From assembly GCA_012295275.1 (NCBI GenBank), contig CM022671.1:13888001-13952000 (forward strand): a stretch of DNA of 64,000 nt, given 5' to 3'. This document shows positions 1 through 64,000 of the stretch, piece by piece. The notes beneath the pieces were generated by a model that was not told where the DNA came from, did not search any database, and saw nothing but the letters and a program-made list of their open reading frames with translations. Made by a program: the position numbers and the translations under genes. Within the stretch, counting starts at the first letter, position 1. Every line of letters begins with the position of its first letter. The stretch is from Chrysomallon squamiferum (lineage: Eukaryota > Animalia > Mollusca).

Positions 1-341
1 TTAAAAGTATGCAATGGTATGAGTATCTTTATGGTGACAGACTCTCTCTTTGATTATAAACACTCTCTCCATAAACAAATGGTTAGTCCTTCCAGGCAGG
101 TTCTTATAATGCCTTGCCAATTGTACATAGTATCCCTACATCCTTTTGCTAAAATGGTCATAATAAAACAATACTTTGTTATGATGAATTTTTTAGGGGG
201 GATGCTTAGTGTCTCTGTGCTGGCTTATTTGATATGTGACAAAAGTAACTCATTTAAGTGTTGTAAGAAAAGTACTCACAGTGAATGTTTAAATTACAGG
301 AATCACAATAACAAAATAAATGCATTTTCCAGGTGAGTTAC

Positions 342-3300
342 CTTTTTCTTCTCTTCTGTGTTAATCTCTATCTCCAGCAAGTCAATGTCTGGTGGATCTT
401 TCATATAAGTCTGAAAAAGGTGTATATATATATATTTTTTTTTTAGATTTAAATTGCCATTCAGTTTACTGTATTGTTTAACATATACGATTTAAAAAAA
501 ATAAATTAAAAGAATACGATGGTGTACATAAAAAATTCCACTAATACTGTTAAAGCTAAATTAATTTCAGTTATATAAATGTTATTTTGAACAGTCTCAG
601 TATACAAATATTCTTCACAAATTAAATAAAGTATACAAAAAAATTGTCATTAATTTGAAAAGTATTGATGATTGGTTAAGCTCTTTAGCTGAAAAGCTTT
701 TAAACATTAATTTATTCAATCCAGAAACAACAAGAAATAAAAAATACATTTAAATCTTAATAACTGTAAAATTATGAATAGAATACAGAGCAATAAATGA
801 GGAAATATCTTACCCTAGCCTTGAGATTAGGATGAAAAATGATGTAACCATTCAGATTAATGGCAAAGGAATATCCATTTGGTCCAAGCTGAATACAGAA
901 AATATTCTATTATCTCAACCATGTAAATTCTTTGGTTATATTTCATATTTGAAGATTGAATATGATGCACTGTTTCATTTGTGATGTTTGTTTCCTTTTT
1001 GCTTTCGGTTTAAATTTTTCTGATGTAATAATTTTGTATTTATAAACATAAATTAATTTTTTATGCCATACAAGTTAACTTATATTTAAAATAATGTAAT
1101 ACAATTATGATCTATCACTTATGTTTACTATGTTTCACTTATATTTACTATGTATGACAAATTTAGTTTTATGTTACCTCTTGTTTTGGAGTTTTTTCTC
1201 TCATAGAATCAGTTGTTACATCAATTCCCATAACTCCAAGAATTGTCTGGTTGGACTGATAAAAAACACTCTTATTAAACATTTTAATAGTAACTGTTCA
1301 TATTGATAAACACATCAAAAAACAAAAGCAGAATTATTATTATATCTTTTTATCACTGCCTGATTACTGCCGATTTTAAAACATCTAAAATGAGAAAATA
1401 TTGTAAATGTCTATATAGTGGAGGTAAGTACTGATGTTATCAAATTTAAAGTAATTCTTCCTTCTGTTTTTTTTCCCCCTTTACTTCCTCATTATATTAT
1501 ATAAAACTACACTGAAAGTGTGTATCTGTCTGTATGTGTACATGGATGTGTAAATTTGCATGTGTCTGAGTGTGCATGCATGTCTCTTCAAAGACATCTA
1601 GATTATGTAGTTGTAAAGTTTAGCTATTAAAAACTCACTGAACCAATGGTTCGATTGTAAACTGGCAAAGTCACTGATGTCATCATTCCCAGTCCCTGAA
1701 ACATGTCACATTTAGTTTTATTTATTAGAAAAAACCCACAGTGAATCACCTGACTAAATAAATAAAAATGTTTTCAATCTTGTCAATTTTGTAACAAATT
1801 AATATAGTGGTATCCAAAACATATATAAAATTTAGAAATTTCTGAAGATATTTAAAAAATAAAGATAAAATATTTATAACAAATAAATGACTCAAATGAA
1901 TTATCATAAAATTATGCATCTGGTCTACAAATGTTGATGTATATTGAATATGTTGATGTATGTTGAATATTCTTTATCATATTTTTTAAAGAACAAACAG
2001 TTTTTAAAAATGATTTTAGTTAGTTAATTTCCAGAAGTAGAATATTATTTGAATTCTGTATTTATACATATAAAACAATATTTGAATGTAAAATAAAAAT
2101 CAGATAATATTAAAAATGAAAAAACAAAGATTTTAATTGAATAAAATTATTAATTAAGTAAAATCATGTGCATATTAATTATTATTGAACTATAAAGCGT
2201 AATAATAATATGTTAAGCATTAAATCGCATGCAAAATAATGATATGATAAAAACAAATAAAGTATAAACATATTATTCAAAAGCAAGCTGCATGCAAGAC
2301 AAATAATTTAAAAAGCATGCCAATAGTCAAACACAATGTATTAACACATTCCAGTCTATCTTCAACAGTATTTGAATAGTATTTTTTAAATTTATAGATT
2401 TTAGCTAATCTGATGTATCTTTTATCCTTACAACATATTTCAACATTTCAATAAGTAAATATTTTATAAATTCATAATTTTAAACATATTAGAAATTTTG
2501 AATTCAGTGTTATATTTAATTATATTTCTACTTTGTTATTTTCATACAGAATTATCATGTTTGATGTAACACAAGGTTTACCTGCAAGAGCATCCATTTT
2601 ATTTTCTCTTTACCTATGTAAAAGTATGTCTTTTTATTATTACATATAGCTGAATATCATGCAAAATAGTAGTTTTCTATTTTAGTCAGTTATTGGGTGT
2701 GTGTACTCATATATTTATATGTAGTACATATTTAGTTTACAACTATTTGTGTGAAATATACTACACAGTTTACTAACATCAAACACAGATAGGTGAATAG
2801 TGTGTGTGAAATAAAATTAGAACACTTTTGTTTATTTTTCTAAAATAACTACAATATATATTCAAAGTGTAATTCGTTTGTACCTTATTTCACCAATGAA
2901 ATAAATTTCAAATATCTAGATGTAGATATTATTTATGTAAAAAAGTATAATAGTTGATACTGCTAAGAAAAACAAGAATATTTTTTTAATCTTTAGCTAA
3001 TTTGAAAATAAAAACAAAACAAATTAATAATAATTTTAACAAGATTATAAGAATGTGAAAAATGTATCAAGTTTTTAAAGAGAAAATGTTCATGCTTAAA
3101 AAGAATAATAACAATAATAAAATACAGGAGAGATAGGAAAAGAAATAAACTCATTTTTTTTTAAATAATTTATTCTGATATATTACAATATTTCTATAGT
3201 AATACTTTTTATATTTTACTCATTTTATTTATTTTATTTGCTTAATATATTATTATTATTATTATTATTATTATTTTTAATGGAGATTTTAAATGGTGCT

Positions 3301-3572
3301 CAATGGACAGACAGACGATATGGACTATGACTTACAACACTATGAATGACACAACACTGAGTAAGAGGTCAAAGGTCAAAATACCAGATGATCATAATAC
3401 AAGTCACCCCAGTGGTAATGCTTCATGTCTAGCAGAACTTGAGGTCGACTTAGTACTGGTATGTAATCCTTCAAACAGAAGTTTCAAATAAACATACAGG
3501 AAATTTTATATAAAATTTATACAAGTTTCAACATAAGATGTTTGGCTGTTTGGGAAAACAATATATTTTTAA

Positions 3573-3608
<36 letters not shown>

Positions 3609-6600
3609 CAAAATAGAGAAATAAATGGAGTATTTTGATATACATAATATGTCTGTTAAAGGAAAACTTAGAGCCAAGTTACATAAATTTGAATTTTTAC
3701 TTGAACAAAGTCTAAGATTATGAGAATAATTACGAAGTATAACAATCTGATATATTTAGAAAAAAATGAAAATCAGTTTACAAAACAAAATGCATTTTAA
3801 GAAAAATGTGACCAAAAGCCATGAAAACAGTTTTCTTTTTCTTTTCAAATCTACACAATAAAGGTTCAAGTTTAAAAAGTAGTTGTCACAAGATGCTGGT
3901 AACTTATGTAACAAACACAAAAATGACAAAAACAAAATCAGGTCTCTCTACCTTATAACTAATCAACATTATCATCATCAATCATCATAGTCATTGTCAT
4001 AATCATTTTCCTGATAACCATATTCATCAACAACTGAAAAAATCTATTATTTCTTAATATATTATCTCCAAATATTTCTAAATCACTTCTCTAAAGCTGA
4101 TCAAATCTTTTCTTCCAATGTTTTTTTGTTGTTGTTGATATATAAACTAAATTGGATAATAATAATATTACAGACTGAAGTAATGGTAAAAACTCTTGTT
4201 GACAGTAAATTATATTGCATAATGTTTGTTTGTCAGTAAATACTAGAAAAGAAACCACTGTTAACTGAACTGAATTAACTTTATTAATTGAAAGAAAAAG
4301 ATTCTGTTAAGGAGATTAGTAGTTGATAATGATTAATTGCTGAACAGAATTTATAGTATAAAATTATAAAAAAAGATTTTAGTTCATGTTAAATATTTAT
4401 GTTTAGTAAATATTATTTTTCCATGCCCGAATAATAATGTAGTAACTGTATTTATCATGATGGCCAACTCTGATGAGAAATAAACATCATGTCATTTTAG
4501 CGGAAATGGCACATTTCCCATCTTATACAGAACTCTGTCAATATCAGAGGTCAGGTCCACTACAAGTGTACTTGAACAGTTTTATGACAAACGTCCAACT
4601 ACAGAGTGAGCAATGAAAAAAAAAAAGAAAAAAGGAAAATAATAATAATAATCCAGTAGGTAAATAAATAACTTAATAAGTAAATAAATACAAGTAAATA
4701 AGCATTCATTAAACATCTTGGACACTAACTTAAAAATGTTCTTTATTAATCTTCAGTAAAACCAAATAAATAAAAATCAGCAATGCATTGGATTATATGA
4801 TTAATAAAATTCTAGTCTTTAAATCAAATTTGGAAAAGTGGTAGAATTGCCTTGCGAATCATAACACACACTATTTCTTCACAACCACTTCTAAACTACA
4901 CAGTAGTATTGATACAACAGTACATTATTTGTAAATGAAAAAACTGTTGATAATTAAGGTCTGAATTTATAATCTATAATATTTCCTCAAATATTAAGAC
5001 AAAAAGTTGGCCATCATGAAATACATTTGAAACATTATGCTGTAAGATGCAGAAATAAGCAATAATTTTAAAAAATGAGGTTGAGAAAATGTTGTTTTGT
5101 TGGGTTTCTTCCATCTTTTTTACATGACATGCTTAAACTGGGATTCAGTTTCAACTCATTCTTACTCGGGGGTCAACAGTTACTGTCCAGTGTAGTTCAG
5201 TGCCATTAAAATATTCCTTAGGCCCATAAAATGCCTTAATGTATTCCTGTTAGAAAAAGTTAAAGCTGTCATATATAAATCCAAAACAAAATATTACGGT
5301 TATTGCAATAAGGACCAACAGATGCAAATGTATAAATGTAAAATAGTTGAAAGTGGCTTTTTTCTAATAAGATGATTTGATAAAGATATACTATTAATAA
5401 CATTTGCTTTATATCTGCATCTCTTTTCAATCAGAAGTCACTTACAATCTAATGATTTATGTGACATTTATTTCTATAAATCAGTATACTAAGAAAAAAG
5501 ATTTAAAAAAAGAAGAAAAAACAAATAAACAAATTGTAATGTTTTCTGTGTGGTTAAAAACTTTGATAAATTATTTACAAATGATATTTATGAAGGTACA
5601 CATGAAGTAAACAAAATGTACAGAAAATAAAAACCTAAAGCCTCCAACTGAAAAAAGAGAAAGAAGATTCTTTAAAATGTATACAAAGTTAAAAAATTAA
5701 TAATCATTTAATAAAGCTGATTCCAGCATCACCTGAATACAGATACTTATACCATGAAATGATAAAAACGAACTGAAGTTGTTAAATAAACACTGAATCC
5801 CACACCAGCTGTGTAACAATTACCGGTTTGTTTTCAGGGTTATTGTGTGGTGATATGCGACTACCAGACCACTGTGTGTGTTCAACATTTCTTATAGCAA
5901 GTGGTCGAGCCAACACATCATAGTATATCTAGTCAAAGAGTTCCAAATAACAGTAAGTACAAAATATCATATGTGCAAAGAATTAATATTTGCTTAATCT
6001 CATCATACTTTATTTTTAAAAGTGATCATATATGTATTTTATTACAACTTCCTATAATAAAAAAGTCAGACAAATATATATTTCTTTAGAGATGCACATA
6101 CAAATATATTTATATGATTATAATGGTTGGTAGGTAACTGGTAAAAGTATCTTTGTGTAAGAGAAAATAAAAAAATAAAATATCAAACAATTTACCTGAA
6201 CTTTTGCTCTAATAGCACCCATTGCAGGAATCTGTGAGAAAAACCCTGCAGCACAAAAACAAGTAATGAAATATACTTTTACTTCTGTTATTAACACATA
6301 TATAAAATACAGCCGACTTAATTTATACTCTGTTATGATCATTATGGAGATTAGTTGTTTTCAGTTAAAAGGTGCAGTGATGGTATTTCAAATATATTTC
6401 AAGAGTAATTTACTGATCAACAACTGATCTTACAGTGATGACTGCAGCCTTCTGTATGTCTCCCATCTCATTAACCCAATAATGTCATAAACACAAAATA
6501 CAATATCATTTTTACTTTTTTTTTTTTTTTAAATTTAATCAATAGTGATTTTTGATTACCTCTGTTTGCACATGCCATCCATCTGATAGCTGTTGTTGGA

Positions 6601-8743
6601 TTTGCTGTTGGTCCAATAGCATACGTGAAGACTCGAACCTGTAAATAATATATGATGTATGTTACTAGACAGTGTGCACTATTCATATGCCTCATACTAA
6701 ATATTAATGCTGGCCATTTTGGAATCAGCAGATAAAATTCACATGCAGAGTATCTGGATTTATATTTGGCAAAAGTCTGAGATTAAAGCTGTGAACTTTT
6801 AAAAATAATTACTAATGTTTTAGAGTCTTTTTTTTAACTTTCATTTTTAATATTTCCACATTATTTTTATATCATTATTATGGTCAAAATAAATTCTTCA
6901 ATGTCATCTTGATAAGAAATATGAATAAAAAATTGCATAAATTTATCTTTGTTAAGCAATGAACTAGTTTTTTTTATTTCTTTAATTTGTTATCTGCAGA
7001 CATCAGGTATACATGTTTATACAAGTTTAGTAAACTGATGTACTGGGAGCAATTTTTTTTTTTTTTTTTTTTAAATTTAAGTATGCATCATTCAAAGAAA
7101 AAATGAAAGAAATAAATGTGGCAGTCAAAATGCAGTTTTAATTTATTAACATTCATGCACAAACAAATGTGTTAGTTAGTGTTATTAGAAATAAAACAAG
7201 GATAGTACTTGTAATATATTAAAAATATGTTTCTGTTTTGGAAGAGAAGTGATCTGCATTTCATAACAAAATATCTCCCAGGCAGAAGTTGAAAATCTGC
7301 TGGGCAGAACTGTCTAAGAAGTATTTCTGAACAGAGTGAGTTTGCTGAAATCCTTGCTAAAACTGAATGCATGTTCATGACAAAATGTGTGATTAGAATA
7401 TGAAAATTTGTGAGCATCTCAGAAGATGTCGTGTGCACACACAATACCAAAGATGATCACATAAGACCATTAATCAGTGTCAGGAACAATTAGAAACAAA
7501 ATTACTATATATGAGTCAAATCTCACCAATTAGACTTGCTAAGTTGCATTTATTACACTATATAACCATTAATGTTCACTTTTCCTTTCTTTTATTTTTA
7601 CTTCTGTATTATTCTTACAAAATCCTTTTGTAGAAATAATAAGTGTTTATTTATTTATTTATTTATTTAAAATCCAGTATGTCCATTTTGCATTTATCTT
7701 GAATTCAAATCAATTTATGTGCAAAACTACATACTTTTGTTTTGTCTGTTAAATGTTTAGGGTTTTTTTTAAATATTATTTGTATTGTTTTTAAGGGTTT
7801 TCTTTTCTCTTTCTTTCTTTCCTTCTATCTTTTTTACTTTTTAATAAACATTAATTTTTGTACCCCATTCTTTTCTCTTTTATTTTAATAAAAAAATCAA
7901 TCACAACACCCCCCCAAAAAAAAACATTCTAGGAAATATTTTTGAAAATCCTGTAATATTTTATAATGCACAGGAAAATGAAATCAGTTACACCAATTTT
8001 TTTAAATTCATTTGTTTAGAATTTTTTTATCATTTTGAAATACTGCAATAAAAATGTATTATATTTACAACAATGAAAACAAAGTGTCTAGTTAAAATAC
8101 AAGAAAGAATTGTTAATAATAAATTAGCATTAAGTTATACCAAAAAACATAAATAATAATTACTATAGAAAATGCTAGTTATAGAGAAAGTATGACATAG
8201 ATAGATAGATAGATAGATAGATAGACAGATAGATAGATAGATAAACAGACTCTACTATATATATTTTTCTTCTATTGTTTAATATTTAAATTTCAAGATG
8301 CAATGTAATGTTTTGATAAATCAAGTGGTTATGTTTTTTGTTTTGGGTTTTTATGCTAAAGTGAAGGAGAAAGAATTAGAAAATTTCAAACAGCCAAAAA
8401 CAAAAATTATGAAACATTAGCCAAAACTGATTGAAAAAAACATTTTGTCTGTAACACTTCACTTACAATGTTCCTAATGACTCCTTTGTACTGTAATTAA
8501 AATTGTACATATTAATATGACTGCTTCTGTTCTATTATTTCAGGTAACATGATGTATATTGCACAAATAATAGACACTGTACTGATAAAAAAACAAGATT
8601 GGAAATTAAATATAACCACAGAGATAATTCACAATCGTTTCCATATTTTCCATTACAAAGCATAAGCTTGCAAAGTCTTCTCTGCAAAAATTAAATAAAT
8701 GATTTTAATCTTTATTTATTTACTTATTTATTTATTTTTATTA

Positions 8744-8781
<38 letters not shown>

Positions 8782-11700
8782 TTTCAGTGGGTTAATATTT
8801 GAATTATTAACTGAAATGACAATGAAAATACATAGATAAATTTGTTTTAAAGTGACTTCTGCATCACTATGAAGCATTTATAAGATAAATAACTATAAAT
8901 TTATAAATAAATCAAAAAAATTCCCTCAGAAGGTCATTACAATCAGAAACATCCTCCCAGAATAATGTGTTTTACAGATGTGTCAAAAATTATGTACTTA
9001 TCTTTTGTATTGTTTTATTAGTTCTGTTTGCATCAAAGAAAAAAACTAATTTAGAAATGTTCTCTTTGCTCATTTATCCTGTCTAAAGCAAACATTCACT
9101 GTGATATTTTAATTATACAAATTATTTACACATGTATTAAATTGTTCAGTCAGTGTGAGTAAAATATACATTTTTATATTGATAACATTACATTGTCTTA
9201 TTTGGTCAAATTTCAGAATATACTTCTATAATTATGTGGGTAATTTAAAAATTAAAAATAAAAATAGGATAAGTAATACTTGATCAAATATGTATTTTTA
9301 ATTAAAAACCCTTAAAAAATTTAAAATAAAACCCACAACCCAAAATATTATTTTGTCAATGAAAAAAACTGTGAAAAAAAACATATTGTAGTATTCAGTC
9401 AGAAAATGAAATCTGCAATCCAAGAAGAGTACATATAGGCATGTCCTGCATTAAACAGTGAAATTAACAGTGTTAAAGGTAAATACCGTTTTGTTAGGCC
9501 AGTTGTATTCTTCAAAAATTTCTTGAGCATTGTCTGTTCCTCCGTCTGTCAGTAACATAATCACCTTGTTACACCCAGAGCCTGCATGTGGGTCGGTTCC
9601 ATTTCCAAACTACAATAAAAACAATAATCAGCTGTTTCAAGTGCTTCACACACACATGATGCTATTCATATGTGTGTCTTTAAAAAGCAATAAAACTATT
9701 TGTTTTTGATTTTACATTTTACATTTTAATTTCATAGTGGTTTATTTAAGATTCAAATATGTTTTGTTCTCACAAATTGAATCAACAGTCAACAAAACAT
9801 ATTTTGAGTATTGCTGTTTTTTTTGAAAAAATTGTGAATCTGTCAATTTTGATATTTTTCCTGCAAACTATTCTTTAGCTCTCCCTTTGTCAATTTCAAA
9901 TGTAGATGGTGTCTAAATTTTTTTCCCCTGCAGTATTAAGTGACTTCTGTAAAGAGGTGACAATTCATGCGCTAAACTGCATTGAAAACATGAGGGGAAA
10001 TGACAAGTTTGCATGCTTTCTATTTCGGTAATTTTGAGACAATTCCTGACAAACCAGGCATCATCTTTCCATATATTGGCATCAACAATAATATCTGTCT
10101 TCTTCAGCCTCTTAGAACTCCCTCCCTGTAACGTTCAGCAGTGTAAACTATTGTAGTCACATGGTAGCAACAACAAGGTCACACCCCTAGCAGTTGATCT
10201 CATTGGTTCTGTGAAAGGTCATTTAATAAACCTACAAATAAACACGTGTGTATTGCCTATTTCCACTGCATGGCAGCTGACCTAAACAAATGAAACGAAA
10301 CAAACAGCAGCACTGAATGTTGTTAGAATAATGAAAATGATCTTGAACAGTTCGACTGTTTGATTGAAGAATATATTTTTTTGGAGGATTTGACAGAGAG
10401 ACAGATGAAATTGACCACTTGGACTGTAGGAAAATGACTTGCAAACTGCAGTGGAAGCAAAAACAGAATACACCTGCTTCAGAAATGGGGCACAGTAGGA
10501 AACAAGCAGGGTTCATAGATCTTCCTTATCACCTATTCCATGTAAAATGTTATTTTGTTTTTATTGGTTAGGAAAGAAAACAATATTTTTACTGTTATTG
10601 TTCAGTGATTCTTTGCCTTGAAAATGTCCATACTTACATAAGTAGATATAGTCTTTGTTACCAAACTTAATAATTACATAACCAATTGTTTTTCAATATA
10701 AAAATACTTAGAATATATTATCTTTAAGTTATTAGATTAGCCCATTTAATTTTCTCTATCAGAGTAACTTATTTTCCTTTTTAGCAACACCGATGGAAAT
10801 TACACAGGGACAATAAATTATTTTATTATGAATTATTTCTAACAAGAATATTATTTAACTATTAATAAAGTATGAAGAAAACGGCACTGACTGGTCTAAG
10901 TCTGATGTGTCTTGTAAACCAAAGGATAATGGTAGTGTAGGTTCTTGATAATGTAATAAAAAAAAAAAATTAAATCAACAGCATTTTGCCTAATAATAAT
11001 ATTATATTCATATTAGCAGATTATGATAACAATGTTGTTTTATAAGTTGGCAGAATCTGATCAAGACCTGTCCATGGTAACTAAGACAAATACCCCAAAA
11101 TAAACAACATTCTGTGAAAGCCATTTTCTGCCATATCTCTCAATAGAACTGATGGATCTTCTATTATGTTATATTGTAAGAAAGCAGAAATGTTGCTCCT
11201 TCAAGTTGTACTAACAACTCATTTTGTAATCTTTCCAACAAGTGACTCATTTTTTGAAAATGCTACACACATTATCATTTTATTTTTAAAAAACCATATT
11301 ATATATATAGTATTATAATTCAACAGTGAATTGTCAGCATGATACCCCAAAACAAGTGCATCATCAAGAGAGAGGGGGAGAGAGAAAGAGAAATAGATTG
11401 ACAGAAAATGGGAAAGAGAAAAAAATACCTTCTTAAACTGCTCAAATGCAAATCTGAGACCAACTTTATAATTTGCCATTCCACCTGCTTGAAGTCCATC
11501 CACATCTTTTGACAGCCTCTGAAAAAATTAACAAGAAATTGAAAAACATTTCAAACCTAACACGTATAATTGAATAAGGTGTTTCTAGAATATGAAACAG
11601 AATAAATATAAATGAAGTTATGGAATGTGTTATAATGATGTAATCAAAGATGTGAGACTGGAGAAGAATTCCACACTCACCTGCTTGTTACGATGATTAG

Positions 11701-14700
11701 CTTGTACAAAAGGTGTATGATTGAAACAGGGACTCACAAACTTTGCTTCTTGGGCAAACTGTTAAAACATGATAAAATATAAGAAAAAGATATTACAAAC
11801 ATAATTACTTGATTATGATGAAGTAAAATGATTAACAAATAGGAGATTTGTTATTGTCAGTATATATATATATATACATATATATATATAACTGCATTTA
11901 AAATAATATTATATTTGAAAACAAATGTATATTAACACCATTCTGGTTTGCACAGTGTATTTGATCAAGTCAAAACGAAGTTGCTGGATGAATTATAGAG
12001 GTTGGATATAACCAACAGACTACTTTATTTAATGAATTAATTAATTTCACATGATTAACTGCACACCTATGACAACATATTTTTCTCTGACACCGAACTG
12101 TATAATTTGACATATTACACATGAATCATAACATAAAAGCCACGTGTGTGTCTCTCTGTGTAACACACTGTTATAGTCAAATTTGGATAACTTGAGAACC
12201 TCAGTCTATTGTGCCAAAAGTCTGTACCTGCTCAGTTCCTATGAAAATTAGTAATAATAACTTTTGTAGTTAAGTGACTCATATTTGTTTGATTACAAAC
12301 AAGTGTAGTGTATCAAACATACTACTTGCTTCTTAAATCCCAGTTAATGTTTACACATCTGTGAACATTCTCAAGAAATGTTAATGATTTTGTGTGCAGA
12401 CACTGTAATGAAAGACGATTTCTTTAAGAAACAGTGCAGTGTTTCAAAACTAACTTTTCAGGATAATGATATGTATGGCAGAAATAATAATATAACTAGA
12501 TGTATCACTTAACTAATTTAGTTATAGTATCTTCCTTGTATTACCATGTATGTGACTTTAAATCTAGTGATAGTAAAATTTCAGTACAGATTAATTACAT
12601 TCTGTCAATTATAGAAATCTGAAAATACATGAACTTCATATTTATTTCTTGCTTTCAGTTTATCCTTTTGGTAATGTACATGGATTGTTTGTGTGTGCTG
12701 TTTTATATCTCAATATATACATTTTCATATACATGTACATAATTTATTTGTGTGCATATTTATTTAGTTGTGTTTTTCATTTATTTTTGTTAATTACTTA
12801 GTTAACTAAATGTGAAAGAGTGTGTTTCTTGAAATATGAAACATACATTACTAATCTCTCAGAACTGGAGGAAATATTTAAAATTCAAATAATCAAACTC
12901 CCTGAAATTTAAGCTGTTTTTGTTCGACTTAGCAAAGTTGGAATGTAACAGATTTAACAGACTTGGTAACAGATTTAACAGACTTGGTAACAGATTAAAC
13001 AGACTTGGTAACAGATTTAAATGTCAGAATCAAGATGTGTAAAGAACAATAAATAACCGTATTGTAAATAACAAGTAACTTACTTCCACAATATTTACAA
13101 AATCATTTTCTCCTAACGTGTCAAGAATAGATTTCACTGTCACCTTCATCAGCTGTAGTGCCTGACCATGAGTGCTGCCACTCCTACAGACAAACGTAAA
13201 GTATCAACAAACAAACAAGCAAGCAAACAAATAATAACAAAACCTACATTATATATTGCTAGTTTTATGTGGGTCTATCTTTTCTTGTTTACTGCATATC
13301 ATAACAGGATATATTTTGAAAAAAACAGAAAATAATTTAGACTGGAAAAAGTTTCACATACTTAGAATTAATATTATCTGAATTAAATGTCAACATTTTA
13401 ACAGACAACAATTATATACCTGGAAATATATGAATAACCAAATAATATTAATAAACAGTTAAATTTATATCAGTATAATAACAATAATACCTACTTGTCA
13501 ATAACAATCATCATATCTTTTGGTGAACTTGACCCCTGAGTATACCTGAAATTTAAATAACAACAGATCAGAACAAAATTACTGAATTTATTTACATTGC
13601 TATTGTTTGTTTGTTTATTTCTGGGTTTCATTTTGTACTTTTTAATTTTATAATAATTATTATTATTTAATCACTGTTGAAAAATATTTTAAAAATTCTG
13701 ACCAGCCAGAATAGTGAAAGATTATATTAAAATGTTTTTCAAAATTTATTCTGAGGCAACAGAACAATACACCACCTTGTAAACTAGTATATATTTATAT
13801 TTATACTGTAAGAATACTTTGTTTTATTAATTGTCAGTGGCTTACCAAGATTGCCTTCTTACATCGTACATATCAACTTCACCGTGTATCTTCCATTTAC
13901 TGGCTGGAAGTATGAATAACATGTAATACATCAGTTATGTCACTAGCACATGTTAAAAAATGTCTGAAATCAATTACCACATTCTTTATTACATTCTCAC
14001 TATAAAGTATGTAACAGAAATAAAATCAACAAAACTGATTATATATAATATATGAAAAGCTGAAAAATATATGTACATACATACAGATGTAAACATACAC
14101 CAATGTGAATACATACACTCACATACGCACATACATTCATGCATGCATATATATGTATGTACATACATACATACATACATACATATATACATACATACAT
14201 ACATACATACAAAGATAAATATATACATTACAGACACATTTGAAATTTGTACATAATTATATATCTTCAATATCCATGAAAATTGTCTTCTGTGATTCAC
14301 TTGTGATGCAATAAAGTCCTCTGAGAGGTTAAACAAATTCATATTAATAAATTATTAAATTTACTTGGAGAAATTAAAAAATATATATTTACCTTAAGAC
14401 CTTAAGTAATATTTATCTAGATATATTATATTTCAATTACAATTAATTTATTTTCAGAAACTCAAACAAATAAAACTGTCTGTAAAATTAAATTTTCCTT
14501 ACACCGTACAGAGACAAATGCATTTACCTACTAAAAGTTAAGGTAGAAATTAATTTAAATTTACCTGGAAAGGTTCTCATAAATCCAGTCATACTGCCAA
14601 AGTATTGCCAGAGAATTTCTTCATCTTTGTCATAGTTTACTTTAAAAACAGGATCCAGCTTAGCTGTCCACTGCAAACCATTCAAGATGTCAATGTCTGA

Positions 14701-17700
14701 AAAACAGATACACATACAGACCATCACAGCTCACTGATTTACTTACAGGGAACTTTTCCTTGTACAACATATTTCATCTGTATATATATTTTTTATATTT
14801 CCAAATTCTTGTTTTATTTGTTCCTGGCAAAAAAGGTCTTTGCTACTAGAAAACAAAAAACTAAACTAAGGGGCTGTTTTAAAACAGAAATCTGATACAT
14901 TTTCAAGTGACTATTTATTACATGATACCAATCTTTAATAACAGAAAACTTTGAAGACATTTTCCAAATTAGATAACAAGATACATAAAATAATTGTAAA
15001 CATTACAAAGTTGCTATTATTTACAGAACTTCTTTCCTGCATTATTTTATTCTGACATATGTATTTTATTTTTTCTAATAAAATCAAAACTTTTAACATT
15101 TATTTTTTAAATAATTAATTCATCATCTGCCATGTAACTACCTTCATTAAATAAAAAGCATTTAAATTGATATATATAACTTTACACAACAGCTGATTAA
15201 AAAAATGAAAAACATCTTACAGTTCAATCAGTAAGTAACATCACAGAAGGAATACATCATTTTAAATCATTAAGCAATCTTCTCAGTATTTTTCTTTTTT
15301 TAATATTTATTTTATCATATTTAGATAAATATAAAATAGATGCCTTAATTTTTACTATTTTCTTTTCTTTTTTTCTTTTTTAAAATTCTTTTTGATTAAT
15401 AACAATTAAAAATAAGAAAATAATTACAAAATTCAACTGAAAAGAGAACTTTCACAATGCTGCAAGAAGTTAAATGACAACAAAACAAATCTGCCAGTGT
15501 GTCAATGCTACAGGGTGTGGTGGGTGAGAGGAAGGGTGTATTCATTCTCTCTAAGTGCCTGAGTTTCTATGCACTAACATTTAAAAAGAATCTCTCTATG
15601 TCTTACCTACACACATGTACTTGGTCAAATACTGTCATGGGTACAGGTATGTGTACACAAATATATGAACACACTGACACACACACAAACACACACATAC
15701 ATAAACATATACACATACATACACAAACATACATACCCATACTCATGGAAACTTACACACACATACAAAAACACATCCATGCACACTGACATTTCTACAA
15801 GTTTTTAGTAAAAAGATATTTAATTAATTTTCTTTGACAGTTACATACTTTATATTCAGAAACAACATTTCACATTATTTTATGTAAATTTACTTTTTCT
15901 TAAAGTTTCAGTTATTCTTTTGTTACACATGACTTCCTCTTCTGTGTACATCGTTTATGAAAAAAAACTTGAGGTTTCATCACAGTATATATTGTATTTC
16001 AAACATACATCACAGTGATATATTAATTCTGGAAAACTGGAAAGATTCTATTTTTTCCCCATATATAAATCATATATTTTTATCTAATGTTTGACTAATA
16101 TATTACAAATGAATTAAAATGGACATGCTTGCAAATATCAACAGGCAACCAGAGCTTAGCATTACTTTCAAAATACAGTAGAACCCAGTTATAATGTTTA
16201 AAGTTCTGACCCATCATGTCAAGACTTCTTTAAATTCCAACATATTAGTTTTGGTGGGGTTTCTTGGGTTTTTTGTTTTTTTTCTCTCCTTTTAACTCTT
16301 TTTCACTTTTATCTCTGCAATAAAGTAAAACATTCTGTGTTTTAAAAAGTAATATATGTGGATGACATTACTGTGCTATAACAGGTTCCACTGTAGTGAT
16401 TACAAAAAACTAATGAGGTGCCAAGCAATGGAAAATGAATAGTGAAATGTAAATTAATATGTTTTAAAATATAGCATGTTTCAAAATGTGACTGGTTTTT
16501 AAAAGATGAGTGTTTTTTTGGTTGTTGTTTTTTCATTTTATTTAAAGTTAATTTACACACTTGAAAAATCATAAATTATGCAATGTTAATCACAATATGT
16601 TATGTTTATTCATTTATGTATTCACTGTCCTGTTATTATTACTATTATTATTATTATTGTAAGGAAATTTAAGAAAAAACTATCTACAAGATTTAAACCA
16701 CTGATAGTTATTAATATATAAAATGTTGAAGTTTTTCATTAAATATCCAGTTATCCTGAGAATAATATAAATGGTTAAAATTTTATTTTACCCTATTAAT
16801 TCTACATTTGAAATGAATGAATTAAACAAAACCAAAATGAACAAAGACAAATATTAAGAATAAATTTTAGAATATTTAATTTAAATTTTGGCTTAATTCT
16901 GTTTGATGTTTTTTTTTTTTACGTCTATATTTATTGTAATCCCTTCCTCAAACCCTCAATACAAATGCAGCATTTGACTAAGCATTCAAATGCAACTTGA
17001 CAACAACTACAACTATGTTGTACACTGAAACACTGAGAAAGTTGTCAGGTACCTCTTGCAGATTTGCGAATCAACATCGTGCAACATACAACTGAAAACA
17101 ACGAACAGAAGAGAAAGCTTTCAAAACAGTAAAGATTCCTTTAAAATAAAATGAGAACTTAACATTTTTCTTTCACTAAAATCATTTCAGTGTTATTCAG
17201 AGGTGAACAATGTTTTGGGGAAAGCAACAACAGAGAATGCAAAGTTTTGGGTGTGTATTTGTAAAAGATGATAGGAAATAAATATTAATTAGACATGTCA
17301 TATATCAAACATATTTTTAGTATGTTCTCAAAAATAGTATTATTACATAATATAACACAATAATCAAAACACACGCACATATATAAATATACACACACAC
17401 ACATATCAATATTACACATACAGACTTCTAAAGGAAAAAGCTAAATAATTAAAACTTAATCATACACCTTAATAAGTAAATTAAATAACATACAGGCCTA
17501 TCATAAACCCTGCTATTGAAATGACTATACCCAAAACTAAATGAGTGCTAAAAGAAATTCTGTTTTGTTTGATTTTCTTTACACCTGAGCTTACCTCCAT
17601 CATAGATTTCCACAGGTATGTGAATACTTGAGAATGAGTCGTTAATTTTCTGCTTGAACCGTTCACTGTATGACAGATCAACATCCACCATCTGCTTACT

Positions 17701-20700
17701 GTCATAATACTGAACATCTTTTTTCTGAAATTTAATTTTATTTAAATAATAAAAACTTTGATGTATTTATTTATTTTTAAAAAAAATACATCAAAGTTTT
17801 TATCACATAAAAATTATAAGTTGTGATAAACTGTAATGTATTTTATATATTCTAGAATTCTGTGCACTTCATACTCAGCCATGTATGTCAATGTTTTTCA
17901 TGCATATTAATTTTATTGCTTAGTTTACATTACCAAACCTAGTAATGAAATGATTAGCATCACTGATATTAGTGAAAGGGAAACAATTCTTCTTATTTTA
18001 AGGTATTTTCTGTTAGTAATAACAGTAAAAAGATTTTGGCAAACATAAACAACAACATATTTTTTATAATAATAACAATAATAATACCAACAATGAGTAT
18101 GATAATAATCATAATTAAACTAATAAATGAGAAGAAGAATAACAACAACAATAATAAATACGTTTTAAAAATGTAAGCAGAACTGATTTTGTTTACACTG
18201 TCAAAAGAAAATAAATGGACAAAATGGTAAATGATAGAACAAAGAAAATAACTGGAATATGTAAGTAAAAATCTAATAATAAATAAATAATAATAATAAT
18301 TTAAAAAAATAAAATAAAATAAAATACAAAATTAAAAACTGGGTGTAATGAAAATATCGTTGAAGTAATTCTAGCTACCTGTAATGAACCATTCCACACA
18401 TGTTCAGCTGCTGCAGCTTCTGCAACTCTCACTGACTCCTGCAAAAAAAAAAAAAAAGATTTAGTTACAACACTAATACAGTTGTTATTTGATATTGATT
18501 TTTCTGGTGTGTTTGTGACAGAAATATAAAATGAAAAACAGAGTGAGAAAACATTTGAAAAAGGAGAGAGTTATAGAGAAACAGAAAGATAGAAAAATAG
18601 AAAATGAGAGATGGAGAAAATATAAAAAAGAAACAGACAAATAGAAACAATGAGACAGAGTGATAAAAAAACTGAATAAAGAAACAATGAAAGAGTCAAA
18701 AAGAGAGATTATATATAGAGAAATACATTATAGAGAGAGAAAGAAAGTTAAAGTTAAACACAGAGTGAAAGAGACAGAGAGAGAGCACGAGAGCCAGATC
18801 CAACTTGTTTTTTTTGTATTTTATTTCACAACCATGATAGATAAGGGTACATTTATTATTATTTTATGTATATATATATATACTTACATACATGTATTTG
18901 TTGTTTTTTTCACTATATTTTAACACATCTGTACATAATTTCATATCACATTAATATCTACAGAATCAGTTCATAAACTCAGATAAAAATGTTTTGAAAG
19001 AGAAAGTTCTTCTGTTTCATTTCTAAGTTAGGACAGGATTAATTCATTAATTATCTATTTTCAAATAACATGCTTGTAACATCAAGAAGGCAGCTAACAC
19101 AATAACTGTTTGAGCTGTCTGCTATATAAAATTCAGCTCTATCTACTAACCCGTAAATAATCCATTTTCTTGCCAAACATGTATGACAAATCTTTAGACA
19201 TTTTATCCACAAGCTCACTTCCAACCACCTTCTTAAAGTTTACATTAACATCCACAGATCCAGGACTTGGCTTTACAGCATTTTCATATGCCTGAAAAAA
19301 AAAGTGAAAAATATACTAATTATCTGTCTTTAAGAACTAATAACAATAAATAAATGATATTCCTTTTCTGATCTCTTAGATCCTCACAAGCATTACTGAT
19401 CTAGGCGGTCAGCCAAAAATAATCAGACCTTGGATAACTACAAACTTGGTCAAATGCATCATGGGACCACTAATTATAGGAATTACTACTTCTCTGACTA
19501 GCACATATATCAGTCAGAGACAATTACTATAACCTATTACACAGTACTACAGTGTCACAGAATACTACAAATGTTTAATAATGGTTACCACCAGTCATTT
19601 CAGTGGCATCTTATTACCCAGGAGACAACAGCCACCCAATAACTAGTCTCTGACCAAGATTCTGTTGCAGACAATAAAGAAATATTGGTCAGATGATTAA
19701 ATAACAGACATTGGTTAGTTGTAACTTGACTGCCAGTATATAACAGTGTAATAAGCAGGTGCTAAAGTTTGGAATCATTGAGGAATGGGCTGTGATTAGA
19801 CTGCTGGTAGAAGACTGATGGATTACAGCAATGCTCAGAAACCTTTCTTTGTGTATTGCCCACTTTAAACATTGAAAGACTGGAATGTCCACCAAGCTTA
19901 CAATAATTTTGGAATTATCGGAATGACATTCAGATAAGTTTAAATAAAAGTTTAATTAATCTAGTACCGCTTTACCCTAGTCCAGACAGAATTTGAGATG
20001 CACTTGAAATTTTCAAATCAGTTAATTTAGCAACCAAGGGGAATTGGTGAATTGTTCGTCCAAGGATGAGTAAAATGAAATTTCCAGAACCATAAGGAAA
20101 TATTTTTAAGTGTGAATGAAATCTTGTGATAATGACTAAATGGTAAATAACACTGAACTAGTTTAAAGAGGCATTGGTGTAAGAAATATACTCACCAAAA
20201 CATGTTTTATTTGTTTACTGCACAGGGCAATACAAAATTATTTCTTTGTAAATTAAATTATTCCAAATAATAATTTAAACTGAACACTTCACTATATGGT
20301 AAAAACATATTATGATAAACCAAAGATTGTGTTATAATCTATATAATGTAACACTAAAGTGGCAACTATAGAGACAGGGGAAGTCAAAAAGGAATTATTA
20401 AATGTGCTCAATGTCATATTTATATTATTATATTTTTAACAAGGAAATTAATAAGGAAATCCAACACTTACCAGTGCAACTGTGTTGTAACCAGAGAGAT
20501 TGGAAATCCACATACTCAGTTTGGCATCCAGTTTATCAGCCCAGGACTTTACACTGTCAAGATACAATAATAACAATAATAATTATATAAAAAGATTTAC
20601 ATTCTTAATAATAATACTAAAATCCTACAATTAAGTAAATAAGATAATAATTATGAGATATAAATTACATAGAAAAATTGTCTCCATTGTGCCATTTTCC

Positions 20701-22533
20701 ATAGCAAATAACCATCTCACTGATCTGTAAAAATGTTCAAGAAAATACAGACAAATGGTTCAAAGCAACAACAAATTGTCATAAAGAATCAGAAACAGTT
20801 CCACTAATTTATCTGTAAAACACTTGTTACAAAATCACATTACTGGCATTGTGACTTAATTACCTGAATTACTATAAAGATATTATTAAATTAAAACATT
20901 TTCACAATAACAGCACTTGAGTAAACTGTAACTTGCACAATTAATGACTTGATTAGTAACTCTTATTTCTTTTATCTGATCTAATTGTAGAAAATATATT
21001 ATTTTACTTACACTGTTAATATAATATTAAAAATGCATTTTGATGTTATTAAACTGAACATTTATTTACGTGTTATACTACCTCATATTATTTACATAAA
21101 ACTTTCTGTCAGTACTAAGTTATTCTCATTACTTCTTATTACCTGATTTAATTACAGCAAATCTATTATCCTATATATAAATAAATAAATAAATAAACTA
21201 GAAAAACTGAACAAAACTGTCATATATAAACAGTGTTGGCATGTAAATATATAAATAAAATTAAAATTAAAAATTAAAAAAGAAAATGTGTCTTTCTGTA
21301 ACCATAACCTTTCTTTTAAAAATTAATGTTATGTAATACAACAGAAATACTAATGTAACAAGCTGATATGAATAACGAACTTAACACTGTACAAAATACA
21401 TGATAAATTCTCTTGGGGAAACAAAATAATTTCCTTGTTCAGTATTTTGGCAGTATGTTGCACTCTGACTCAGATATTTCTGTTATGCAATATCAGTCAA
21501 ATCTCAAAAATATTCATGATGATAATAAACCTACTGGTTTTAAAAATAAAACAAATGTAATATGAAACAGCATCACTATGGACATATATTTATAAACACA
21601 TTACTACAATGAATTACACTGACATTTTACAAAGTGAGATTTTCTATCCTGTGTATCACAATAAAACACAATGTAAGTTAATTGTACTACTGTGTATCTA
21701 CTTGTCCCAGTTTGATATTTATTGATTATATACCATGAGTGTACATGTTGTTAAGTCTTGTAGGATCAATAAAAATTAATATGGATGTATACAGAATGCA
21801 TGTAGTAGTGTTATTAAATAAAAGCAATGAGGATTTAGTTGTTTATGTACATTATTCATCCATACTGGTATACAGTTTGTAACAGAATGAGATAAAAGGG
21901 TAACATTACATTCTCTGTATAATCTGTCAAAATCTAGAACATTACATGAATACAGACATTTACAGTGAATGTGTTTTTTATCAGTAGCAACTGTAGGTGT
22001 AATAGTAGAAGCAGAGGTGATAATAAATAGTTGTATAAATAAATAAATAAATGCACACAGAACTGTAAACTACCAAACAAAATTGTTTTATTAGTTTAAT
22101 TACATACTGGTTTTCTTTTCATTATTAAAAAAAAGAAGAAACCCCCCCCAAAAAACCCCAGCATAGTGTAATTACTATTTAAAGCTAAATCTACTGTTTC
22201 ATTTATTAAATGATGAAACAGACAGAAATGGGTACTGGAATACAAAAAGGAAATAAGATTTGTACCAGGATATATATATATATATAGTAATTACACTATG
22301 TTTGTATTTACAATTTTATGTTTAAATAGATATATAGTACAATTAATTTCTAAAATGAATGTATATGAATAATATAGATATACATACACACATACATATA
22401 CATATATGTATGTATGTATCTTATACACACACACGCACACACACACATATTTAAAAAATTTGATTGATGGAAATTAGGATTCAGCGCAGTTAGTGTCATT
22501 CAGCTTTACAATCCAAAACATCTCCCTCTCTGT

Positions 22534-22568
<35 letters not shown>

Positions 22569-23249
22569 ACCATAATAATAGGTAACATATATATAACATA
22601 TAATGGCATACAGAGGTATAGTGATACCCAAGTCCAACTCCTCAAGTATAAGGCCTAGTACTAAGGAATATTAGGAGAAAGGAAGGTATTCTGAATATGT
22701 AAACACAGATGAAATATAAAATAAACACTTTATTCGATTTAATATAAATAACCAAATGTATCAAGTTCAATGCCCCCCTATTTGGACGCCCGTGGGTAGC
22801 CGCTTCACCCTGCCCCCGAACGCCACTGATAACGTATTTGGTATTGCCACTATTACAACTGTTAAGTAATAATATTATTATGTGCGTGCAGAATAATCGG
22901 ATCGTGTTGACAGTTAACACTGTACAATACACTGACGCAGTTTATGTTATAAACAGCTGAGCAATGCGTTCACGACGTTGATACTGATAACTGATGCAAG
23001 GAGCTCGCTTGCACTCATCTGAAAGAATGTGTTCTATACTTGTATAATTAATACCAGTAGGACTGTCGTGAAGCGATCCATTCTGCGCAATACACAAAAT
23101 GAAAATTTAAACAAAGAGAAAAAAAAAATAATAATCTATAATTACCTTTCGAAGGTCGGAAACTGAAAGCTGTGAGACACAGTACAACTTTTCAGCAGCA
23201 ATAATATAACGAGCGACAGGGAGAACAACCCGCATTTCGCTGTCGCCAT
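342..23249 (-). CDS. CACNA2D: Voltage-dependent calcium channel alpha2delta subunit (CACNA2D family); 3' part lies beyond the left window edge
   Basis: Phase-consistent GT-AG exons on the minus strand: 23146-23249 (signal peptide [22 protein letters not shown]), 20472-20553 (VKSWADKL), 19151-19291, 18379-18438, 17595-17724 ([12 protein letters not shown]), 14565-14696 ([24 protein letters not shown]), 13846-13903 (MYDVRRQSW), 13495-13545 plus 13084-13183 ([28 protein letters not shown]), 11681-11758, 11429-11518, 9487-9609 ([12 protein letters not shown]), 6560-6638 ([16 protein letters not shown]), 6196-6245, one of three alternative exons 15, 1639-1695 ([14 protein letters not shown]), 1178-1255 (ILGVMGIDV), 814-888 ([22 protein letters not shown]), 342-410. 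The motifs match alpha2delta Cache/VWA architecture. Confidence 0.95.
3385..3468 (-). CDS. CACNA2D: CACNA2D alternative exon 15c ([28 protein letters not shown]), closest to the canonical sequence
   Basis: Acceptor TTCTGTTTGAAG|GAT, donor CTG|GTATTT, 84 nt, phase 0-0. It aligns to vertebrate EYLDVLGRPMVL..QWTNVYLDAL. Confidence 0.85.
5166..5246 (-). CDS. CACNA2D: CACNA2D alternative exon 15b ([27 protein letters not shown])
   Basis: Acceptor TTTTTCTAACAG|GAA, donor CGA|GTAAGA, 81 nt, phase 0-0 and open. It keeps the EY..P..W..D skeleton of this exon. Confidence 0.75.
5824..5928 (-). CDS. CACNA2D: CACNA2D alternative exon 15a ([35 protein letters not shown])
   Basis: Acceptor TTTGACTAG|ATA, donor CCG|GTAATT, 105 nt, phase 0-0 and open. 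Its first part aligns to vertebrate EYLDVLGRPMVL...QW. The donor position is less certain. Confidence 0.75.
12172..12947. mobile_element. Possible decayed pogo/Tc1-type MITE
   Basis: Left end TATAGTCAAATTTGGATAACTTGAG versus reverse complement of the right end TACATTCCAACTTTGCTAAGTCGAA: imperfect TIRs with TA termini. Confidence 0.35.
12945..13020. repeat. 21-bp tandem repeat (GTAACAGATTTAACAGACTTG), about 3.5 copies
   Basis: Visible directly; unit starts at 12945, 12966, 12987 and 13008. Confidence 0.9.
22770..22828 (-). mobile_element. GC-rich hAT-like MITE terminus in CACNA2D intron 1
   Basis: The reverse complement begins CAGTGGCGTTCGGGGGCAGGG, resembling hAT-derived MITE ends. The other end was not identified. 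Confidence 0.3.
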
Positions 23250-24051
23250 CTTTAATAATCGGAGAGCCTCGCTCTAGTTTCCTGGAAGTCGGCACCTGCT
23301 GCCACTCGCCTGTTACAAAAGCGATCAATGGTTGGTACTATACAAAGCATACAGTTGTTAAGTATTAGTGACTGTACAACAGATAGCCTGACAAACGAAA
23401 CGGTATTAGTTGTAAAACAAGTCGACATTAATAGGTGAGAAAGTATGGATAAATGCTGGAAATAAGACAAAGATAAAATAACACCGACGTAGCCGGTCAT
23501 TTGAGAATGAGTTAGTCTGGTGTAGTTTAGCGTTGGAAATAATCGATTAAATGATTTAATCGTCTCCAGCGTCCTAAAATCAAAACTGCACGATGTCTGG
23601 TTTAATCAGCCGACGAGCGATATCTTTATATATATAGAAGTAAAGGATCTTAAGAATAATTCATAATGAAATTCCACTCATAACCATACCAAAAATAAGA
23701 AAAATTAAAGAATAAATAGTTTGGTAAAAGATTTATATAATATAACTATTTGAAACTTACTGTTGCTGTGAACTTGCTATTTTTATTTAACAGTCATTGA
23801 GATAATGTGCGTGCGTATATGCATGCGTACGTATATGTAATCGTTTTAAGACTTCTTCATTGTTTATAGGCTAATTAGCAAGTGCAGGTGTGATACCCTA
23901 TAACAGGTACCATAACAAGAAAAGAAACAAATAGAGAAGTTGCTGGTTCTTTATCAGGTAAAAATCTAAGTTTTTCTGCACGCAGGTGTCAGGTAAAAAA
24001 CACTCTTAAATAAATATAAAAAAAATAAAATAAAACAATGCTTATAATAAT

Positions 24052-24087
<36 letters not shown>

Positions 24088-24321
24088 CAGATCTATAAAG
24101 TCTTATCGGCTTCAAATCAAACATTGTGTTACAAATTGGTAACATCTATACAAAATGTATTTATTTATTTATATGGGATTTACTTCGCTCAAAGAAAAAT
24201 ATTATCAGTTCAACAATTTTTTGATGGAAAGGCACATGGATGAGAAAGAAAGGTATTTATTTTTATTGAAGGAATCAGCATTACAATAGTGTTAAAGCGA
24301 AATAATAATGATGATGATGAT

Positions 24322-24369
<48 letters not shown>

Positions 24370-27300
24370 CATAAACAACTAAATAAATAAATAATATACA
24401 TATGTACTTCTAAAAAGGAAAAGAAAGTTTTTGTTGATTGATTGTGTTTCTGTACATATGCGTGTGGGTATGAGTGTGTGTATGTATATGTATAATGCAC
24501 ATGTAGTTACACGTACATATATATTTATAGATAGAAAGTTAGAGAGACTGACAGTCAAAGATCTGCTAAACAGATAGACAGATATAAGTAACATGAAATA
24601 AAGCATAGGCTTTTGGAAGATTATAAATTTAATATTCCATTATTTTTGTTTTCTCTCTATCTCTAATTATTATCATTATTATTATTATTATTTTGTTGTT
24701 GTTGTTTTTGTTGTCATGATGGACAAGCCTCCGTTTACACTACTCTGCACTCATCCAATTACACAGAAAACTCGAATGCGAAAGGAAAAGATCTAATATA
24801 GGAAGACAAAAATAGAAAAGAAATAGAAAAAATCTAAATCAATAAATCCTCAGGTACTGAGTTGAAAGTATTGAAATGGCGAAACTGAGATTAAAACATT
24901 AAATTATTTTAAAAAGAAAAATCATTTTATTATTGTCATCATCATCACCATCTTCATTATTATTATTTTACTGGTATTATTTTTTTTCCATCAAATAAAA
25001 AAAGACGCACTGTCGTAAGGAAACTTGCACGACCTGTTTCAGCGAGGTGGCGTTGTTACGGCTAGAGGCTCGACAGCTGCTGTCACAGTCTCCGCTTACT
25101 TCGCGCTTGTTAAACACATCTGTCCTAAGTATAAAGAAGAAAATTAATTATACCTTATGCAATTTACCTTTTCAATAACAGTTATTGTTATGTAGATGTA
25201 CGTAATCGCTTGGGTCACGTTTTACTACCAAATCATATTTTCCTTTATCATAAGGAGTCTTATTATTCTGTTTACACAGGCCATAGCAGTAATAATTTAA
25301 ATTCTAGTAATATCACTATTTCTAATCTAGATACTGCTTGTTAAATATTCTTCTTTAACAACAAAAATGATAATAAAATAACAGAATATGAGGAAAAAGA
25401 ACAGATAAAAAAAGAAGAAAAGATATATTATATAACTTCATTATCTGCGTGAGAATGTGGAACTTTCAACACTTATATGTAATGAGGCTATTTTTATATT
25501 TTGTTTTTTAATCTTTTTATCAGGAACAGCCTTGAACGAATGGGAAAAAAGAAATAGCAAAACAACAGAAATAAAGAAAAATAAACTATTTTATGAGTGT
25601 GGTCTTTTTAAAATTTGGGATTTTTTGTACATGTCAGCAACTGATGTTGAAATGCCTGTCTTTCTATTCGTGTAATTTATCTATAGTTCATTCATAATCA
25701 AAACTGAACAAGAGACCACCGAAAACTCAACAAAACTCATTTATATCTATGAGACGAACATCACCAGCAATTCTATTGCAACAACGAACGCATGATGTAA
25801 AGCATAATTGTAATCGAACTTACAGCCAGTTTGGTTGATTTGTTCAAGAACTTTGCCTGACTGCAGCAGCGATTCGTAAAAGAAAGAGAAAAATGACTTC
25901 GCCGAAGGCTGACGCTGGACGAGAAGAGATGTGTTAGAATCCAGTCTGGCGACGATTTGTCAGCAGCACAAAGAAGCGACATAAACGTGTTAGGAAGAAA
26001 TCTTTTTAACGAGTGATTTGATGACTGGCTGATAGATGTGTCCGTTTTAATAAATTTAAAAAAAAGGAAAAAAAAGTATTAATTCAGATTTCACATTTGA
26101 TAACACTATTTTATGTTATGTTAACTTAAAGATAATAATAATAATAATAATAATATAATAATAATAACAACAATAATAATATCAACAACAACAACTAATA
26201 AATAAAGTTTACATGTGTTTATGCATTTAGGCAAGAGAAATTTAAAAATAATATAGCTATGTGAAACGATGAGAGAGAGAGAGATTTAAATATTTTCCTT
26301 TTATTGTGAGGGAAAAAAAAAGAGAAGAATTTACAAAACGTACAAAAAACGAGTAAACAAATGATTGACGGTAATATTTTTCTGACTTGGCATATAGCGT
26401 CTGTAGTCTTTGTCATTACAGAAGCGTTGCCCGTTACAACTTTGACCTGCAGTTTTTATTAAAGTTTTTGTTGCGACAAGTGATTTACAACGTTAAGATA
26501 ACGAGGTGCACTGACCATCAGATGTTTCTGCTGAAATGTAAAAATATTCTCGATAGAACCTCTCTTGTTGGACAGTTTTTTCATATCCTATACATATTTG
26601 TGCTTTTTTAAACAAATGGATATGTCTGATATTAAAAAAAAAGTGTTTTTACATTCTTATTAGGTCATTCCATTGTAAACACGTTATATTATTTGATTAA
26701 AGAATGAAATATTTTTATATTGTGAGCATTTTGCCAGTATAATAATGTTAGAAAGATATGTAATTTATGTATCAATTGTTTGACAACAGGTTCAACAACA
26801 ACGATAATAATATATAAATAAATACGAAAAAAATAAAATAAAAAAAGTAAATGTTGACTGACATTGAAAAATAACGAGTGATAGTATTTTATAAATAGTA
26901 TTTTATGGCAAACGTAGATGGAAATGATATCACTCGAAATGATATCACTCATACAGATATAAATTTTGAGTTGAATAACTGATGATGATTTAGTAATGCA
27001 TGCTGGGAAATTTTTAGGAATCCTGAACTTGAAACAGAACCAGAATATGTAGGTTGTAAAAAAGTAAAAATTAAAACATTTTCGATTCTGAAAATTATAA
27101 TAATATTAATAGTGGTGCTGGTAGTAGTTGTAGTAGTTGCGGTAGTAGCAGTAGTACTAACAATAGTATTAGCAGAAGCAGCAGTAAATTCATTTTAAAA
27201 AACAACAACAAACAAAACCAATTACAGATCATTTATCCGGCAGGTTTTGTATTTGTTTTTACTCGACAAAGGTTTAATTATATAAGTAATAGAAAATAAA

Positions 27301-29878
27301 TAATGAAAAGTAAAGAACAAAACTGTTTTTAACAGATACAATATAATATACTTTTAAAGCCGGTTATCTGGTAATTCCGATTTTCGGGAAGCCGAATAAA
27401 TACTCTGGTACAAACAAAATAACAAAACAAAGTAACAAACAAACGTGACCACGATTAAAGTTTATGAGTAATACCGACAATAATTTATATTTGTCAAAAT
27501 AAAGTTTACATTTGTAGTTTCCGCCCGAAACATTACGTGACTAGGTTACAGAAATTACTGTTAACGCTCACTTGAGGTCGTATGTTTAGCGTGGAAAAAA
27601 AACAAACGTGAAATTATTAAATTTGTAATATATTTGTTGTTAAATACACAAATAAATATATTAAAACACATATATACAATTATGCTTATTAAGCAATATT
27701 GCGTTAACATATACACATAACAAATTTAACGAAATATAAAATATTGTATCTGAGATCATTTTATATTCATTTTTCCTTTATGTTTTTTTTTTTTCATTCA
27801 TTCACTTTAAACAACATCAAATAATATTACTTTTAATCGTTTTTTATTGTACTTCTAATAATGTTACATATGATCAGTTGTATTTAAATTGACTAAACGT
27901 AATATTATTAAAAAAATAACTAAACCTAATGCTACAGTTACTTTACCTTTAATAACTTACTTCGTTACGCATTATATGATTATAATATGACATTATTATA
28001 ATTATATTATATATATATATATATATATATATTGTGTGCATACGTGTTTGTGTATAATATATACTACAAGCAGTACAGACCTTACAGTATATCAAGTCTC
28101 ATGCCACATGTCTAAGCACTGAGAAAGGTTCTGCTTCTGACATATTTTTAAATTTACTGTCTCTTCTGAGAGTAATAGCTTTATGTAAAAATAAATAAAT
28201 AACACGAATAGTTACTGTTTTACGAGTAGACTGTTTTATTATCCTTCTAAGTAAACCATTTGAAACGCTCACCTGTTTAATTTGTACATTTACGACGCGC
28301 TTGTTATAATAACATAAAATAATAAAGACAATGATTACGTGAACTGTGTGAATGTTCTTAATGATGATGTATTGTAACTTAAATGAGATAAATGTATTGT
28401 TTTTAAAAAATAATATGCAAAGAAAACATCTCAAAATTTCTAAAGTCAGTGAACGTTTAAATTATGATTTTAATAAGAAATCGAAGATTCACCTTTGACA
28501 AGATATTAAATCAAATGTATATTGACCGTTAACGCTAAGAAATACGATAATATCAAAATTAAGGTTAATCAACCATCTTTGCTATACGGTGGTAAGTCAG
28601 TCAATCTAACTTATGTCAAGTAGGAAATCAAAGTTCAGCTGTAGACCATTTTTCACTATTTTTGACGATTGATGTTTTATCTTTATAAGGAGACTCATGA
28701 CATTTTGAAATTTATATTCACAACAACATTCTTTTCTGAAAGCCAGGGCTTGCCCTGGTGATTTTCTGTCATTAACCTTTAGGACAGAAACCATTAATTT
28801 TAAAAACGATGTTATTTATATTTACCGTTTGAGTTGTTTGATTTCTCACTAGATGTAGCGACAGCCAGTTTTAGCCAAATACTTTTATATTTTATTTCTT
28901 ATCTTTTTTGAAATTCATTTGTTTTTATTTTATTTTGTTGTTGGTTTTTCTTTTTCCTAATTTCATTTCAACTGTGTAGTAGTAGCAGTAGTAATAAATA
29001 AATATATATATAAAACAATAACATTTAAGACTAATAGTACTGTTCAGTTTGTAATCTTATATTTAGCACAAATACACCGACGATAAAGGGGAATAACTCT
29101 CGCTAATCCTGATCTCCAGTTGTCGCTATCGGGAAAATATCCTTAATGGAATGGAAACGGAATTTTATTTTTGCCTGTCACGGGATTTTTTCTTTTGCCA
29201 GTTTGAAACTGGGCATTTTGAAGATTCAAGTTTAATATAGTAGAATATACGATAAAATATTAATTTAACAAGATCAGTTAGTAATCACCGTAATGTGTAA
29301 TAGACATGTTTACATATCTAGAAAAGTATAATGTTAGTTTTAACAATAAAGTTTACAACATACGTACCTTACTAAAATGTCTGATTTAGGTTTCAGAATT
29401 ACACAAGAAAGGATATTCTAATGGCTGCGATTTAATACATTAATTGTGTTATACATTCATCCTTATATACGTATACACACTTATATGTACAGGCATGTAT
29501 GCAAGTATGTATGTATGTATGTATGTATATATGTATTTATATAAGTATGCAAACAATGTATATAATTACGACAACACGTAAGAAAACAGTGATACAATCT
29601 GAGTGACACTTTCAGACCAGTCTAAGTATGACAGTGGAATTACTTCATGGTTTACTATGGTGTCATATAAATCACACTCATAATGTTCGTACTTTTACAC
29701 ATAAAATTCTCTCGTCTGTGACGTTTCTTAGCTGAAAAAACAAAATCGTTCTAAAAAAATTAACACTCTTTGGATTGCGTCATTATATTTTTTAACTCAT
29801 CATTTATTTTTTTATTTTACATCTTGTGTCATAACTGGCTAACTGAGTGAAGATATTCATTCTGTCATTCACGCCTGC

Positions 29879-29991
<113 letters not shown>

Positions 29992-30398
29992 GTATATATA
30001 AACCATTCCAAATAAGCCTAGATAGGGCAATTAATAAAGCATTAAAAATGTATTTTGATGTGGTGTATGTGAATCTGCGACACGATGTGTGTAGTTGAGT
30101 TGAGGAGTTTATGGCATGACATGACATGACAGGCGGCGTGGATGAGTGGCAGTCTATTGTGTATTCTCAAACATATCGCCTCTGCATTAAATCATTTCTC
30201 TCAAACAGCAGACGACTGTTTTTAGCTTATGGCCATCTTTTCTCAACTTCTTCTTGTGCTGAGTTTGTGAACCAGTCACATAGCCGACGTCGTCTGGCGT
30301 GACGGTCAGTCGTTGTCGATGTAGTGTATGTTGTAGATATTTCTTTTTCGACAGTTTTCCTATTCAGACTGACTGTGGGATATTACTAACTGGTTCAG

Positions 30399-30654
30399 AT
30401 GGAAGCTTTTCGTTGGATTGTTTTAGGTTTTCTTTTTAATGTTGCTTCTTCACGAATGAGGCTACGTAACCATGGATACGAGGGTGTTGTGGTTACGATT
30501 GGTAATCATGTTAAAGAAGATCCATTGATTCTCAAAAAATTAACGGTATATTTTGAAAATGTTATTTCACAAATGTTCATCTTTTTTTTTATCCACCGCC
30601 GTAACAAAATAGCTGCAATATTAAATCTGTTTTATAAAAAATATATCAAACAAG

Positions 30655-30714
<60 letters not shown>

Positions 30715-33700
30715 TACGAGAACATTTTATGATTCTCTAATAATTCATTGCTGTGGTTGGGTTTTTTTTTTCTCTTTTTTTTTCCTTTTCGTTTTGTTTG
30801 TTTTTCAGTTTCACCGCCAGTAGTACATTGAATCCATTTTATAAAAGTCATATGCAACACAATTATACATACAGCCATATATCAACACATATATATGACA
30901 CAATCAGGCACGCACACCCTCATGCACACAATCAGGCTATTGTTTATATCATAATTTTCTTGAACATTTAATGCATAAAAAGTTTAAAATTTTATAAAAA
31001 TTATTATTAAACATTTTAAAATGTTTATTTGTACTGTGTGTGTGTGTGTGTTTATGTTTGTGAAAGGATAAATATGTATAGAAAAATCACAAACATGTTT
31101 GTCTGACTTGCTCTTTCAGTGACCCTTGAAATGCTGTACTGACAACTTCGGTTTGACAGAAAACAACACATTAGTTTTAACAAACACTCTTCAATTATGC
31201 TTTGTAAATGTTGTTAAACCAATATTTTCGTAATTACCATAGTCTTTACGTGCATGACACGCTGTGTATATATTGTAGTATATCGTAGTAATAATAATAA
31301 GGGATTAGTTTCTTTCCAAGTTTGTATGTCTTGGTGTTAAATTTAACAAAGGATTAGTTTGGGTGTCTTTACGTTAAATGTATTATTATCATCAGGTTTT
31401 ACTATCATTTTTATGCATGTATGGCAGACATTTGATGCATAAATTAAAAGTATGAAATAATATTATGACACTGATTTCACAGAAAGAAAAAATGGATTAA
31501 TAACAAGTCAACTAAAAGAATTCAGATAAAACAAAACTAGAAAAATAAAAAATTAGTGAGAAATAATAATTAATAAGGTAAAAAAATAAAATAATACAAA
31601 ATTGATAATAATGATTATAATATCGTTCCCATGCGTAACATTTTTAATAGAATATATTTAAAACATTATTCTTTGTTCTTTTTCTTCTAATTTTTTTAGT
31701 TTTATTACTAAACAACAGGAAATGCATTTTGCAGGAAGCCATTAATATCAGTTTTACACATGCTAATTTATTTCTCGCTTTTTCATTTTTAAAATAATTT
31801 TGTATTTTGGCGTTTCTTTTATAAACGTAGATGACATTAATGTGAATTCGCGGGGTTAAAATAATTGTCTCATCTTACTTCAGTGACAGGCGCAATATAT
31901 CTTCTGTTTTTAATGTATAAAAGAAATGACACAGCTGACTAATAGCATTATAACCAAATGGGATATAGTTGTAGCTGAATGGTGGGCACTTACTGCTGAA
32001 GGTCGTTTGTTCAAATACCGTTAATAGATAATGTCGGTAATCAATGAGAATAAAAAGCTGTGAGTATATTGTCCTGTGCTGGACAGAGTACTTGCTTTAA
32101 TGTAAAACTTACCCGCATTTCCCATCTATTCTTTTTTGCTCATAGAAATACCCACACCCGAACCACAATATGTGTTTCTTTTTTCTTCTTCTTTTCTTTT
32201 TCTTTAATTTCAACAATATTTCATCTTCTTATAAATATGAAAACAAACAACTACTGATTTAAACCCCCCCCCAAAAAAACAATGTTTGTTGATGTTTAAA
32301 TAAAATAATATTTCCGTACTAATAATCAAAATTTTTTAAATAATTGATATTGGCAACGATTGATATTCAAAATATATTTACCCACTAACAAACGTTTCAC
32401 GTGTCTAAGGCCGTGCAATGAGCTAACTTATCTGTGCAAAGTGCACATAAAACATCTCTGGCTTCCAAAAATAGAAGGAACTTCCTTTATTTGTCATCAT
32501 GCATAACGTTAAAGTTTATAGCTACTGATGGAAACTGATAACATCTTTAAATAAAATAACCTTTAACTTTTTTTTGGCTTTGGCACGAACGTATGTTGAA
32601 CAAAAGAGAGGAAATGAGCGTATGCAAGTTACATAACGGTTTCATAGAAAGCGTGTTTACTGTCTGGACTTTAAACAATTCATACATTGACAGTTATACA
32701 TATTAGTTCAGTAGTAATTTTAATACCACAAAAAAGACAGAACACTCTTTATATAATTAGTTTGTTCAACATACTTCCAAAGTAAAAAAGTTAAAGATTA
32801 TTTCGTTTAAAGATGTTGTATTTACGTCCTTAGCAGTTAAACATATACCAGAAAACAAGTGCGGCAGCAGATCAATAACACTGCTACAGTTGTAGATGAG
32901 AGTGTATTAGTAGTATAAATGGTGTCGGTAATAGCACAGTTATGATGAAACAGCATCCGCTTTGTTATTTGCTTATGTGTATGTGACTGTGTACATGGGT
33001 ATTAAAACTACACGAGAGAGCAATATGTCAGTCCTGTTGCACGGTGGTAGCTGAGAGTGACCATGATACAGATAACGTAGGTAATGCTGTCTGATGGAAC
33101 ACCGTCTCTTTCGTTTTAAACATGTATGCATAGGTAACTTGTACACGTCAACAAATTGTAATATTATGTAAGATATTAAACAGGTAGATTTGTAATATTT
33201 ATATGATCGATAAAACCATGGCCGGATTACGGTTAACTGATACTCTTAGAGCCCCCTCTTCCATTTTCGTGTTTACGTGTCGAGTCGCCACAGCTGTGTA
33301 TCGTCAATTTTCTTTAGGTTTAATTTTAAAATGTTTATGCCTAATTATTTACGTATGTAGATGCATGGTACCAGAAAACCGGAAAATCCAGAAATCCGGA
33401 ATGCCTCATGCCCCTTGGAGACCGAATAATTGGTCCCGTACCTGTATGATAAATAAATAATCTGTATAGTTAATACAAATAATTATAGTAAAATATTGTT
33501 CTACGAACATAGAATTTATTTATTTAATTCCGCTTATCATCATCGTCGTCATCGTCGTCTTCCGTAATATAAGTTTTTATATTATATAGAATTTAAAATG
33601 AAATTACACGGTATCTTATTCTTATGAATAATTACAGAGTGAAAGCGTTACTTTTTGTATTTTAATAGAATTTATGTATATGAAAATGTCCTCGGGCATA

Positions 33701-34075
33701 TCTCATATCAAAGTATCGTTTTATTTATGTGTCCCGTGTACTCATAAAGAAGAAATTATAACTATGCAAATGTTTAAGAGATTGCTAACATTTTAATGTA
33801 ATTAATAAAATATTCCTTTTTATAAATTGGTATTATAGATATGTAGATAGATAGATAGATAGAAATACAGACACAAAGATAGATAAACAATTAGACTAAA
33901 AAAGACACCCAATGAATATAATTTCTCTGTTGAGTATTCGTTACAAATCATTAATTTTGATCGGAATAATGGAAAATATTCTTTTATTAGTTATTAAAAT
34001 GTATTTCTGATATCATGTAATCTAAATATTATGTCGAATTATTACGTAATTATGGGAATAAATTAGATATTGTAA

Positions 34076-34119
<44 letters not shown>

Positions 34120-34727
34120 ATTTTATTATAAATATGTCGCCGTTCTGAACCACCTTTATATTTCTACCTACATATGGTATCTGATTTGTTATGTGTTACT
34201 GGTTTGTTTACCAACAATGATAAAAAAAAAATCAATAAAAAAAAAAGCCAAAAAAAAAGCAATAAATTATTAACTTTAAATATCTTAATAATAATAAATA
34301 AGCTTTCTTGTCTTGCAGGAATATCTGACAGTGACGTCATCTACCCTGTTCAAAGCAACCCGGCATCAGATATATTTTCGAGAGTTCGTCATTGTTGTGC
34401 CTAAACACTGGAAAACAAAGAAGTATTACAAACCGGCGGCTGATGCAGAAATCACGCATGCTCAGATTGTGGTGGACAAAGAAAACCCTGCTTACGGGGA
34501 TGCTCCTTACGTGAAGCAGTACGCTGAGTGTGGGCAACCCGGGTTATACATGCACCTCACTGTTCCCTACCTTATAGATGACAGAGTTACTTTTCGGTGG
34601 GGACTTCCAGGTGAGAAAAATGTAACTTGGCCATATCTGAGTCACCGTCGAATATAATTTATTGCATATACATGCCTTTAACTTGATATTTTATTTGACC
34701 TACTGTATGTAGAGCCGCGGGCACGCG

Positions 34728-34770
<43 letters not shown>

Positions 34771-34808
34771 CATACATACATACATATATACATACATCAT
34801 ATACCCAT

Positions 34809-34842
<34 letters not shown>

Positions 34843-37800
34843 TTTTATTCGTATATTTATTTTATAACATTCCAAATCAGACCAAGAATTATATGAAGCT
34901 AAAATGTGTGTTTGTGTGTGTGTGTACGTGTGTGTGTGTTCAGATTTATATCTGTTCCACAACACAAAAGTAATTTAGTCAAACGGTGATAGACTTATTC
35001 CTCGGCATTGATGAATGAGTGAATAGCCAAACCATCACGCCTGATATGTTGTCGTTGACGCCCACATCGTAGTCTTTTCGTTGTCCATGACTGAATGATT
35101 TGTCATCATTCTCAACTGTCAGAAGAAAGAAAAAAGTAAGAAACGTTTCATTGTTTGCCTGTACTTGACACACTTCGTCTTATAGCTCGTATATTTAGTT
35201 TATTCTAAAAACATATGTTACTTGAAGACTAGGAACAAGATAGTTTGAATGATACTTCGTGAAGAAGTAAAAACACAAATTAGACGACATACATACATGT
35301 AAGCATGCATATCTATATATATACATACTTACATATACACCCAAACCCACTTACTTACATATACACACGCATGAATATACATACAATCAGACCATGTCAT
35401 ATTTAAAAATAGACATCTCCACATCTAGTCAGGTGTAACATGTATCTGCAGTTTAATTGTTTTATTATAATTTTCACGATATAACATATAACCCATCGAA
35501 ACGTATTGCTTGAATTAATATTGCTGTTTCAAATAAATGATTTATTTATTGAGAAACTTTCTGTTCAACGAAGACAGCTGATGTATGCTATATTAACTCC
35601 AACATTTTCAACTGGTCGGAGTTTAAAACAATGAAGAATAAAATCTGATTTTAAAATACATGTAACTCTTTCCATCTAGAGCAGCATTGTTGCTTTATCA
35701 AAACTGTAACACATGCTGTCGCACCTACGGAAGTATACATATGAAGCATACGCTATTGCTACCTGATAACACTAACCCGTGTGTGATTCTTCTGTTATTG
35801 TAACAAGCATTATAACACATCATATCAAAAAACAACAATAACAAACACATATGTTCATATGTCTACTATTTTTTTCTGCCTTTCTTCAAGTTACAAACTA
35901 TATAACTAATCATCTAAAATAATGATTTTAATGCATAAATATCATTTATTAAGTTAGATAATTTCAGATTTACGCCATTTAATAGTTCTTATTTATTTAT
36001 TTATTTATTTATTAATCGTATTTTCATATTTTTCAGAGAAGACGTTGGTTCATGAGTGGGCACATCTCAGATGGGGACTGTTTGATGAATACCCTATAGA
36101 TGGACAGGACAGAGCCTTCTACAGACACAATGGAAAGTGGGAACCTGTCAGGTGATAGCTTTTGTTAATCTCTCTCTCTCTCTCTCTCTCTCTGAATATA
36201 TGTGTGTTTTATTGTATTTAGATGTCTTTAAGAGTGTCTGATAGACTATTCTAAAATATTTATGTATAACTGTGTCTCCTCTATGATGACAAACTAGACA
36301 AAGATGAAAAAAGAAAAGAAAATCAAAACAGTAACCACAAAAATCTAAAGCATGTTTTTAAAAAAGATCTGCAGTAGGTCTGCATGATGGATTGGTTGGT
36401 TCAGGTATTAAACGTGTATTGCTTCTTTCTTTGGATAATTATAATAATAATAATAATGAAAATTAAGCTGATCGAGGCTAGAGCTACGCTAAGGGGCTCG
36501 ACACTATCTTATTGCAGCCGGCTTCTTATTCGCCTAAAATATGATAAATGTACTGAGAAAATCTCAGGCTGAATATATAATGGACAAATGTTTCCTAGAA
36601 TGAAATACTCTGTGCAACATCTCTAAGAACAGTAAAGGAGAAATACTCTTTACTCTTGTGTAAGGTTTTCATGCTCACTTAAAACCGTCATATCACTTTT
36701 CATCAAAGTTATTGGATACAAACTGCAGAACGGCTATTGAAAGCCACATGATAGTAAATTGGTCCAGCACTATATCCCGTTTTATTTGCTAACATTTGAA
36801 TCTATCTTGATCACAAACAGCTGTAAAGAAGTATTATAATACGCATCGCTCACTTTATACAGTTCGGACAGGCGGATGTCACAGATGAAAAAAGCTTGTC
36901 AGTTACAAAAGGTTTTGTCACACAGTCTCGGTGTCACGTTGGTTATTTGTAAAACAATGCTAACATGTCTGGGGCAAACTGACAGAAATGATAAATGAAA
37001 CTTACATCAGTGTTGTAAATTTGCATACATATAGTTCAGATACCGTCAGATCGATAGTTGAATTAAACATTAAATTGAACTATAAACAGACGTAACTCCA
37101 TTGCCAACACATAACCTGGACAAAACCCACTAGAAAAATACCACTGGGACATAACCCTACATGGACATAATTCGACTTGAAAAAAAACCCACCGAACATA
37201 ACCCCATAGGAAAAAAAAAACCCCAAACAAACCAACAACAACAACAACCCCCCCAAAAAACAACAACAAATAAACAAAAACAAAACAATTCATCTAGACA
37301 TAATCTCAGTGGGGAAAAAAACAAACCCGCTCAAGCATAATCCCACATAGAAAAAACAGCACACGGACATAAACCCACTCACATATAATTAATTATAACA
37401 CAGTCTAATCTACTTTTTATTCACAGAGGAAGTACAGAGTGGAATATTAGTTTTTTTAAATTATTAATGAGTATTTGTATTTGTGGGAGATGATTTATGT
37501 CTAATTAGTTAAAAAGACCAGCTGGAGCATTCCCGTTGGATATGAGTATTGTATGTAGCTTTTTTTCTTGATAATCTCCACAGATGTTTCAGTAGCTGTG
37601 GTTTTGCGGGAATAGTATTATTGGATTCCATAAGGGTTCCATTTGATATAGAATTTGTCTTATGCCCAATCCAAATTGGCTTTAAGAACTTTCAATTTCA
37701 TGGTTTCTTTGATCTCTTGATTTCTGGGATGATATTTTCATAGCTTCCTTAATCTTTTGATTTCTGTGTTTAGATGACACCACTTATCCTCTGCTACTGT

Positions 37801-39740
37801 CAGGAGTGATCTGTTGGGCACTTAAAATTACAGGATAATCCCACACAATTAAAGTAGTCAACAGAACAAACACAAAAAAAAAAAAAAAAGAACAAAAATG
37901 TAGATTCATTAATTGATCAATCAATAGCATCAAAGGTAAAGATTTCGTAAACTATATTTGTAAAGTATTATTTTGTTCTCTGAAAAATATCTCAAGATTA
38001 GGCTTTTTATTAAGAATTGTTATTAGTGAATAGTGTTTGGTCCGATAGTGTTTTTCCGAATGATGTTTTCGTCTGCATTCAATGTAAACACGACATGTCA
38101 TGGGACAAACAGAACCTCAGAAATAACCTCTGACCCTATGTGACCCTGGAAGCGTGATGTGACGATTCGTATTGTGTTCCTATAGATACTGTACATGATA
38201 CATTGGCATGGTTTGTTTTGGCAGATTACAAATAGCGGAGTTACACAGCACAGTCCGAATGTCACAGAACTGACAGTGGTAGTGATATCTATTTATGGTA
38301 AAACGATTTATATTGGGTAGGATATTATATTTCACGACAATGTTCTTAAAATAACTGTTCGTCAGTAATTATGACAACAAAATATTGTATTTTTTTAAAT
38401 AGGCGTTCCCTTTTTTAATCCGTGACCAAAATGTTTCATAGTTGTTTATTAATATACCTATAAAACAATCTTTATCAGTTGCAGTCGTAAAAAATACGAA
38501 AATTCTGAAAGTCTGTTAATCCACAGATTTTTATAAAGGTACCCTAAAATTAGTTTGGAAATATTCAGTTAGGACAACATTTCATTGCTTACTGGGTTCT
38601 GATATACAGCACTGACAGCTTACCACTCATCTGAATTGTCATGATAAAAATAAATATAGTGGTAGTAGTAGTAACAACAACAACAAAAGGAAAATAAACA
38701 TATAAAATTCAACAAAACAACACAAAAGAAAAAAATCTTGAAGAATGCGGAACACAATTACATTGTTTTCTTCACACAATAATAAACAAAGTGACTTTAG
38801 ATAGAGTAAATTTGCTTTTTGGTCATATTCAAACGAAACTGTGTTTTGTAGGTGTACGGCAGAAGTGGAGGGAGTTCTCAGAAGCGAGAGGAAGAAAGAA
38901 GATTGTCCTTTCAATATGTACACCGGTGAACCAGGCAACGGTTGTAAATTCTATCCAAGGATGAAAGACAACCAGGCAGTGGCCTCTATTATGTTTATGC
39001 AATATCTCGAGAGCGTAAGTGCTTCACATTGATATATATCATGAAGAAAAACTTTAATACAATATATGTGTCGCCCATTGCTGTCATCTTAGTAATGCAA
39101 AGGAGAGAATATGATGTGATATGAAATATTCCGAGAGTAATAGTTGTCACTTACAGTTGGCGTTAAATGATAGTTATAAAGTGAATTAATATGATAGAAA
39201 TGTATAGGATATTTGATACGATATAATAAATAACTACAACAATAATCTAAATAAATATTGAAATAAAATTTTGTATTTTCAGATACTGTTCAGAATCCAC
39301 ATATTATTGCACAAAAGCTATGTTTTACTGTGTTGTATATAATCATGGATGTGTTTAAATAACAATCAACACCACTACCACCGCAATAACAACCACTACT
39401 AAAACTATGATCACTACTATGACTACCATATATAACTCTTTTGACCAGGCAGTCATCAGTGTCATAAATCTCATCGTTAAAGTCTGTTGTTCTTTATAGC
39501 AAATAAGTATCTGTACATTACATCATGCTGCAAATCTTCATTTACATGTAGATTGTAGAGTTCTGCGACGACCCCTATTCGTCAACAGCAACATACCGCC
39601 ACAACCACCTCGCACCTAACAGACAAAATAGACTGTGTTCTTACAGATCCGCATGGGAAGTGATGAGAAAACACCCGGACTTTCAACACAGTAAATTTTT
39701 ATTTTTTATTGGAACATTTGTCAGGATAATTTGAATAGTT

Positions 39741-39837
<97 letters not shown>

Positions 39838-42800
39838 GTATATATGCTGTTGCTGTAATTATGTTTCAAAAGTCGAAATACTAATTATATAAAAAATCTC
39901 AAATTTTTAAATATCTGCTACGTTGTCGTAACAAATACAATCGAAATGAAGATTGAAAAAAGAAAGATATTAGACATTAAAGGAACAAAAACAAATTTAA
40001 AAAGCAAAGCCCTACAGAATTCATTTTTGCACGAGAAATTTCAGTTATGAACAAAACGTGTCCATGAATTTGTGTTCAGATGTTTTTACAGTAGTCACAA
40101 GATTACCCATTTGTACGTGCTACAAAATTATTTGAAATATTTAACATGAAACGTCGTTTGAACTACTAAGCAAATTTTCATTTCGTCAGACGATCCACCA
40201 CTACCGCCTAATATAGACACCAATCCAGTGTTCCGGTTCGTGCAAGAACAACCACGAAGACGTGTTCTTGTTCTCGACAATTCTGGTAGTATGACTGTGA
40301 GTATCATATCATTCTGATGTCACAATTGCTAGCAGTTTCAGTAATTTAACAAAAAGTATTTATGATACTCTATACTGTTTTACGTACTATATTCTATATT
40401 TTTAATGATAACATAATACATACACAATTATTATTTATTTTATTTTTCATTATTTATTTATTTGTTTGCAGGGTAGTTCATTAAAAATACTGAAGCAGGC
40501 AGCTACAAACTATATTCAGAATACTGTTGAAATTGGTAGTTGGCTCGGAATAGTCGCCTTCAACACTGACGCCGTCGTCCTTGCCCCACTGACTAAGATC
40601 AAGACAAAGGCGGATAAGAAAGCACTGGCCGCCAAAATGCCTTTACTTGCTGAGGGCAAAACAAGTATTGGTGCGGGATTACAGAAAGGTCTGAATGTAA
40701 GTGGGAGGGGCTTCGATTTTCTCTTCAACACGTTTTATCGAATTTTGTATACACTGAGCCAGTTTGGTACACTGGATGAATCTATATTACGTAACCAACT
40801 GAGCTAATGTGGATAATCTATGAGCACAACATTTAATTAAGTCAACTTACTTAAACTAAGAACCACATTTTTTCTTCTAAATTTGTATAAATTATGTATA
40901 AATATTGGAACAATTTGTATAAATTATAAATCCTAACAGAAACACAATCATATGGGAATATTACAAGGACTATATAATATATTAATAATCTTTGTTCTAC
41001 TTCTACTTCTTCTTCTTCTTCTTCTTATTACTCTTATCATCATCATCATCATCATTATTATCGTGGTTGACATCGTGGCTGTTGTTATAATTGTTATCAG
41101 GTTCTGCTCAGTTCTAAAGGTGGAGGAGTAGGGGGGACTCTCATTCTGATCACTGACGGGAAGGAAAACAAGTCGCCGTGGATTAAGGATATTCGTAACG
41201 AGATCTTGAAACGAGGAATCTTGGTCCACGCAGTGGCGTACAGCCAAGAAGCCGAGGCGGCCATCTCACTGCTCGCAGCTGACACTCAAGGCAAAACTTA
41301 CTTCGCTAACGATCAGACAAACTCAACTTCACTCTCTGATGGTTTGGTTGCGACCATTTCTGATCACGCATCGGTGGATTCAATGGATACCCCGGTTTCA
41401 GTAAGTTTTTTTTGTTTTTTTTTGTTCGATGTGATTTATACATAAGTACATATCATGACATAAATATAACGTTATATATACGTGTTTGATATTGGGTTCA
41501 AATTATGCGACTGCAATAGATAATTCTATTATAGACAGTTTGAATTCTCGCAGTGTCAGTCGTAATCATAATATATTTGGCCTAACTCAATTTATTGCCT
41601 AATCCACTTGTGTACTCATACCCTCCAAAATTGACATTTTTAATTTAAAATTCTGCCTGATCCCTAGTTTTGCTGCATTTACTTTGTTAATCTGTTCCAT
41701 ATTTTATCTGAATTCATCAGGTTTCCAGTGACTCAGTCTTAGTAACATTCATGCGTCCTGCGACTGGTTCTTTTTACATCGATTCCACAATAGGTCGGGA
41801 AACCACTGTGGCCTTCACTTATACTGAGCCTATCTTCGTTACGTTGCATACCTCAGATTTCTCGTTGTCTAACAAAACTCATCCAGCCATATACAGCGAC
41901 GACAGACTATCATATATCTTGACCATAACAATACCAGAAATAGCCCAGGTAAGCCCAGTTTAATTTATACATTTAGGATTGTTTGTATGTTTTCTTAACC
42001 TCATTGATATGGTTACAGTTAATAATGTTACCTTAGATTTTGATCCGATAAGTAAGATTCTTTAATATCCTCTATCCAAGTGACATAACAAAAACAGTGC
42101 TATATTATCGGTACATACCACGCAGAATAATAAACAGAAGGTTATAAATGTGTTATAATGATTTTTAATGATTATAATTATATTGATGTATATGGAATTA
42201 AAAACGATGGCACTACGTCTAAGTAGACTGTCCAGTCTACAGTTAGCTCTGTTTTAAAATTAACACTTTCTTTAATTAACCAAAACATACTGCTATTTTG
42301 AAATTGAATAACTTATTCAATTATAGAAAGGTCAGTGGATTTATCGCATAACAACAAATGCCATGGACTCCAGCGTCACTGTGCACGTACAATCAAAACA
42401 GACCGACGCCGACACCAACGCCATCCTGTTCAACTCTTGGATTTCTAAAGATCTAATCAAGTACGAGGCCAAAGGAAAATTTGAAATCTTCGCCGAGGTG
42501 ACTAGAGGCCGAGCGCCTGTCCTAGACGCAGAGGTCATCTCTATGCTGGAAAGACCAGGATCGGTGCCAAAGAAAATATACATGAAAGATGACGGATCAG
42601 GTATAAGATCGTACTCAAGAAATCTTGTCATGAAATGTTACGTTTCTCATTTAACAAATACACAGAAACGTGTAAAAACCGATCCCTCAATAAATTGCAA
42701 TTTCCCCAATACGAACTATTTCCATTATCCAGTGATTTATCAGGAAAAGGATTTTATTTATTTATTTATTTTTTACATGGTCGCTTTTGAGAAGTTTCGT

Positions 42801-44757
42801 TTTACACGTTAAAGTAGGCTTATCCTATATTAGGATAAAAGCTATAGCTTGTACCTTGATAGTAGGAGCTGTTTGCTCAGAATAAAGCTTATAAATAAAC
42901 TTTATTTAACAAAATTATATTTAAGTTATGTTATTTTACGTTTTCTTATTTTAGGTTCTGATATTATCAAAGGAGACGGTATTTATTCCTCATATATAAT
43001 GGCGCCCGACCTAAGTCAAAATGGCCGCTATAATGTCAAGGTTATGGTTAAGGGAAAGCATGACGTCAGTAAGGTGGTCACAGGACAGAGATTCAGTGGA
43101 GCTTTAGAAACTGGAGAATCGGGTAAATAAACAGAATATTGTATTAACGGCGCACCAAGGATTTCATCATCATAATAACATTATATAGATGGCACAGAAA
43201 ATGAAATACATTAAACATAAAATATAGATCAACAAGGAATAAGCCAGAATGTTTTAAATCCACCTATGATATTATAAAATAGGTTGTTTTGTTAATAAAC
43301 GTTAAATTGACAGCTTTTGTCAGCTTGAAAACATAAATACAGTATTACAAAGGTAAGCATATGTATTATTAATGGTACCTCTTATTATCTTAAACATTAA
43401 ATTTATTTTCTTTTTCAGACTGTCAAAATTGTTTTAATTATAATTATTTTATTTTATTTATTTGAATAATAAAATTTTGTTATAATTCAGGAATACAGAA
43501 GATTTTTATTACTTCGTATTTGTTGTTAAATAAATAAATAATTTCCTCTTTTCAATACAGTTTTTATTGATCAACTCAGAAATCCCGAAACAGAAGCCAT
43601 TGAAGACTTCCAGCGAGTGACATCTGCAGGTGACTTCCGGGTATACGACTTTCCAGAAAGCACTGAAAACATAACAGACGAAATTCCGCCAGCCAGAATC
43701 AATGACCTTGAACTTGTATCACTAGACCAAGACACTGGCATTGTGATAATCGAGTGGACATCTGTTGGGGATGATATGGATCGGGGTAAAGGTCAGTAAC
43801 ACCCAACCCCCCAAAACCCCTCTCCAAATAAAAAAACAACAAAAAAAAGAAGCAAAAAAAAACAAAAAAAACAACAACAAAAAACCCCACAACAAAACAA
43901 CAAAAGCAAAAAAAACAAAACAATAACAACAAAAAAACACACGACAATAACGACATTGTAACAAGATACGGAAACTTTATCTCGGATTTCTATTATATCA
44001 TATCGTGTATTCTTCTTTTCCTTTGAAGTTCCATAATTATTGTTTTCGCCACTGCCACTACGTCTAGCACCATAAGTATTAAAACTACAAGTACTGACTC
44101 CACCGCTGCCACATCACCAACACTACCACTATCACCTGCTGATATTATTGTTGTTCTTCAATCGTTCATACATTTTTGATATTTTGTATTGTACATATAT
44201 GTATTTACTTTTCAGCTGATATGTATTACCTTCACTTGTCAGACAGTTTTCACGAACTACTTGAAAAACGAGATTCCAATGACAGCCTTACAAGTGTTAA
44301 ACTAGCGAACGGTTCATTTCTTCAACCAAAGCCATCTGGAGAGAGGGAACGCCTGGAATTCAACCTCACGTTTCTACTTCACGATAAAACCCTCTACCTG
44401 TCAGTGCGTACTGCCGACGCCACTGGAAATATTGCAGAACCATCTAACATCGTTACACTGTCGTACGTCGACGACGTTGCAGTTCCCGTGGAGAAGGCGA
44501 CTCATGCTAGCAGTATGTATCGCAGTTTTGTTCTACCTACTGTGATTTCTTTCGTTCTTCTACTCGTTCTCATCACGATACTGTGTTTGCTGATAGCTCA
44601 TCGAAGGAATGAGATGCAGTGGAAAGACAAACTGGTTCCAAAAGACGAGCATCCTAAGAACATCGCCGGGAACAAAAACATGAACTACAGAGTCGAAGGG
44701 CAGTACGTACTGCGATGGCACGAGGAACCAAATTCGTGGTACTCGACGCCATTATAG
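30399..44757 (+). CDS. CLCA: Calcium-activated chloride channel regulator (CLCA family): zinc metalloprotease/VWA protein, membrane-anchored, about 976 aa
   Basis: 13 phase-consistent exons: 30399-30545, 34319-34610, 36037-36151 ([14 protein letters not shown] zinc motif), 38852-39014 ([11 protein letters not shown]), 39552-39690 ([24 protein letters not shown]), 40190-40296 ([15 protein letters not shown]), 40472-40696 (TSIGAGL), 41101-41400 (ILITDGKEN), 41721-41948 (FYIDSTIG), 42327-42600, 42955-43122 (DGIYS; SGAL resembling the CLCA self-cleavage region), 43561-43791 ([20 protein letters not shown]), 44216-44757 (SNIV, TM helix, TAG). Total 2931 nt. Confidence 0.95.
31968..32020 (+). mobile_element. 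Possible tRNA-derived SINE head (degenerate)
   Basis: A-box-like TAGCTGAATGG followed by B-box-like GTTCAAATACC. No intact cloverleaf. Confidence 0.3.
37100..37400. repeat. Degenerate short-unit array (GGACATAA(A)CCC-like), probably a DNA-transposon/MITE subterminal repeat
   Basis: Recurring GGACAAAACCCAC, GGACATAACCC, GAACATAACCCC and GGACATAAACCCAC units in CLCA intron 3. Confidence 0.5.
39743..39833. repeat. (CT)n microsatellite, about 90 bp
   Basis: Visible directly. Many other (TAA)n, (CA)n, (GATA)n and (TACA)n tracts occur, for example near 8200, 14160, 22535, 24325, 30660, 34080 and 45980. Confidence 0.95.
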
Positions 44758-45582
44758 TCGTGGAACCATGGTAACGTTCGATATAACCTAATTAGATACC
44801 CTTTTAACTGGAAGATGACGGTGTTACATCACAAGGACGAAATGAAATCACCATAGGGATGAACAACTAACTATGTTGTCATATCTGTTAAGGGTAATCT
44901 CTGATTTTTGTTATATAATACGTTTTCATTTTAAATCTTTTAATAGGATTCAAGTGTTTTACGAGGTGCGTTTCTTGTTTTATTTAAGGTCTGTTTAGAA
45001 TTCATCTGGCGGTACCGCATAAAATAAAATTCTGTATATCCCAAGCTTTTCTTTTATTATTCTTGGCCATATATCATCGCTCAATATAAAGTATGGCAAT
45101 AAAATATTACTACTACAAATATCATTTTGTACCTTTCACCACTGAAAGTTGCTATTTTATTTTTCTGAAGAAACTAGAGTGCAAATAGTTCAGTCCATAT
45201 AGAAATGGTCGCATTCACATATTTTAAAACTGTACTTTCTATTGTTGTTATACTTAATTATTAATTAGACTGAACAATAAAACCATATAGAATATAATTC
45301 GGATGTTTATAGAACATATTTAGAATGTTTTCTTGTCTCTCGAAAGATACACTTTTAAAGAAAAATTATCACCTGACTGATGGTGACGAGATATTCACCT
45401 CATATAGAAATAGTAACAAGCAGTTTTTAGCTAATTCCTTCCAAAGAAGAATTTTAAAATATTTGTGACCTCTTAAAATTATTTTATATCTATATATTTT
45501 ATATAAAATAATAAATAGCTAATAAATGGAAATTTTGTTATTATATGTTGTAATTCGTTCGTTCTCAATGCTATAGATGTTG

Positions 45583-45735
45583 TAGCCCGTGAAGATTTCA
45601 AGTGTGGCCCGCCAAACACGTTACATTGTGTAAGTGGGGATACCTTTTAATTAAATGTGTAGCAGAATGAAAATGGTGCGGCTCCTTTATCTACAGATAT
45701 TGCGGCCCACAAGTACTTTCAGTTTGACGCCTGAT
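45583..45735. mobile_element. Possible hAT/Charlie-like MITE remnant
   Basis: Repeated T(G/C)GGCCC/GCGGCCC motifs ending in AGTTTGACGCCTG, typical of Charlie-type termini. Confidence 0.35.
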
Positions 45736-46002
45736 GTAGCTGACGTGATTTCTTTAGAGGAATGAAAATACAATTCCTCGAAAAAAAATAAAAATAGCAA
45801 TGAAAAACTGCTTTCTAACAAAAGTTTCAGCACGCAAAAATTTGTTTTTCACTCTCCTGGGACTTACAGGATGTCAACTATTGCTTTATATAATACAGTT
45901 ATATGTAGATAAAAATGAACACACAAATAGACAAATAAATAAATCAACATATGAAAGAAAGAAAGAATGAATAAATAACTGCTACTACTACTACTACTAC
46001 TA

Positions 46003-46051
<49 letters not shown>

Positions 46052-46138
46052 TTTATTATTGAACACAACAGTTAATACAAATGTTAAATATTATGACCAA
46101 CAGGTGAATGTTTAAACATATATAGACTTACCTGTTTA

Positions 46139-46176
<38 letters not shown>

Positions 46177-46276
46177 TTCCACGGATATTTATATAAATTA
46201 TTTATTAAAATAAATATAAATTCTATCGTTGGCCAACTGAATGAAAACATTGTATTACTTACTATTCATTCAATAC

Positions 46277-46857
46277 GAACACACGCGCACAGGCCGGTAT
46301 AGCAACCCCAAAACACACACCCTCAGTCCCAAATCACTCCAGCCCGAACACACGCCCAGGCCAGCCTAACTCAATTACACATCTCTGAGACACTCCCTAG
46401 CACAGTCCAAATTAAAACACGTCAGCCGAAAACCAGCCCCGGCCAGCCTAAATCACTCCCTCGGTCAGTCCATTTTAAACCCCTTTAGCCGCGCATACGC
46501 CCGGACCAGTCTATGTCACTACCCTCATCATCAAATCACTCCAACGGTCAATCCAAATTAACTGACTTCAGCCGAACACACGCCCAGGCCAGCCCTAGAT
46601 CACTCCCACATCTCCAAAACACTCCCATGGACAGACCAAATTAACTGACTTCAGCCGAACACCCGCACCGGTCAGTCCACTTTACACCCCTTCAGCCGAA
46701 AACACGCCCGGACGAGTCTATTTCACTACCCTCATCACCAAAAAAGTCAATCGATCAGTCCAATTTAAACCCCTTCAGCAGAACGACGCCTGGACCAGTC
46801 TATTTCACTACCCTCATCACCAAATTACTCCCTCGATCAGTCCAAATTAACTGTCTT
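46277..46857. repeat. C-rich degenerate composite minisatellite
   Basis: About 8 diverged units built from CAGCCGAACACACGCCC(A/G)G(G/A)CCAG, TCACTACCCTCATCACCAAA and CAGTCCAAATTAAC modules. Confidence 0.85.
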
Positions 46858-47354
46858 CTCTGTGTATGTGTGTGTGTGTGTGCGTGCGCGCGCGTGCATC
46901 ATTAATATTATTATCTCATGTAATGTCGATTTGCGCTATAATAGGTGTTTTCAGTTATTGTCTTCCAATTAATTTGTTTTATTAATTAGTTTACACTAAC
47001 TTTAAATGTATTCTTGTTCCATTCATAGAGGGACGAACAAGTGTAACTAGGATAGTATCATGCATTTGTTGGCTGTCGATTAATTGCATGTTTTAGACAG
47101 TTTGTTGTTCATATATTACAATACTGAAGTTTTATTTTATGATAACGGATCATATATAATACTTGTAAATGTAATAGTACAGGAGTACTTTTAGTGCAGA
47201 CAGCACCCATTAAACTGGCATGATTATTGCTACCAAAACAAACACAATTTAACTCTATTTTATTATTTATTTATTTATTTACTTTGTTGATGTTGTTGTT
47301 CTTGTAAACCGAGTAATTTTCAGCTCCATGGATTTGCTCATAAAAGGGGTGCCT

Positions 47355-47752
47355 ATGTATTACTTTCACTTGTCAAACAATTACCAGTGACAGCCTTTCA
47401 CATATTAAACTAGAGGACGGTTCATTTCTTCAACCAAAGCCATCTGCAGAGAGGGAACGCCTGGGTTCAACCTCACGTCTTCGCTTCACGATAAAACAAT
47501 CTACCTGTCCGAGCCAACTACCGAGAATAAAAATATGAACAACAGAATCAAAGGGCAGTATGTATTGCGATGGTTCGAGGAACCAAACACGTGACATCAG
47601 GCGCCATTACTTTCGATACAACATCTTTAGAGAACCTTTTAGTTGTGAGATGACAATGTACAAGATAAAATGACTAAAGAGTTGAATAATTATGACGTCA
47701 TATCTGATAAGGGCAATCTCTGGTTTTATTATATAATACATAATCATTTCAA
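47355..47752 (+). pseudogene. Decayed partial duplicate of the CLCA terminal exon and proximal 3'UTR
   Basis: Collinear similarity to 44221-44415 (e.g. CGGTTCATTTCTTCAACCAAAGCCATCTG, GAGAGGGAACGCCTGG, CTTCACGATAAAAC), then to about 44668-44930. It has a frameshift and internal deletions. Confidence 0.9.
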
Positions 47753-48399
47753 CTTTGGTTTTATTTATTCTTGTTCAACTGAAATAAAGACGGCGGACCG
47801 TTCACGTCAGTTCTTTCAAACAAATAGATCTCAGTTTGAATAAACAGATTAAACTTATTCTTCTTTCCTGCTGATCGTTTATTGTTTTAAAGCCTGCATT
47901 GTAGGTCAGTATTGTAAAGTTAGGAAGTTTAGGGATTTAATACAGAAGTACATTCGGAGTTACCCGAGGCTTGAAATGGTAGTCGTAGATATTATTCTTA
48001 TTGTTTATCATTACGAGAACATAGAACCTGCATTCCCAACACGATACGAAGTCAGATTCATGAAGTTCTTTTAACAGTAAAAGTGAATTTCGGAATATTT
48101 CCAGAAACAGGAAATCGGGACTTCAGTTTAGTCAGCGAAATCAGTTTGAAGCTAAAATCTAATCAAAGGAAACAACTGCATTTGTAATTATCCTAGCAGG
48201 ACTGATAGAGTTACTCCCCTTGATCCATTTGTAAGGCGTTTTTCGTATACTGTTAAATCAGAGAATATATATATTTAAGAAATTACTGAAAATGAGAACG
48301 GAGAAGGTGCTGAACATAATATTCATATTCCAAGTACATGCATGAAATATTGAAAATATTTTAACAGCAAGGAGAAAGTTCAAAAGCCAAAGTAGCAGT

Positions 48400-49375
48400 T
48401 AAGAAATTGAAATATGATTAGAGAAAGGGTCAACTAAACAGATTACTTCTGTCTTGGCATGGTTAGATGAACAAGCCATTGACATATATGATAGATTTTC
48501 TTTTGGACAAAATGAAGATGCAAAGAAAATTGTGCTAAGAAAGTTTGAGCAGTTTTGCATTGGCAAAGCCAATGAAAAATATGAAATATTTCTCTTCAAC
48601 AAAAGGAAGCAAGAAGAGGTTGAGACAATCCATGCATACGTAACTTCACTGTGAAAACTCATCGAAGCACATAATTGTAAAACATATGAGGACAATATGT
48701 TCAGAGACAGAACAGTACTTTGTGTGGGAGATGTCTCAGTTTGTCCGAAATTCTCGGAGGATAGAAAACTGACACTGTCATTGAGCATAAAATGAGGAGA
48801 TGGTTGGCATGCCAGGTGGGCAGAAAACTAGATCTCACCAAGATGTTAATGGGTGACTCACGATTTAGTAGAAAATGGATTTCTAGGTGCAATTTCCAAC
48901 ATGGCGGATAATTAATGTTTTCTTGGGAGAACCAAAGTTTGTTTAAAGAGGGGCAAAGGTGCAGACATAACTGTCATCCCAGAGATCAAAGCTACAGGAA
49001 GAAAATGCTGTAACATATGACATCTCTGCCACAAGACAGATACCCGCAGCCTCTGTAGATTAAAATTAAAAAAACCTGAATTGCCTGCAGACTAAGACTG
49101 ATTCATTCAGTGACCACACCAACAGACTGGTAGTGGTGCCTAAAGAAAAGAAACAGTCCACTTATTTATGCAACAGTGTCAAGCAAGAACACAATCCTCT
49201 TCCTTCCATGGACAATCTGCTGGCAGAGTTTGCAGGAGCAAGAGTATTTACTAAACTGGGCTGTGATAGTGGTTTCCACCAAATGACATTAGATGAAGAG
49301 CTGACAACAATTATTACTCCATTTGGGCAATTTTGTTACAAAAGGCAGCCTTTTTGGAATTTCTTCAGGTGCTGA
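48400..49375 (+). mobile_element. Degenerate Ty3/gypsy LTR retrotransposon internal fragment (gag, protease and RT pieces)
   Basis: Gag-like AIDIYDRF..KFEQFC..NEKYEIFLFNKRKQEEVETIHAYVTSL, protease-like GADITVIP near 48958, and RT-like HNPLPSMDNLLAEFAGARVFTKLGCDSGFHQMTL..TTIITPFGQFCYKRQPF. Stops, frameshifts and deletions are present. Confidence 0.85.
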
Positions 49376-50838
49376 GCTCCTTCTGTAATAGTTGTTGTCT
49401 AACAGCTGATATATCCATAGATGTACAAATTTCTACTAAAACTGTTTTGTATCTTTTCAGTTAGGTTCTTCCATTATGTTTAAGCAGTTTTAAAATGAAA
49501 AAGAAAAGAAAAGAGTATGAAAATAATAATAATAATATTAATATTAATAAAATATTAAAAAAAACTATTACAAATAATAAAAATAATAATAATAAATAAA
49601 AAGGAGACAAAAGAAAAAGAGAAGAAAACAAAACAAACAAAATTATTATTATTATTATTTTACAGTAATACCAAAATAAAAATGTGCTATGATAAATGTT
49701 TTTATTTGTTTCTCTATCAGTTTATTTTATTTTATTTTATTTATTTTTCTTTCTATTATTATTATTTCTTTCTTTCTTTCGTTTTCTTTCTGGTTTCTGT
49801 TGACATTTCGGCTGATGTTTCTACATTTAATACAGGCCTAATACTGTTTAAATTTAATAATTATATTTAATGACACAAAAGAGCTTGCTATTGAATATAT
49901 GGCGAGTGAGTGATTAAAGAGTGATAGACTACCAACAATAATTAATATACACATAAATACATATCCACACAGAAAAACAAAAACCAACAAGAAGAAAAGA
50001 AGAAATAAAAATAGGAAGAAATAATAATAATAAAAAACAAGAAGAAGAAATAATTAGCAAAAAGAACACACACAATTTTCTCAGGGTTATATCTTATAAT
50101 TGTCTTTTTCTCCATTTTTTTTTGGTGTGTGTGATGTGTAAAAATTGAATGAATTAAAATTATTTTTAAAACTATAGTCTTGCTTTTAGCTTAGTTAAAA
50201 ATTAATTGTTGTTTTTACTACTAACAATATTAAAATTTTGTAAAAATTAAAGGAAATAAAAACGATTTTTAAAATCAGTTTGTTTGTATAACTATTTTCT
50301 CTAACCAATTATTGTATGAATATTAAAAAAAAATTTGTTGTTTCTTTTTACTAATTTCTTAAAACAATAAAGGAAAAAAAGATTTGCAAAACCAAACAGT
50401 TTCATATGACTTTGAATACTAACATTTGTTATGTGTCCTTCTACTACTGAAATTGTTTTTCAAAAGATTATTAATTATTCCTTGCCATAATAATACTATT
50501 ATTGTCAAATGTCCCTATAATTAAATGTAGCAATAGTAATGTAAAATGGTTAACATGGAATAGATCATACTTGATCCTGTGTGACTGTTCACCTTAGGCA
50601 CTGAACATTAACTAAATTATGAAATACATTTAATATTCATTTTACCAAAATCTGATCATAAAAAGTATGAATGTAATGAAGTAGAAAAAAAAAAGAATGA
50701 TTTGTAAACCAGAACAATAATAAAGACTAAATATAAATGTTTTCATAATACAAGCTGTGGTTCAGATACGACTGGTGAAAGTGTTGATACAAACAGGGAT
50801 GATATTGATACAACTGGTGATATTTTTAAAACTAGTGA

Positions 50839-53345
50839 TTATGTTGATACAACTGATGATACTGATTCAACAGATGGTGCAGGTATAACTGGAGATACAA
50901 TTAGTGGTTTGGTTTCTTCACTTGGTAAAACAGCAGGTTTGAAATCATCAGTGTAATGATACTGTGAACTTAGGTCAAGGTTGACATAGGTGTTGACAAT
51001 GTCACATCGTTGTGGTCCAGTTTTCTGCTTCACATCCTTGATAACAATTTCCATTTCATTAGAAAGTTCTGAAAATGTTGGTCGGTCGGAACCTGAACCC
51101 CTCCAACACTGATGCATGACTGCATAGCTGTAAGTAACAGAAAATTAATGTACTAAAACAGAAAAACAACTAATTCATATTTGGCAAATTGATATATATG
51201 TAAAAACCGCAAGAACACAGGTCTCATTTAGTCCTGTGTTTTCACTGACTGTCTATTGTTTACCAGTATCTATCTGCTATTGTTGTTATTATTATATGAC
51301 TTAAAATAATAATGTTAGAAACCCCTTTGCTGTTTGCTTTATTATGGTAGAAGTGTAACTTCAAATTACTGAACACAACAGGGTGATGGTAAATATATTT
51401 ACTATTGAAAAGTTGTCAAGGATAATCAGGACAGTAACTGAAATGATTTAGAAGTATACTATACTGACAGCTTATTTAATATATCTAAGTATACTAATAC
51501 ATAATCAATATTATATTTATAGTTATTTCAATGTATCTGAGTATACTAATATACTATCCATATATTATTTATAGTTATTTTAATACATTTGTACCTTACA
51601 AGTGCACCAACTTAGAATTTTCCAAGTTGTGAGCAGTTGCCTGGTTGTTTTTTGCTTTGAGTTTGGAACCAAAATCTGAGTTACAAGCAAGCTAGCTGCT
51701 GTAATGAACAACACAATATCTGCCCAGCATTTTGCCAAATTTCTTTTTTCTAACCATAAATCCTAAGAAAGTGAGTGCAAAGCAGAGTGCTGATAAGAAG
51801 AAGTGGATGATGTGCATTGAATTAAAGCTTGAATTCATAGAAAAACATGAGCAAGGTGTGCGTGTTTTCAACTTGGCTAGGCAGTACAATATGTACCATA
51901 CTGAAGCAGAAGGAGTCAAAAAAGGCTACAACTCCAGCCATGGGTATTAAAATAATTTGTCTGATCTCCAAGATAAATACACTTTACAAAACCAATTTAT
52001 TTCTTTACATTCTCTTTTATTTTTGTTTTTATACAATATTTGTCTTTCACAAATACATTTTTCTTATTTAAAAACACATTATCCAAAATTGGGGCGATTT
52101 TTGCAGGGCTGGAACATATTAATGGTATTTCAATTAATTTCAGTTGGATAATTTGATTTGATACACAAGAAAATTGAGTTATGAGCTCATTCACAGAAAG
52201 AATTAAACTTGTTAGTCAAGGTACCACTGTGTATCTAAGTATACTCATACACCATCCATACTTTATTTATAATTAATTTATATATCAGAGAATATTCACA
52301 GAGAATCTGAACTACATTTGTGGCTAAATGAACCTATCACTGTATACTCACAGAGCATCTGGACAATACTGTGGCTGAGGCATTCTGCGGCCTGCTTTCA
52401 GATAGCGAATCATGTCCCAGTTGTCAACATCTGGATAGGGATTTACTCCACGAGTCATCAACTCCCACAAAACAACTCCAAACGACCACTAAAATAGTCA
52501 TAAGATTGACTTTTGCACTTTTCATATTTTATATTATACATTAATGCATGATGAATGAAATTTATAAATCTTTATTTGATGTTAATGAGTTCACTGTCCT
52601 TTTGGTGTTGTAACTAAATTATTGTTTAATTTGTTGTGTATTAACAAACACATATCTACAACATCTGGCTATGATGTGTATATATATATAATATAATATT
52701 TATCATATCAGACCTGTAACTAAAATATTGTTTTATTTGTAATACGTTAATAAACTTTTATTTTCCCCTATCTGGTTTTGATATATGGGTATAATAATAA
52801 ACACATTTCTACAAAATCTGATTTTGATGTGTATGTAAAATAATAAAAGTATATTTACTTTTCAGACCTAGAATCCATTTAATTATTTAATTATTTAATC
52901 TGTAATATATTAATACATTTTTATTTACCACATCAGACTTTGATGTGTATGTCCCTTTCTCTAAACTTTCAAGTGCCATCCATTTCACGGGAAGTTTGGT
53001 TTTCTTGTTGTCTGAGCTGTAATATTCCTTCTCATAAATGTCTCGAGCTAGTCCAAAATCAGCTACTTTCACACAGAAATCATCATCCAGCCTGTGGAAA
53101 AACAATAATACAGTTTGTAATATACCAGAATTCAGAAATAAATATAAACATAGTTATAAATATATACATTATATAGTGTTACAACAAAGAAATTAATATG
53201 TCAACACCTTATAATGTTGTGTATAAATAAAGAATTATTACTGTTCATAATACACACTAACACAATTTGATTTAAAATATTTTAAGAAATTAATACAAAT
53301 TATATAAAAGCCAAATTTCAAATCATCGTAAAAATAAAAATATTC

Positions 53346-53393
<48 letters not shown>

Positions 53394-56300
53394 GTAAAAG
53401 CTAAATGAAAATTTCACAAACTCACATGCAGTTTCGTGCTGCCAAATCTCTGTGAACAAATTTGATGCCTGACAGATACTCCATACCTTTAGCTATGTCT
53501 ATACCAAATATTATTAGATCTTTAATTGTGGGAGTCTGAAACAAAAAACATCAGGTGAAATTTTATGATTTAGAACTAAAAATATCTTGAAAATATAAAG
53601 GTTTTTAAGAAATAAATACCTCATCCAAAACACACACATAAACAATCAAATTCAAAATGTATAGCAATAATAATAATAATAATAATAAAAGAAATAAAAC
53701 TCAGAATCTCATGTTATTTTTGTTTTGTTTTGTTTTGTTGTGGATTTTTGGGGGGGTGAGGTTTGGTTTTTCAATAGGTATTGGCACCCAAAATGTTTCT
53801 TGAAACAATAACTGTTATTTTTTGTTCTGGTGATTTAGATCATTTTACAAAAAAAAGAAAAAGATAAAAAATGATTGTTTTTACCTTTACTCCAACAAAA
53901 GTGTTGACTGATAATGTTAAGATAGAAAACAATAAATAATTTTTTTGATTTAAATAACCATTTTGACAATATTCTGATTTTTGTAGCTCATGTCTTTCAC
54001 AAAAGCTTGAAAATGCACAGACTTCAAGCATTTAACATACACATATTGTTTGGTTTTTTCCACACTGATCCCATGCTGAGATCTCATTTAATGGGTATAG
54101 GACAAAACAGAACTGGGAAAAATGGCACCGGAAAAAAGGCACTCAAAAGAAAATGGCACACTGTTTATTTTTTCTGTATAGCTGATGAAAAAAACCTAAA
54201 AGTACTTTTGAAAATACTATTTATTCATGCAGTATTGCTATATACATGTATATTAATATATAGCATCACTCAACCACTGGGTTTTGCTAAAACAAAGTAC
54301 AGTACTATAATCAGAGTTTAATATCACAATTATCACATTATTATCACATTTAAAAATACAGTATACATAACATCACTCAACACACAGTATCACTCAAACA
54401 CTTGATTTTGGTTGCCTTGAGTTTCCAGTGGATGTTGTTGTAACCAGCTTCTTGAAGGAACTCTTCAACAGTCTTGCTCTTGTCTCATCTGTCCAAACAT
54501 AACTGATGAATATGACACTGTAGCTGGGTGTACAAACATTTGACTCGCTTGCAAGGAGGCTCACCATCAGGAGCACTGAGAAAGGTTGTACGGACTTGGG
54601 CAGCATCTGCTTGAAGCCAGTGAATTACTTTCCACACAGAAAGATGAGAAACCAACACAAATATTCAATTGTGTGATTCCATGCCTCACAGAGATTGTTA
54701 GGACTTAACTGATTATGTTATTATGATCAAACAGCAAAGGAATTATGTCTGTCAGTTAATCCAAGGATGTGAGAAGGCACCTCTTAAGAGGTTCAATTAT
54801 AAATTGTTTTTGTAAGCAGGATTTCACTTACTACCAATAACTAAATGTCAATAAGCAAAACATTTCTTTTCAGATGCCATTTGTTCCAAATTTGCATAGT
54901 GCCATTTCTTCCTGGTGCCATTTTTTCTGTACCTTGATTTAGAAACTCAGCAAAAATGGCACTTAAGTTCAAAAATTGGACTATTTTCTCTCAGTATTTT
55001 AAAACAATAAAATGCATAATTATCATCCGATTTTTACAATTCAAAAAGTATTTTTTTTAGAAAAGACGTGTGTAAAGAAATACTATAAAATATACTCCTC
55101 TGTTTATTTGCTGTGAGGTAAAATCTGTGAAGGGATCCTGCTGCTAGACTCATGATTAATGTCTTTAGTTCATATTGATAGGAACAATGAACTGATTCCA
55201 ACAAATACACTGATCCTCACTTTCAACAAGATATCACTTCTCCAATTAATCAAAGCCAGGTATCTCAGAATTCCTGTCAAACCCTATATGACAAATCCTT
55301 TGTGTTGTTCAGCTGTGGTCAGTCAGCTTGTAGAAATAAATTAACTTGTTTTATCTGCCCATTGTGGACAAATAGACCATGATACCAAAACATACAAAAA
55401 CTAAATAAAATTCTTTAACTGCAAGGGCATTCATTTTGCTTATGTATCTGAATGTGCAAGTTCAAAATGTAGAAACAGCTTCCACATGTAAGAATTGAAA
55501 AGTGCTTGTAGTTTCAAGAAGCTAGGAAACTGATGGAAACATCATCCCTACTTGCTGTGGTAAAACAGTTTTATGCTGCAGTAGTCAAGGTTTCTACGAG
55601 GAGAGTTGCAATAAATACTGATATTACCTGATGATACAATGAAGTCAAATATAGAAAGCTGTCATGCATACACCCCCCCCTTCTACTCAAATGAACGAAT
55701 GCTTAGCAACACCCCAGCATGAAAAGACAGACTGATTATTGGGTGTCAGATAGAGGTATGAAAATGACTGATGTAAAATTAAATAGCAAAATAGTTTAAA
55801 AATATAAAATGTTTATAAAACACTGTGTAAAATACTGTTTAAGAATATATATAAGTCACCAAAACAAAAAAACAAGTTGTGCAGTGAAAAGAAGAATTGT
55901 CACTTTCCACTGTGGTACACACTGAACAACTTTATATCTGTGCTGAGCTGAGGAAAGATAGCGATTTTCAGCTGACTCGGGCTTTGTGTGCATCTGTGCA
56001 GTCACCAGTACCTAGTTTTAATTTGCAAATTTGATCTTAACAAAATAAAAATAAATAAAAGTTAATAATGGTTGGTAGACTAACATACATTTTTTTCATC
56101 TCGGATGTAGGACAGGAGGTCTCCATGTTTCATGAAAGGCAGAACAACTAGTGGCATGCTGTCAAGACCAAGACAAATACCAATAAGTTCAAGAACATTG
56201 GGATGATGGAAATCCTTCATAATCAGTGCTTCCTGCAGAAAAGCCTGCATCTCTATCTCTCGTGGGTTGTCCTCTGTAACACAAAGACAGTTTTTAGTTT

Positions 56301-59300
56301 TAAATTATGTCTTATTATCAGTAACGATATTCTGAAGCAAACTGTCATTAACTGTTAGAAATACAGAAACTTACGATGTAAAGTTTTCACTGCAACCATC
56401 AGATCTCCTTTTTCTTCAGCCAGAGTTAGAAATGCACGATTCACACAGCCAAAATGTCCTGTAATAAACATATTAGCTTACAAAGCAAGATAAATATAAT
56501 CAAACACACTAGTCAATTTTGTTAAATTATTAAATATTAGTTAAGGACACAAAATGTCCTGTGATAAAAACATTTTCTAATTAAACATCCAATCAAATAA
56601 ACATTTTAATTATATTAAATTAAATGTACCAATTAAAAGTATTAAAATAAACATATTAATTTTCAAAACAATCTTGTTATATTAATATAACAGAATATAT
56701 AAAATAAAATATTCTGCTTAAATATATAAGTATGAAGTACATATACCTCGTCCAATGATGTCGGCCAGTGTGAGGCAGTCTCGATCAATAAGAAGATTTT
56801 CATTTCGAATGAGAGCCAGAGTTTCCTCATCCACCACTGGAGCAGACTGCTGTCCTAGTTGAGAAAGCACTCCATGTTCAGCATAAACTGAAAATTTGTT
56901 TTACTTTATTATATATACATTTAAAATAATTAACTGGATTTATATCAGTGTGATACATGTCTATGGTAAAAGGAAAATCACAGTTTGGAACATGCACTTT
57001 TATTGCACTTTTCACAATACTTTGCATGTCATCTTTAAGTAAATGGAAGCAGTTGCTTGCATGAGCTTTCCCACTTGGTACAGGTGTAAAGTGTAAGTGT
57101 AACGAGAGGAATTTTAAATTGTTAAGGTAATTCATGCTGGACTGTCATTTGCTCTCCTTTTCAACCAAAAGAAAAGAAAATAGAGAAATAAAAATAATTA
57201 AAAAAGAAAAATCAGACAGAAAAATATGCATACACATAGACTGCTATGACAGAGAAATGCAAGAAATGTAGGAACTTAGGAAAATAGAAATGTTTGTAAA
57301 GTACTGTTTTGTTTATCAAACAAAGTAAAAGTTATCTATTAATGATCAGTTGCAACTGTTTGTATGTTGTGTCTAAGGTATTATATTATCATTTCATGAA
57401 GTCCATCCACTTGCTGTATTTACGGTTATATCATTTGGATTTTTAAAACTTTTTAAAAATAAAATTCTGTGTTAATCAATTATTAATCAATTCTGTTTCC
57501 AAGTTTTCATTTAGGCAAGTCAAGAACAAAAATTTATTTCAAAGATGGAAATATCATTACATTTTTAACAAATATTTTTCTAAAATTTTCTTCCCCGAAG
57601 CTCTGAAAACCAGTGACAATTGGATGAAAGTAAAGAGTACCATTCTGTCTGTTTTCCAGGTTGTACATGCGCTCTCCAGTTTGTCCTGTTTCAACAATAC
57701 CCTGAGTGTACTCAACTCTGTGTTCATCATCCAACTTCGGCTTGAACAAACACACCTGTTGTCTCTTCATCACACACAGAAGTACACCAACAGCAATACA
57801 GGTGATCAAAACTATCAAAATCAAAATGATGATGCTTACAGACATCTCAGCAGAAGCAGGTGCTGTATAGCGAAGATAACCAATGTGAAAGTGCAGATAG
57901 CCAACATGTACCTATAAAATAAATACAGATATCCAATATACCACTCTGAAATTAAATACAGATATCTAATATACCACTCTAAAAATATATACAGATATCA
58001 AATATACCACTCTAAAAATAAATACAGATATACAATATACCACTCTGAAAATAAATACCGATATACAATATACCACTCTAAAAATAAATACAGATATACA
58101 ATATACCACTCTGAAAATAAATACCGATATACAATATACCACTCTGAAAATAAAAACAGATATCAAATATACCACTCAAAACATAAATGCATATATTCAA
58201 CATTTATTTACACAACAGAGATACCATATAAGTATCATATAAGAAAAGGAAAAAAAAAGAAGATTTTTACCTATGAAATAAACAATTTACACAGTCAAAT
58301 AGCTACACTTCTGCATTTCTAGTTTATTATATTTACTTCTTTGTTGAATGATCAGTGATTATAAACCAAATGGCAATACAATTTAGCATTAGTACATTTT
58401 CTAGTGTATAGAAAATACAGTTTTTAAACTGACCCTGACATCTCTGTCTGGTTCATTGCTGGAGACAGTGTCTGGTTTTTCTAGAGGTGTACATTTTAGA
58501 ATAGCAGGCTTGATTTCTATTACTTCACAAAAACTGCTGCCAATGGAAATACTGTAGTCATGATAAAATAATCCAAGGTCAAGATTTTCTCCCTAATTAA
58601 AAAAAAACAGAAGATGGAAAAAAACAACACAAAAAAGCAAGAGTTAATACAAACATGATCAAATATAAACAATTATATTAAAACACACTGTCACGGGGCT
58701 CACACCTTTAAACATCTTGGCTGTTTTATTAAGGCTCAGTCTAGGGTAACAAGGTGCTTTAATGGCCACCTAACAAGGAATATAAACACTAAATTGACAG
58801 CAATCCGTATAAATCAACAAGTCTATCTATCCACTAGAGAAATAAACACAACACAAGTTAAGGTTCACGTTAATTGTTTAATTATGTTATACATGTGACT
58901 TGATAATAATACATTATACAATCATAAAACATGCATTAAAGTAATTTTGATTAATGACACGAGTAAGGTCATACAGGGAACCAAGACAAAATAAGAATCT
59001 GCATGGGCAGATTAAAACATTAAAATTTCAGGTATAATAAATGTTATTGACACAGGTTAATTGCACATTACACACTATCGAAATAAGGATAGACAATTTC
59101 TTACCATACTCATCTGTAAAGACAATGTCATTCAAGAACATTTAGTTTCCCTGCCTAACTGAATTCTCATCTTGACCGTTTCTTTTGCTCATGCTTACTT
59201 CGCTCTGCTCTGTTATCTTCTCTCTTTTAATTACCAAAATGCTAGTCTTTTTATAACAACGCCATGGATTGAAAAATTAGTGGAAACAATAAAAAGAGTG

Positions 59301-62300
59301 GATGTGATTATAGTTACAATTAAAGTTACACAATTTCAATTCCATAGCTTAAAAATAAAAGGAGTGGATCTCTGATTGAAGTAACAAATTTGGTTACGCA
59401 ATCTGAATTCCGTGACACACACATATACACAAATGATATACTAATTAGCTTACCTGGAGCTCCAGATGATCATCAGCCAGGTTAAAGAACTTAATGTGGC
59501 CTTCACCTGGAAAATGGCTGAACTTTGGATCTGGGTAGTAGAGAAAGGAACTCAGTGACTGATGGGTGATGTGGAAATTTCTCAGAGTCTGGACTCCATC
59601 CATGATAAACACAAGATTAATCATAGTTGGTCTTGGTTCAGTTGGTGTTTTTAGTAGAAGTCCTGAAACATTCAGAGCTGGACAAACCATAGCAAGTCCT
59701 CCAGGTGATACTTTACACAGCTGTAACAGAAATAAATAAATTAGTACTATGTATAGTTGTAAGAAAGGATTTACACAGGGTTAACAGAAATAAATAGTAT
59801 AATTTACCATATATTTACCATAGAGAGTTTAAAACAGATTACACAGTTACCAAATTAAATACATGAAACATATTCAGTGATAACAGAGAGTTCTTTAACT
59901 TAAAATACTTAACAGAAAACAAAAATGAAATTAAAAAAATAATAATAATAAAATTCAACAAACCTCTTGTCTTAACATTTCTTCCCCTCCTATATTTCTT
60001 CCCCCAATTCTAGGATATCCCACAGCATCAAGGTTTTTACCTGTAACAGTAATCTTTCTTCCACCACTGAAAATAAACATTAAAAACTATTTATTAAATA
60101 TATCTGACAAAATGCTTGATTTATAGATATTTCAGTTAGTTTTGTTTCATATAGGAAATAAACATACCTGACAAAAGCTCGTTTTGGAGATATTGCAATT
60201 ATTTCTGGATCAGGAAGGTAAAAGAAAGTTCCATTTTTATCGAGCATCATCCTTTCTCCATCAAGAATCACCTGTAATGGTCCTTTTCCAAGAGCTCTCT
60301 CTGAAAATCTTTTGTTTCGTGAAGATATCAGACCTGACTTTGCTGACCAGGCTTGTGTTATGCAGTTTATTTCATCACTAGATGTTCTGAAATGTCAAAT
60401 AAAGAAACTGAAATTTCAAACAAAAAAAAGAAATACATGGCATAGAAAAAAGTGTGTTTGAAGCTGTATTGCAAAATGTTGTATATTCGGTTTATTATAT
60501 TTATAAAAAATCAGTTTTGCATCTGTGGTGCTACTCTTTTTTTGTTATTCAAAACTTAATGATCGTTATAAAAATTGTTGTAAACATATGGTAACAGAGT
60601 ACTTAAAACATACACAACATCTCATAATTTATAAAACTAGTGCATTTTATAATACCTAAAAAGAAATATTAAAAAGATAAAAACAACCTTTTTTATATGG
60701 TCTAGCATCAAAAGGACAAATTACAGGAAAATTGTAAAAAATACTTTTCATTTGAATTTATGTCCCACATTGAGAAGGTTATTTTATAATAGTATTTCTT
60801 CACAATCTTTTTTATTAACTATTATTTACCTGTGCCAGAAATTCAGCAGCACTTACCTAAAAACTTTACAGGTAAAATTATAGGCAACTGAAATTTGAAG
60901 ATTACTGCCTATGTTCAGGTTATCTCCCTTAATAGTCATGTTAGTCCCACCAGACCGTGGTCCTCTGTTAGGAAAAAATCTCTTTATCTCTGGTGTCTGT
61001 GAGAAAAACAGATTATCATTATTGAGAGAGCAGAGAAAAATCAAATTGAGGACAAAGTGCTTATAGTAGAAAATGGTTCTTAAACAACATTGTTACCAGG
61101 CTTAATCTGACTTCATAGATCATTTTAACCCTGATTTTCTCAAAACAAAAATTGACTTATCATGGTTATTATGCTCTCAGCATCTGAAACATACTTGTTA
61201 TGATTACAGTACTGAAAAAAAATCAATATGCAATCTACAAATTATTCAGCAGCAAATAATAAGACAAATGGATTACTGGGTATCGCATATTTTGAAAAAA
61301 AAATTGTATATTTCTTGATGCAAAACAGAAAATACAAAACAATTAAAAACCCATCATAAGTAAATAAATAAATAAAATATACTTTTATTGTCTTATTATC
61401 AACTAAAAAAAATATAAAAATAAAATGAATGTCAGTCTCAATTTATAAATCTTTTGCTCTACGTATAATGTTTGCTTCAAATATGTTTAGCTAATTAAAT
61501 TTTAAAATGTTTACCTTGAAAATAAAAAGTGCTGATGATGTTGCATCACCTTTAACTATATATGGTCTCTTTAAACTCCTATTATCATCAAAAACATCAA
61601 TGTGAACCACGCTACTTGTTACAACATCTTTTGGGGCACTGTATGTTTTGCAAACCAAACTACAGATGACGAAAACAATTTTTAGAATGTATTTATGCAA
61701 GAAATGTCAAAGCAGAAAATACATACATATATATATATAAACTCTTCATGAACTGTTCATAAATTGTTTATTTTAACTAAAACATTGAAAAACATAGTAG
61801 TGATTCATTATAATTTATATAAAAAAATAGTTGGAACTCAAAGCTTTTTCAGATCATAGATAATACAAAATAATATGACCTGTAACATTATTTTCCACAT
61901 GACATGGGAGTTATACAGAAACTGAAAAAGAAATCTCAAATCCACCTGGTTGAATTCCATTTTGTAACTGTACATGGCACATTAGAAATGTCCACTTTGT
62001 GTTGAACATTATTGGACGTTTCTTTGGATCCAAAATTTTTTCCAGTGATTGTCAGAAGGGTTCCTCCAGCTGTAGGACCAGATGTTGGTGAAATCTGAAC
62101 AAAAAAAAAATCAATATAAGTCTGGATTTTCAGTATAATAGTAAAATTCTGTTTATTGTAACAAGCAGATTGTGTTTATATGTTTTCTGTAAAATGTTGA
62201 TGCTCTCAAAATGTCTTTCTGTCACATGTTCATTCTGTTAATAGCTAACATGTTTATTCTATAAATCTACATTTTATTTTTCTCTAACATTCTGAATCTG

Positions 62301-64000
62301 TTATGATATATTGAAAATGTGGATTTAGTTAATCCAAAATTTCTAATAACCTAGTATTTCAAATAATTCTCTAATTTTCATTTTAAAGAAGAGTAAAATA
62401 GAAAATATTATGGAAAGTAGAGAAGACAGACACGTACTGTGAATACAGAAGGAGGACACTCAGCATTACGCCAGTCTGTGATGTGAGAACACTGTTGTGA
62501 CTTGGTGCACCTGTCCTTACACCAGCCACACCCAAGAGGGTCATCACTTGAAAGACATGCATCACAGTCAGCATGGACCTGACATGAATCTGTATCAAAT
62601 TTAACTACCTGAAATTAATCAAATATTAAAAGTAATTTCTGTCAAAGAATAGATACAGAAAATTCAATCACCTCAAATTGATTAAAGTATTATAAAGTAA
62701 TTTCTAACAATAGATATAGAAAATGTAATTTCCAAAAATTAAATATTACAAAGTAGTTTCATCAGAGAATGGATATATCTATGGAAAACTTGACCAGAAT
62801 AAATTAAATTTTATGTAAATATTATAAAACCATTTCTATAACAGAACAGATATAAGAAACATGACTACATAAATTAATAATTATTTAAATATTTCAAAGT
62901 CAGTTCTATTAGAAAATAGATTAGATGAAGTATTACAAAGTTATTTTTATGCCAGTATGAATAGAAAATTGGACAAACTGAAATTAAACATTACATAAGT
63001 ATTATGAAATTATCTCTGTAGCAGAAATGAAACTATTTATTATGATAAAATTAACAAAATTATCCAAAAAATATTTTATACATCAAAAGTAGATAAATTA
63101 CTGTTATGATTTAGAAGAAGTCACTGAACATTTTGTTATAAAAAAACATTGCAGTGTTTTAAAATTATGAAACAGTGTACACACACAGGCAGAAACACAC
63201 ATACACAAAAAGAAAAAACATGAAAATCAAACAGCTGAAACTTGTGAAGTCAAATATATAAAGAAAACAGGCTAACTAAAACTAGACATTTTTTCTTAGC
63301 AAAATTATGCTTATGATAATGGAAACAGTTTTGTAACAATCAAACCTACTAGAGCAAAAATAAATTTAAAAGAAAATAATTACAATCACCTTATTACCAG
63401 CCAGTAAGTACAAACTGTTTATGTTTCTTCTTATTTCTAAGTCTTTTGAAATCCCTGCCTTTGTACTGATAGTTACATCCACGAACTTCTGTTTAACATA
63501 TTTTCTCTTTCCAACCATACTCACAAAAACCTGAAAAACATCAATAATTATATATTTATATAATATATTTATGTGTGTGTGTGTGTGTTTGGGAATATAT
63601 ATATATGCTTGGCAAAAATAAACACAAGCTTTTGATTGCTTCAAGATATTCACCAAATTATCTCATTTTGTGTGAATTATAAGAACAGTAATTTCATTTG
63701 TTTAATAAAAATTATTAAAAGGTGAGGAGCATATATACAGTAATTTTAAATTATTTGCACCAGAGGTAAATACTCCATATTCACTTTTCGCTATGGAATT
63801 CAAACATTATAATAATATTTTTTTAACAATAGTCCTGTGTATACATACTGAAAAAAGATTCTTAAAAATACCTTGAGAAGACGACCAGATGCTGTTCCCA
63901 GTATGAGTATAACATGTTCGCCAAACACAGTGTCAGTGACAGCACTGATGATGTCATTTTGGTTGTGATAGAGAAAATTGGCTGCAAGACTCTTTTCACC
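50839..64000 (-). CDS. MET: MET/RON (hepatocyte growth factor receptor)-like receptor tyrosine kinase; 5' part lies beyond the right window edge
   Basis: Exons on the minus strand: 63872->64000 and 63390-63530 (Sema end, [11 protein letters not shown]), 62438-62608 (PSI, C..C..GCGWC..CPP), 61946-62094, 61515-61659, 60857-60996, 60168-60386, 59964-60066, 59454-59720, 58434-58592 (four IPT domains, GPxxGGT motifs), 57641-57911 (TM), 56747-56887, 56375-56458 (IGRGHFGCV..VAVKTL), 56089-56273, 53426-53535 (HRDLAARNC), 52929-53091 ([26 protein letters not shown]), 52352-52488, 50839-51127 (YVNL, TAA). Confidence 0.93.
51590..52229 (+). mobile_element. pogo/Tigger-family DNA transposon deletion derivative
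   Basis: Frameshifted HTH-psq-like peptide ([28 protein letters not shown] / [11 protein letters not shown]). The right TIR reads CAGTGGTACCTTGACTAACAAGTTTAATT on the minus strand. Confidence 0.75.
54094..54933 (-). mobile_element. Mutator-like (MULE) non-autonomous element carrying a transposase C-terminal remnant
   Basis: Inverted termini GGTA.AG..AAA with internal AAATGGCAC repeats at both ends. The minus-strand remnant reads [40 protein letters not shown], resembling animal MULE transposase C-termini. Confidence 0.7.
55150..55640 (+). mobile_element. LINE (I/Nimb-like clade) ORF1 gag-like fragment, decayed
   Basis: [30 protein letters not shown], then zinc-knuckle remnants (CG..DHD, NCKG.HFAY..EC) and FQEARKL. 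Stops and frameshifts are present. Confidence 0.75.
57914..58180. repeat. 33-bp minisatellite, about 8 copies, abutting the acceptor of the MET-like TM exon
   Basis: CCACTC recurs at 57941, 57974, 58007, 58040, 58073, 58106, 58139 and 58172. This explains the periodic spurious [14 protein letters not shown]. Confidence 0.95.

What the first reader, a model, noticed from the sequence alone, without database searches (positions are those of the whole stretch)
2500..5802. Competing docking/selector-type RNA pairings bracketing the exon 15 cluster
Seen: the element just downstream of the 15a donor (5782-5802; pre-mRNA UGGGAUUCAGUGUUUAUUUAA) is complementary to two separate sites. Site (i) is 5139-5149, 16 nt downstream of the 15b donor (ACUGAAUCCCA, a perfect 11-bp match). 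Site (ii) is 2500-2519, downstream of 15c (UUAAAUAUAACACUGAAUUC, about 19 bp with one bulge and one G-U). Both use the same AUUCAGU core, so they cannot form together. Pairing (ii) loops out 15b and 15c; pairing (i) loops out 15b. Established: competing docking-selector duplexes enforce mutually exclusive splicing in insect Dscam1, 14-3-3zeta and Mhc. Inference: this is part of the exon-choice mechanism here. Caveat: found by eye in AT-rich sequence, with no statistics.
Basis: partly seen in the sequence, partly recalled or inferred. Interest (0 to 1): 0.72.

Follow-up and report, generated by a model that had tools for sequence, protein, structure and literature searches.

The report
Snail calcium-channel exon-choice RNA switch
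In a snail calcium-channel subunit gene, one short intron sequence is complementary to two rival sites, one of which covers a splice signal, and these predicted pairings likely help the cell choose among three alternative exons, a mechanism known from insects and humans but untested here.

Summary
The gene is a gastropod calcium-channel alpha2delta subunit; its exon 15 exists as three tandem copies, also found in bivalves and cephalopods. The element after 15a (D) is complementary to sites i (11 bp) and ii (19 bp) through one core. Two additions change the reading. First, pairing i continues for 16 more bp over the 15b 5' splice site, so 27 nt from the GU are covered (-28.3 kcal/mol; 0 of 289 shuffles; next of 36 donor tests -21.0). 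Second, site ii has another partner 25 nt after the 15c donor (12 bp), so ii, not D, resembles the downstream docking site (unbiased test: 4 of 115 shuffles). No selector for 15b was found. Against: competing helices alone are common (9 of 24 control windows), whole-cluster folding omits these helices, the two RNA runs assembled 15b, the exon predicted to be masked, and 10 of 38 gastropod RefSeq models carry two exons. No gastropod intron DNA was reachable, so conservation is untested. About 50% that the pairings act in exon choice. This scan earlier noted a similar system in an octopus P4HA gene.

The parts
6196..6245 (-). Exon 14 (constitutive, upstream of the cluster), ends in phase 0
   Evidence: AG/GT bounds and translation; matches orthologue proteins
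5824..5928 (-). Alternative exon 15a, 105 nt, 35 aa
   Evidence: a-type segments in Haliotis, Patella, Littorina and others. No junction observed in this species.
5792..5802 (-). D1: 5' part of element D; pairs with site i (11 bp) or, as part of 5782-5800, with site ii
5778..5791 (-). 14-nt bulge of the D:15b-donor duplex; carries the bases that extend the D:ii helix (possible toehold, inferred)
   Evidence: Structure; unpaired probability 0.31-0.64
5762..5777 (-). D2: pairs with 15b intron positions +1 to +16 (16 contiguous bp, 5 G-U); compatible with D:ii
   Evidence: (-13.5 kcal/mol alone), pairs listed
5166..5246 (-). Alternative exon 15b, 81 nt, 27 aa
   Evidence: Junction 15b to exon 16 in RNA contigs of runs X8 and X9; long acceptor covered in X8
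5139..5165 (-). 15b 5' splice site (+1 to +16) and site i (5139-5149, +17 to +27): 27 contiguous nt predicted paired with D2 and D1
   Evidence: -28.3 kcal/mol; 0 of 289 shuffles
3385..3468 (-). Alternative exon 15c, 84 nt, 28 aa; keeps the residues aligned to human alpha2delta-1 Y450, D452, L454
   Evidence: conserved in DNA contigs of organism B
3349..3360 (-). Dc: second partner of site ii, starting at +25 after the 15c donor; shares UCAGUGUU with D
   Evidence: 12 contiguous bp with 2504-2515, -15.4 kcal/mol; alignment of the three exon flanks
2500..2519 (-). Site ii: candidate downstream docking site, 865 nt after the 15c donor and 804 nt before the exon 16 acceptor
1638..1695 (-). Exon 16 (constitutive, downstream of the cluster), starts in phase 0

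Best explanation
In the pre-mRNA of a gastropod alpha2delta calcium-channel gene, an intron element after exon 15a is complementary both to the 5' splice site region of exon 15b and to a site downstream of the whole cluster, and these predicted competing helices likely bias which exon-15 copy is spliced in. Shown: three tandem homologous exons; the complementarities D:15b donor (27 bp in two helices), D:ii (19 bp) and Dc:ii (12 bp); shared cores that exclude each other. Inferred mechanism: (A) D:ii would loop out 15b and 15c and bring the 15a donor near exon 16, giving 15a. (C) D would cover the 15b donor, leaving ii free for Dc, which would favour 15c, or 15a+15c when 15a is also recognised. 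(B) 15b would be used when D is kept off its donor, by faster U1 binding, by a protein, or by D pairing elsewhere (hairpin with the end of 15a, pairing with the body of 15b, or looping-out of 15a and D by the weaker U:M helix). The system would bias choice and suppress 15a+15b rather than enforce strict exclusivity.
For: The 15b donor window has a partner of -28.3 kcal/mol; the other 35 of 36 donor-direction tests range from -11.0 to -21.0; 0 of 289 shuffles reach it, Gumbel p about 0.003. D:ii given D: 2 of 547 shuffles. Site ii pairs best with the 15a (-19.7) and 15c (-15.4) windows among 18 donor windows, next -8.0; 0 of 272 background windows reach -15.4. An unbiased scan of intron 15c-16 picks 2501-2520 as the best shared site; 4 of 115 shuffled introns and 0 of 455 (non-independent) constitutive triples match it. 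D and Dc share UCAGUGUU at +28 and +25, as expected from duplication of one arm (PMC6071210). D:i plus D2 has probability 0.93-0.98 in the 720-nt fragment that spans it. In the 3.7-kb cluster, states with D:i+D2 and with D:ii lie 1.7 and 3.9 kcal/mol above the minimum. Other known mechanisms do not apply: all three exons are multiples of 3, internal introns are 577 and 1697 nt, and all donors look U2-type (U12 consensus recalled). The three-exon cluster is conserved across molluscs at protein level.
Against: No conservation or covariation evidence: no gastropod intron DNA was obtained. The only assembled junction in both RNA runs is 15b to exon 16, the exon predicted to be masked (two samples of one study, contigs, so no levels). 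Correcting the donor test for 18-36 comparisons leaves p about 0.06-0.07. The 15a window is sticky: it pairs with the unrelated exon 3 donor window at -31.1 against -32.1 for 15b, and the control pair exon 12/15a scores -15.5 against -15.4 for 15a/15c; Dc:ii is matched by 32 of 3000 shuffles of its window. D:i probability falls to 0.23-0.56 in larger windows at 37 C and 0.16-0.24 at 15 C. The unconstrained fold of the cluster holds none of these helices, and forcing Dc:ii costs 13.7 kcal/mol. No selector for 15b (-6.4). RefSeq models of other gastropods include 15a+15b (2 of 38) and 15b+15c (2 of 38).
Confidence: 0.5

Rival explanations
1. The complementarities are chance matches in an AT-rich intron, and exon choice is set by splicing proteins and splice-site strength.
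For: Helix hubs occur in 9 of 24 real control windows and in 130-175 of 380 shuffles by energy. The GU-rich 15a window also pairs strongly with unrelated windows. Introns of unrelated animals hold inverted repeats of -30 to -39 kcal/mol. The whole-cluster fold omits the helices. RNA contigs show 15b in use.
Against: The positions are specific: one duplex starts exactly at the 15b GU and is the outlier among 36 tests, and ii's two best partners both lie just after alternative donors; Dc was found after ii had been defined.
Confidence: 0.3
2. Only the 27-bp duplex over the 15b donor is functional: it is a silencer that stops 15b from joining 15a, and the matches to site ii are incidental.
For: It is the strongest and shortest-range pairing and dominates its own fragment. 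Three Haliotis RefSeq sets have 15a+15c models but no 15a+15b or 15b+15c.
Against: D:ii given D is rare in shuffles (2 of 547), and ii independently pairs after 15c.
Confidence: 0.12
3. One reading: D is the docking element, i and ii are its selectors, and their competition enforces mutually exclusive choice among the three exons.
For: D's two best partners are i and ii, through one core.
Against: D:i removes only 15b and permits the in-frame 15a+15c product; neither pairing selects 15b; published docking sites lie upstream or downstream of the whole cluster (PMC6071210, passages), which fits ii and not D; 10 of 38 gastropod RefSeq models have two exons.
Confidence: 0.08

Closest known systems
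Downstream docking site-selector clusters of insects: 14-3-3zeta exon 5 (IE1, IE2, IEa), Mhc, MRP1, Dscam1 exons 4 and 9 (as described in PMC6071210, PMC4691838, PMC4174434; Yang et al. 2011 itself not seen)
   Same: Three tandem homologous exons; one site downstream of the cluster complementary to short elements just after alternative exons; the elements share a core and look duplicated.
   Different: The middle exon has no selector while the last exon, the default in the insect model, has one; the 15a selector also covers the 15b donor; conservation and mutagenesis are missing; the host is a mollusc.
Human ATE1 exons 7a/7b (R1 and R4 compete for R3; PMC7797038, passages)
   Same: One element competes between partners, and splice-site occlusion is the mechanism; loss of the element would be expected to raise double-exon products.
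   Different: ATE1 hinders 3' splice sites of two exons; here a 5' splice site is covered, there are three exons, and the second partner is a distant intronic site. An equivalent helix over the 15a donor (-30.9) is predicted but rare in the ensemble.
Dscam1 exon 6 balancer pairings (Ubs6.1-Dbs6.40; PMC8791459, passages)
   Same: An extra pairing inside the cluster masks a splice site and competes with docking-selector pairing.
   Different: Balancers act with an upstream docking site in a 48-exon array and mask a 3' splice site.
Bidirectional pairing in Drosophila srp exon 4 and hymenopteran Dscam exon 4 (PMC4691838, passages)
   Same: A weaker upstream helix (6087-6105 with 5407-5425) would loop out 15a and could select 15b, giving two-way control.
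   Different: That helix is not significant after allowing for how it was picked.

Membership tests
Downstream docking site-selector system (14-3-3zeta/Mhc type) | Tandem array of homologous alternative exons | tested here: met
   Three exons of 35, 27 and 28 aa in the same phase, sharing Y, P, W; conserved in molluscs
Downstream docking site-selector system (14-3-3zeta/Mhc type) | Exactly one exon per transcript | tested here: inconclusive
   RNA contigs show 15b alone in 2 of 2 RNA runs; orthologue RefSeq models: 25 of 38 single, 10 double, 3 none
Downstream docking site-selector system (14-3-3zeta/Mhc type) | One site downstream of the cluster complementary to several selectors that follow alternative exons and compete for the same bases | tested here: met
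   ii pairs with D (after 15a) and Dc (after 15c) on overlapping bases 2504-2511
Downstream docking site-selector system (14-3-3zeta/Mhc type) | A selector for every exon that is not the docking-proximal default | tested here: not met
   15b donor window pairs with ii at only -6.4; best sites in the 15b-15c intron -10.5
Downstream docking site-selector system (14-3-3zeta/Mhc type) | Conservation and compensatory changes across species | not testable with these tools
   No gastropod intron DNA: organism B contigs aligned only at exon 15c and at repeats; metagenome loci were non-gastropod by protein likeness
Downstream docking site-selector system (14-3-3zeta/Mhc type) | Disruptive and compensatory mutations shift and restore exon choice | not testable with these tools
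   Needs minigenes
ATE1-type competing splice-site occlusion | A shared element pairs with a region that overlaps a splice site of an alternative exon | tested here: met
   D2 and D1 cover 15b intron +1 to +27
ATE1-type competing splice-site occlusion | The competing helix occludes the splice site of the other exon | tested here: inconclusive
   15a donor region with exon 15b: -30.9, 0 of 116 shuffles (best -30.6), but ensemble probability 0.000-0.018
ATE1-type competing splice-site occlusion | Blocking the shared element yields double-exon transcripts | not testable with these tools
   Needs antisense oligonucleotides or minigenes

The most novel reading that the evidence does not exclude
A three-state RNA switch conserved in gastropods: one bipartite element silences the 15b donor and, through a 14-nt bulge that acts as a toehold, is captured by a downstream docking site that it shares with a duplicated selector after 15c. 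The switch would choose among 15a, 15b, 15c and a regulated 15a+15c form, and so swap part of the amino-acid and gabapentinoid pocket of alpha2delta.
Probability: 0.15. Interest if true: 0.75.

Novelty: new variant of a known kind. Interest (0 to 1): 0.5.

Why it matters
Competing RNA structures that steer alternative exons are documented mainly in arthropods and in a few human genes; my searches of the held library listed no paper that, by title or abstract start, reports this alpha2delta cluster or such pairings in a mollusc (subscription journals are mostly not held). If real, this extends the mechanism to a third animal lineage with a hybrid layout: downstream docking plus direct masking of a 5' splice site. 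The exon matters: it aligns to human alpha2delta-1 residues 425-454, which include Y450, D452 and L454, listed among residues important for ligand binding in the dCache_1 pocket (PMC11308618, passage). 15c keeps all three, 15b keeps only the Asp, 15a keeps none, so exon choice would be predicted to alter the pocket. The three splice regions of mammalian alpha2delta-1 described in PMC9901441 (passage) are cassette or acceptor variants, not a replacement of this segment. The cluster is small (4.5 kb), so the model is directly testable.

Tried and rejected
No whole genome is held for this window. Rfam: 0 matches in the window. Conservation attempts that led nowhere: DNA contigs of organism B (runs X10, X11) laid at 80% likeness covered exon 15c and repeat-like pieces, with no listed piece at sites i or ii; lack of cover is not evidence of absence. 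The metagenome scan gave 12 loci, none gastropod-like by tblastn to reference proteins; only L006 holds sequence after a 15a-type exon, and no element matched with up to one mismatch per six letters. Viral contigs gave none and prokaryote genomes two irrelevant Sorangium loci. Searching for gene calls that read from exon 15a into D found nothing or four unrelated proteins. Reads were laid only on 1400-5480, so junctions at exon 14 and 15a and variation in D were not observed. Rejected as selector for 15b: the AT-rich arm 4961-4997 against 2471-2507, absent from the top partners of extended ii. Rejected as strong evidence: the 5005-5038/4434-4469 inverted repeat (-32.6; 0 of 380 shuffles), since unrelated introns hold equally strong repeats; the U:M:N hub (2 of 1041 random elements match it, but it was picked from about 200 positions). 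Local folds of 5100-5850 (z -0.05) and around the 15a donor, ii and the 15c donor (z -0.09 to 1.73) are no more stable than shuffles; only the small hairpin at site i is (z -3.14). The shuffle test (test A) used a coarser step than the observed value and was repeated fairly. Steric hindrance, nonsense-mediated decay and U2/U12 incompatibility were considered and do not fit the exon and intron lengths or donor sequences.
Full report
Gene and cluster. The region lies in a minus-strand gene whose exons translate to a voltage-gated calcium channel alpha2delta subunit. Exon 12 is 85% identical to a Gigantopelta aegis protein and 73-81% to Haliotis and other gastropod proteins, so the source is a gastropod; no genome is held. 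Between exon 14 (6196-6245) and exon 16 (1638-1695) lie three phase-0 exons: 15a (5824-5928, 35 aa), 15b (5166-5246, 27 aa) and 15c (3385-3468, 28 aa). They align with each other. Equivalent a, b and c segments occur in gastropods, bivalves and octopus; scallops and Mytilus show a further short variant.

Transcript evidence. RNA contigs of runs X8 and X9 (two samples, one study) both join 15b to exon 16 across a GT-AG intron. In X8 the contig runs three letters past the long 15b acceptor, which fits exon 14 and not 15a upstream (inference from the exon ends). One X9 contig of depth 2.5 covers most of 15c and 17 nt of the following intron. Contigs show presence only, and reads were laid on 1400-5480, so 15a junctions were not seen. 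Among 38 RefSeq isoform models of 7 gastropod sets (three Haliotis, Physella, Pomacea, Littorina, Biomphalaria), 25 carry one exon (a 9, b 7, c 9), 10 carry two (a+c 6, a+b 2, b+c 2) and 3 none. Left out of this count: single-model RefSeq entries and non-RefSeq gene models. Exclusivity therefore looks leaky, or the models include rare forms.

The observation. D (5782-5802) pairs with i as a perfect 11-bp helix and with ii as 19 bp with one bulge and one G-U; these are D's two best partners in the cluster (-20.6, -19.4; next -12.4). Given D, a partner as good as ii appeared in 2 of 547 block-shuffled regions. A perfect helix joining two alternative-donor windows appeared in 5 of 2000 shuffles. 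Mere competition is weak evidence: hubs appeared in 98 of 2000 shuffles, 130-175 of 380 by an energy criterion, and 9 of 24 real control windows.

First addition: pairing i covers the 15b donor. Folding 5100-5850 and duplex scans show a second helix, D2 (5762-5777), with 15b intron positions +1 to +16, stacked on the 11-bp helix at +17 to +27, with a 14-nt bulge on the D side. The duplex scores -28.3 kcal/mol; the other 35 of 36 tests (18 donors, 1.5 kb up or down) range from -11.0 to -21.0. None of 289 shuffles reached it (Gumbel p about 0.003); allowing for 18-36 tests leaves about 0.06-0.07. In the 720-nt fragment that spans it the helices have probability 0.93-0.98; in three larger windows 0.22-0.56 at 37 C and 0.16-0.25 at 15 C, the main rival being a hairpin of D with the end of exon 15a. 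The bulge carries the bases that extend D:ii, so ii could invade from it (inference). D2 is compatible with D:ii. A caution: the 15a window also pairs with the unrelated exon 3 donor window at -31.1 against -32.1.

Second addition: ii has two partners. Scanning with ii, the best partners in 2560-6195 are D (-20.0) and Dc (3349-3360, 12 contiguous bp, -15.4), next -10.5. Among 18 donor windows ii prefers 15a and 15c, next -8.0; 0 of 272 background windows and 32 of 3000 shuffles of the 15c window reach -15.4. D and Dc share UCAGUGUU at +28 and +25 from their donors. An unbiased test (best site in intron 15c-16 pairing with two of the three donor windows) returns 2501-2520; 4 of 115 shuffled introns and 0 of 455 overlapping triples of constitutive donors match it, but one control pair (exon 12/15a, -15.5) edges it among 153 pairs. 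No selector for 15b was found (-6.4).

Other helices. The 15a donor region can pair along exon 15b (-30.9; 0 of 116 shuffles, best -30.6) but this state is rare in the ensemble (0.000-0.018). An element at 5404-5425 pairs with 6087-6105 (looping out 15a and D) or 5043-5063 (looping out 15b) at about -22 each; 2 of 1041 random elements do as well, which is not significant given how it was picked. The strongest helix of the cluster, 5005-5038 with 4434-4469 (-32.6), lies inside the 15b-15c intron and has no other copy in the window. In the minimum-energy fold of 2460-6200 only this last helix appears; forcing D:i+D2 costs 1.7, D:ii 3.9, U:M 9.7 and Dc:ii 13.7 kcal/mol. Folding of several kilobases at equilibrium is a poor guide (own knowledge), but it gives no support.

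Mechanism. I commit to a biasing switch (confidence 0.5). D:ii would loop out 15b and 15c and select 15a. D on the 15b donor, with ii free for Dc, would select 15c or 15a+15c. 15b would need D held off its donor. The complementarities are shown; every splicing effect is inferred. Steric hindrance, decay of double-exon messages and spliceosome incompatibility, the alternatives listed in PMC6071210, do not fit introns of 577 and 1697 nt, exons in multiples of three and GT donors unlike the U12 consensus (consensus recalled). The main fact against is that 15b is the form assembled in both RNA runs.

Conservation. Not testable. Organism B contigs showed exon 15c with 20 differences over 104 letters and no listed piece at i or ii. 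Twelve metagenome loci resembled annelid or bivalve proteins and held no match to the elements. Protein searches for read-through of 15a into D found nothing relevant.

Comparison with what is known. It works like the downstream docking systems of insects and like ATE1 splice-site occlusion, but it is not filed as a member of the former, because the selector for 15b was tested and not found. Papers seen: PMC6071210 (first of five parts, and passages), PMC4691838 (passages), PMC8791459 (passages), PMC7797038 (passages), PMC4174434 (passages), PMC11308618 (passages), PMC9901441 (passages). Graveley 2005 and Yang et al. 2011 were not seen. Searches listed no paper that, by title or abstract start, covers this cluster or such pairings in molluscs; I read no supplements, and genome-wide lists of mutually exclusive exons in supplements could bear on novelty. 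The scan's own note e1-8669308 describes a similar arrangement in an octopus P4HA gene; I did not check it, and it gave me the lead to PMC4174434.

Protein consequence. Exon 15 aligns to residues 425-454 of human alpha2delta-1 (chain 8if3_A, via the Haliotis c form). Y450, D452 and L454 are listed among residues important for ligand binding (PMC11308618). 15c keeps all three, 15b only the Asp, 15a none. Changed binding is predicted, not shown.

Verdict. Real complementarities, modestly beyond chance, in a real and old alternative-exon cluster; richer than first read; function and conservation untested. New variant of a known kind; interest 0.5.

Noticed in passing
window 5005-5038 and 4434-4469: 36-nt imperfect inverted repeat (15 bp perfect, -32.6 kcal/mol) inside the 15b-15c intron; no other copy in the window; would shorten that intron by about 600 nt, or may be a transposon remnant.
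   Followed up: partly
window 3248-3280 and 3568-3600: Opposed (AAT)n microsatellites flank exon 15c and could form a 33-bp AU stem around it; 12 such tracts occur in the window, so possibly chance.
   Followed up: partly
window 6087-6105, 5404-5425, 5043-5063: Second hub: the middle element pairs upstream (looping out 15a) or downstream (looping out 15b), about -22 kcal/mol each; not significant after selection.
   Followed up: partly
window 5166-5216: A second in-frame AG inside 15b could give a shorter 17-aa exon; the RNA contigs use or run past the long acceptor.
   Followed up: partly
window 3368-3459 (run X9, record 29): One low-depth RNA contig covers most of 15c and 17 nt of intron, with 161 unlike letters upstream; unexplained.
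   Followed up: no
window 4544-4587: Several contigs of organism B match this intron piece with diverging flanks, suggesting a repeat family.
   Followed up: no
L002 1008-1088 and 1575-1655; L010 1927-2007 and 3837-3920: Annelid-like alpha2delta loci also carry two tandem exon-15 copies, so the duplication may be wider than molluscs or repeated.
   Followed up: partly
orthologue proteins P0110, P0154 (Argopecten, Mytilus): A further short exon-15 variant (25 aa) occurs in these bivalves; several species also have models that skip exon 15 in frame.
   Followed up: no
window 34298-47670, + strand: CLCA-family gene (Pfam CLCA and VWA matches) with a repeated last-exon-like piece near 44143-44850 and 47344-47670.
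   Followed up: partly
window 50842-62604, - strand: Receptor tyrosine kinase gene (Pfam tyrosine kinase match); looks MET-like to me from recalled motifs.
   Followed up: partly
window 49070-49372, + strand: Open stretch that looks like a reverse-transcriptase fragment by eye; no Pfam match.
   Followed up: partly

Follow-up and report, generated by a model that had tools for sequence, protein, structure and literature searches.

The 64,000-nt stretch of Chrysomallon squamiferum DNA analysed here (the window) carries on its minus strand the 5' part of an alpha2delta (CACNA2D) gene, the exons of which tile the proteins of Gigantopelta aegis and abalone (P0005 and P0007). Membership in the alpha2delta family is assigned by a VWA_N, VWA, Cache and VGCC_alpha2 architecture together with likeness to solved alpha2delta-1, and both are found: VWA-type and alpha2delta Pfam domains occur in 13 of 14 matches to one window exon, and P0007 aligns to the solved alpha2delta-1 (8if3) with an E value of 2e-178. 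The best named match of one window exon is from G. aegis (85%). Other features of the window include: (i) a multi-exon gene on the plus strand (34296-44878), which by its motifs we take to be CLCA-like (calcium-activated chloride channel regulator), followed downstream by a partial, broken copy of its final exon (47292-47654, plus strand), (ii) a receptor tyrosine kinase with PSI/IPT-like repeats on the minus strand (50853-63999), presumably MET/RON-like by motifs, and (iii) plus-strand fragments at 48680-49427 and 51750-51955, which we take to resemble a retrotransposon reverse transcriptase and a pogo/Tigger-type DNA-binding region.

The alpha2delta gene includes a cluster of alternative exons between two constitutive ones (all minus strand). 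Exon 14 (6196..6245) encodes the end of the VWA region and ends in phase 0, while exon 16 (1639..1695; RNA contigs and alignment) has Ser at the position of human Thr461. Between them lie, in tandem, three open phase 0-0 exons with AG/GT ends: 15a (5824..5928; 105 nt, 35 aa), 15b (5166..5246; 81 nt, 27 aa) and 15c (3385..3468; 84 nt, 28 aa). These coordinates, lengths and peptides agree with those of the first-pass annotation, which was made from the DNA letters alone, and all five exons are in place. At 41-42%, the GC content of the three exceeds that of almost every other candidate nearby; open AG..GT phase-0 stretches readily occur by chance, and 1696-6195 contains 81 of them. Only these three loci stand out (36.6, 27.3 and 21.5 bits; the best unrelated of 99 candidates scores 3.2) against a profile that combines 56 homologous exon peptides from other animals, and a candidate fourth exon of the cluster was rejected by a frame scan ignoring splice sites, which gave no further copy in the window.

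The similarity between copies is clear for a and c (shuffle p = 0.0005), weak for b and c (0.014) and not significant for a and b (0.086); thus, the shared residue skeleton is by itself no proof of 15b. On profiles from other gastropods, each window exon scores highest on its own type (a 43.1, b 23.0 and c 66.2 bits), with 15a reaching 13.1 bits on type c. The 15c peptide, the nearest of the three to the human exon, is identical to that of Gigantopelta aegis at 25 of 28 residues and 15a to that of abalone at 17 of 35. The assignment of 15a draws on the profile scores, that of 15b on RNA joints and profile, and that of 15c on the Gigantopelta identity and on aligning the abalone c isoform with 8if3; a PDB sequence search with 15c alone as query returned no match. 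It is close to certain that 15a, 15b and 15c are real alternative exons. The 15c acceptor ends TGTTTGAAG. The final nine letters of the c-type acceptor, with A before the AG, are identical in the window (3469-3477, minus strand) and at a mussel-like locus, L006 (677-685). Judged by its letters, this acceptor is possibly a conserved weak, regulated site. A TGACCT direct repeat directly follows the 15c donor (3367-3379, minus strand), within a GC-richer 100-nt stretch.

RNA contigs from four runs of one study, placed on positions 300-5400 of the window, a stretch that takes in 15b, 15c and exon 16, carry splice joints of the cluster. Among the joints listed, 5166->1695, which takes 15b to exon 16 past 15c, is found in three of the four runs (X1, X2 and X3), and the joint of exon 14 to 15b (6196->5246) in one (X3), where the 26 loose letters of the contig beyond 15b are those of exon 14, past 15a. 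Both junctions had been expected in the first-pass annotation, and the case that would have spoken against it, that 15c alone is ever spliced in, does not hold, as 15b, the most divergent of the three exons, is the form seen in RNA. Neither a spliced joint of 15c nor a b-c joint is among the joints listed for the four runs, and one X2 contig across 15c passes unspliced through the 15c donor. Contigs drop rare forms and show presence, not absence, and the missing 15c joints are not read as absence of 15c. In this animal, 15b is seen joined to both flanks; a and c joined singly are known from isoforms of relatives. A one-letter insertion in exon 17 (window position 1191), seen in one X2 contig of depth 5, is probably an error.

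Protein searches and cluster look-ups place types a, b and c, among the matches listed, in separate RefSeq isoforms of gastropods, bivalves and octopus (two Haliotis species, Physella, Biomphalaria, Pomacea, Littorina, Argopecten, Mizuhopecten, Magallana, Ruditapes, Dreissena and Octopus); the large protein clusters contributed a part of their matches (e.g., 15 of 36 and 15 of 69). A fourth type, d, of 25 aa is present in oyster, mussel and scallop (P0048, P0111, P0116 and kin). At locus L006, a b-type exon is followed in tandem by a c-type exon, with AG/GT ends and in the order of the window, and in the animal contig L014 a single c-like exon comes after exon 14, with the end of the contig close behind. 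Of 19 loci from a metagenome pattern scan, two were alpha2delta exons and the others chance matches. Among gastropods, c exons have a mean identity of 0.71, a exons of 0.48 and b exons of 0.34. We assigned the type labels by hand, those of b across classes resting on end motif, length and order, and the gastropod profiles applied to non-gastropod exons confirm c in 4 of 4 and a in 5 of 6 and b in only 2 of 11.

Outside the molluscs, annelid gene models have 55-100 aa at this place that resemble tandem units, and two exon types, along with microexons, occur in the nemertean Lineus (P0056, P0159, P0062 and P0047 for annelids and Lineus together). The tandem units of Capitella and Paralvinella score 1-5 bits, a lead rather than a result; a second unit in Ridgeia goes undetected by the profile, and the profile scores of Owenia and P0061 are circular. 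Among the records seen, spider, hemichordate and brachiopod have one exon here, which is a/c-like. The cluster is old and may already have been present in the common ancestor of molluscs, nemerteans and annelids. RNA joints, a-c similarity and isoforms across molluscs together bear out the proposal that the exons are real, tandem, alternatively used and old.

Clusters of mutually exclusive exons that arise by tandem duplication consist of adjacent, in-phase, homologous exons, each joined alone to both flanks, with no co-inclusion or total skipping. Like length, equal phase, canonical ends and homology between copies are all found here. Among 89 RefSeq isoforms, drawn from mollusc species with several listed RefSeq isoforms (leaving aside single-isoform records, non-RefSeq predictions and partial proteins), 68 have one exon, 14 have two and seven have none. 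The mutual exclusivity proposed in the first-pass annotation, taken strictly, is supported in part, with no b-c joint among those listed for the four runs. The accompanying structural argument, that two copies would duplicate a core Cache strand, is weakened by the one shared and much longer segment present at this place in 37 of 38 lepidopteran (moth and butterfly) alpha2delta proteins. Use of one exon at a time, mostly but not strictly, is quite probable, and exclusivity is probably leaky.

Introns of 267, 577, 1697 and 1689 nt separate exons 14, 15a, 15b, 15c and 16, with ordinary GTA donors. A search for steric clash, frame shift and mixed spliceosomes as enforcers found no very short intron, exon lengths divisible by three and no U12 ends. 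Introns as long as 577 and 1697 nt, together with exon lengths that keep the frame, exclude enforcement by steric clash or frame shift and, since neither intron length nor frame can enforce the choice, regulated splice sites are likely. Dscam1 clusters make their mutually exclusive choice by competing RNA pairing. The snail cluster resembles the Dscam1 type in its tandem duplicated, in-phase exons and long introns but differs in having only three copies, which are strongly diverged, and in its apparent leakiness. An inverted repeat in the 15b-15c intron (4434..5038, minus strand; arms 5005-5038 and 4434-4469, about 530 nt apart) forms a candidate stem of -32.6 kcal/mol, compared to -26.8 kcal/mol for the best null (z = -3.7). 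It lies wholly inside the intron and has no further copy in the window; a stronger inverted repeat occurs in one of six control regions, and no counterpart was seen in L006. The repeat may be an RNA stem or a transposon remnant. A GC-richer element after the 15a donor (5786..5815, minus strand) has two potential pairing partners, 5126-5155 downstream of the 15b donor and exon 15b, neither of which exceeds the shuffle null; docking/selector pairings after 15a and 15b, at -24 kcal/mol, lie within the range of 12 shuffles (best -21 to -27). The choice of exon would be made by regulated splice sites, possibly aided by RNA pairing.

Two readings deny that the three exons form a set from which one is chosen. 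The exons could be independent in-frame cassettes, with single, double and skipped forms all made and useful, and any additional copy accommodated as a loop of the hairpin that follows the strand. The 21 of 89 RefSeq isoforms that are other than single (a+c, a+b, b+c, a+d and skip-all) favor this reading, the two inner introns and the lengths divisible by three permit co-inclusion, and the lepidopteran proteins and Lineus microexons show that inserts are tolerated here. RefSeq models, however, say nothing about abundance, and Gnomon is able to string together junctions that are rare. The X1-X3 contigs pass from 15b directly to exon 16, all seven full-length Logan-derived proteins (one cephalopod-like cluster) have a single exon, the three Aplysia sequences each have one, and skipping of all three exons would remove four pocket residues; independent cassettes are, on balance, improbable. 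Alternatively, 15b could be the sole exon used in this animal and 15a and 15c unused relics. While the four runs of one study list 15b joints only, contigs speak to presence and not to absence, and 15c and 15a are open, with intact ends and the identities to Gigantopelta and abalone given above, which leaves this reading with next to no credence.

The segment encoded by the cluster, placed by aligning the abalone c isoform to human alpha2delta-1 (8if3), spans residues 425-454 (counted from the alignment). Thirteen residues line the gabapentin/leucine pocket of alpha2delta-1 in a cryo-EM study, in which Tyr450 belongs to the amino-acid motif (bioRxiv 2022.12.05.519047; rabbit numbers, from which 2 is subtracted for human). 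Four of the 13 (human Tyr450, Asp452, Ala453 and Leu454) fall within the last five codons of the exon, a feature that the first-pass annotation missed. Mutations in the pocket are established to alter trafficking or its block by drug, and loss of Arg241 abolishes gabapentinoid binding; Trp and Phe alone leave the surface expression of alpha2delta-1 unchanged (PMC9901441).

The pocket residues differ by exon type. Type c retains Tyr450 and Asp452 in 13 of 13 distinct exons, 15c retains both as well, and so does type d in 3 of 3. Type b, with the register assumed by anchoring on the exon end, has Tyr in none of 21 (Thr in 10 of 10 gastropods, as in 15b) and Asp in 19 of 21. Among gastropod type a exons, 8 of 10 have His at the Tyr450 position and none has Tyr, and the Asp452 equivalent is lost as well; 15a is without both, while non-gastropod type a retains Tyr450 in 6 of 6. 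An upstream exon (13846..13903, ends approximate, minus strand; alignment and tiling) carries the first half of the dCache_1 motif, which is incomplete in the window, as Tyr236 and Trp243 are kept and Arg241 is Gln. The second half (Tyr450 and Asp491) is complete for 15c only; Tyr is absent from 15a and 15b, and the Asp491 equivalent is constitutive, in exon 17 (1178..1255, minus strand; RNA contigs and tiling). Gln occupies the Arg241 position in 18 of 19 gastropod entries, including the window, compared to Arg in 20 of 20 other entries compared. One annelid paralogue has Gln there too. The canonical amino-acid site may thus already be lost in snails, and gastropod alpha2delta is predicted, from these residues, to be gabapentin-insensitive. 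AlphaFold models of abalone isoforms b and a+c have pLDDT <50 at 414-460 and 396-523, respectively, and are uninformative on the exon region.

As the exon holds pocket residues that differ by type, splicing likely retunes the pocket. In the mechanism proposed, each exon would provide the part of the chain that exits the VWA domain and contributes to the lining of the dCache1 ligand pocket, and exon choice would change pocket chemistry. Type c would be the ancestral, motif-complete form, type b and gastropod type a would form pockets with changed or lost affinity, and cells could set alpha2delta folding or trafficking, and hence CaV1/CaV2 surface levels, via exon choice. We favor, at a probability of about 0.6, the reading of an old three-exon cluster, used mostly one exon at a time, in which the choice changes a predicted pocket segment. 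The odds that exon function acts through the pocket fall slightly short of even. More tentative is the wider proposal that splicing serves lophotrochozoans as a switch of the alpha2delta amino-acid pocket, with c a motif-complete sensor, b and a retuned or ligand-blind, and the cluster possibly ancestral to molluscs, nemerteans and annelids.

The isoforms may instead act via the VWA-exit helix and exposed surface, with consequences for the VWA-Cache angle, alpha1 coupling or trans-synaptic partners, in which case the pocket changes would be a by-product. About two-thirds of each exon precedes the pocket residues, and it is this part that differs most in b; gastropods that are without Arg241 still retain all three exons, and in vertebrates it is in loops of the cache domains that splice regions A-C exert their effect, with one alpha2delta-2 variant altering synapse formation (PMC9901441). 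The pocket positions, however, are the most fixed within each type, even in b, where the first half drifts, and an action through the surface is accordingly rated unlikely, though it is the most serious competitor to a pocket role.

The first-pass annotation knew of no description of the cluster, yet one is in print: Dunn et al. 2018 (PMC5818475) list, in Aplysia, oyster and octopus, a set of three mutually exclusive exons located between the VWA and Cache domains of alpha2delta, with no function given in the accessible text, and the snail cluster is its orthologue. Their splice site 7 shares the VWA-Cache position, Aplysia a- and c-type sequences and the b-type ends of oyster and octopus, but the third Aplysia sequence is c-like rather than b-like; in the supplement the c sequence is cloned, and two sequences are from transcriptomes and carry no PCR note. 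The accessible parts of that paper give no genomic layout, exclusivity test, function or link to the pocket. Regions A, B and C of vertebrate alpha2delta-1 likewise vary the cache domains by tissue, and gabapentin binds with lower affinity when region C is missing (PMC9901441), but these regions lie further downstream and consist of cassettes or an alternative acceptor, not of duplicated exons that replace pocket-lining residues. Differences in pocket residues also explain the ligand selectivity of the alpha2delta-1/-2 compared to the alpha2delta-3/-4 paralogues; vertebrates, however, vary the pocket by gene duplication, whereas the snail would do so by exon choice in one gene. A literature search (including PMC8915833, PMC12634952 and bioRxiv 2026.09.15.751774), which covered mostly titles and few subscription journals and is weak evidence of absence, found no link between the cluster and the pocket. 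What appears to be new is the proof of 15b from RNA, a broader taxonomic range, the probable leakiness and the putative pocket switch.

The cluster bears on the effect of natural amino-acid binding at the gabapentin site. Alternative pocket walls kept across molluscs would show that the state of the pocket is under selection and would provide natural variants to test. The finding is relevant to the neurobiology of Aplysia, Lymnaea and cephalopods, for which usually one isoform is cloned, and to annotation, as the isoform labelled X1 in RefSeq is often a double-exon model. If the pocket switch is true, the isoform sets of oyster, scallop and octopus, in which Arg241 is kept, would be a ready test of the effect of the endogenous ligand on calcium-channel trafficking.

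What the first reader, a model, noticed from the sequence alone, without database searches (positions are those of the whole stretch)
3385..5870. The alternative exons rewrite the dCache1 amino-acid/gabapentinoid binding pocket
Established: the alpha2delta-1 ligand pocket is built from the YDVRRRPW segment before the VWA domain plus the WTNVYLDAL Tyr/Asp and the GVMGVD Asp after it (the dCache_1 amino-acid-binding motif split by VWA). Seen: 15c keeps W...YxD (WGDLYYDHL). 15b keeps Asp but loses Tyr and is one residue shorter (WTVTVDPR). 15a loses both and adds a longer polar/proline loop ([16 protein letters not shown]). Inference: one gene makes alpha2delta isoforms with an intact, an altered and an abolished small-molecule pocket, a splice-controlled ligand-sensing switch on a Ca2+ channel subunit.
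Basis: inference. Interest (0 to 1): 0.75.

Follow-up and report, generated by a model that had tools for sequence, protein, structure and literature searches.

The report
Swappable pocket-lid exons in snail α2δ
A snail calcium-channel helper subunit (α2δ) carries three interchangeable versions of the exon that likely forms the lid of its small-molecule pocket; the exon trio is already known in molluscs, and because this gene lacks the key amino-acid-binding arginine in every version, the swap would likely change what fits the pocket rather than switch a normal amino-acid or gabapentin site on and off.

Summary
The three exons are real. 15a (5928-5824), 15b (5246-5166) and 15c (3468-3385) are in-frame tandem copies in a gastropod α2δ gene on the minus strand. 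RNA contigs show 15b joined straight to exon 16 in 3 of 4 runs (one study), and exon 14 to 15b in one. All three exon types recur across molluscs, and the trio is already in print for Aplysia, oyster and octopus (PMC5818475). The exon aligns to 4 of the 13 residues lining the α2δ-1 ligand pocket, and each type keeps its own residue at the Tyr450 position: Tyr in c (15/15), Thr in gastropod b (10/10), mostly His in gastropod a (9/11; Arg here). But 'intact / altered / abolished' fails. The carboxylate-binding Arg241 lies in constitutive exon 7 and is Gln here and in 17 of 18 gastropod proteins (Arg in 29 of 29 others), and Val207 is Tyr, so no isoform has a canonical amino-acid or gabapentinoid site. 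Exclusivity looks leaky (24 of 80 RefSeq models carry two exons or none). Structure models were inconclusive. Verdict: known exon cluster, pocket link not found in print, ligand effect untested.

The parts
342..23249 (-). α2δ (CACNA2D-like) gene, coding exons 1-19 in this window; the gene runs on past the window's left edge
   Evidence: exon model with AG/GT ends and an open frame of 546-554 codons; VWA_N Pfam hit on exon 6, E 6.5e-16; RNA loose end beyond exon 19
14565..14696 (-). constitutive exon 6: pocket positions W205 (W), V207 (Tyr here, 14604-14602), A215 (Met), Y217 (Thr)
13846..13903 (-). constitutive exon 7: N-terminal half of the amino-acid motif, YDVRRQSW; Gln (13853-13851) stands for Arg241
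6196..6245 (-). exon 14, last constitutive exon before the cluster (end of VWA)
   Evidence: spliced to 15b in run X3
5824..5928 (-). alternative exon 15a, 35 aa; Arg (5859-5857) at the Tyr450 position, no Asp452, polar/proline tail
   Evidence: groups with a-type exons of 33-36 aa in 10 other gastropods; not covered by the RNA lay, so its junctions are not shown in this organism
5166..5246 (-). alternative exon 15b, 27 aa, ending D-P-R; Thr (5180-5178) at the inferred Tyr450 position
   Evidence: 15b-to-16 joint in RNA contigs of 3 of 4 runs; 14-to-15b in X3; b clade 20 of 21 rows, support 100/99
3385..3468 (-). alternative exon 15c, 28 aa, canonical W...Y-x-D (Tyr 3399-3397, Asp 3393-3391)
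   Evidence: 89% identical to the Gigantopelta exon, c clade 15 of 15, support 96/98; one unspliced low-depth contig only
1639..1695 (-). exon 16, first constitutive exon after the cluster; Ser (1677-1675) at pocket position T461
1178..1255 (-). constitutive exon 17 with the motif Asp (D491; 1222-1220, GVMGID)

Best explanation
This gastropod α2δ gene holds three tandem copies of the exon that follows the VWA domain, likely used mostly one at a time, and each copy would build a different wall and lid on the first dCache1 pocket, which likely is no longer a standard amino-acid site in any isoform because Arg241 is Gln in a shared exon. Shown: the three exons, their frame, the 14-15b-16 transcript, their conservation as three types across molluscs, the Gln and the Tyr207. 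Inferred from alignment to α2δ-1 structures: the exon gives the helix after VWA, the strand carrying Tyr450 and the β3-β4 loop that covers the pocket. Inferred mechanism: 15c gives a near-canonical amino-group side (Tyr450, Asp452, with the shared Asp491); 15b gives a roomier pocket (Thr) closed by a shorter D-P-R turn that brings a basic residue to the lid; 15a gives a His/Arg contact and a longer, probably mobile lid. Splice choice would thus tune which small ligand fits or how tightly the lid shuts, and through that the trafficking of α2δ and its channel, by tissue or cell type. It is a specificity swap, not an on/off switch of a gabapentin-type site.
For: Exon anatomy and no fourth copy. 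RNA: 15b joined to 16 in 3 of 4 runs, 14 joined to 15b in X3. Single-exon a, b and c isoforms are annotated separately in Haliotis, Pomacea, Littorina, Physella, Biomphalaria, scallops, oyster and Octopus; 56 of 80 RefSeq models carry exactly one exon. Exon types cluster by type, not species (c 96/98; b 20 of 21 rows 100/99; 4 label changes against a shuffled mean of 29.2). Pocket lining includes Y452, D454, A455, L456 (rabbit) and the β3-β4 loop covers the site (bioRxiv 2022.12.05.519047); register. Type-specific conservation at the Tyr position: Y 15/15 (c), T 10/10 (gastropod b), H 9/11 (gastropod a); b keeps D in 19 of 21 and a terminal Arg/His in 20 of 21 although its first 20 residues are only 25% identical among gastropods, i.e. 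selection is concentrated on the pocket end. R241 is Q in 17 of 18 gastropod proteins, R in 29 of 29 others.
Against: No binding or channel data for any isoform. AlphaFold2 models of the Haliotis a and b isoforms have pLDDT <50 over the exon and its neighbours (420-468 and 421-460), and no c control was folded, so the register in 15a (anchored on Trp) and 15b (anchored on Asp) is unconfirmed. About 20 of the exon's residues lie outside the pocket and differ too. In mammals amino acids alone did not change α2δ-1 surface expression (PMC9901441) and ligand binding caused no visible conformational change (PMC10761187), so the pocket may signal nothing. RNA evidence here covers only 15b, from one study. 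16 of 80 models carry two exons and 8 carry none.
Confidence: 0.5

Rival explanations
1. The exons matter for something other than ligand binding: the helix and loop after VWA set the VWA/Cache geometry, folding, trafficking or a surface for protein partners; the pocket is vestigial in gastropods after Arg241Gln and its changes ride along.
For: Most of each exon is outside the pocket. R241A also lowers trafficking-dependent current in mammals and kills drug binding, yet gastropods fixed Gln. The a-type kept Tyr in 9 of 9 non-gastropods and lost it only in gastropods, the lineage that lost Arg241, as relaxed constraint would give. Known α2δ splice variants in cache domains act on synapse wiring.
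Against: c keeps Tyr and Asp in 10 of 10 gastropods and is the most conserved type (77% over the first 20 residues); b conserves its pocket end, not its helix; gastropod a has a conserved His rather than random residues.
Confidence: 0.3
2. One reading: 15c gives an intact amino-acid/gabapentinoid pocket, 15b an altered one, 15a none, i.e. a splice-controlled on/off ligand sensor.
For: 15c alone keeps Tyr450 and Asp452; Y236, W243, W223 and D491 are present. R126A in PctA lowered affinity 61-fold rather than to zero, so weak amino-acid binding by 15c is possible. In bivalves and cephalopods Arg241 is kept, so this reading fits them better: c, d and octopus a have Y-x-D, b does not.
Against: Arg241Gln, Val207Tyr and Tyr217Thr in all isoforms of this gene; R241A abolishes gabapentinoid binding; V209Y is predicted to fill the gabapentin ring's space.
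Confidence: 0.13
3. In this species 15a (or 15c) is a decaying or rarely used exon and 15b is the working form.
For: Only 15b junctions were seen in RNA. 15a has the lowest acceptor score of the 20 internal exons (-2.1), a long end branch (0.95) and Arg for the conserved His. A search with the 15a frame found nothing.
Against: 15a is open, of normal length (35 aa; relatives 33-36) with a strong donor (9.9); 15c is 89% identical to Gigantopelta; the runs are shallow, from one study, 15a was not covered, and contigs show presence, not absence.
Confidence: 0.07

Closest known systems
Three mutually exclusive α2δ exons between VWA and Cache in Aplysia, Crassostrea and Octopus (PMC5818475, Table 1 and Fig. 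1 legend)
   Same: Same place, same number, same types (the table's end motifs DSL, DPR, DSH, DRS match the c, b, a and octopus-b types).
   Different: That paper only lists the exons; in the parts I read it does not tie them to the ligand pocket, test them, or note the gastropod Arg-to-Gln change.
dCache_1AA amino-acid motif of α2δ-1/-2, YxxxxRxWY...Y[x27-34]D (PMC8915833; bioRxiv 2022.12.05.519047)
   Same: Y236, W243, D491 and (15c only) Y450 are present; VWA splits the motif in the same way.
   Different: R241 is Q, V207 is Y, Y217 is T, A215 is M in all isoforms; the Y450 half is alternatively spliced, which is not so in the mammalian variants described (regions A, B, C are cassettes/acceptors elsewhere in the cache domains).
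Mammalian α2δ-1 splice variant ΔA+BΔC with lower gabapentin affinity (PMC3988960 search listing)
   Same: Splicing in the cache region changes ligand affinity.
   Different: There a cassette away from the motif is dropped; here pocket-lining residues themselves are exchanged by duplicated exons.
Bacterial amine sensors dCache_1AM, e.g. PacA with Q165 at the R126 position (PMC10104139)
   Same: Loss of the motif Arg (Gln in PacA) with the aromatic pair and the last Asp kept, and a variable Y144 position.
   Different: No alignment to the AM motif was made here; the R103/D133 helix and cation-π cage were not tested. A lead only.
C. elegans UNC-36 pocket (bioRxiv 10.64898/2026.09.15.751774, passages)
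   Same: Arg241 lost (Thr) with Arg residues appearing at 451/453, like the Arg at the end of 15b and at 450 in 15a.
   Different: Fixed sequence, not a splice choice; docking and simulation only.

Membership tests
α2δ (CACNA2D) subunit | VWA_N, VWA, Cache and VGCC_alpha2 domains in order | tested here: met
   exon 6 hits VWA_N (E 6.5e-16); Haliotis orthologue isoforms hit VWA_N, VWA and VGCC_alpha2 above cut-off, dCache_1 below it; all named hits of exon 12 are α2δ-like or VWA proteins of gastropods
α2δ (CACNA2D) subunit | α2δ fold | tested here: met
   model of the Haliotis b isoform (a stand-in, not the window's protein) matches α2δ-1 chains, TM 0.72-0.75 over the query
α2δ (CACNA2D) subunit | MIDAS motif in VWA (DxSxS...T...D; definition recalled) | tested here: inconclusive
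   DKSGS and TDGG present; the Thr of α2δ-1 aligns to Ala
α2δ (CACNA2D) subunit | δ part with C-terminal GPI signal | not testable with these tools
   the gene's 3' part lies outside the window and no genome is held
dCache_1AA amino-acid-binding pocket | Tyr236 and Trp243 | tested here: met
dCache_1AA amino-acid-binding pocket | Arg241 (binds the ligand carboxylate) | tested here: not met
   Gln, CAA at 13853-13851; Gln in 17 of 18 gastropod proteins
dCache_1AA amino-acid-binding pocket | Tyr450 | tested here: inconclusive
   met in 15c; Thr in 15b and Arg in 15a by alignment, register not confirmed by models
dCache_1AA amino-acid-binding pocket | Asp491 | tested here: met
   constitutive exon 17, 1222-1220
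gabapentinoid-sensitive α2δ (α2δ-1/-2 type) | small residue (Val) at 207 leaving room for the drug ring | tested here: not met
   Tyr here and in 40 of 47 proteins tabulated; none of the 45 that could be read has Val; clash predicted
mutually exclusive tandem-duplicated exons | homologous tandem exons, same phase, replacing one another in transcripts | tested here: met
   single-exon models in relatives
mutually exclusive tandem-duplicated exons | strict exclusion (never two, never none) | tested here: inconclusive
   16 double and 8 skip among 80 RefSeq models, which may be minor junctions or modelling artefacts; no double joint
mutually exclusive tandem-duplicated exons | a forcing mechanism (steric spacing, frame shift on co-inclusion, conserved RNA pairing) | tested here: inconclusive
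   introns of 577 and 1697 nt and all lengths divisible by 3 rule out simple spacing and frame shift; the 25 longest inverted repeats are A/T-rich or microsatellite; introns of relatives not available
dCache_1AM amine-binding pocket | AM motif (aromatic cation-π cage, M/S pair, R/D helix, Asp) | not tested
   only the Arg-to-Gln parallel was noted from the paper's text

The most novel reading that the evidence does not exclude
Gastropods have re-purposed the α2δ pocket: after losing the carboxylate-binding Arg (as bacterial amine sensors did) it binds a natural ligand other than a plain amino acid, such as an amine, betaine-type osmolyte or transmitter, and three ancient exons choose which ligand a cell's calcium channels respond to. 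This would be the first natural α2δ ligand switch, and molluscs with Arg (octopus, bivalves) and without (snails) would form a ready-made series for finding what the pocket is for.
Probability: 0.15. Interest if true: 0.8.

Novelty: new member of a known kind. Interest (0 to 1): 0.42.

Why it matters
What the amino-acid pocket of α2δ does in normal physiology is open: amino acids occupy it but were not seen to act alone (PMC9901441). A lineage that has kept three or four alternative pocket lids across gastropods, bivalves and cephalopods, each with its own conserved residue at the Tyr450 position, suggests that the pocket is under selection and supplies natural variants to test in Aplysia or Lymnaea neurons. 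It also predicts that snail α2δ is insensitive to gabapentinoids. The exon cluster itself is not new.

Tried and rejected
No genome is held for the window. A PDB sequence search with 15c alone found nothing. A protein search with the 48-residue frame holding 15a found no hit (weak evidence, 2 candidates). RNA: the laid stretch (300-5400) does not reach 15a or exon 14, and showed no spliced 15c junction; contigs from one study show presence only, and 26 loose ends and 69 pieces were not listed. AlphaFold2 on mixed 67-sequence alignments gave pLDDT <50 across the exon in both a and b isoforms, and also on neighbouring constitutive residues, so I draw nothing from it; the outputs carry no coordinates for a pocket superposition. 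Frame-shift and steric exclusion rejected. A fourth exon copy, including the open frame at 4581-4495, rejected (score 30). An alternative 15a donor was considered; the 35-aa form fits the 33-36 aa of relatives. No Dscam-like pairing found. In one search the Gigantopelta c segment was cut too long by my pattern; only its first 28 columns entered the tree, and I do not use the mean alignment scores from that call. Two look-ups of earlier findings returned nothing. The journal version of the gabapentin structure paper is not held; the preprint was read instead. No complex prediction was run: the question is a small ligand, which that tool cannot score.

Full report
OBSERVATION. The window is AT-rich animal DNA (GC 23-37% in 2-kb bins). 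A minus-strand gene from 23249 to beyond position 342 resolves into exons with AG/GT ends that give an open frame. Between exon 14 (6245-6196) and exon 16 (1695-1639) lie three phase-0 exons: 15a 5928-5824 (35 aa), 15b 5246-5166 (27 aa), 15c 3468-3385 (28 aa). All three have Trp at residue 20; over the first 20 residues they share 4-7 identities. Any one, any combination, or none keeps the frame. Scoring every open frame between exons 14 and 16 against 57 homologous segments gives 113, 97 and 68 for the three exons and at most 37 for anything else.

WHAT THE GENE IS. Exon 12 retrieves 14 proteins; the 13 named ones are gastropod, annotated as α2δ-like or VWA-domain proteins, Gigantopelta closest at 85%. 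Exon 6 hits Pfam VWA_N. A model of the Haliotis b isoform matches α2δ-1 structures. No genome is held, so the organism is placed only as a gastropod.

ARE THE EXONS USED? RNA contigs of four runs from one study were laid on 300-5400. The joint 15b-to-16, skipping 15c, appears in 3 of 4 runs; in X3 the loose end beyond 15b is exon 14, so 14-15b-16 is a real transcript. No spliced 15c joint was listed (one contig of depth 2.5 runs from 15c into its intron), and 15a lay outside the laid stretch, so its use in this species is not shown. In relatives, single-exon isoforms of all three types are annotated in Haliotis, Pomacea, Littorina, Physella, Biomphalaria and Octopus, three or four types in scallops, oyster, Mytilus and Dreissena, and two variants in the nemertean Lineus. 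Of 80 RefSeq models in 13 molluscan sets, 56 carry one exon, 16 two, 8 none (only 15 of the 36 members of the Mytilus cluster were listed). Exclusion is therefore probably leaky or the models include minor junctions. Neither spacing (introns 577 and 1697 nt) nor frame enforces it. A tree of 59 exon peptides (31 columns, rough supports) groups them by type rather than species: c 15 of 15 (96/98), b 20 of 21 (100/99; the octopus b falls elsewhere on a very long branch), a paraphyletic; each window exon falls with its type (type labels were my own assignment). The cluster thus predates the gastropod-bivalve-cephalopod split (Cambrian, date recalled).

DO THEY TOUCH THE POCKET? The gabapentin-bound structure lists 13 lining residues (rabbit numbering, human minus 2): W207, V209, Y219, W225, Y238, R243, W245, Y452, D454, A455, L456, T463, D493, and says that the β3-β4 loop covers the site. 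Aligning the Gigantopelta c isoform to that chain puts Y452, D454, A455, L456 in the last five residues of exon 15. At the Tyr position: c has Tyr and Asp in 15 of 15; b has Thr in 10 of 10 gastropods and never Tyr (0 of 21), keeps Asp in 19 of 21 and ends in Arg/His in 20 of 21, although its first 20 residues average only 25% identity among gastropods (a 52%, c 77%); a has His in 9 of 11 gastropods (Arg in this window, Glu in Elysia) but Tyr in 9 of 9 non-gastropods. The registers for a and b rest on alignment (Trp anchor, Asp anchor); AlphaFold2 did not resolve the segment (pLDDT <50).

The motif is YxxxxRxWY ... Y[x27-34]D. Its Arg binds the ligand carboxylate; R241A abolishes gabapentin and pregabalin binding, and R126A lowers PctA affinity 61-fold. 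This gene reads YDVRRQSWY: Gln at that place, in constitutive exon 7. In one protein per species, Gln stands in 17 of 18 gastropod proteins (the exception is a partial second copy in Candidula) and Arg in 29 of 29 other animals. Val207 is Tyr here and in 40 of 47 proteins, the change predicted to fill the space of the gabapentin ring in α2δ-3/4. The Asp that 15a loses is D452, a lining residue outside the motif; the motif Asp491 is shared by all isoforms. So none of the three isoforms is a canonical amino-acid or gabapentinoid site, and 15a replaces Tyr by a conserved basic/imidazole residue rather than by nothing.

MECHANISM. I commit to a specificity or lid swap on a non-canonical pocket (0.5): shown are the exons, one transcript, the conservation and the substitutions; inferred are the geometry, any ligand, and any effect on channel trafficking. 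The main rival (0.3) is that the exons act through the helix and surface loop on folding, VWA position or partners; mammalian data that amino acids alone do not alter trafficking and that ligands cause no visible conformational change keep it alive. Decay of 15a or 15c here (0.07) is not excluded. Two parallels make a changed ligand thinkable: bacterial amine sensors lost the same Arg, PacA having Gln, and C. elegans UNC-36 has Thr there with new Arg residues at 451/453; both are leads, not tests.

WHAT IS KNOWN. [quoted passage not shown] 1 legend; Fig. 1B itself not seen; its one supplement gave no hits). Eight literature searches showed no paper that ties these exons to the pocket or reports the gastropod Gln; the library lacks most subscription journals. 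Read: PMC8915833 parts 1-4 of 5 (supplements not read; its Dataset S3 and Fig. S16-S17 on motif loss may list molluscan sequences), PMC9901441 parts 1-3 of 5, bioRxiv 2022.12.05.519047 parts 1-2 of 3 (supplements not seen), passages of bioRxiv 10.64898/2026.09.15.751774 and PMC10761187, passages and two sections of PMC10104139, and a term search in PMC10657410 (no occurrence). Earlier findings of this scan: none.

VERDICT. Observation partly confirmed (exons right, 'given' motif wrong), interpretation partly supported. A new member of a known molluscan exon cluster, with an apparently unpublished and testable link to the α2δ ligand pocket. Interest 0.42.

Noticed in passing
window 13853-13851 and homologues: Arg241Gln (with Pro242Ser) of the α2δ amino-acid motif is a gastropod-wide fixed change: 17 of 18 gastropod proteins against 0 of 29 others; it coincides with Tyr-to-His in gastropod a-type exons.
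   Followed up: partly
window 3249-3275 and 3573-3605: Exon 15c is flanked by opposite (ATT)n/(AAT)n arrays that fold into a stem of about 33 A-U pairs looping out the exon. Uniform-placement chance 0.006, but 2 more such pairs occur elsewhere among 11 AAT arrays in the window, so the null is too lenient; could damp 15c use.
   Followed up: partly
window 34298-44757, + strand: A CLCA-type gene (Pfam CLCA E 7.8e-22 and VWA hits, ending in a hydrophobic stretch) lies head-to-head upstream of the α2δ gene.
   Followed up: no
P0113, P0134, P0054, P0153 (bivalves); P0056/P0140 (Lineus); P0064, P0066, P0071 (annelids): Bivalves have a fourth, 25-aa exon type that keeps Y-x-D; Lineus has two alternative versions; three annelid gene models show tandem-like extra sequence at the same place, so duplication of this exon may be lophotrochozoan-wide or recurrent.
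   Followed up: partly
window 11518-11429 (exon 11): The residue aligning with the MIDAS Thr of α2δ-1 is Ala in this gene and in Gigantopelta (MIDAS assignment recalled).
   Followed up: no
P0013 (Candidula): A partial second α2δ copy in this land snail has Arg at 241 together with a b-type exon: a possible reversion or a retained paralogue.
   Followed up: no
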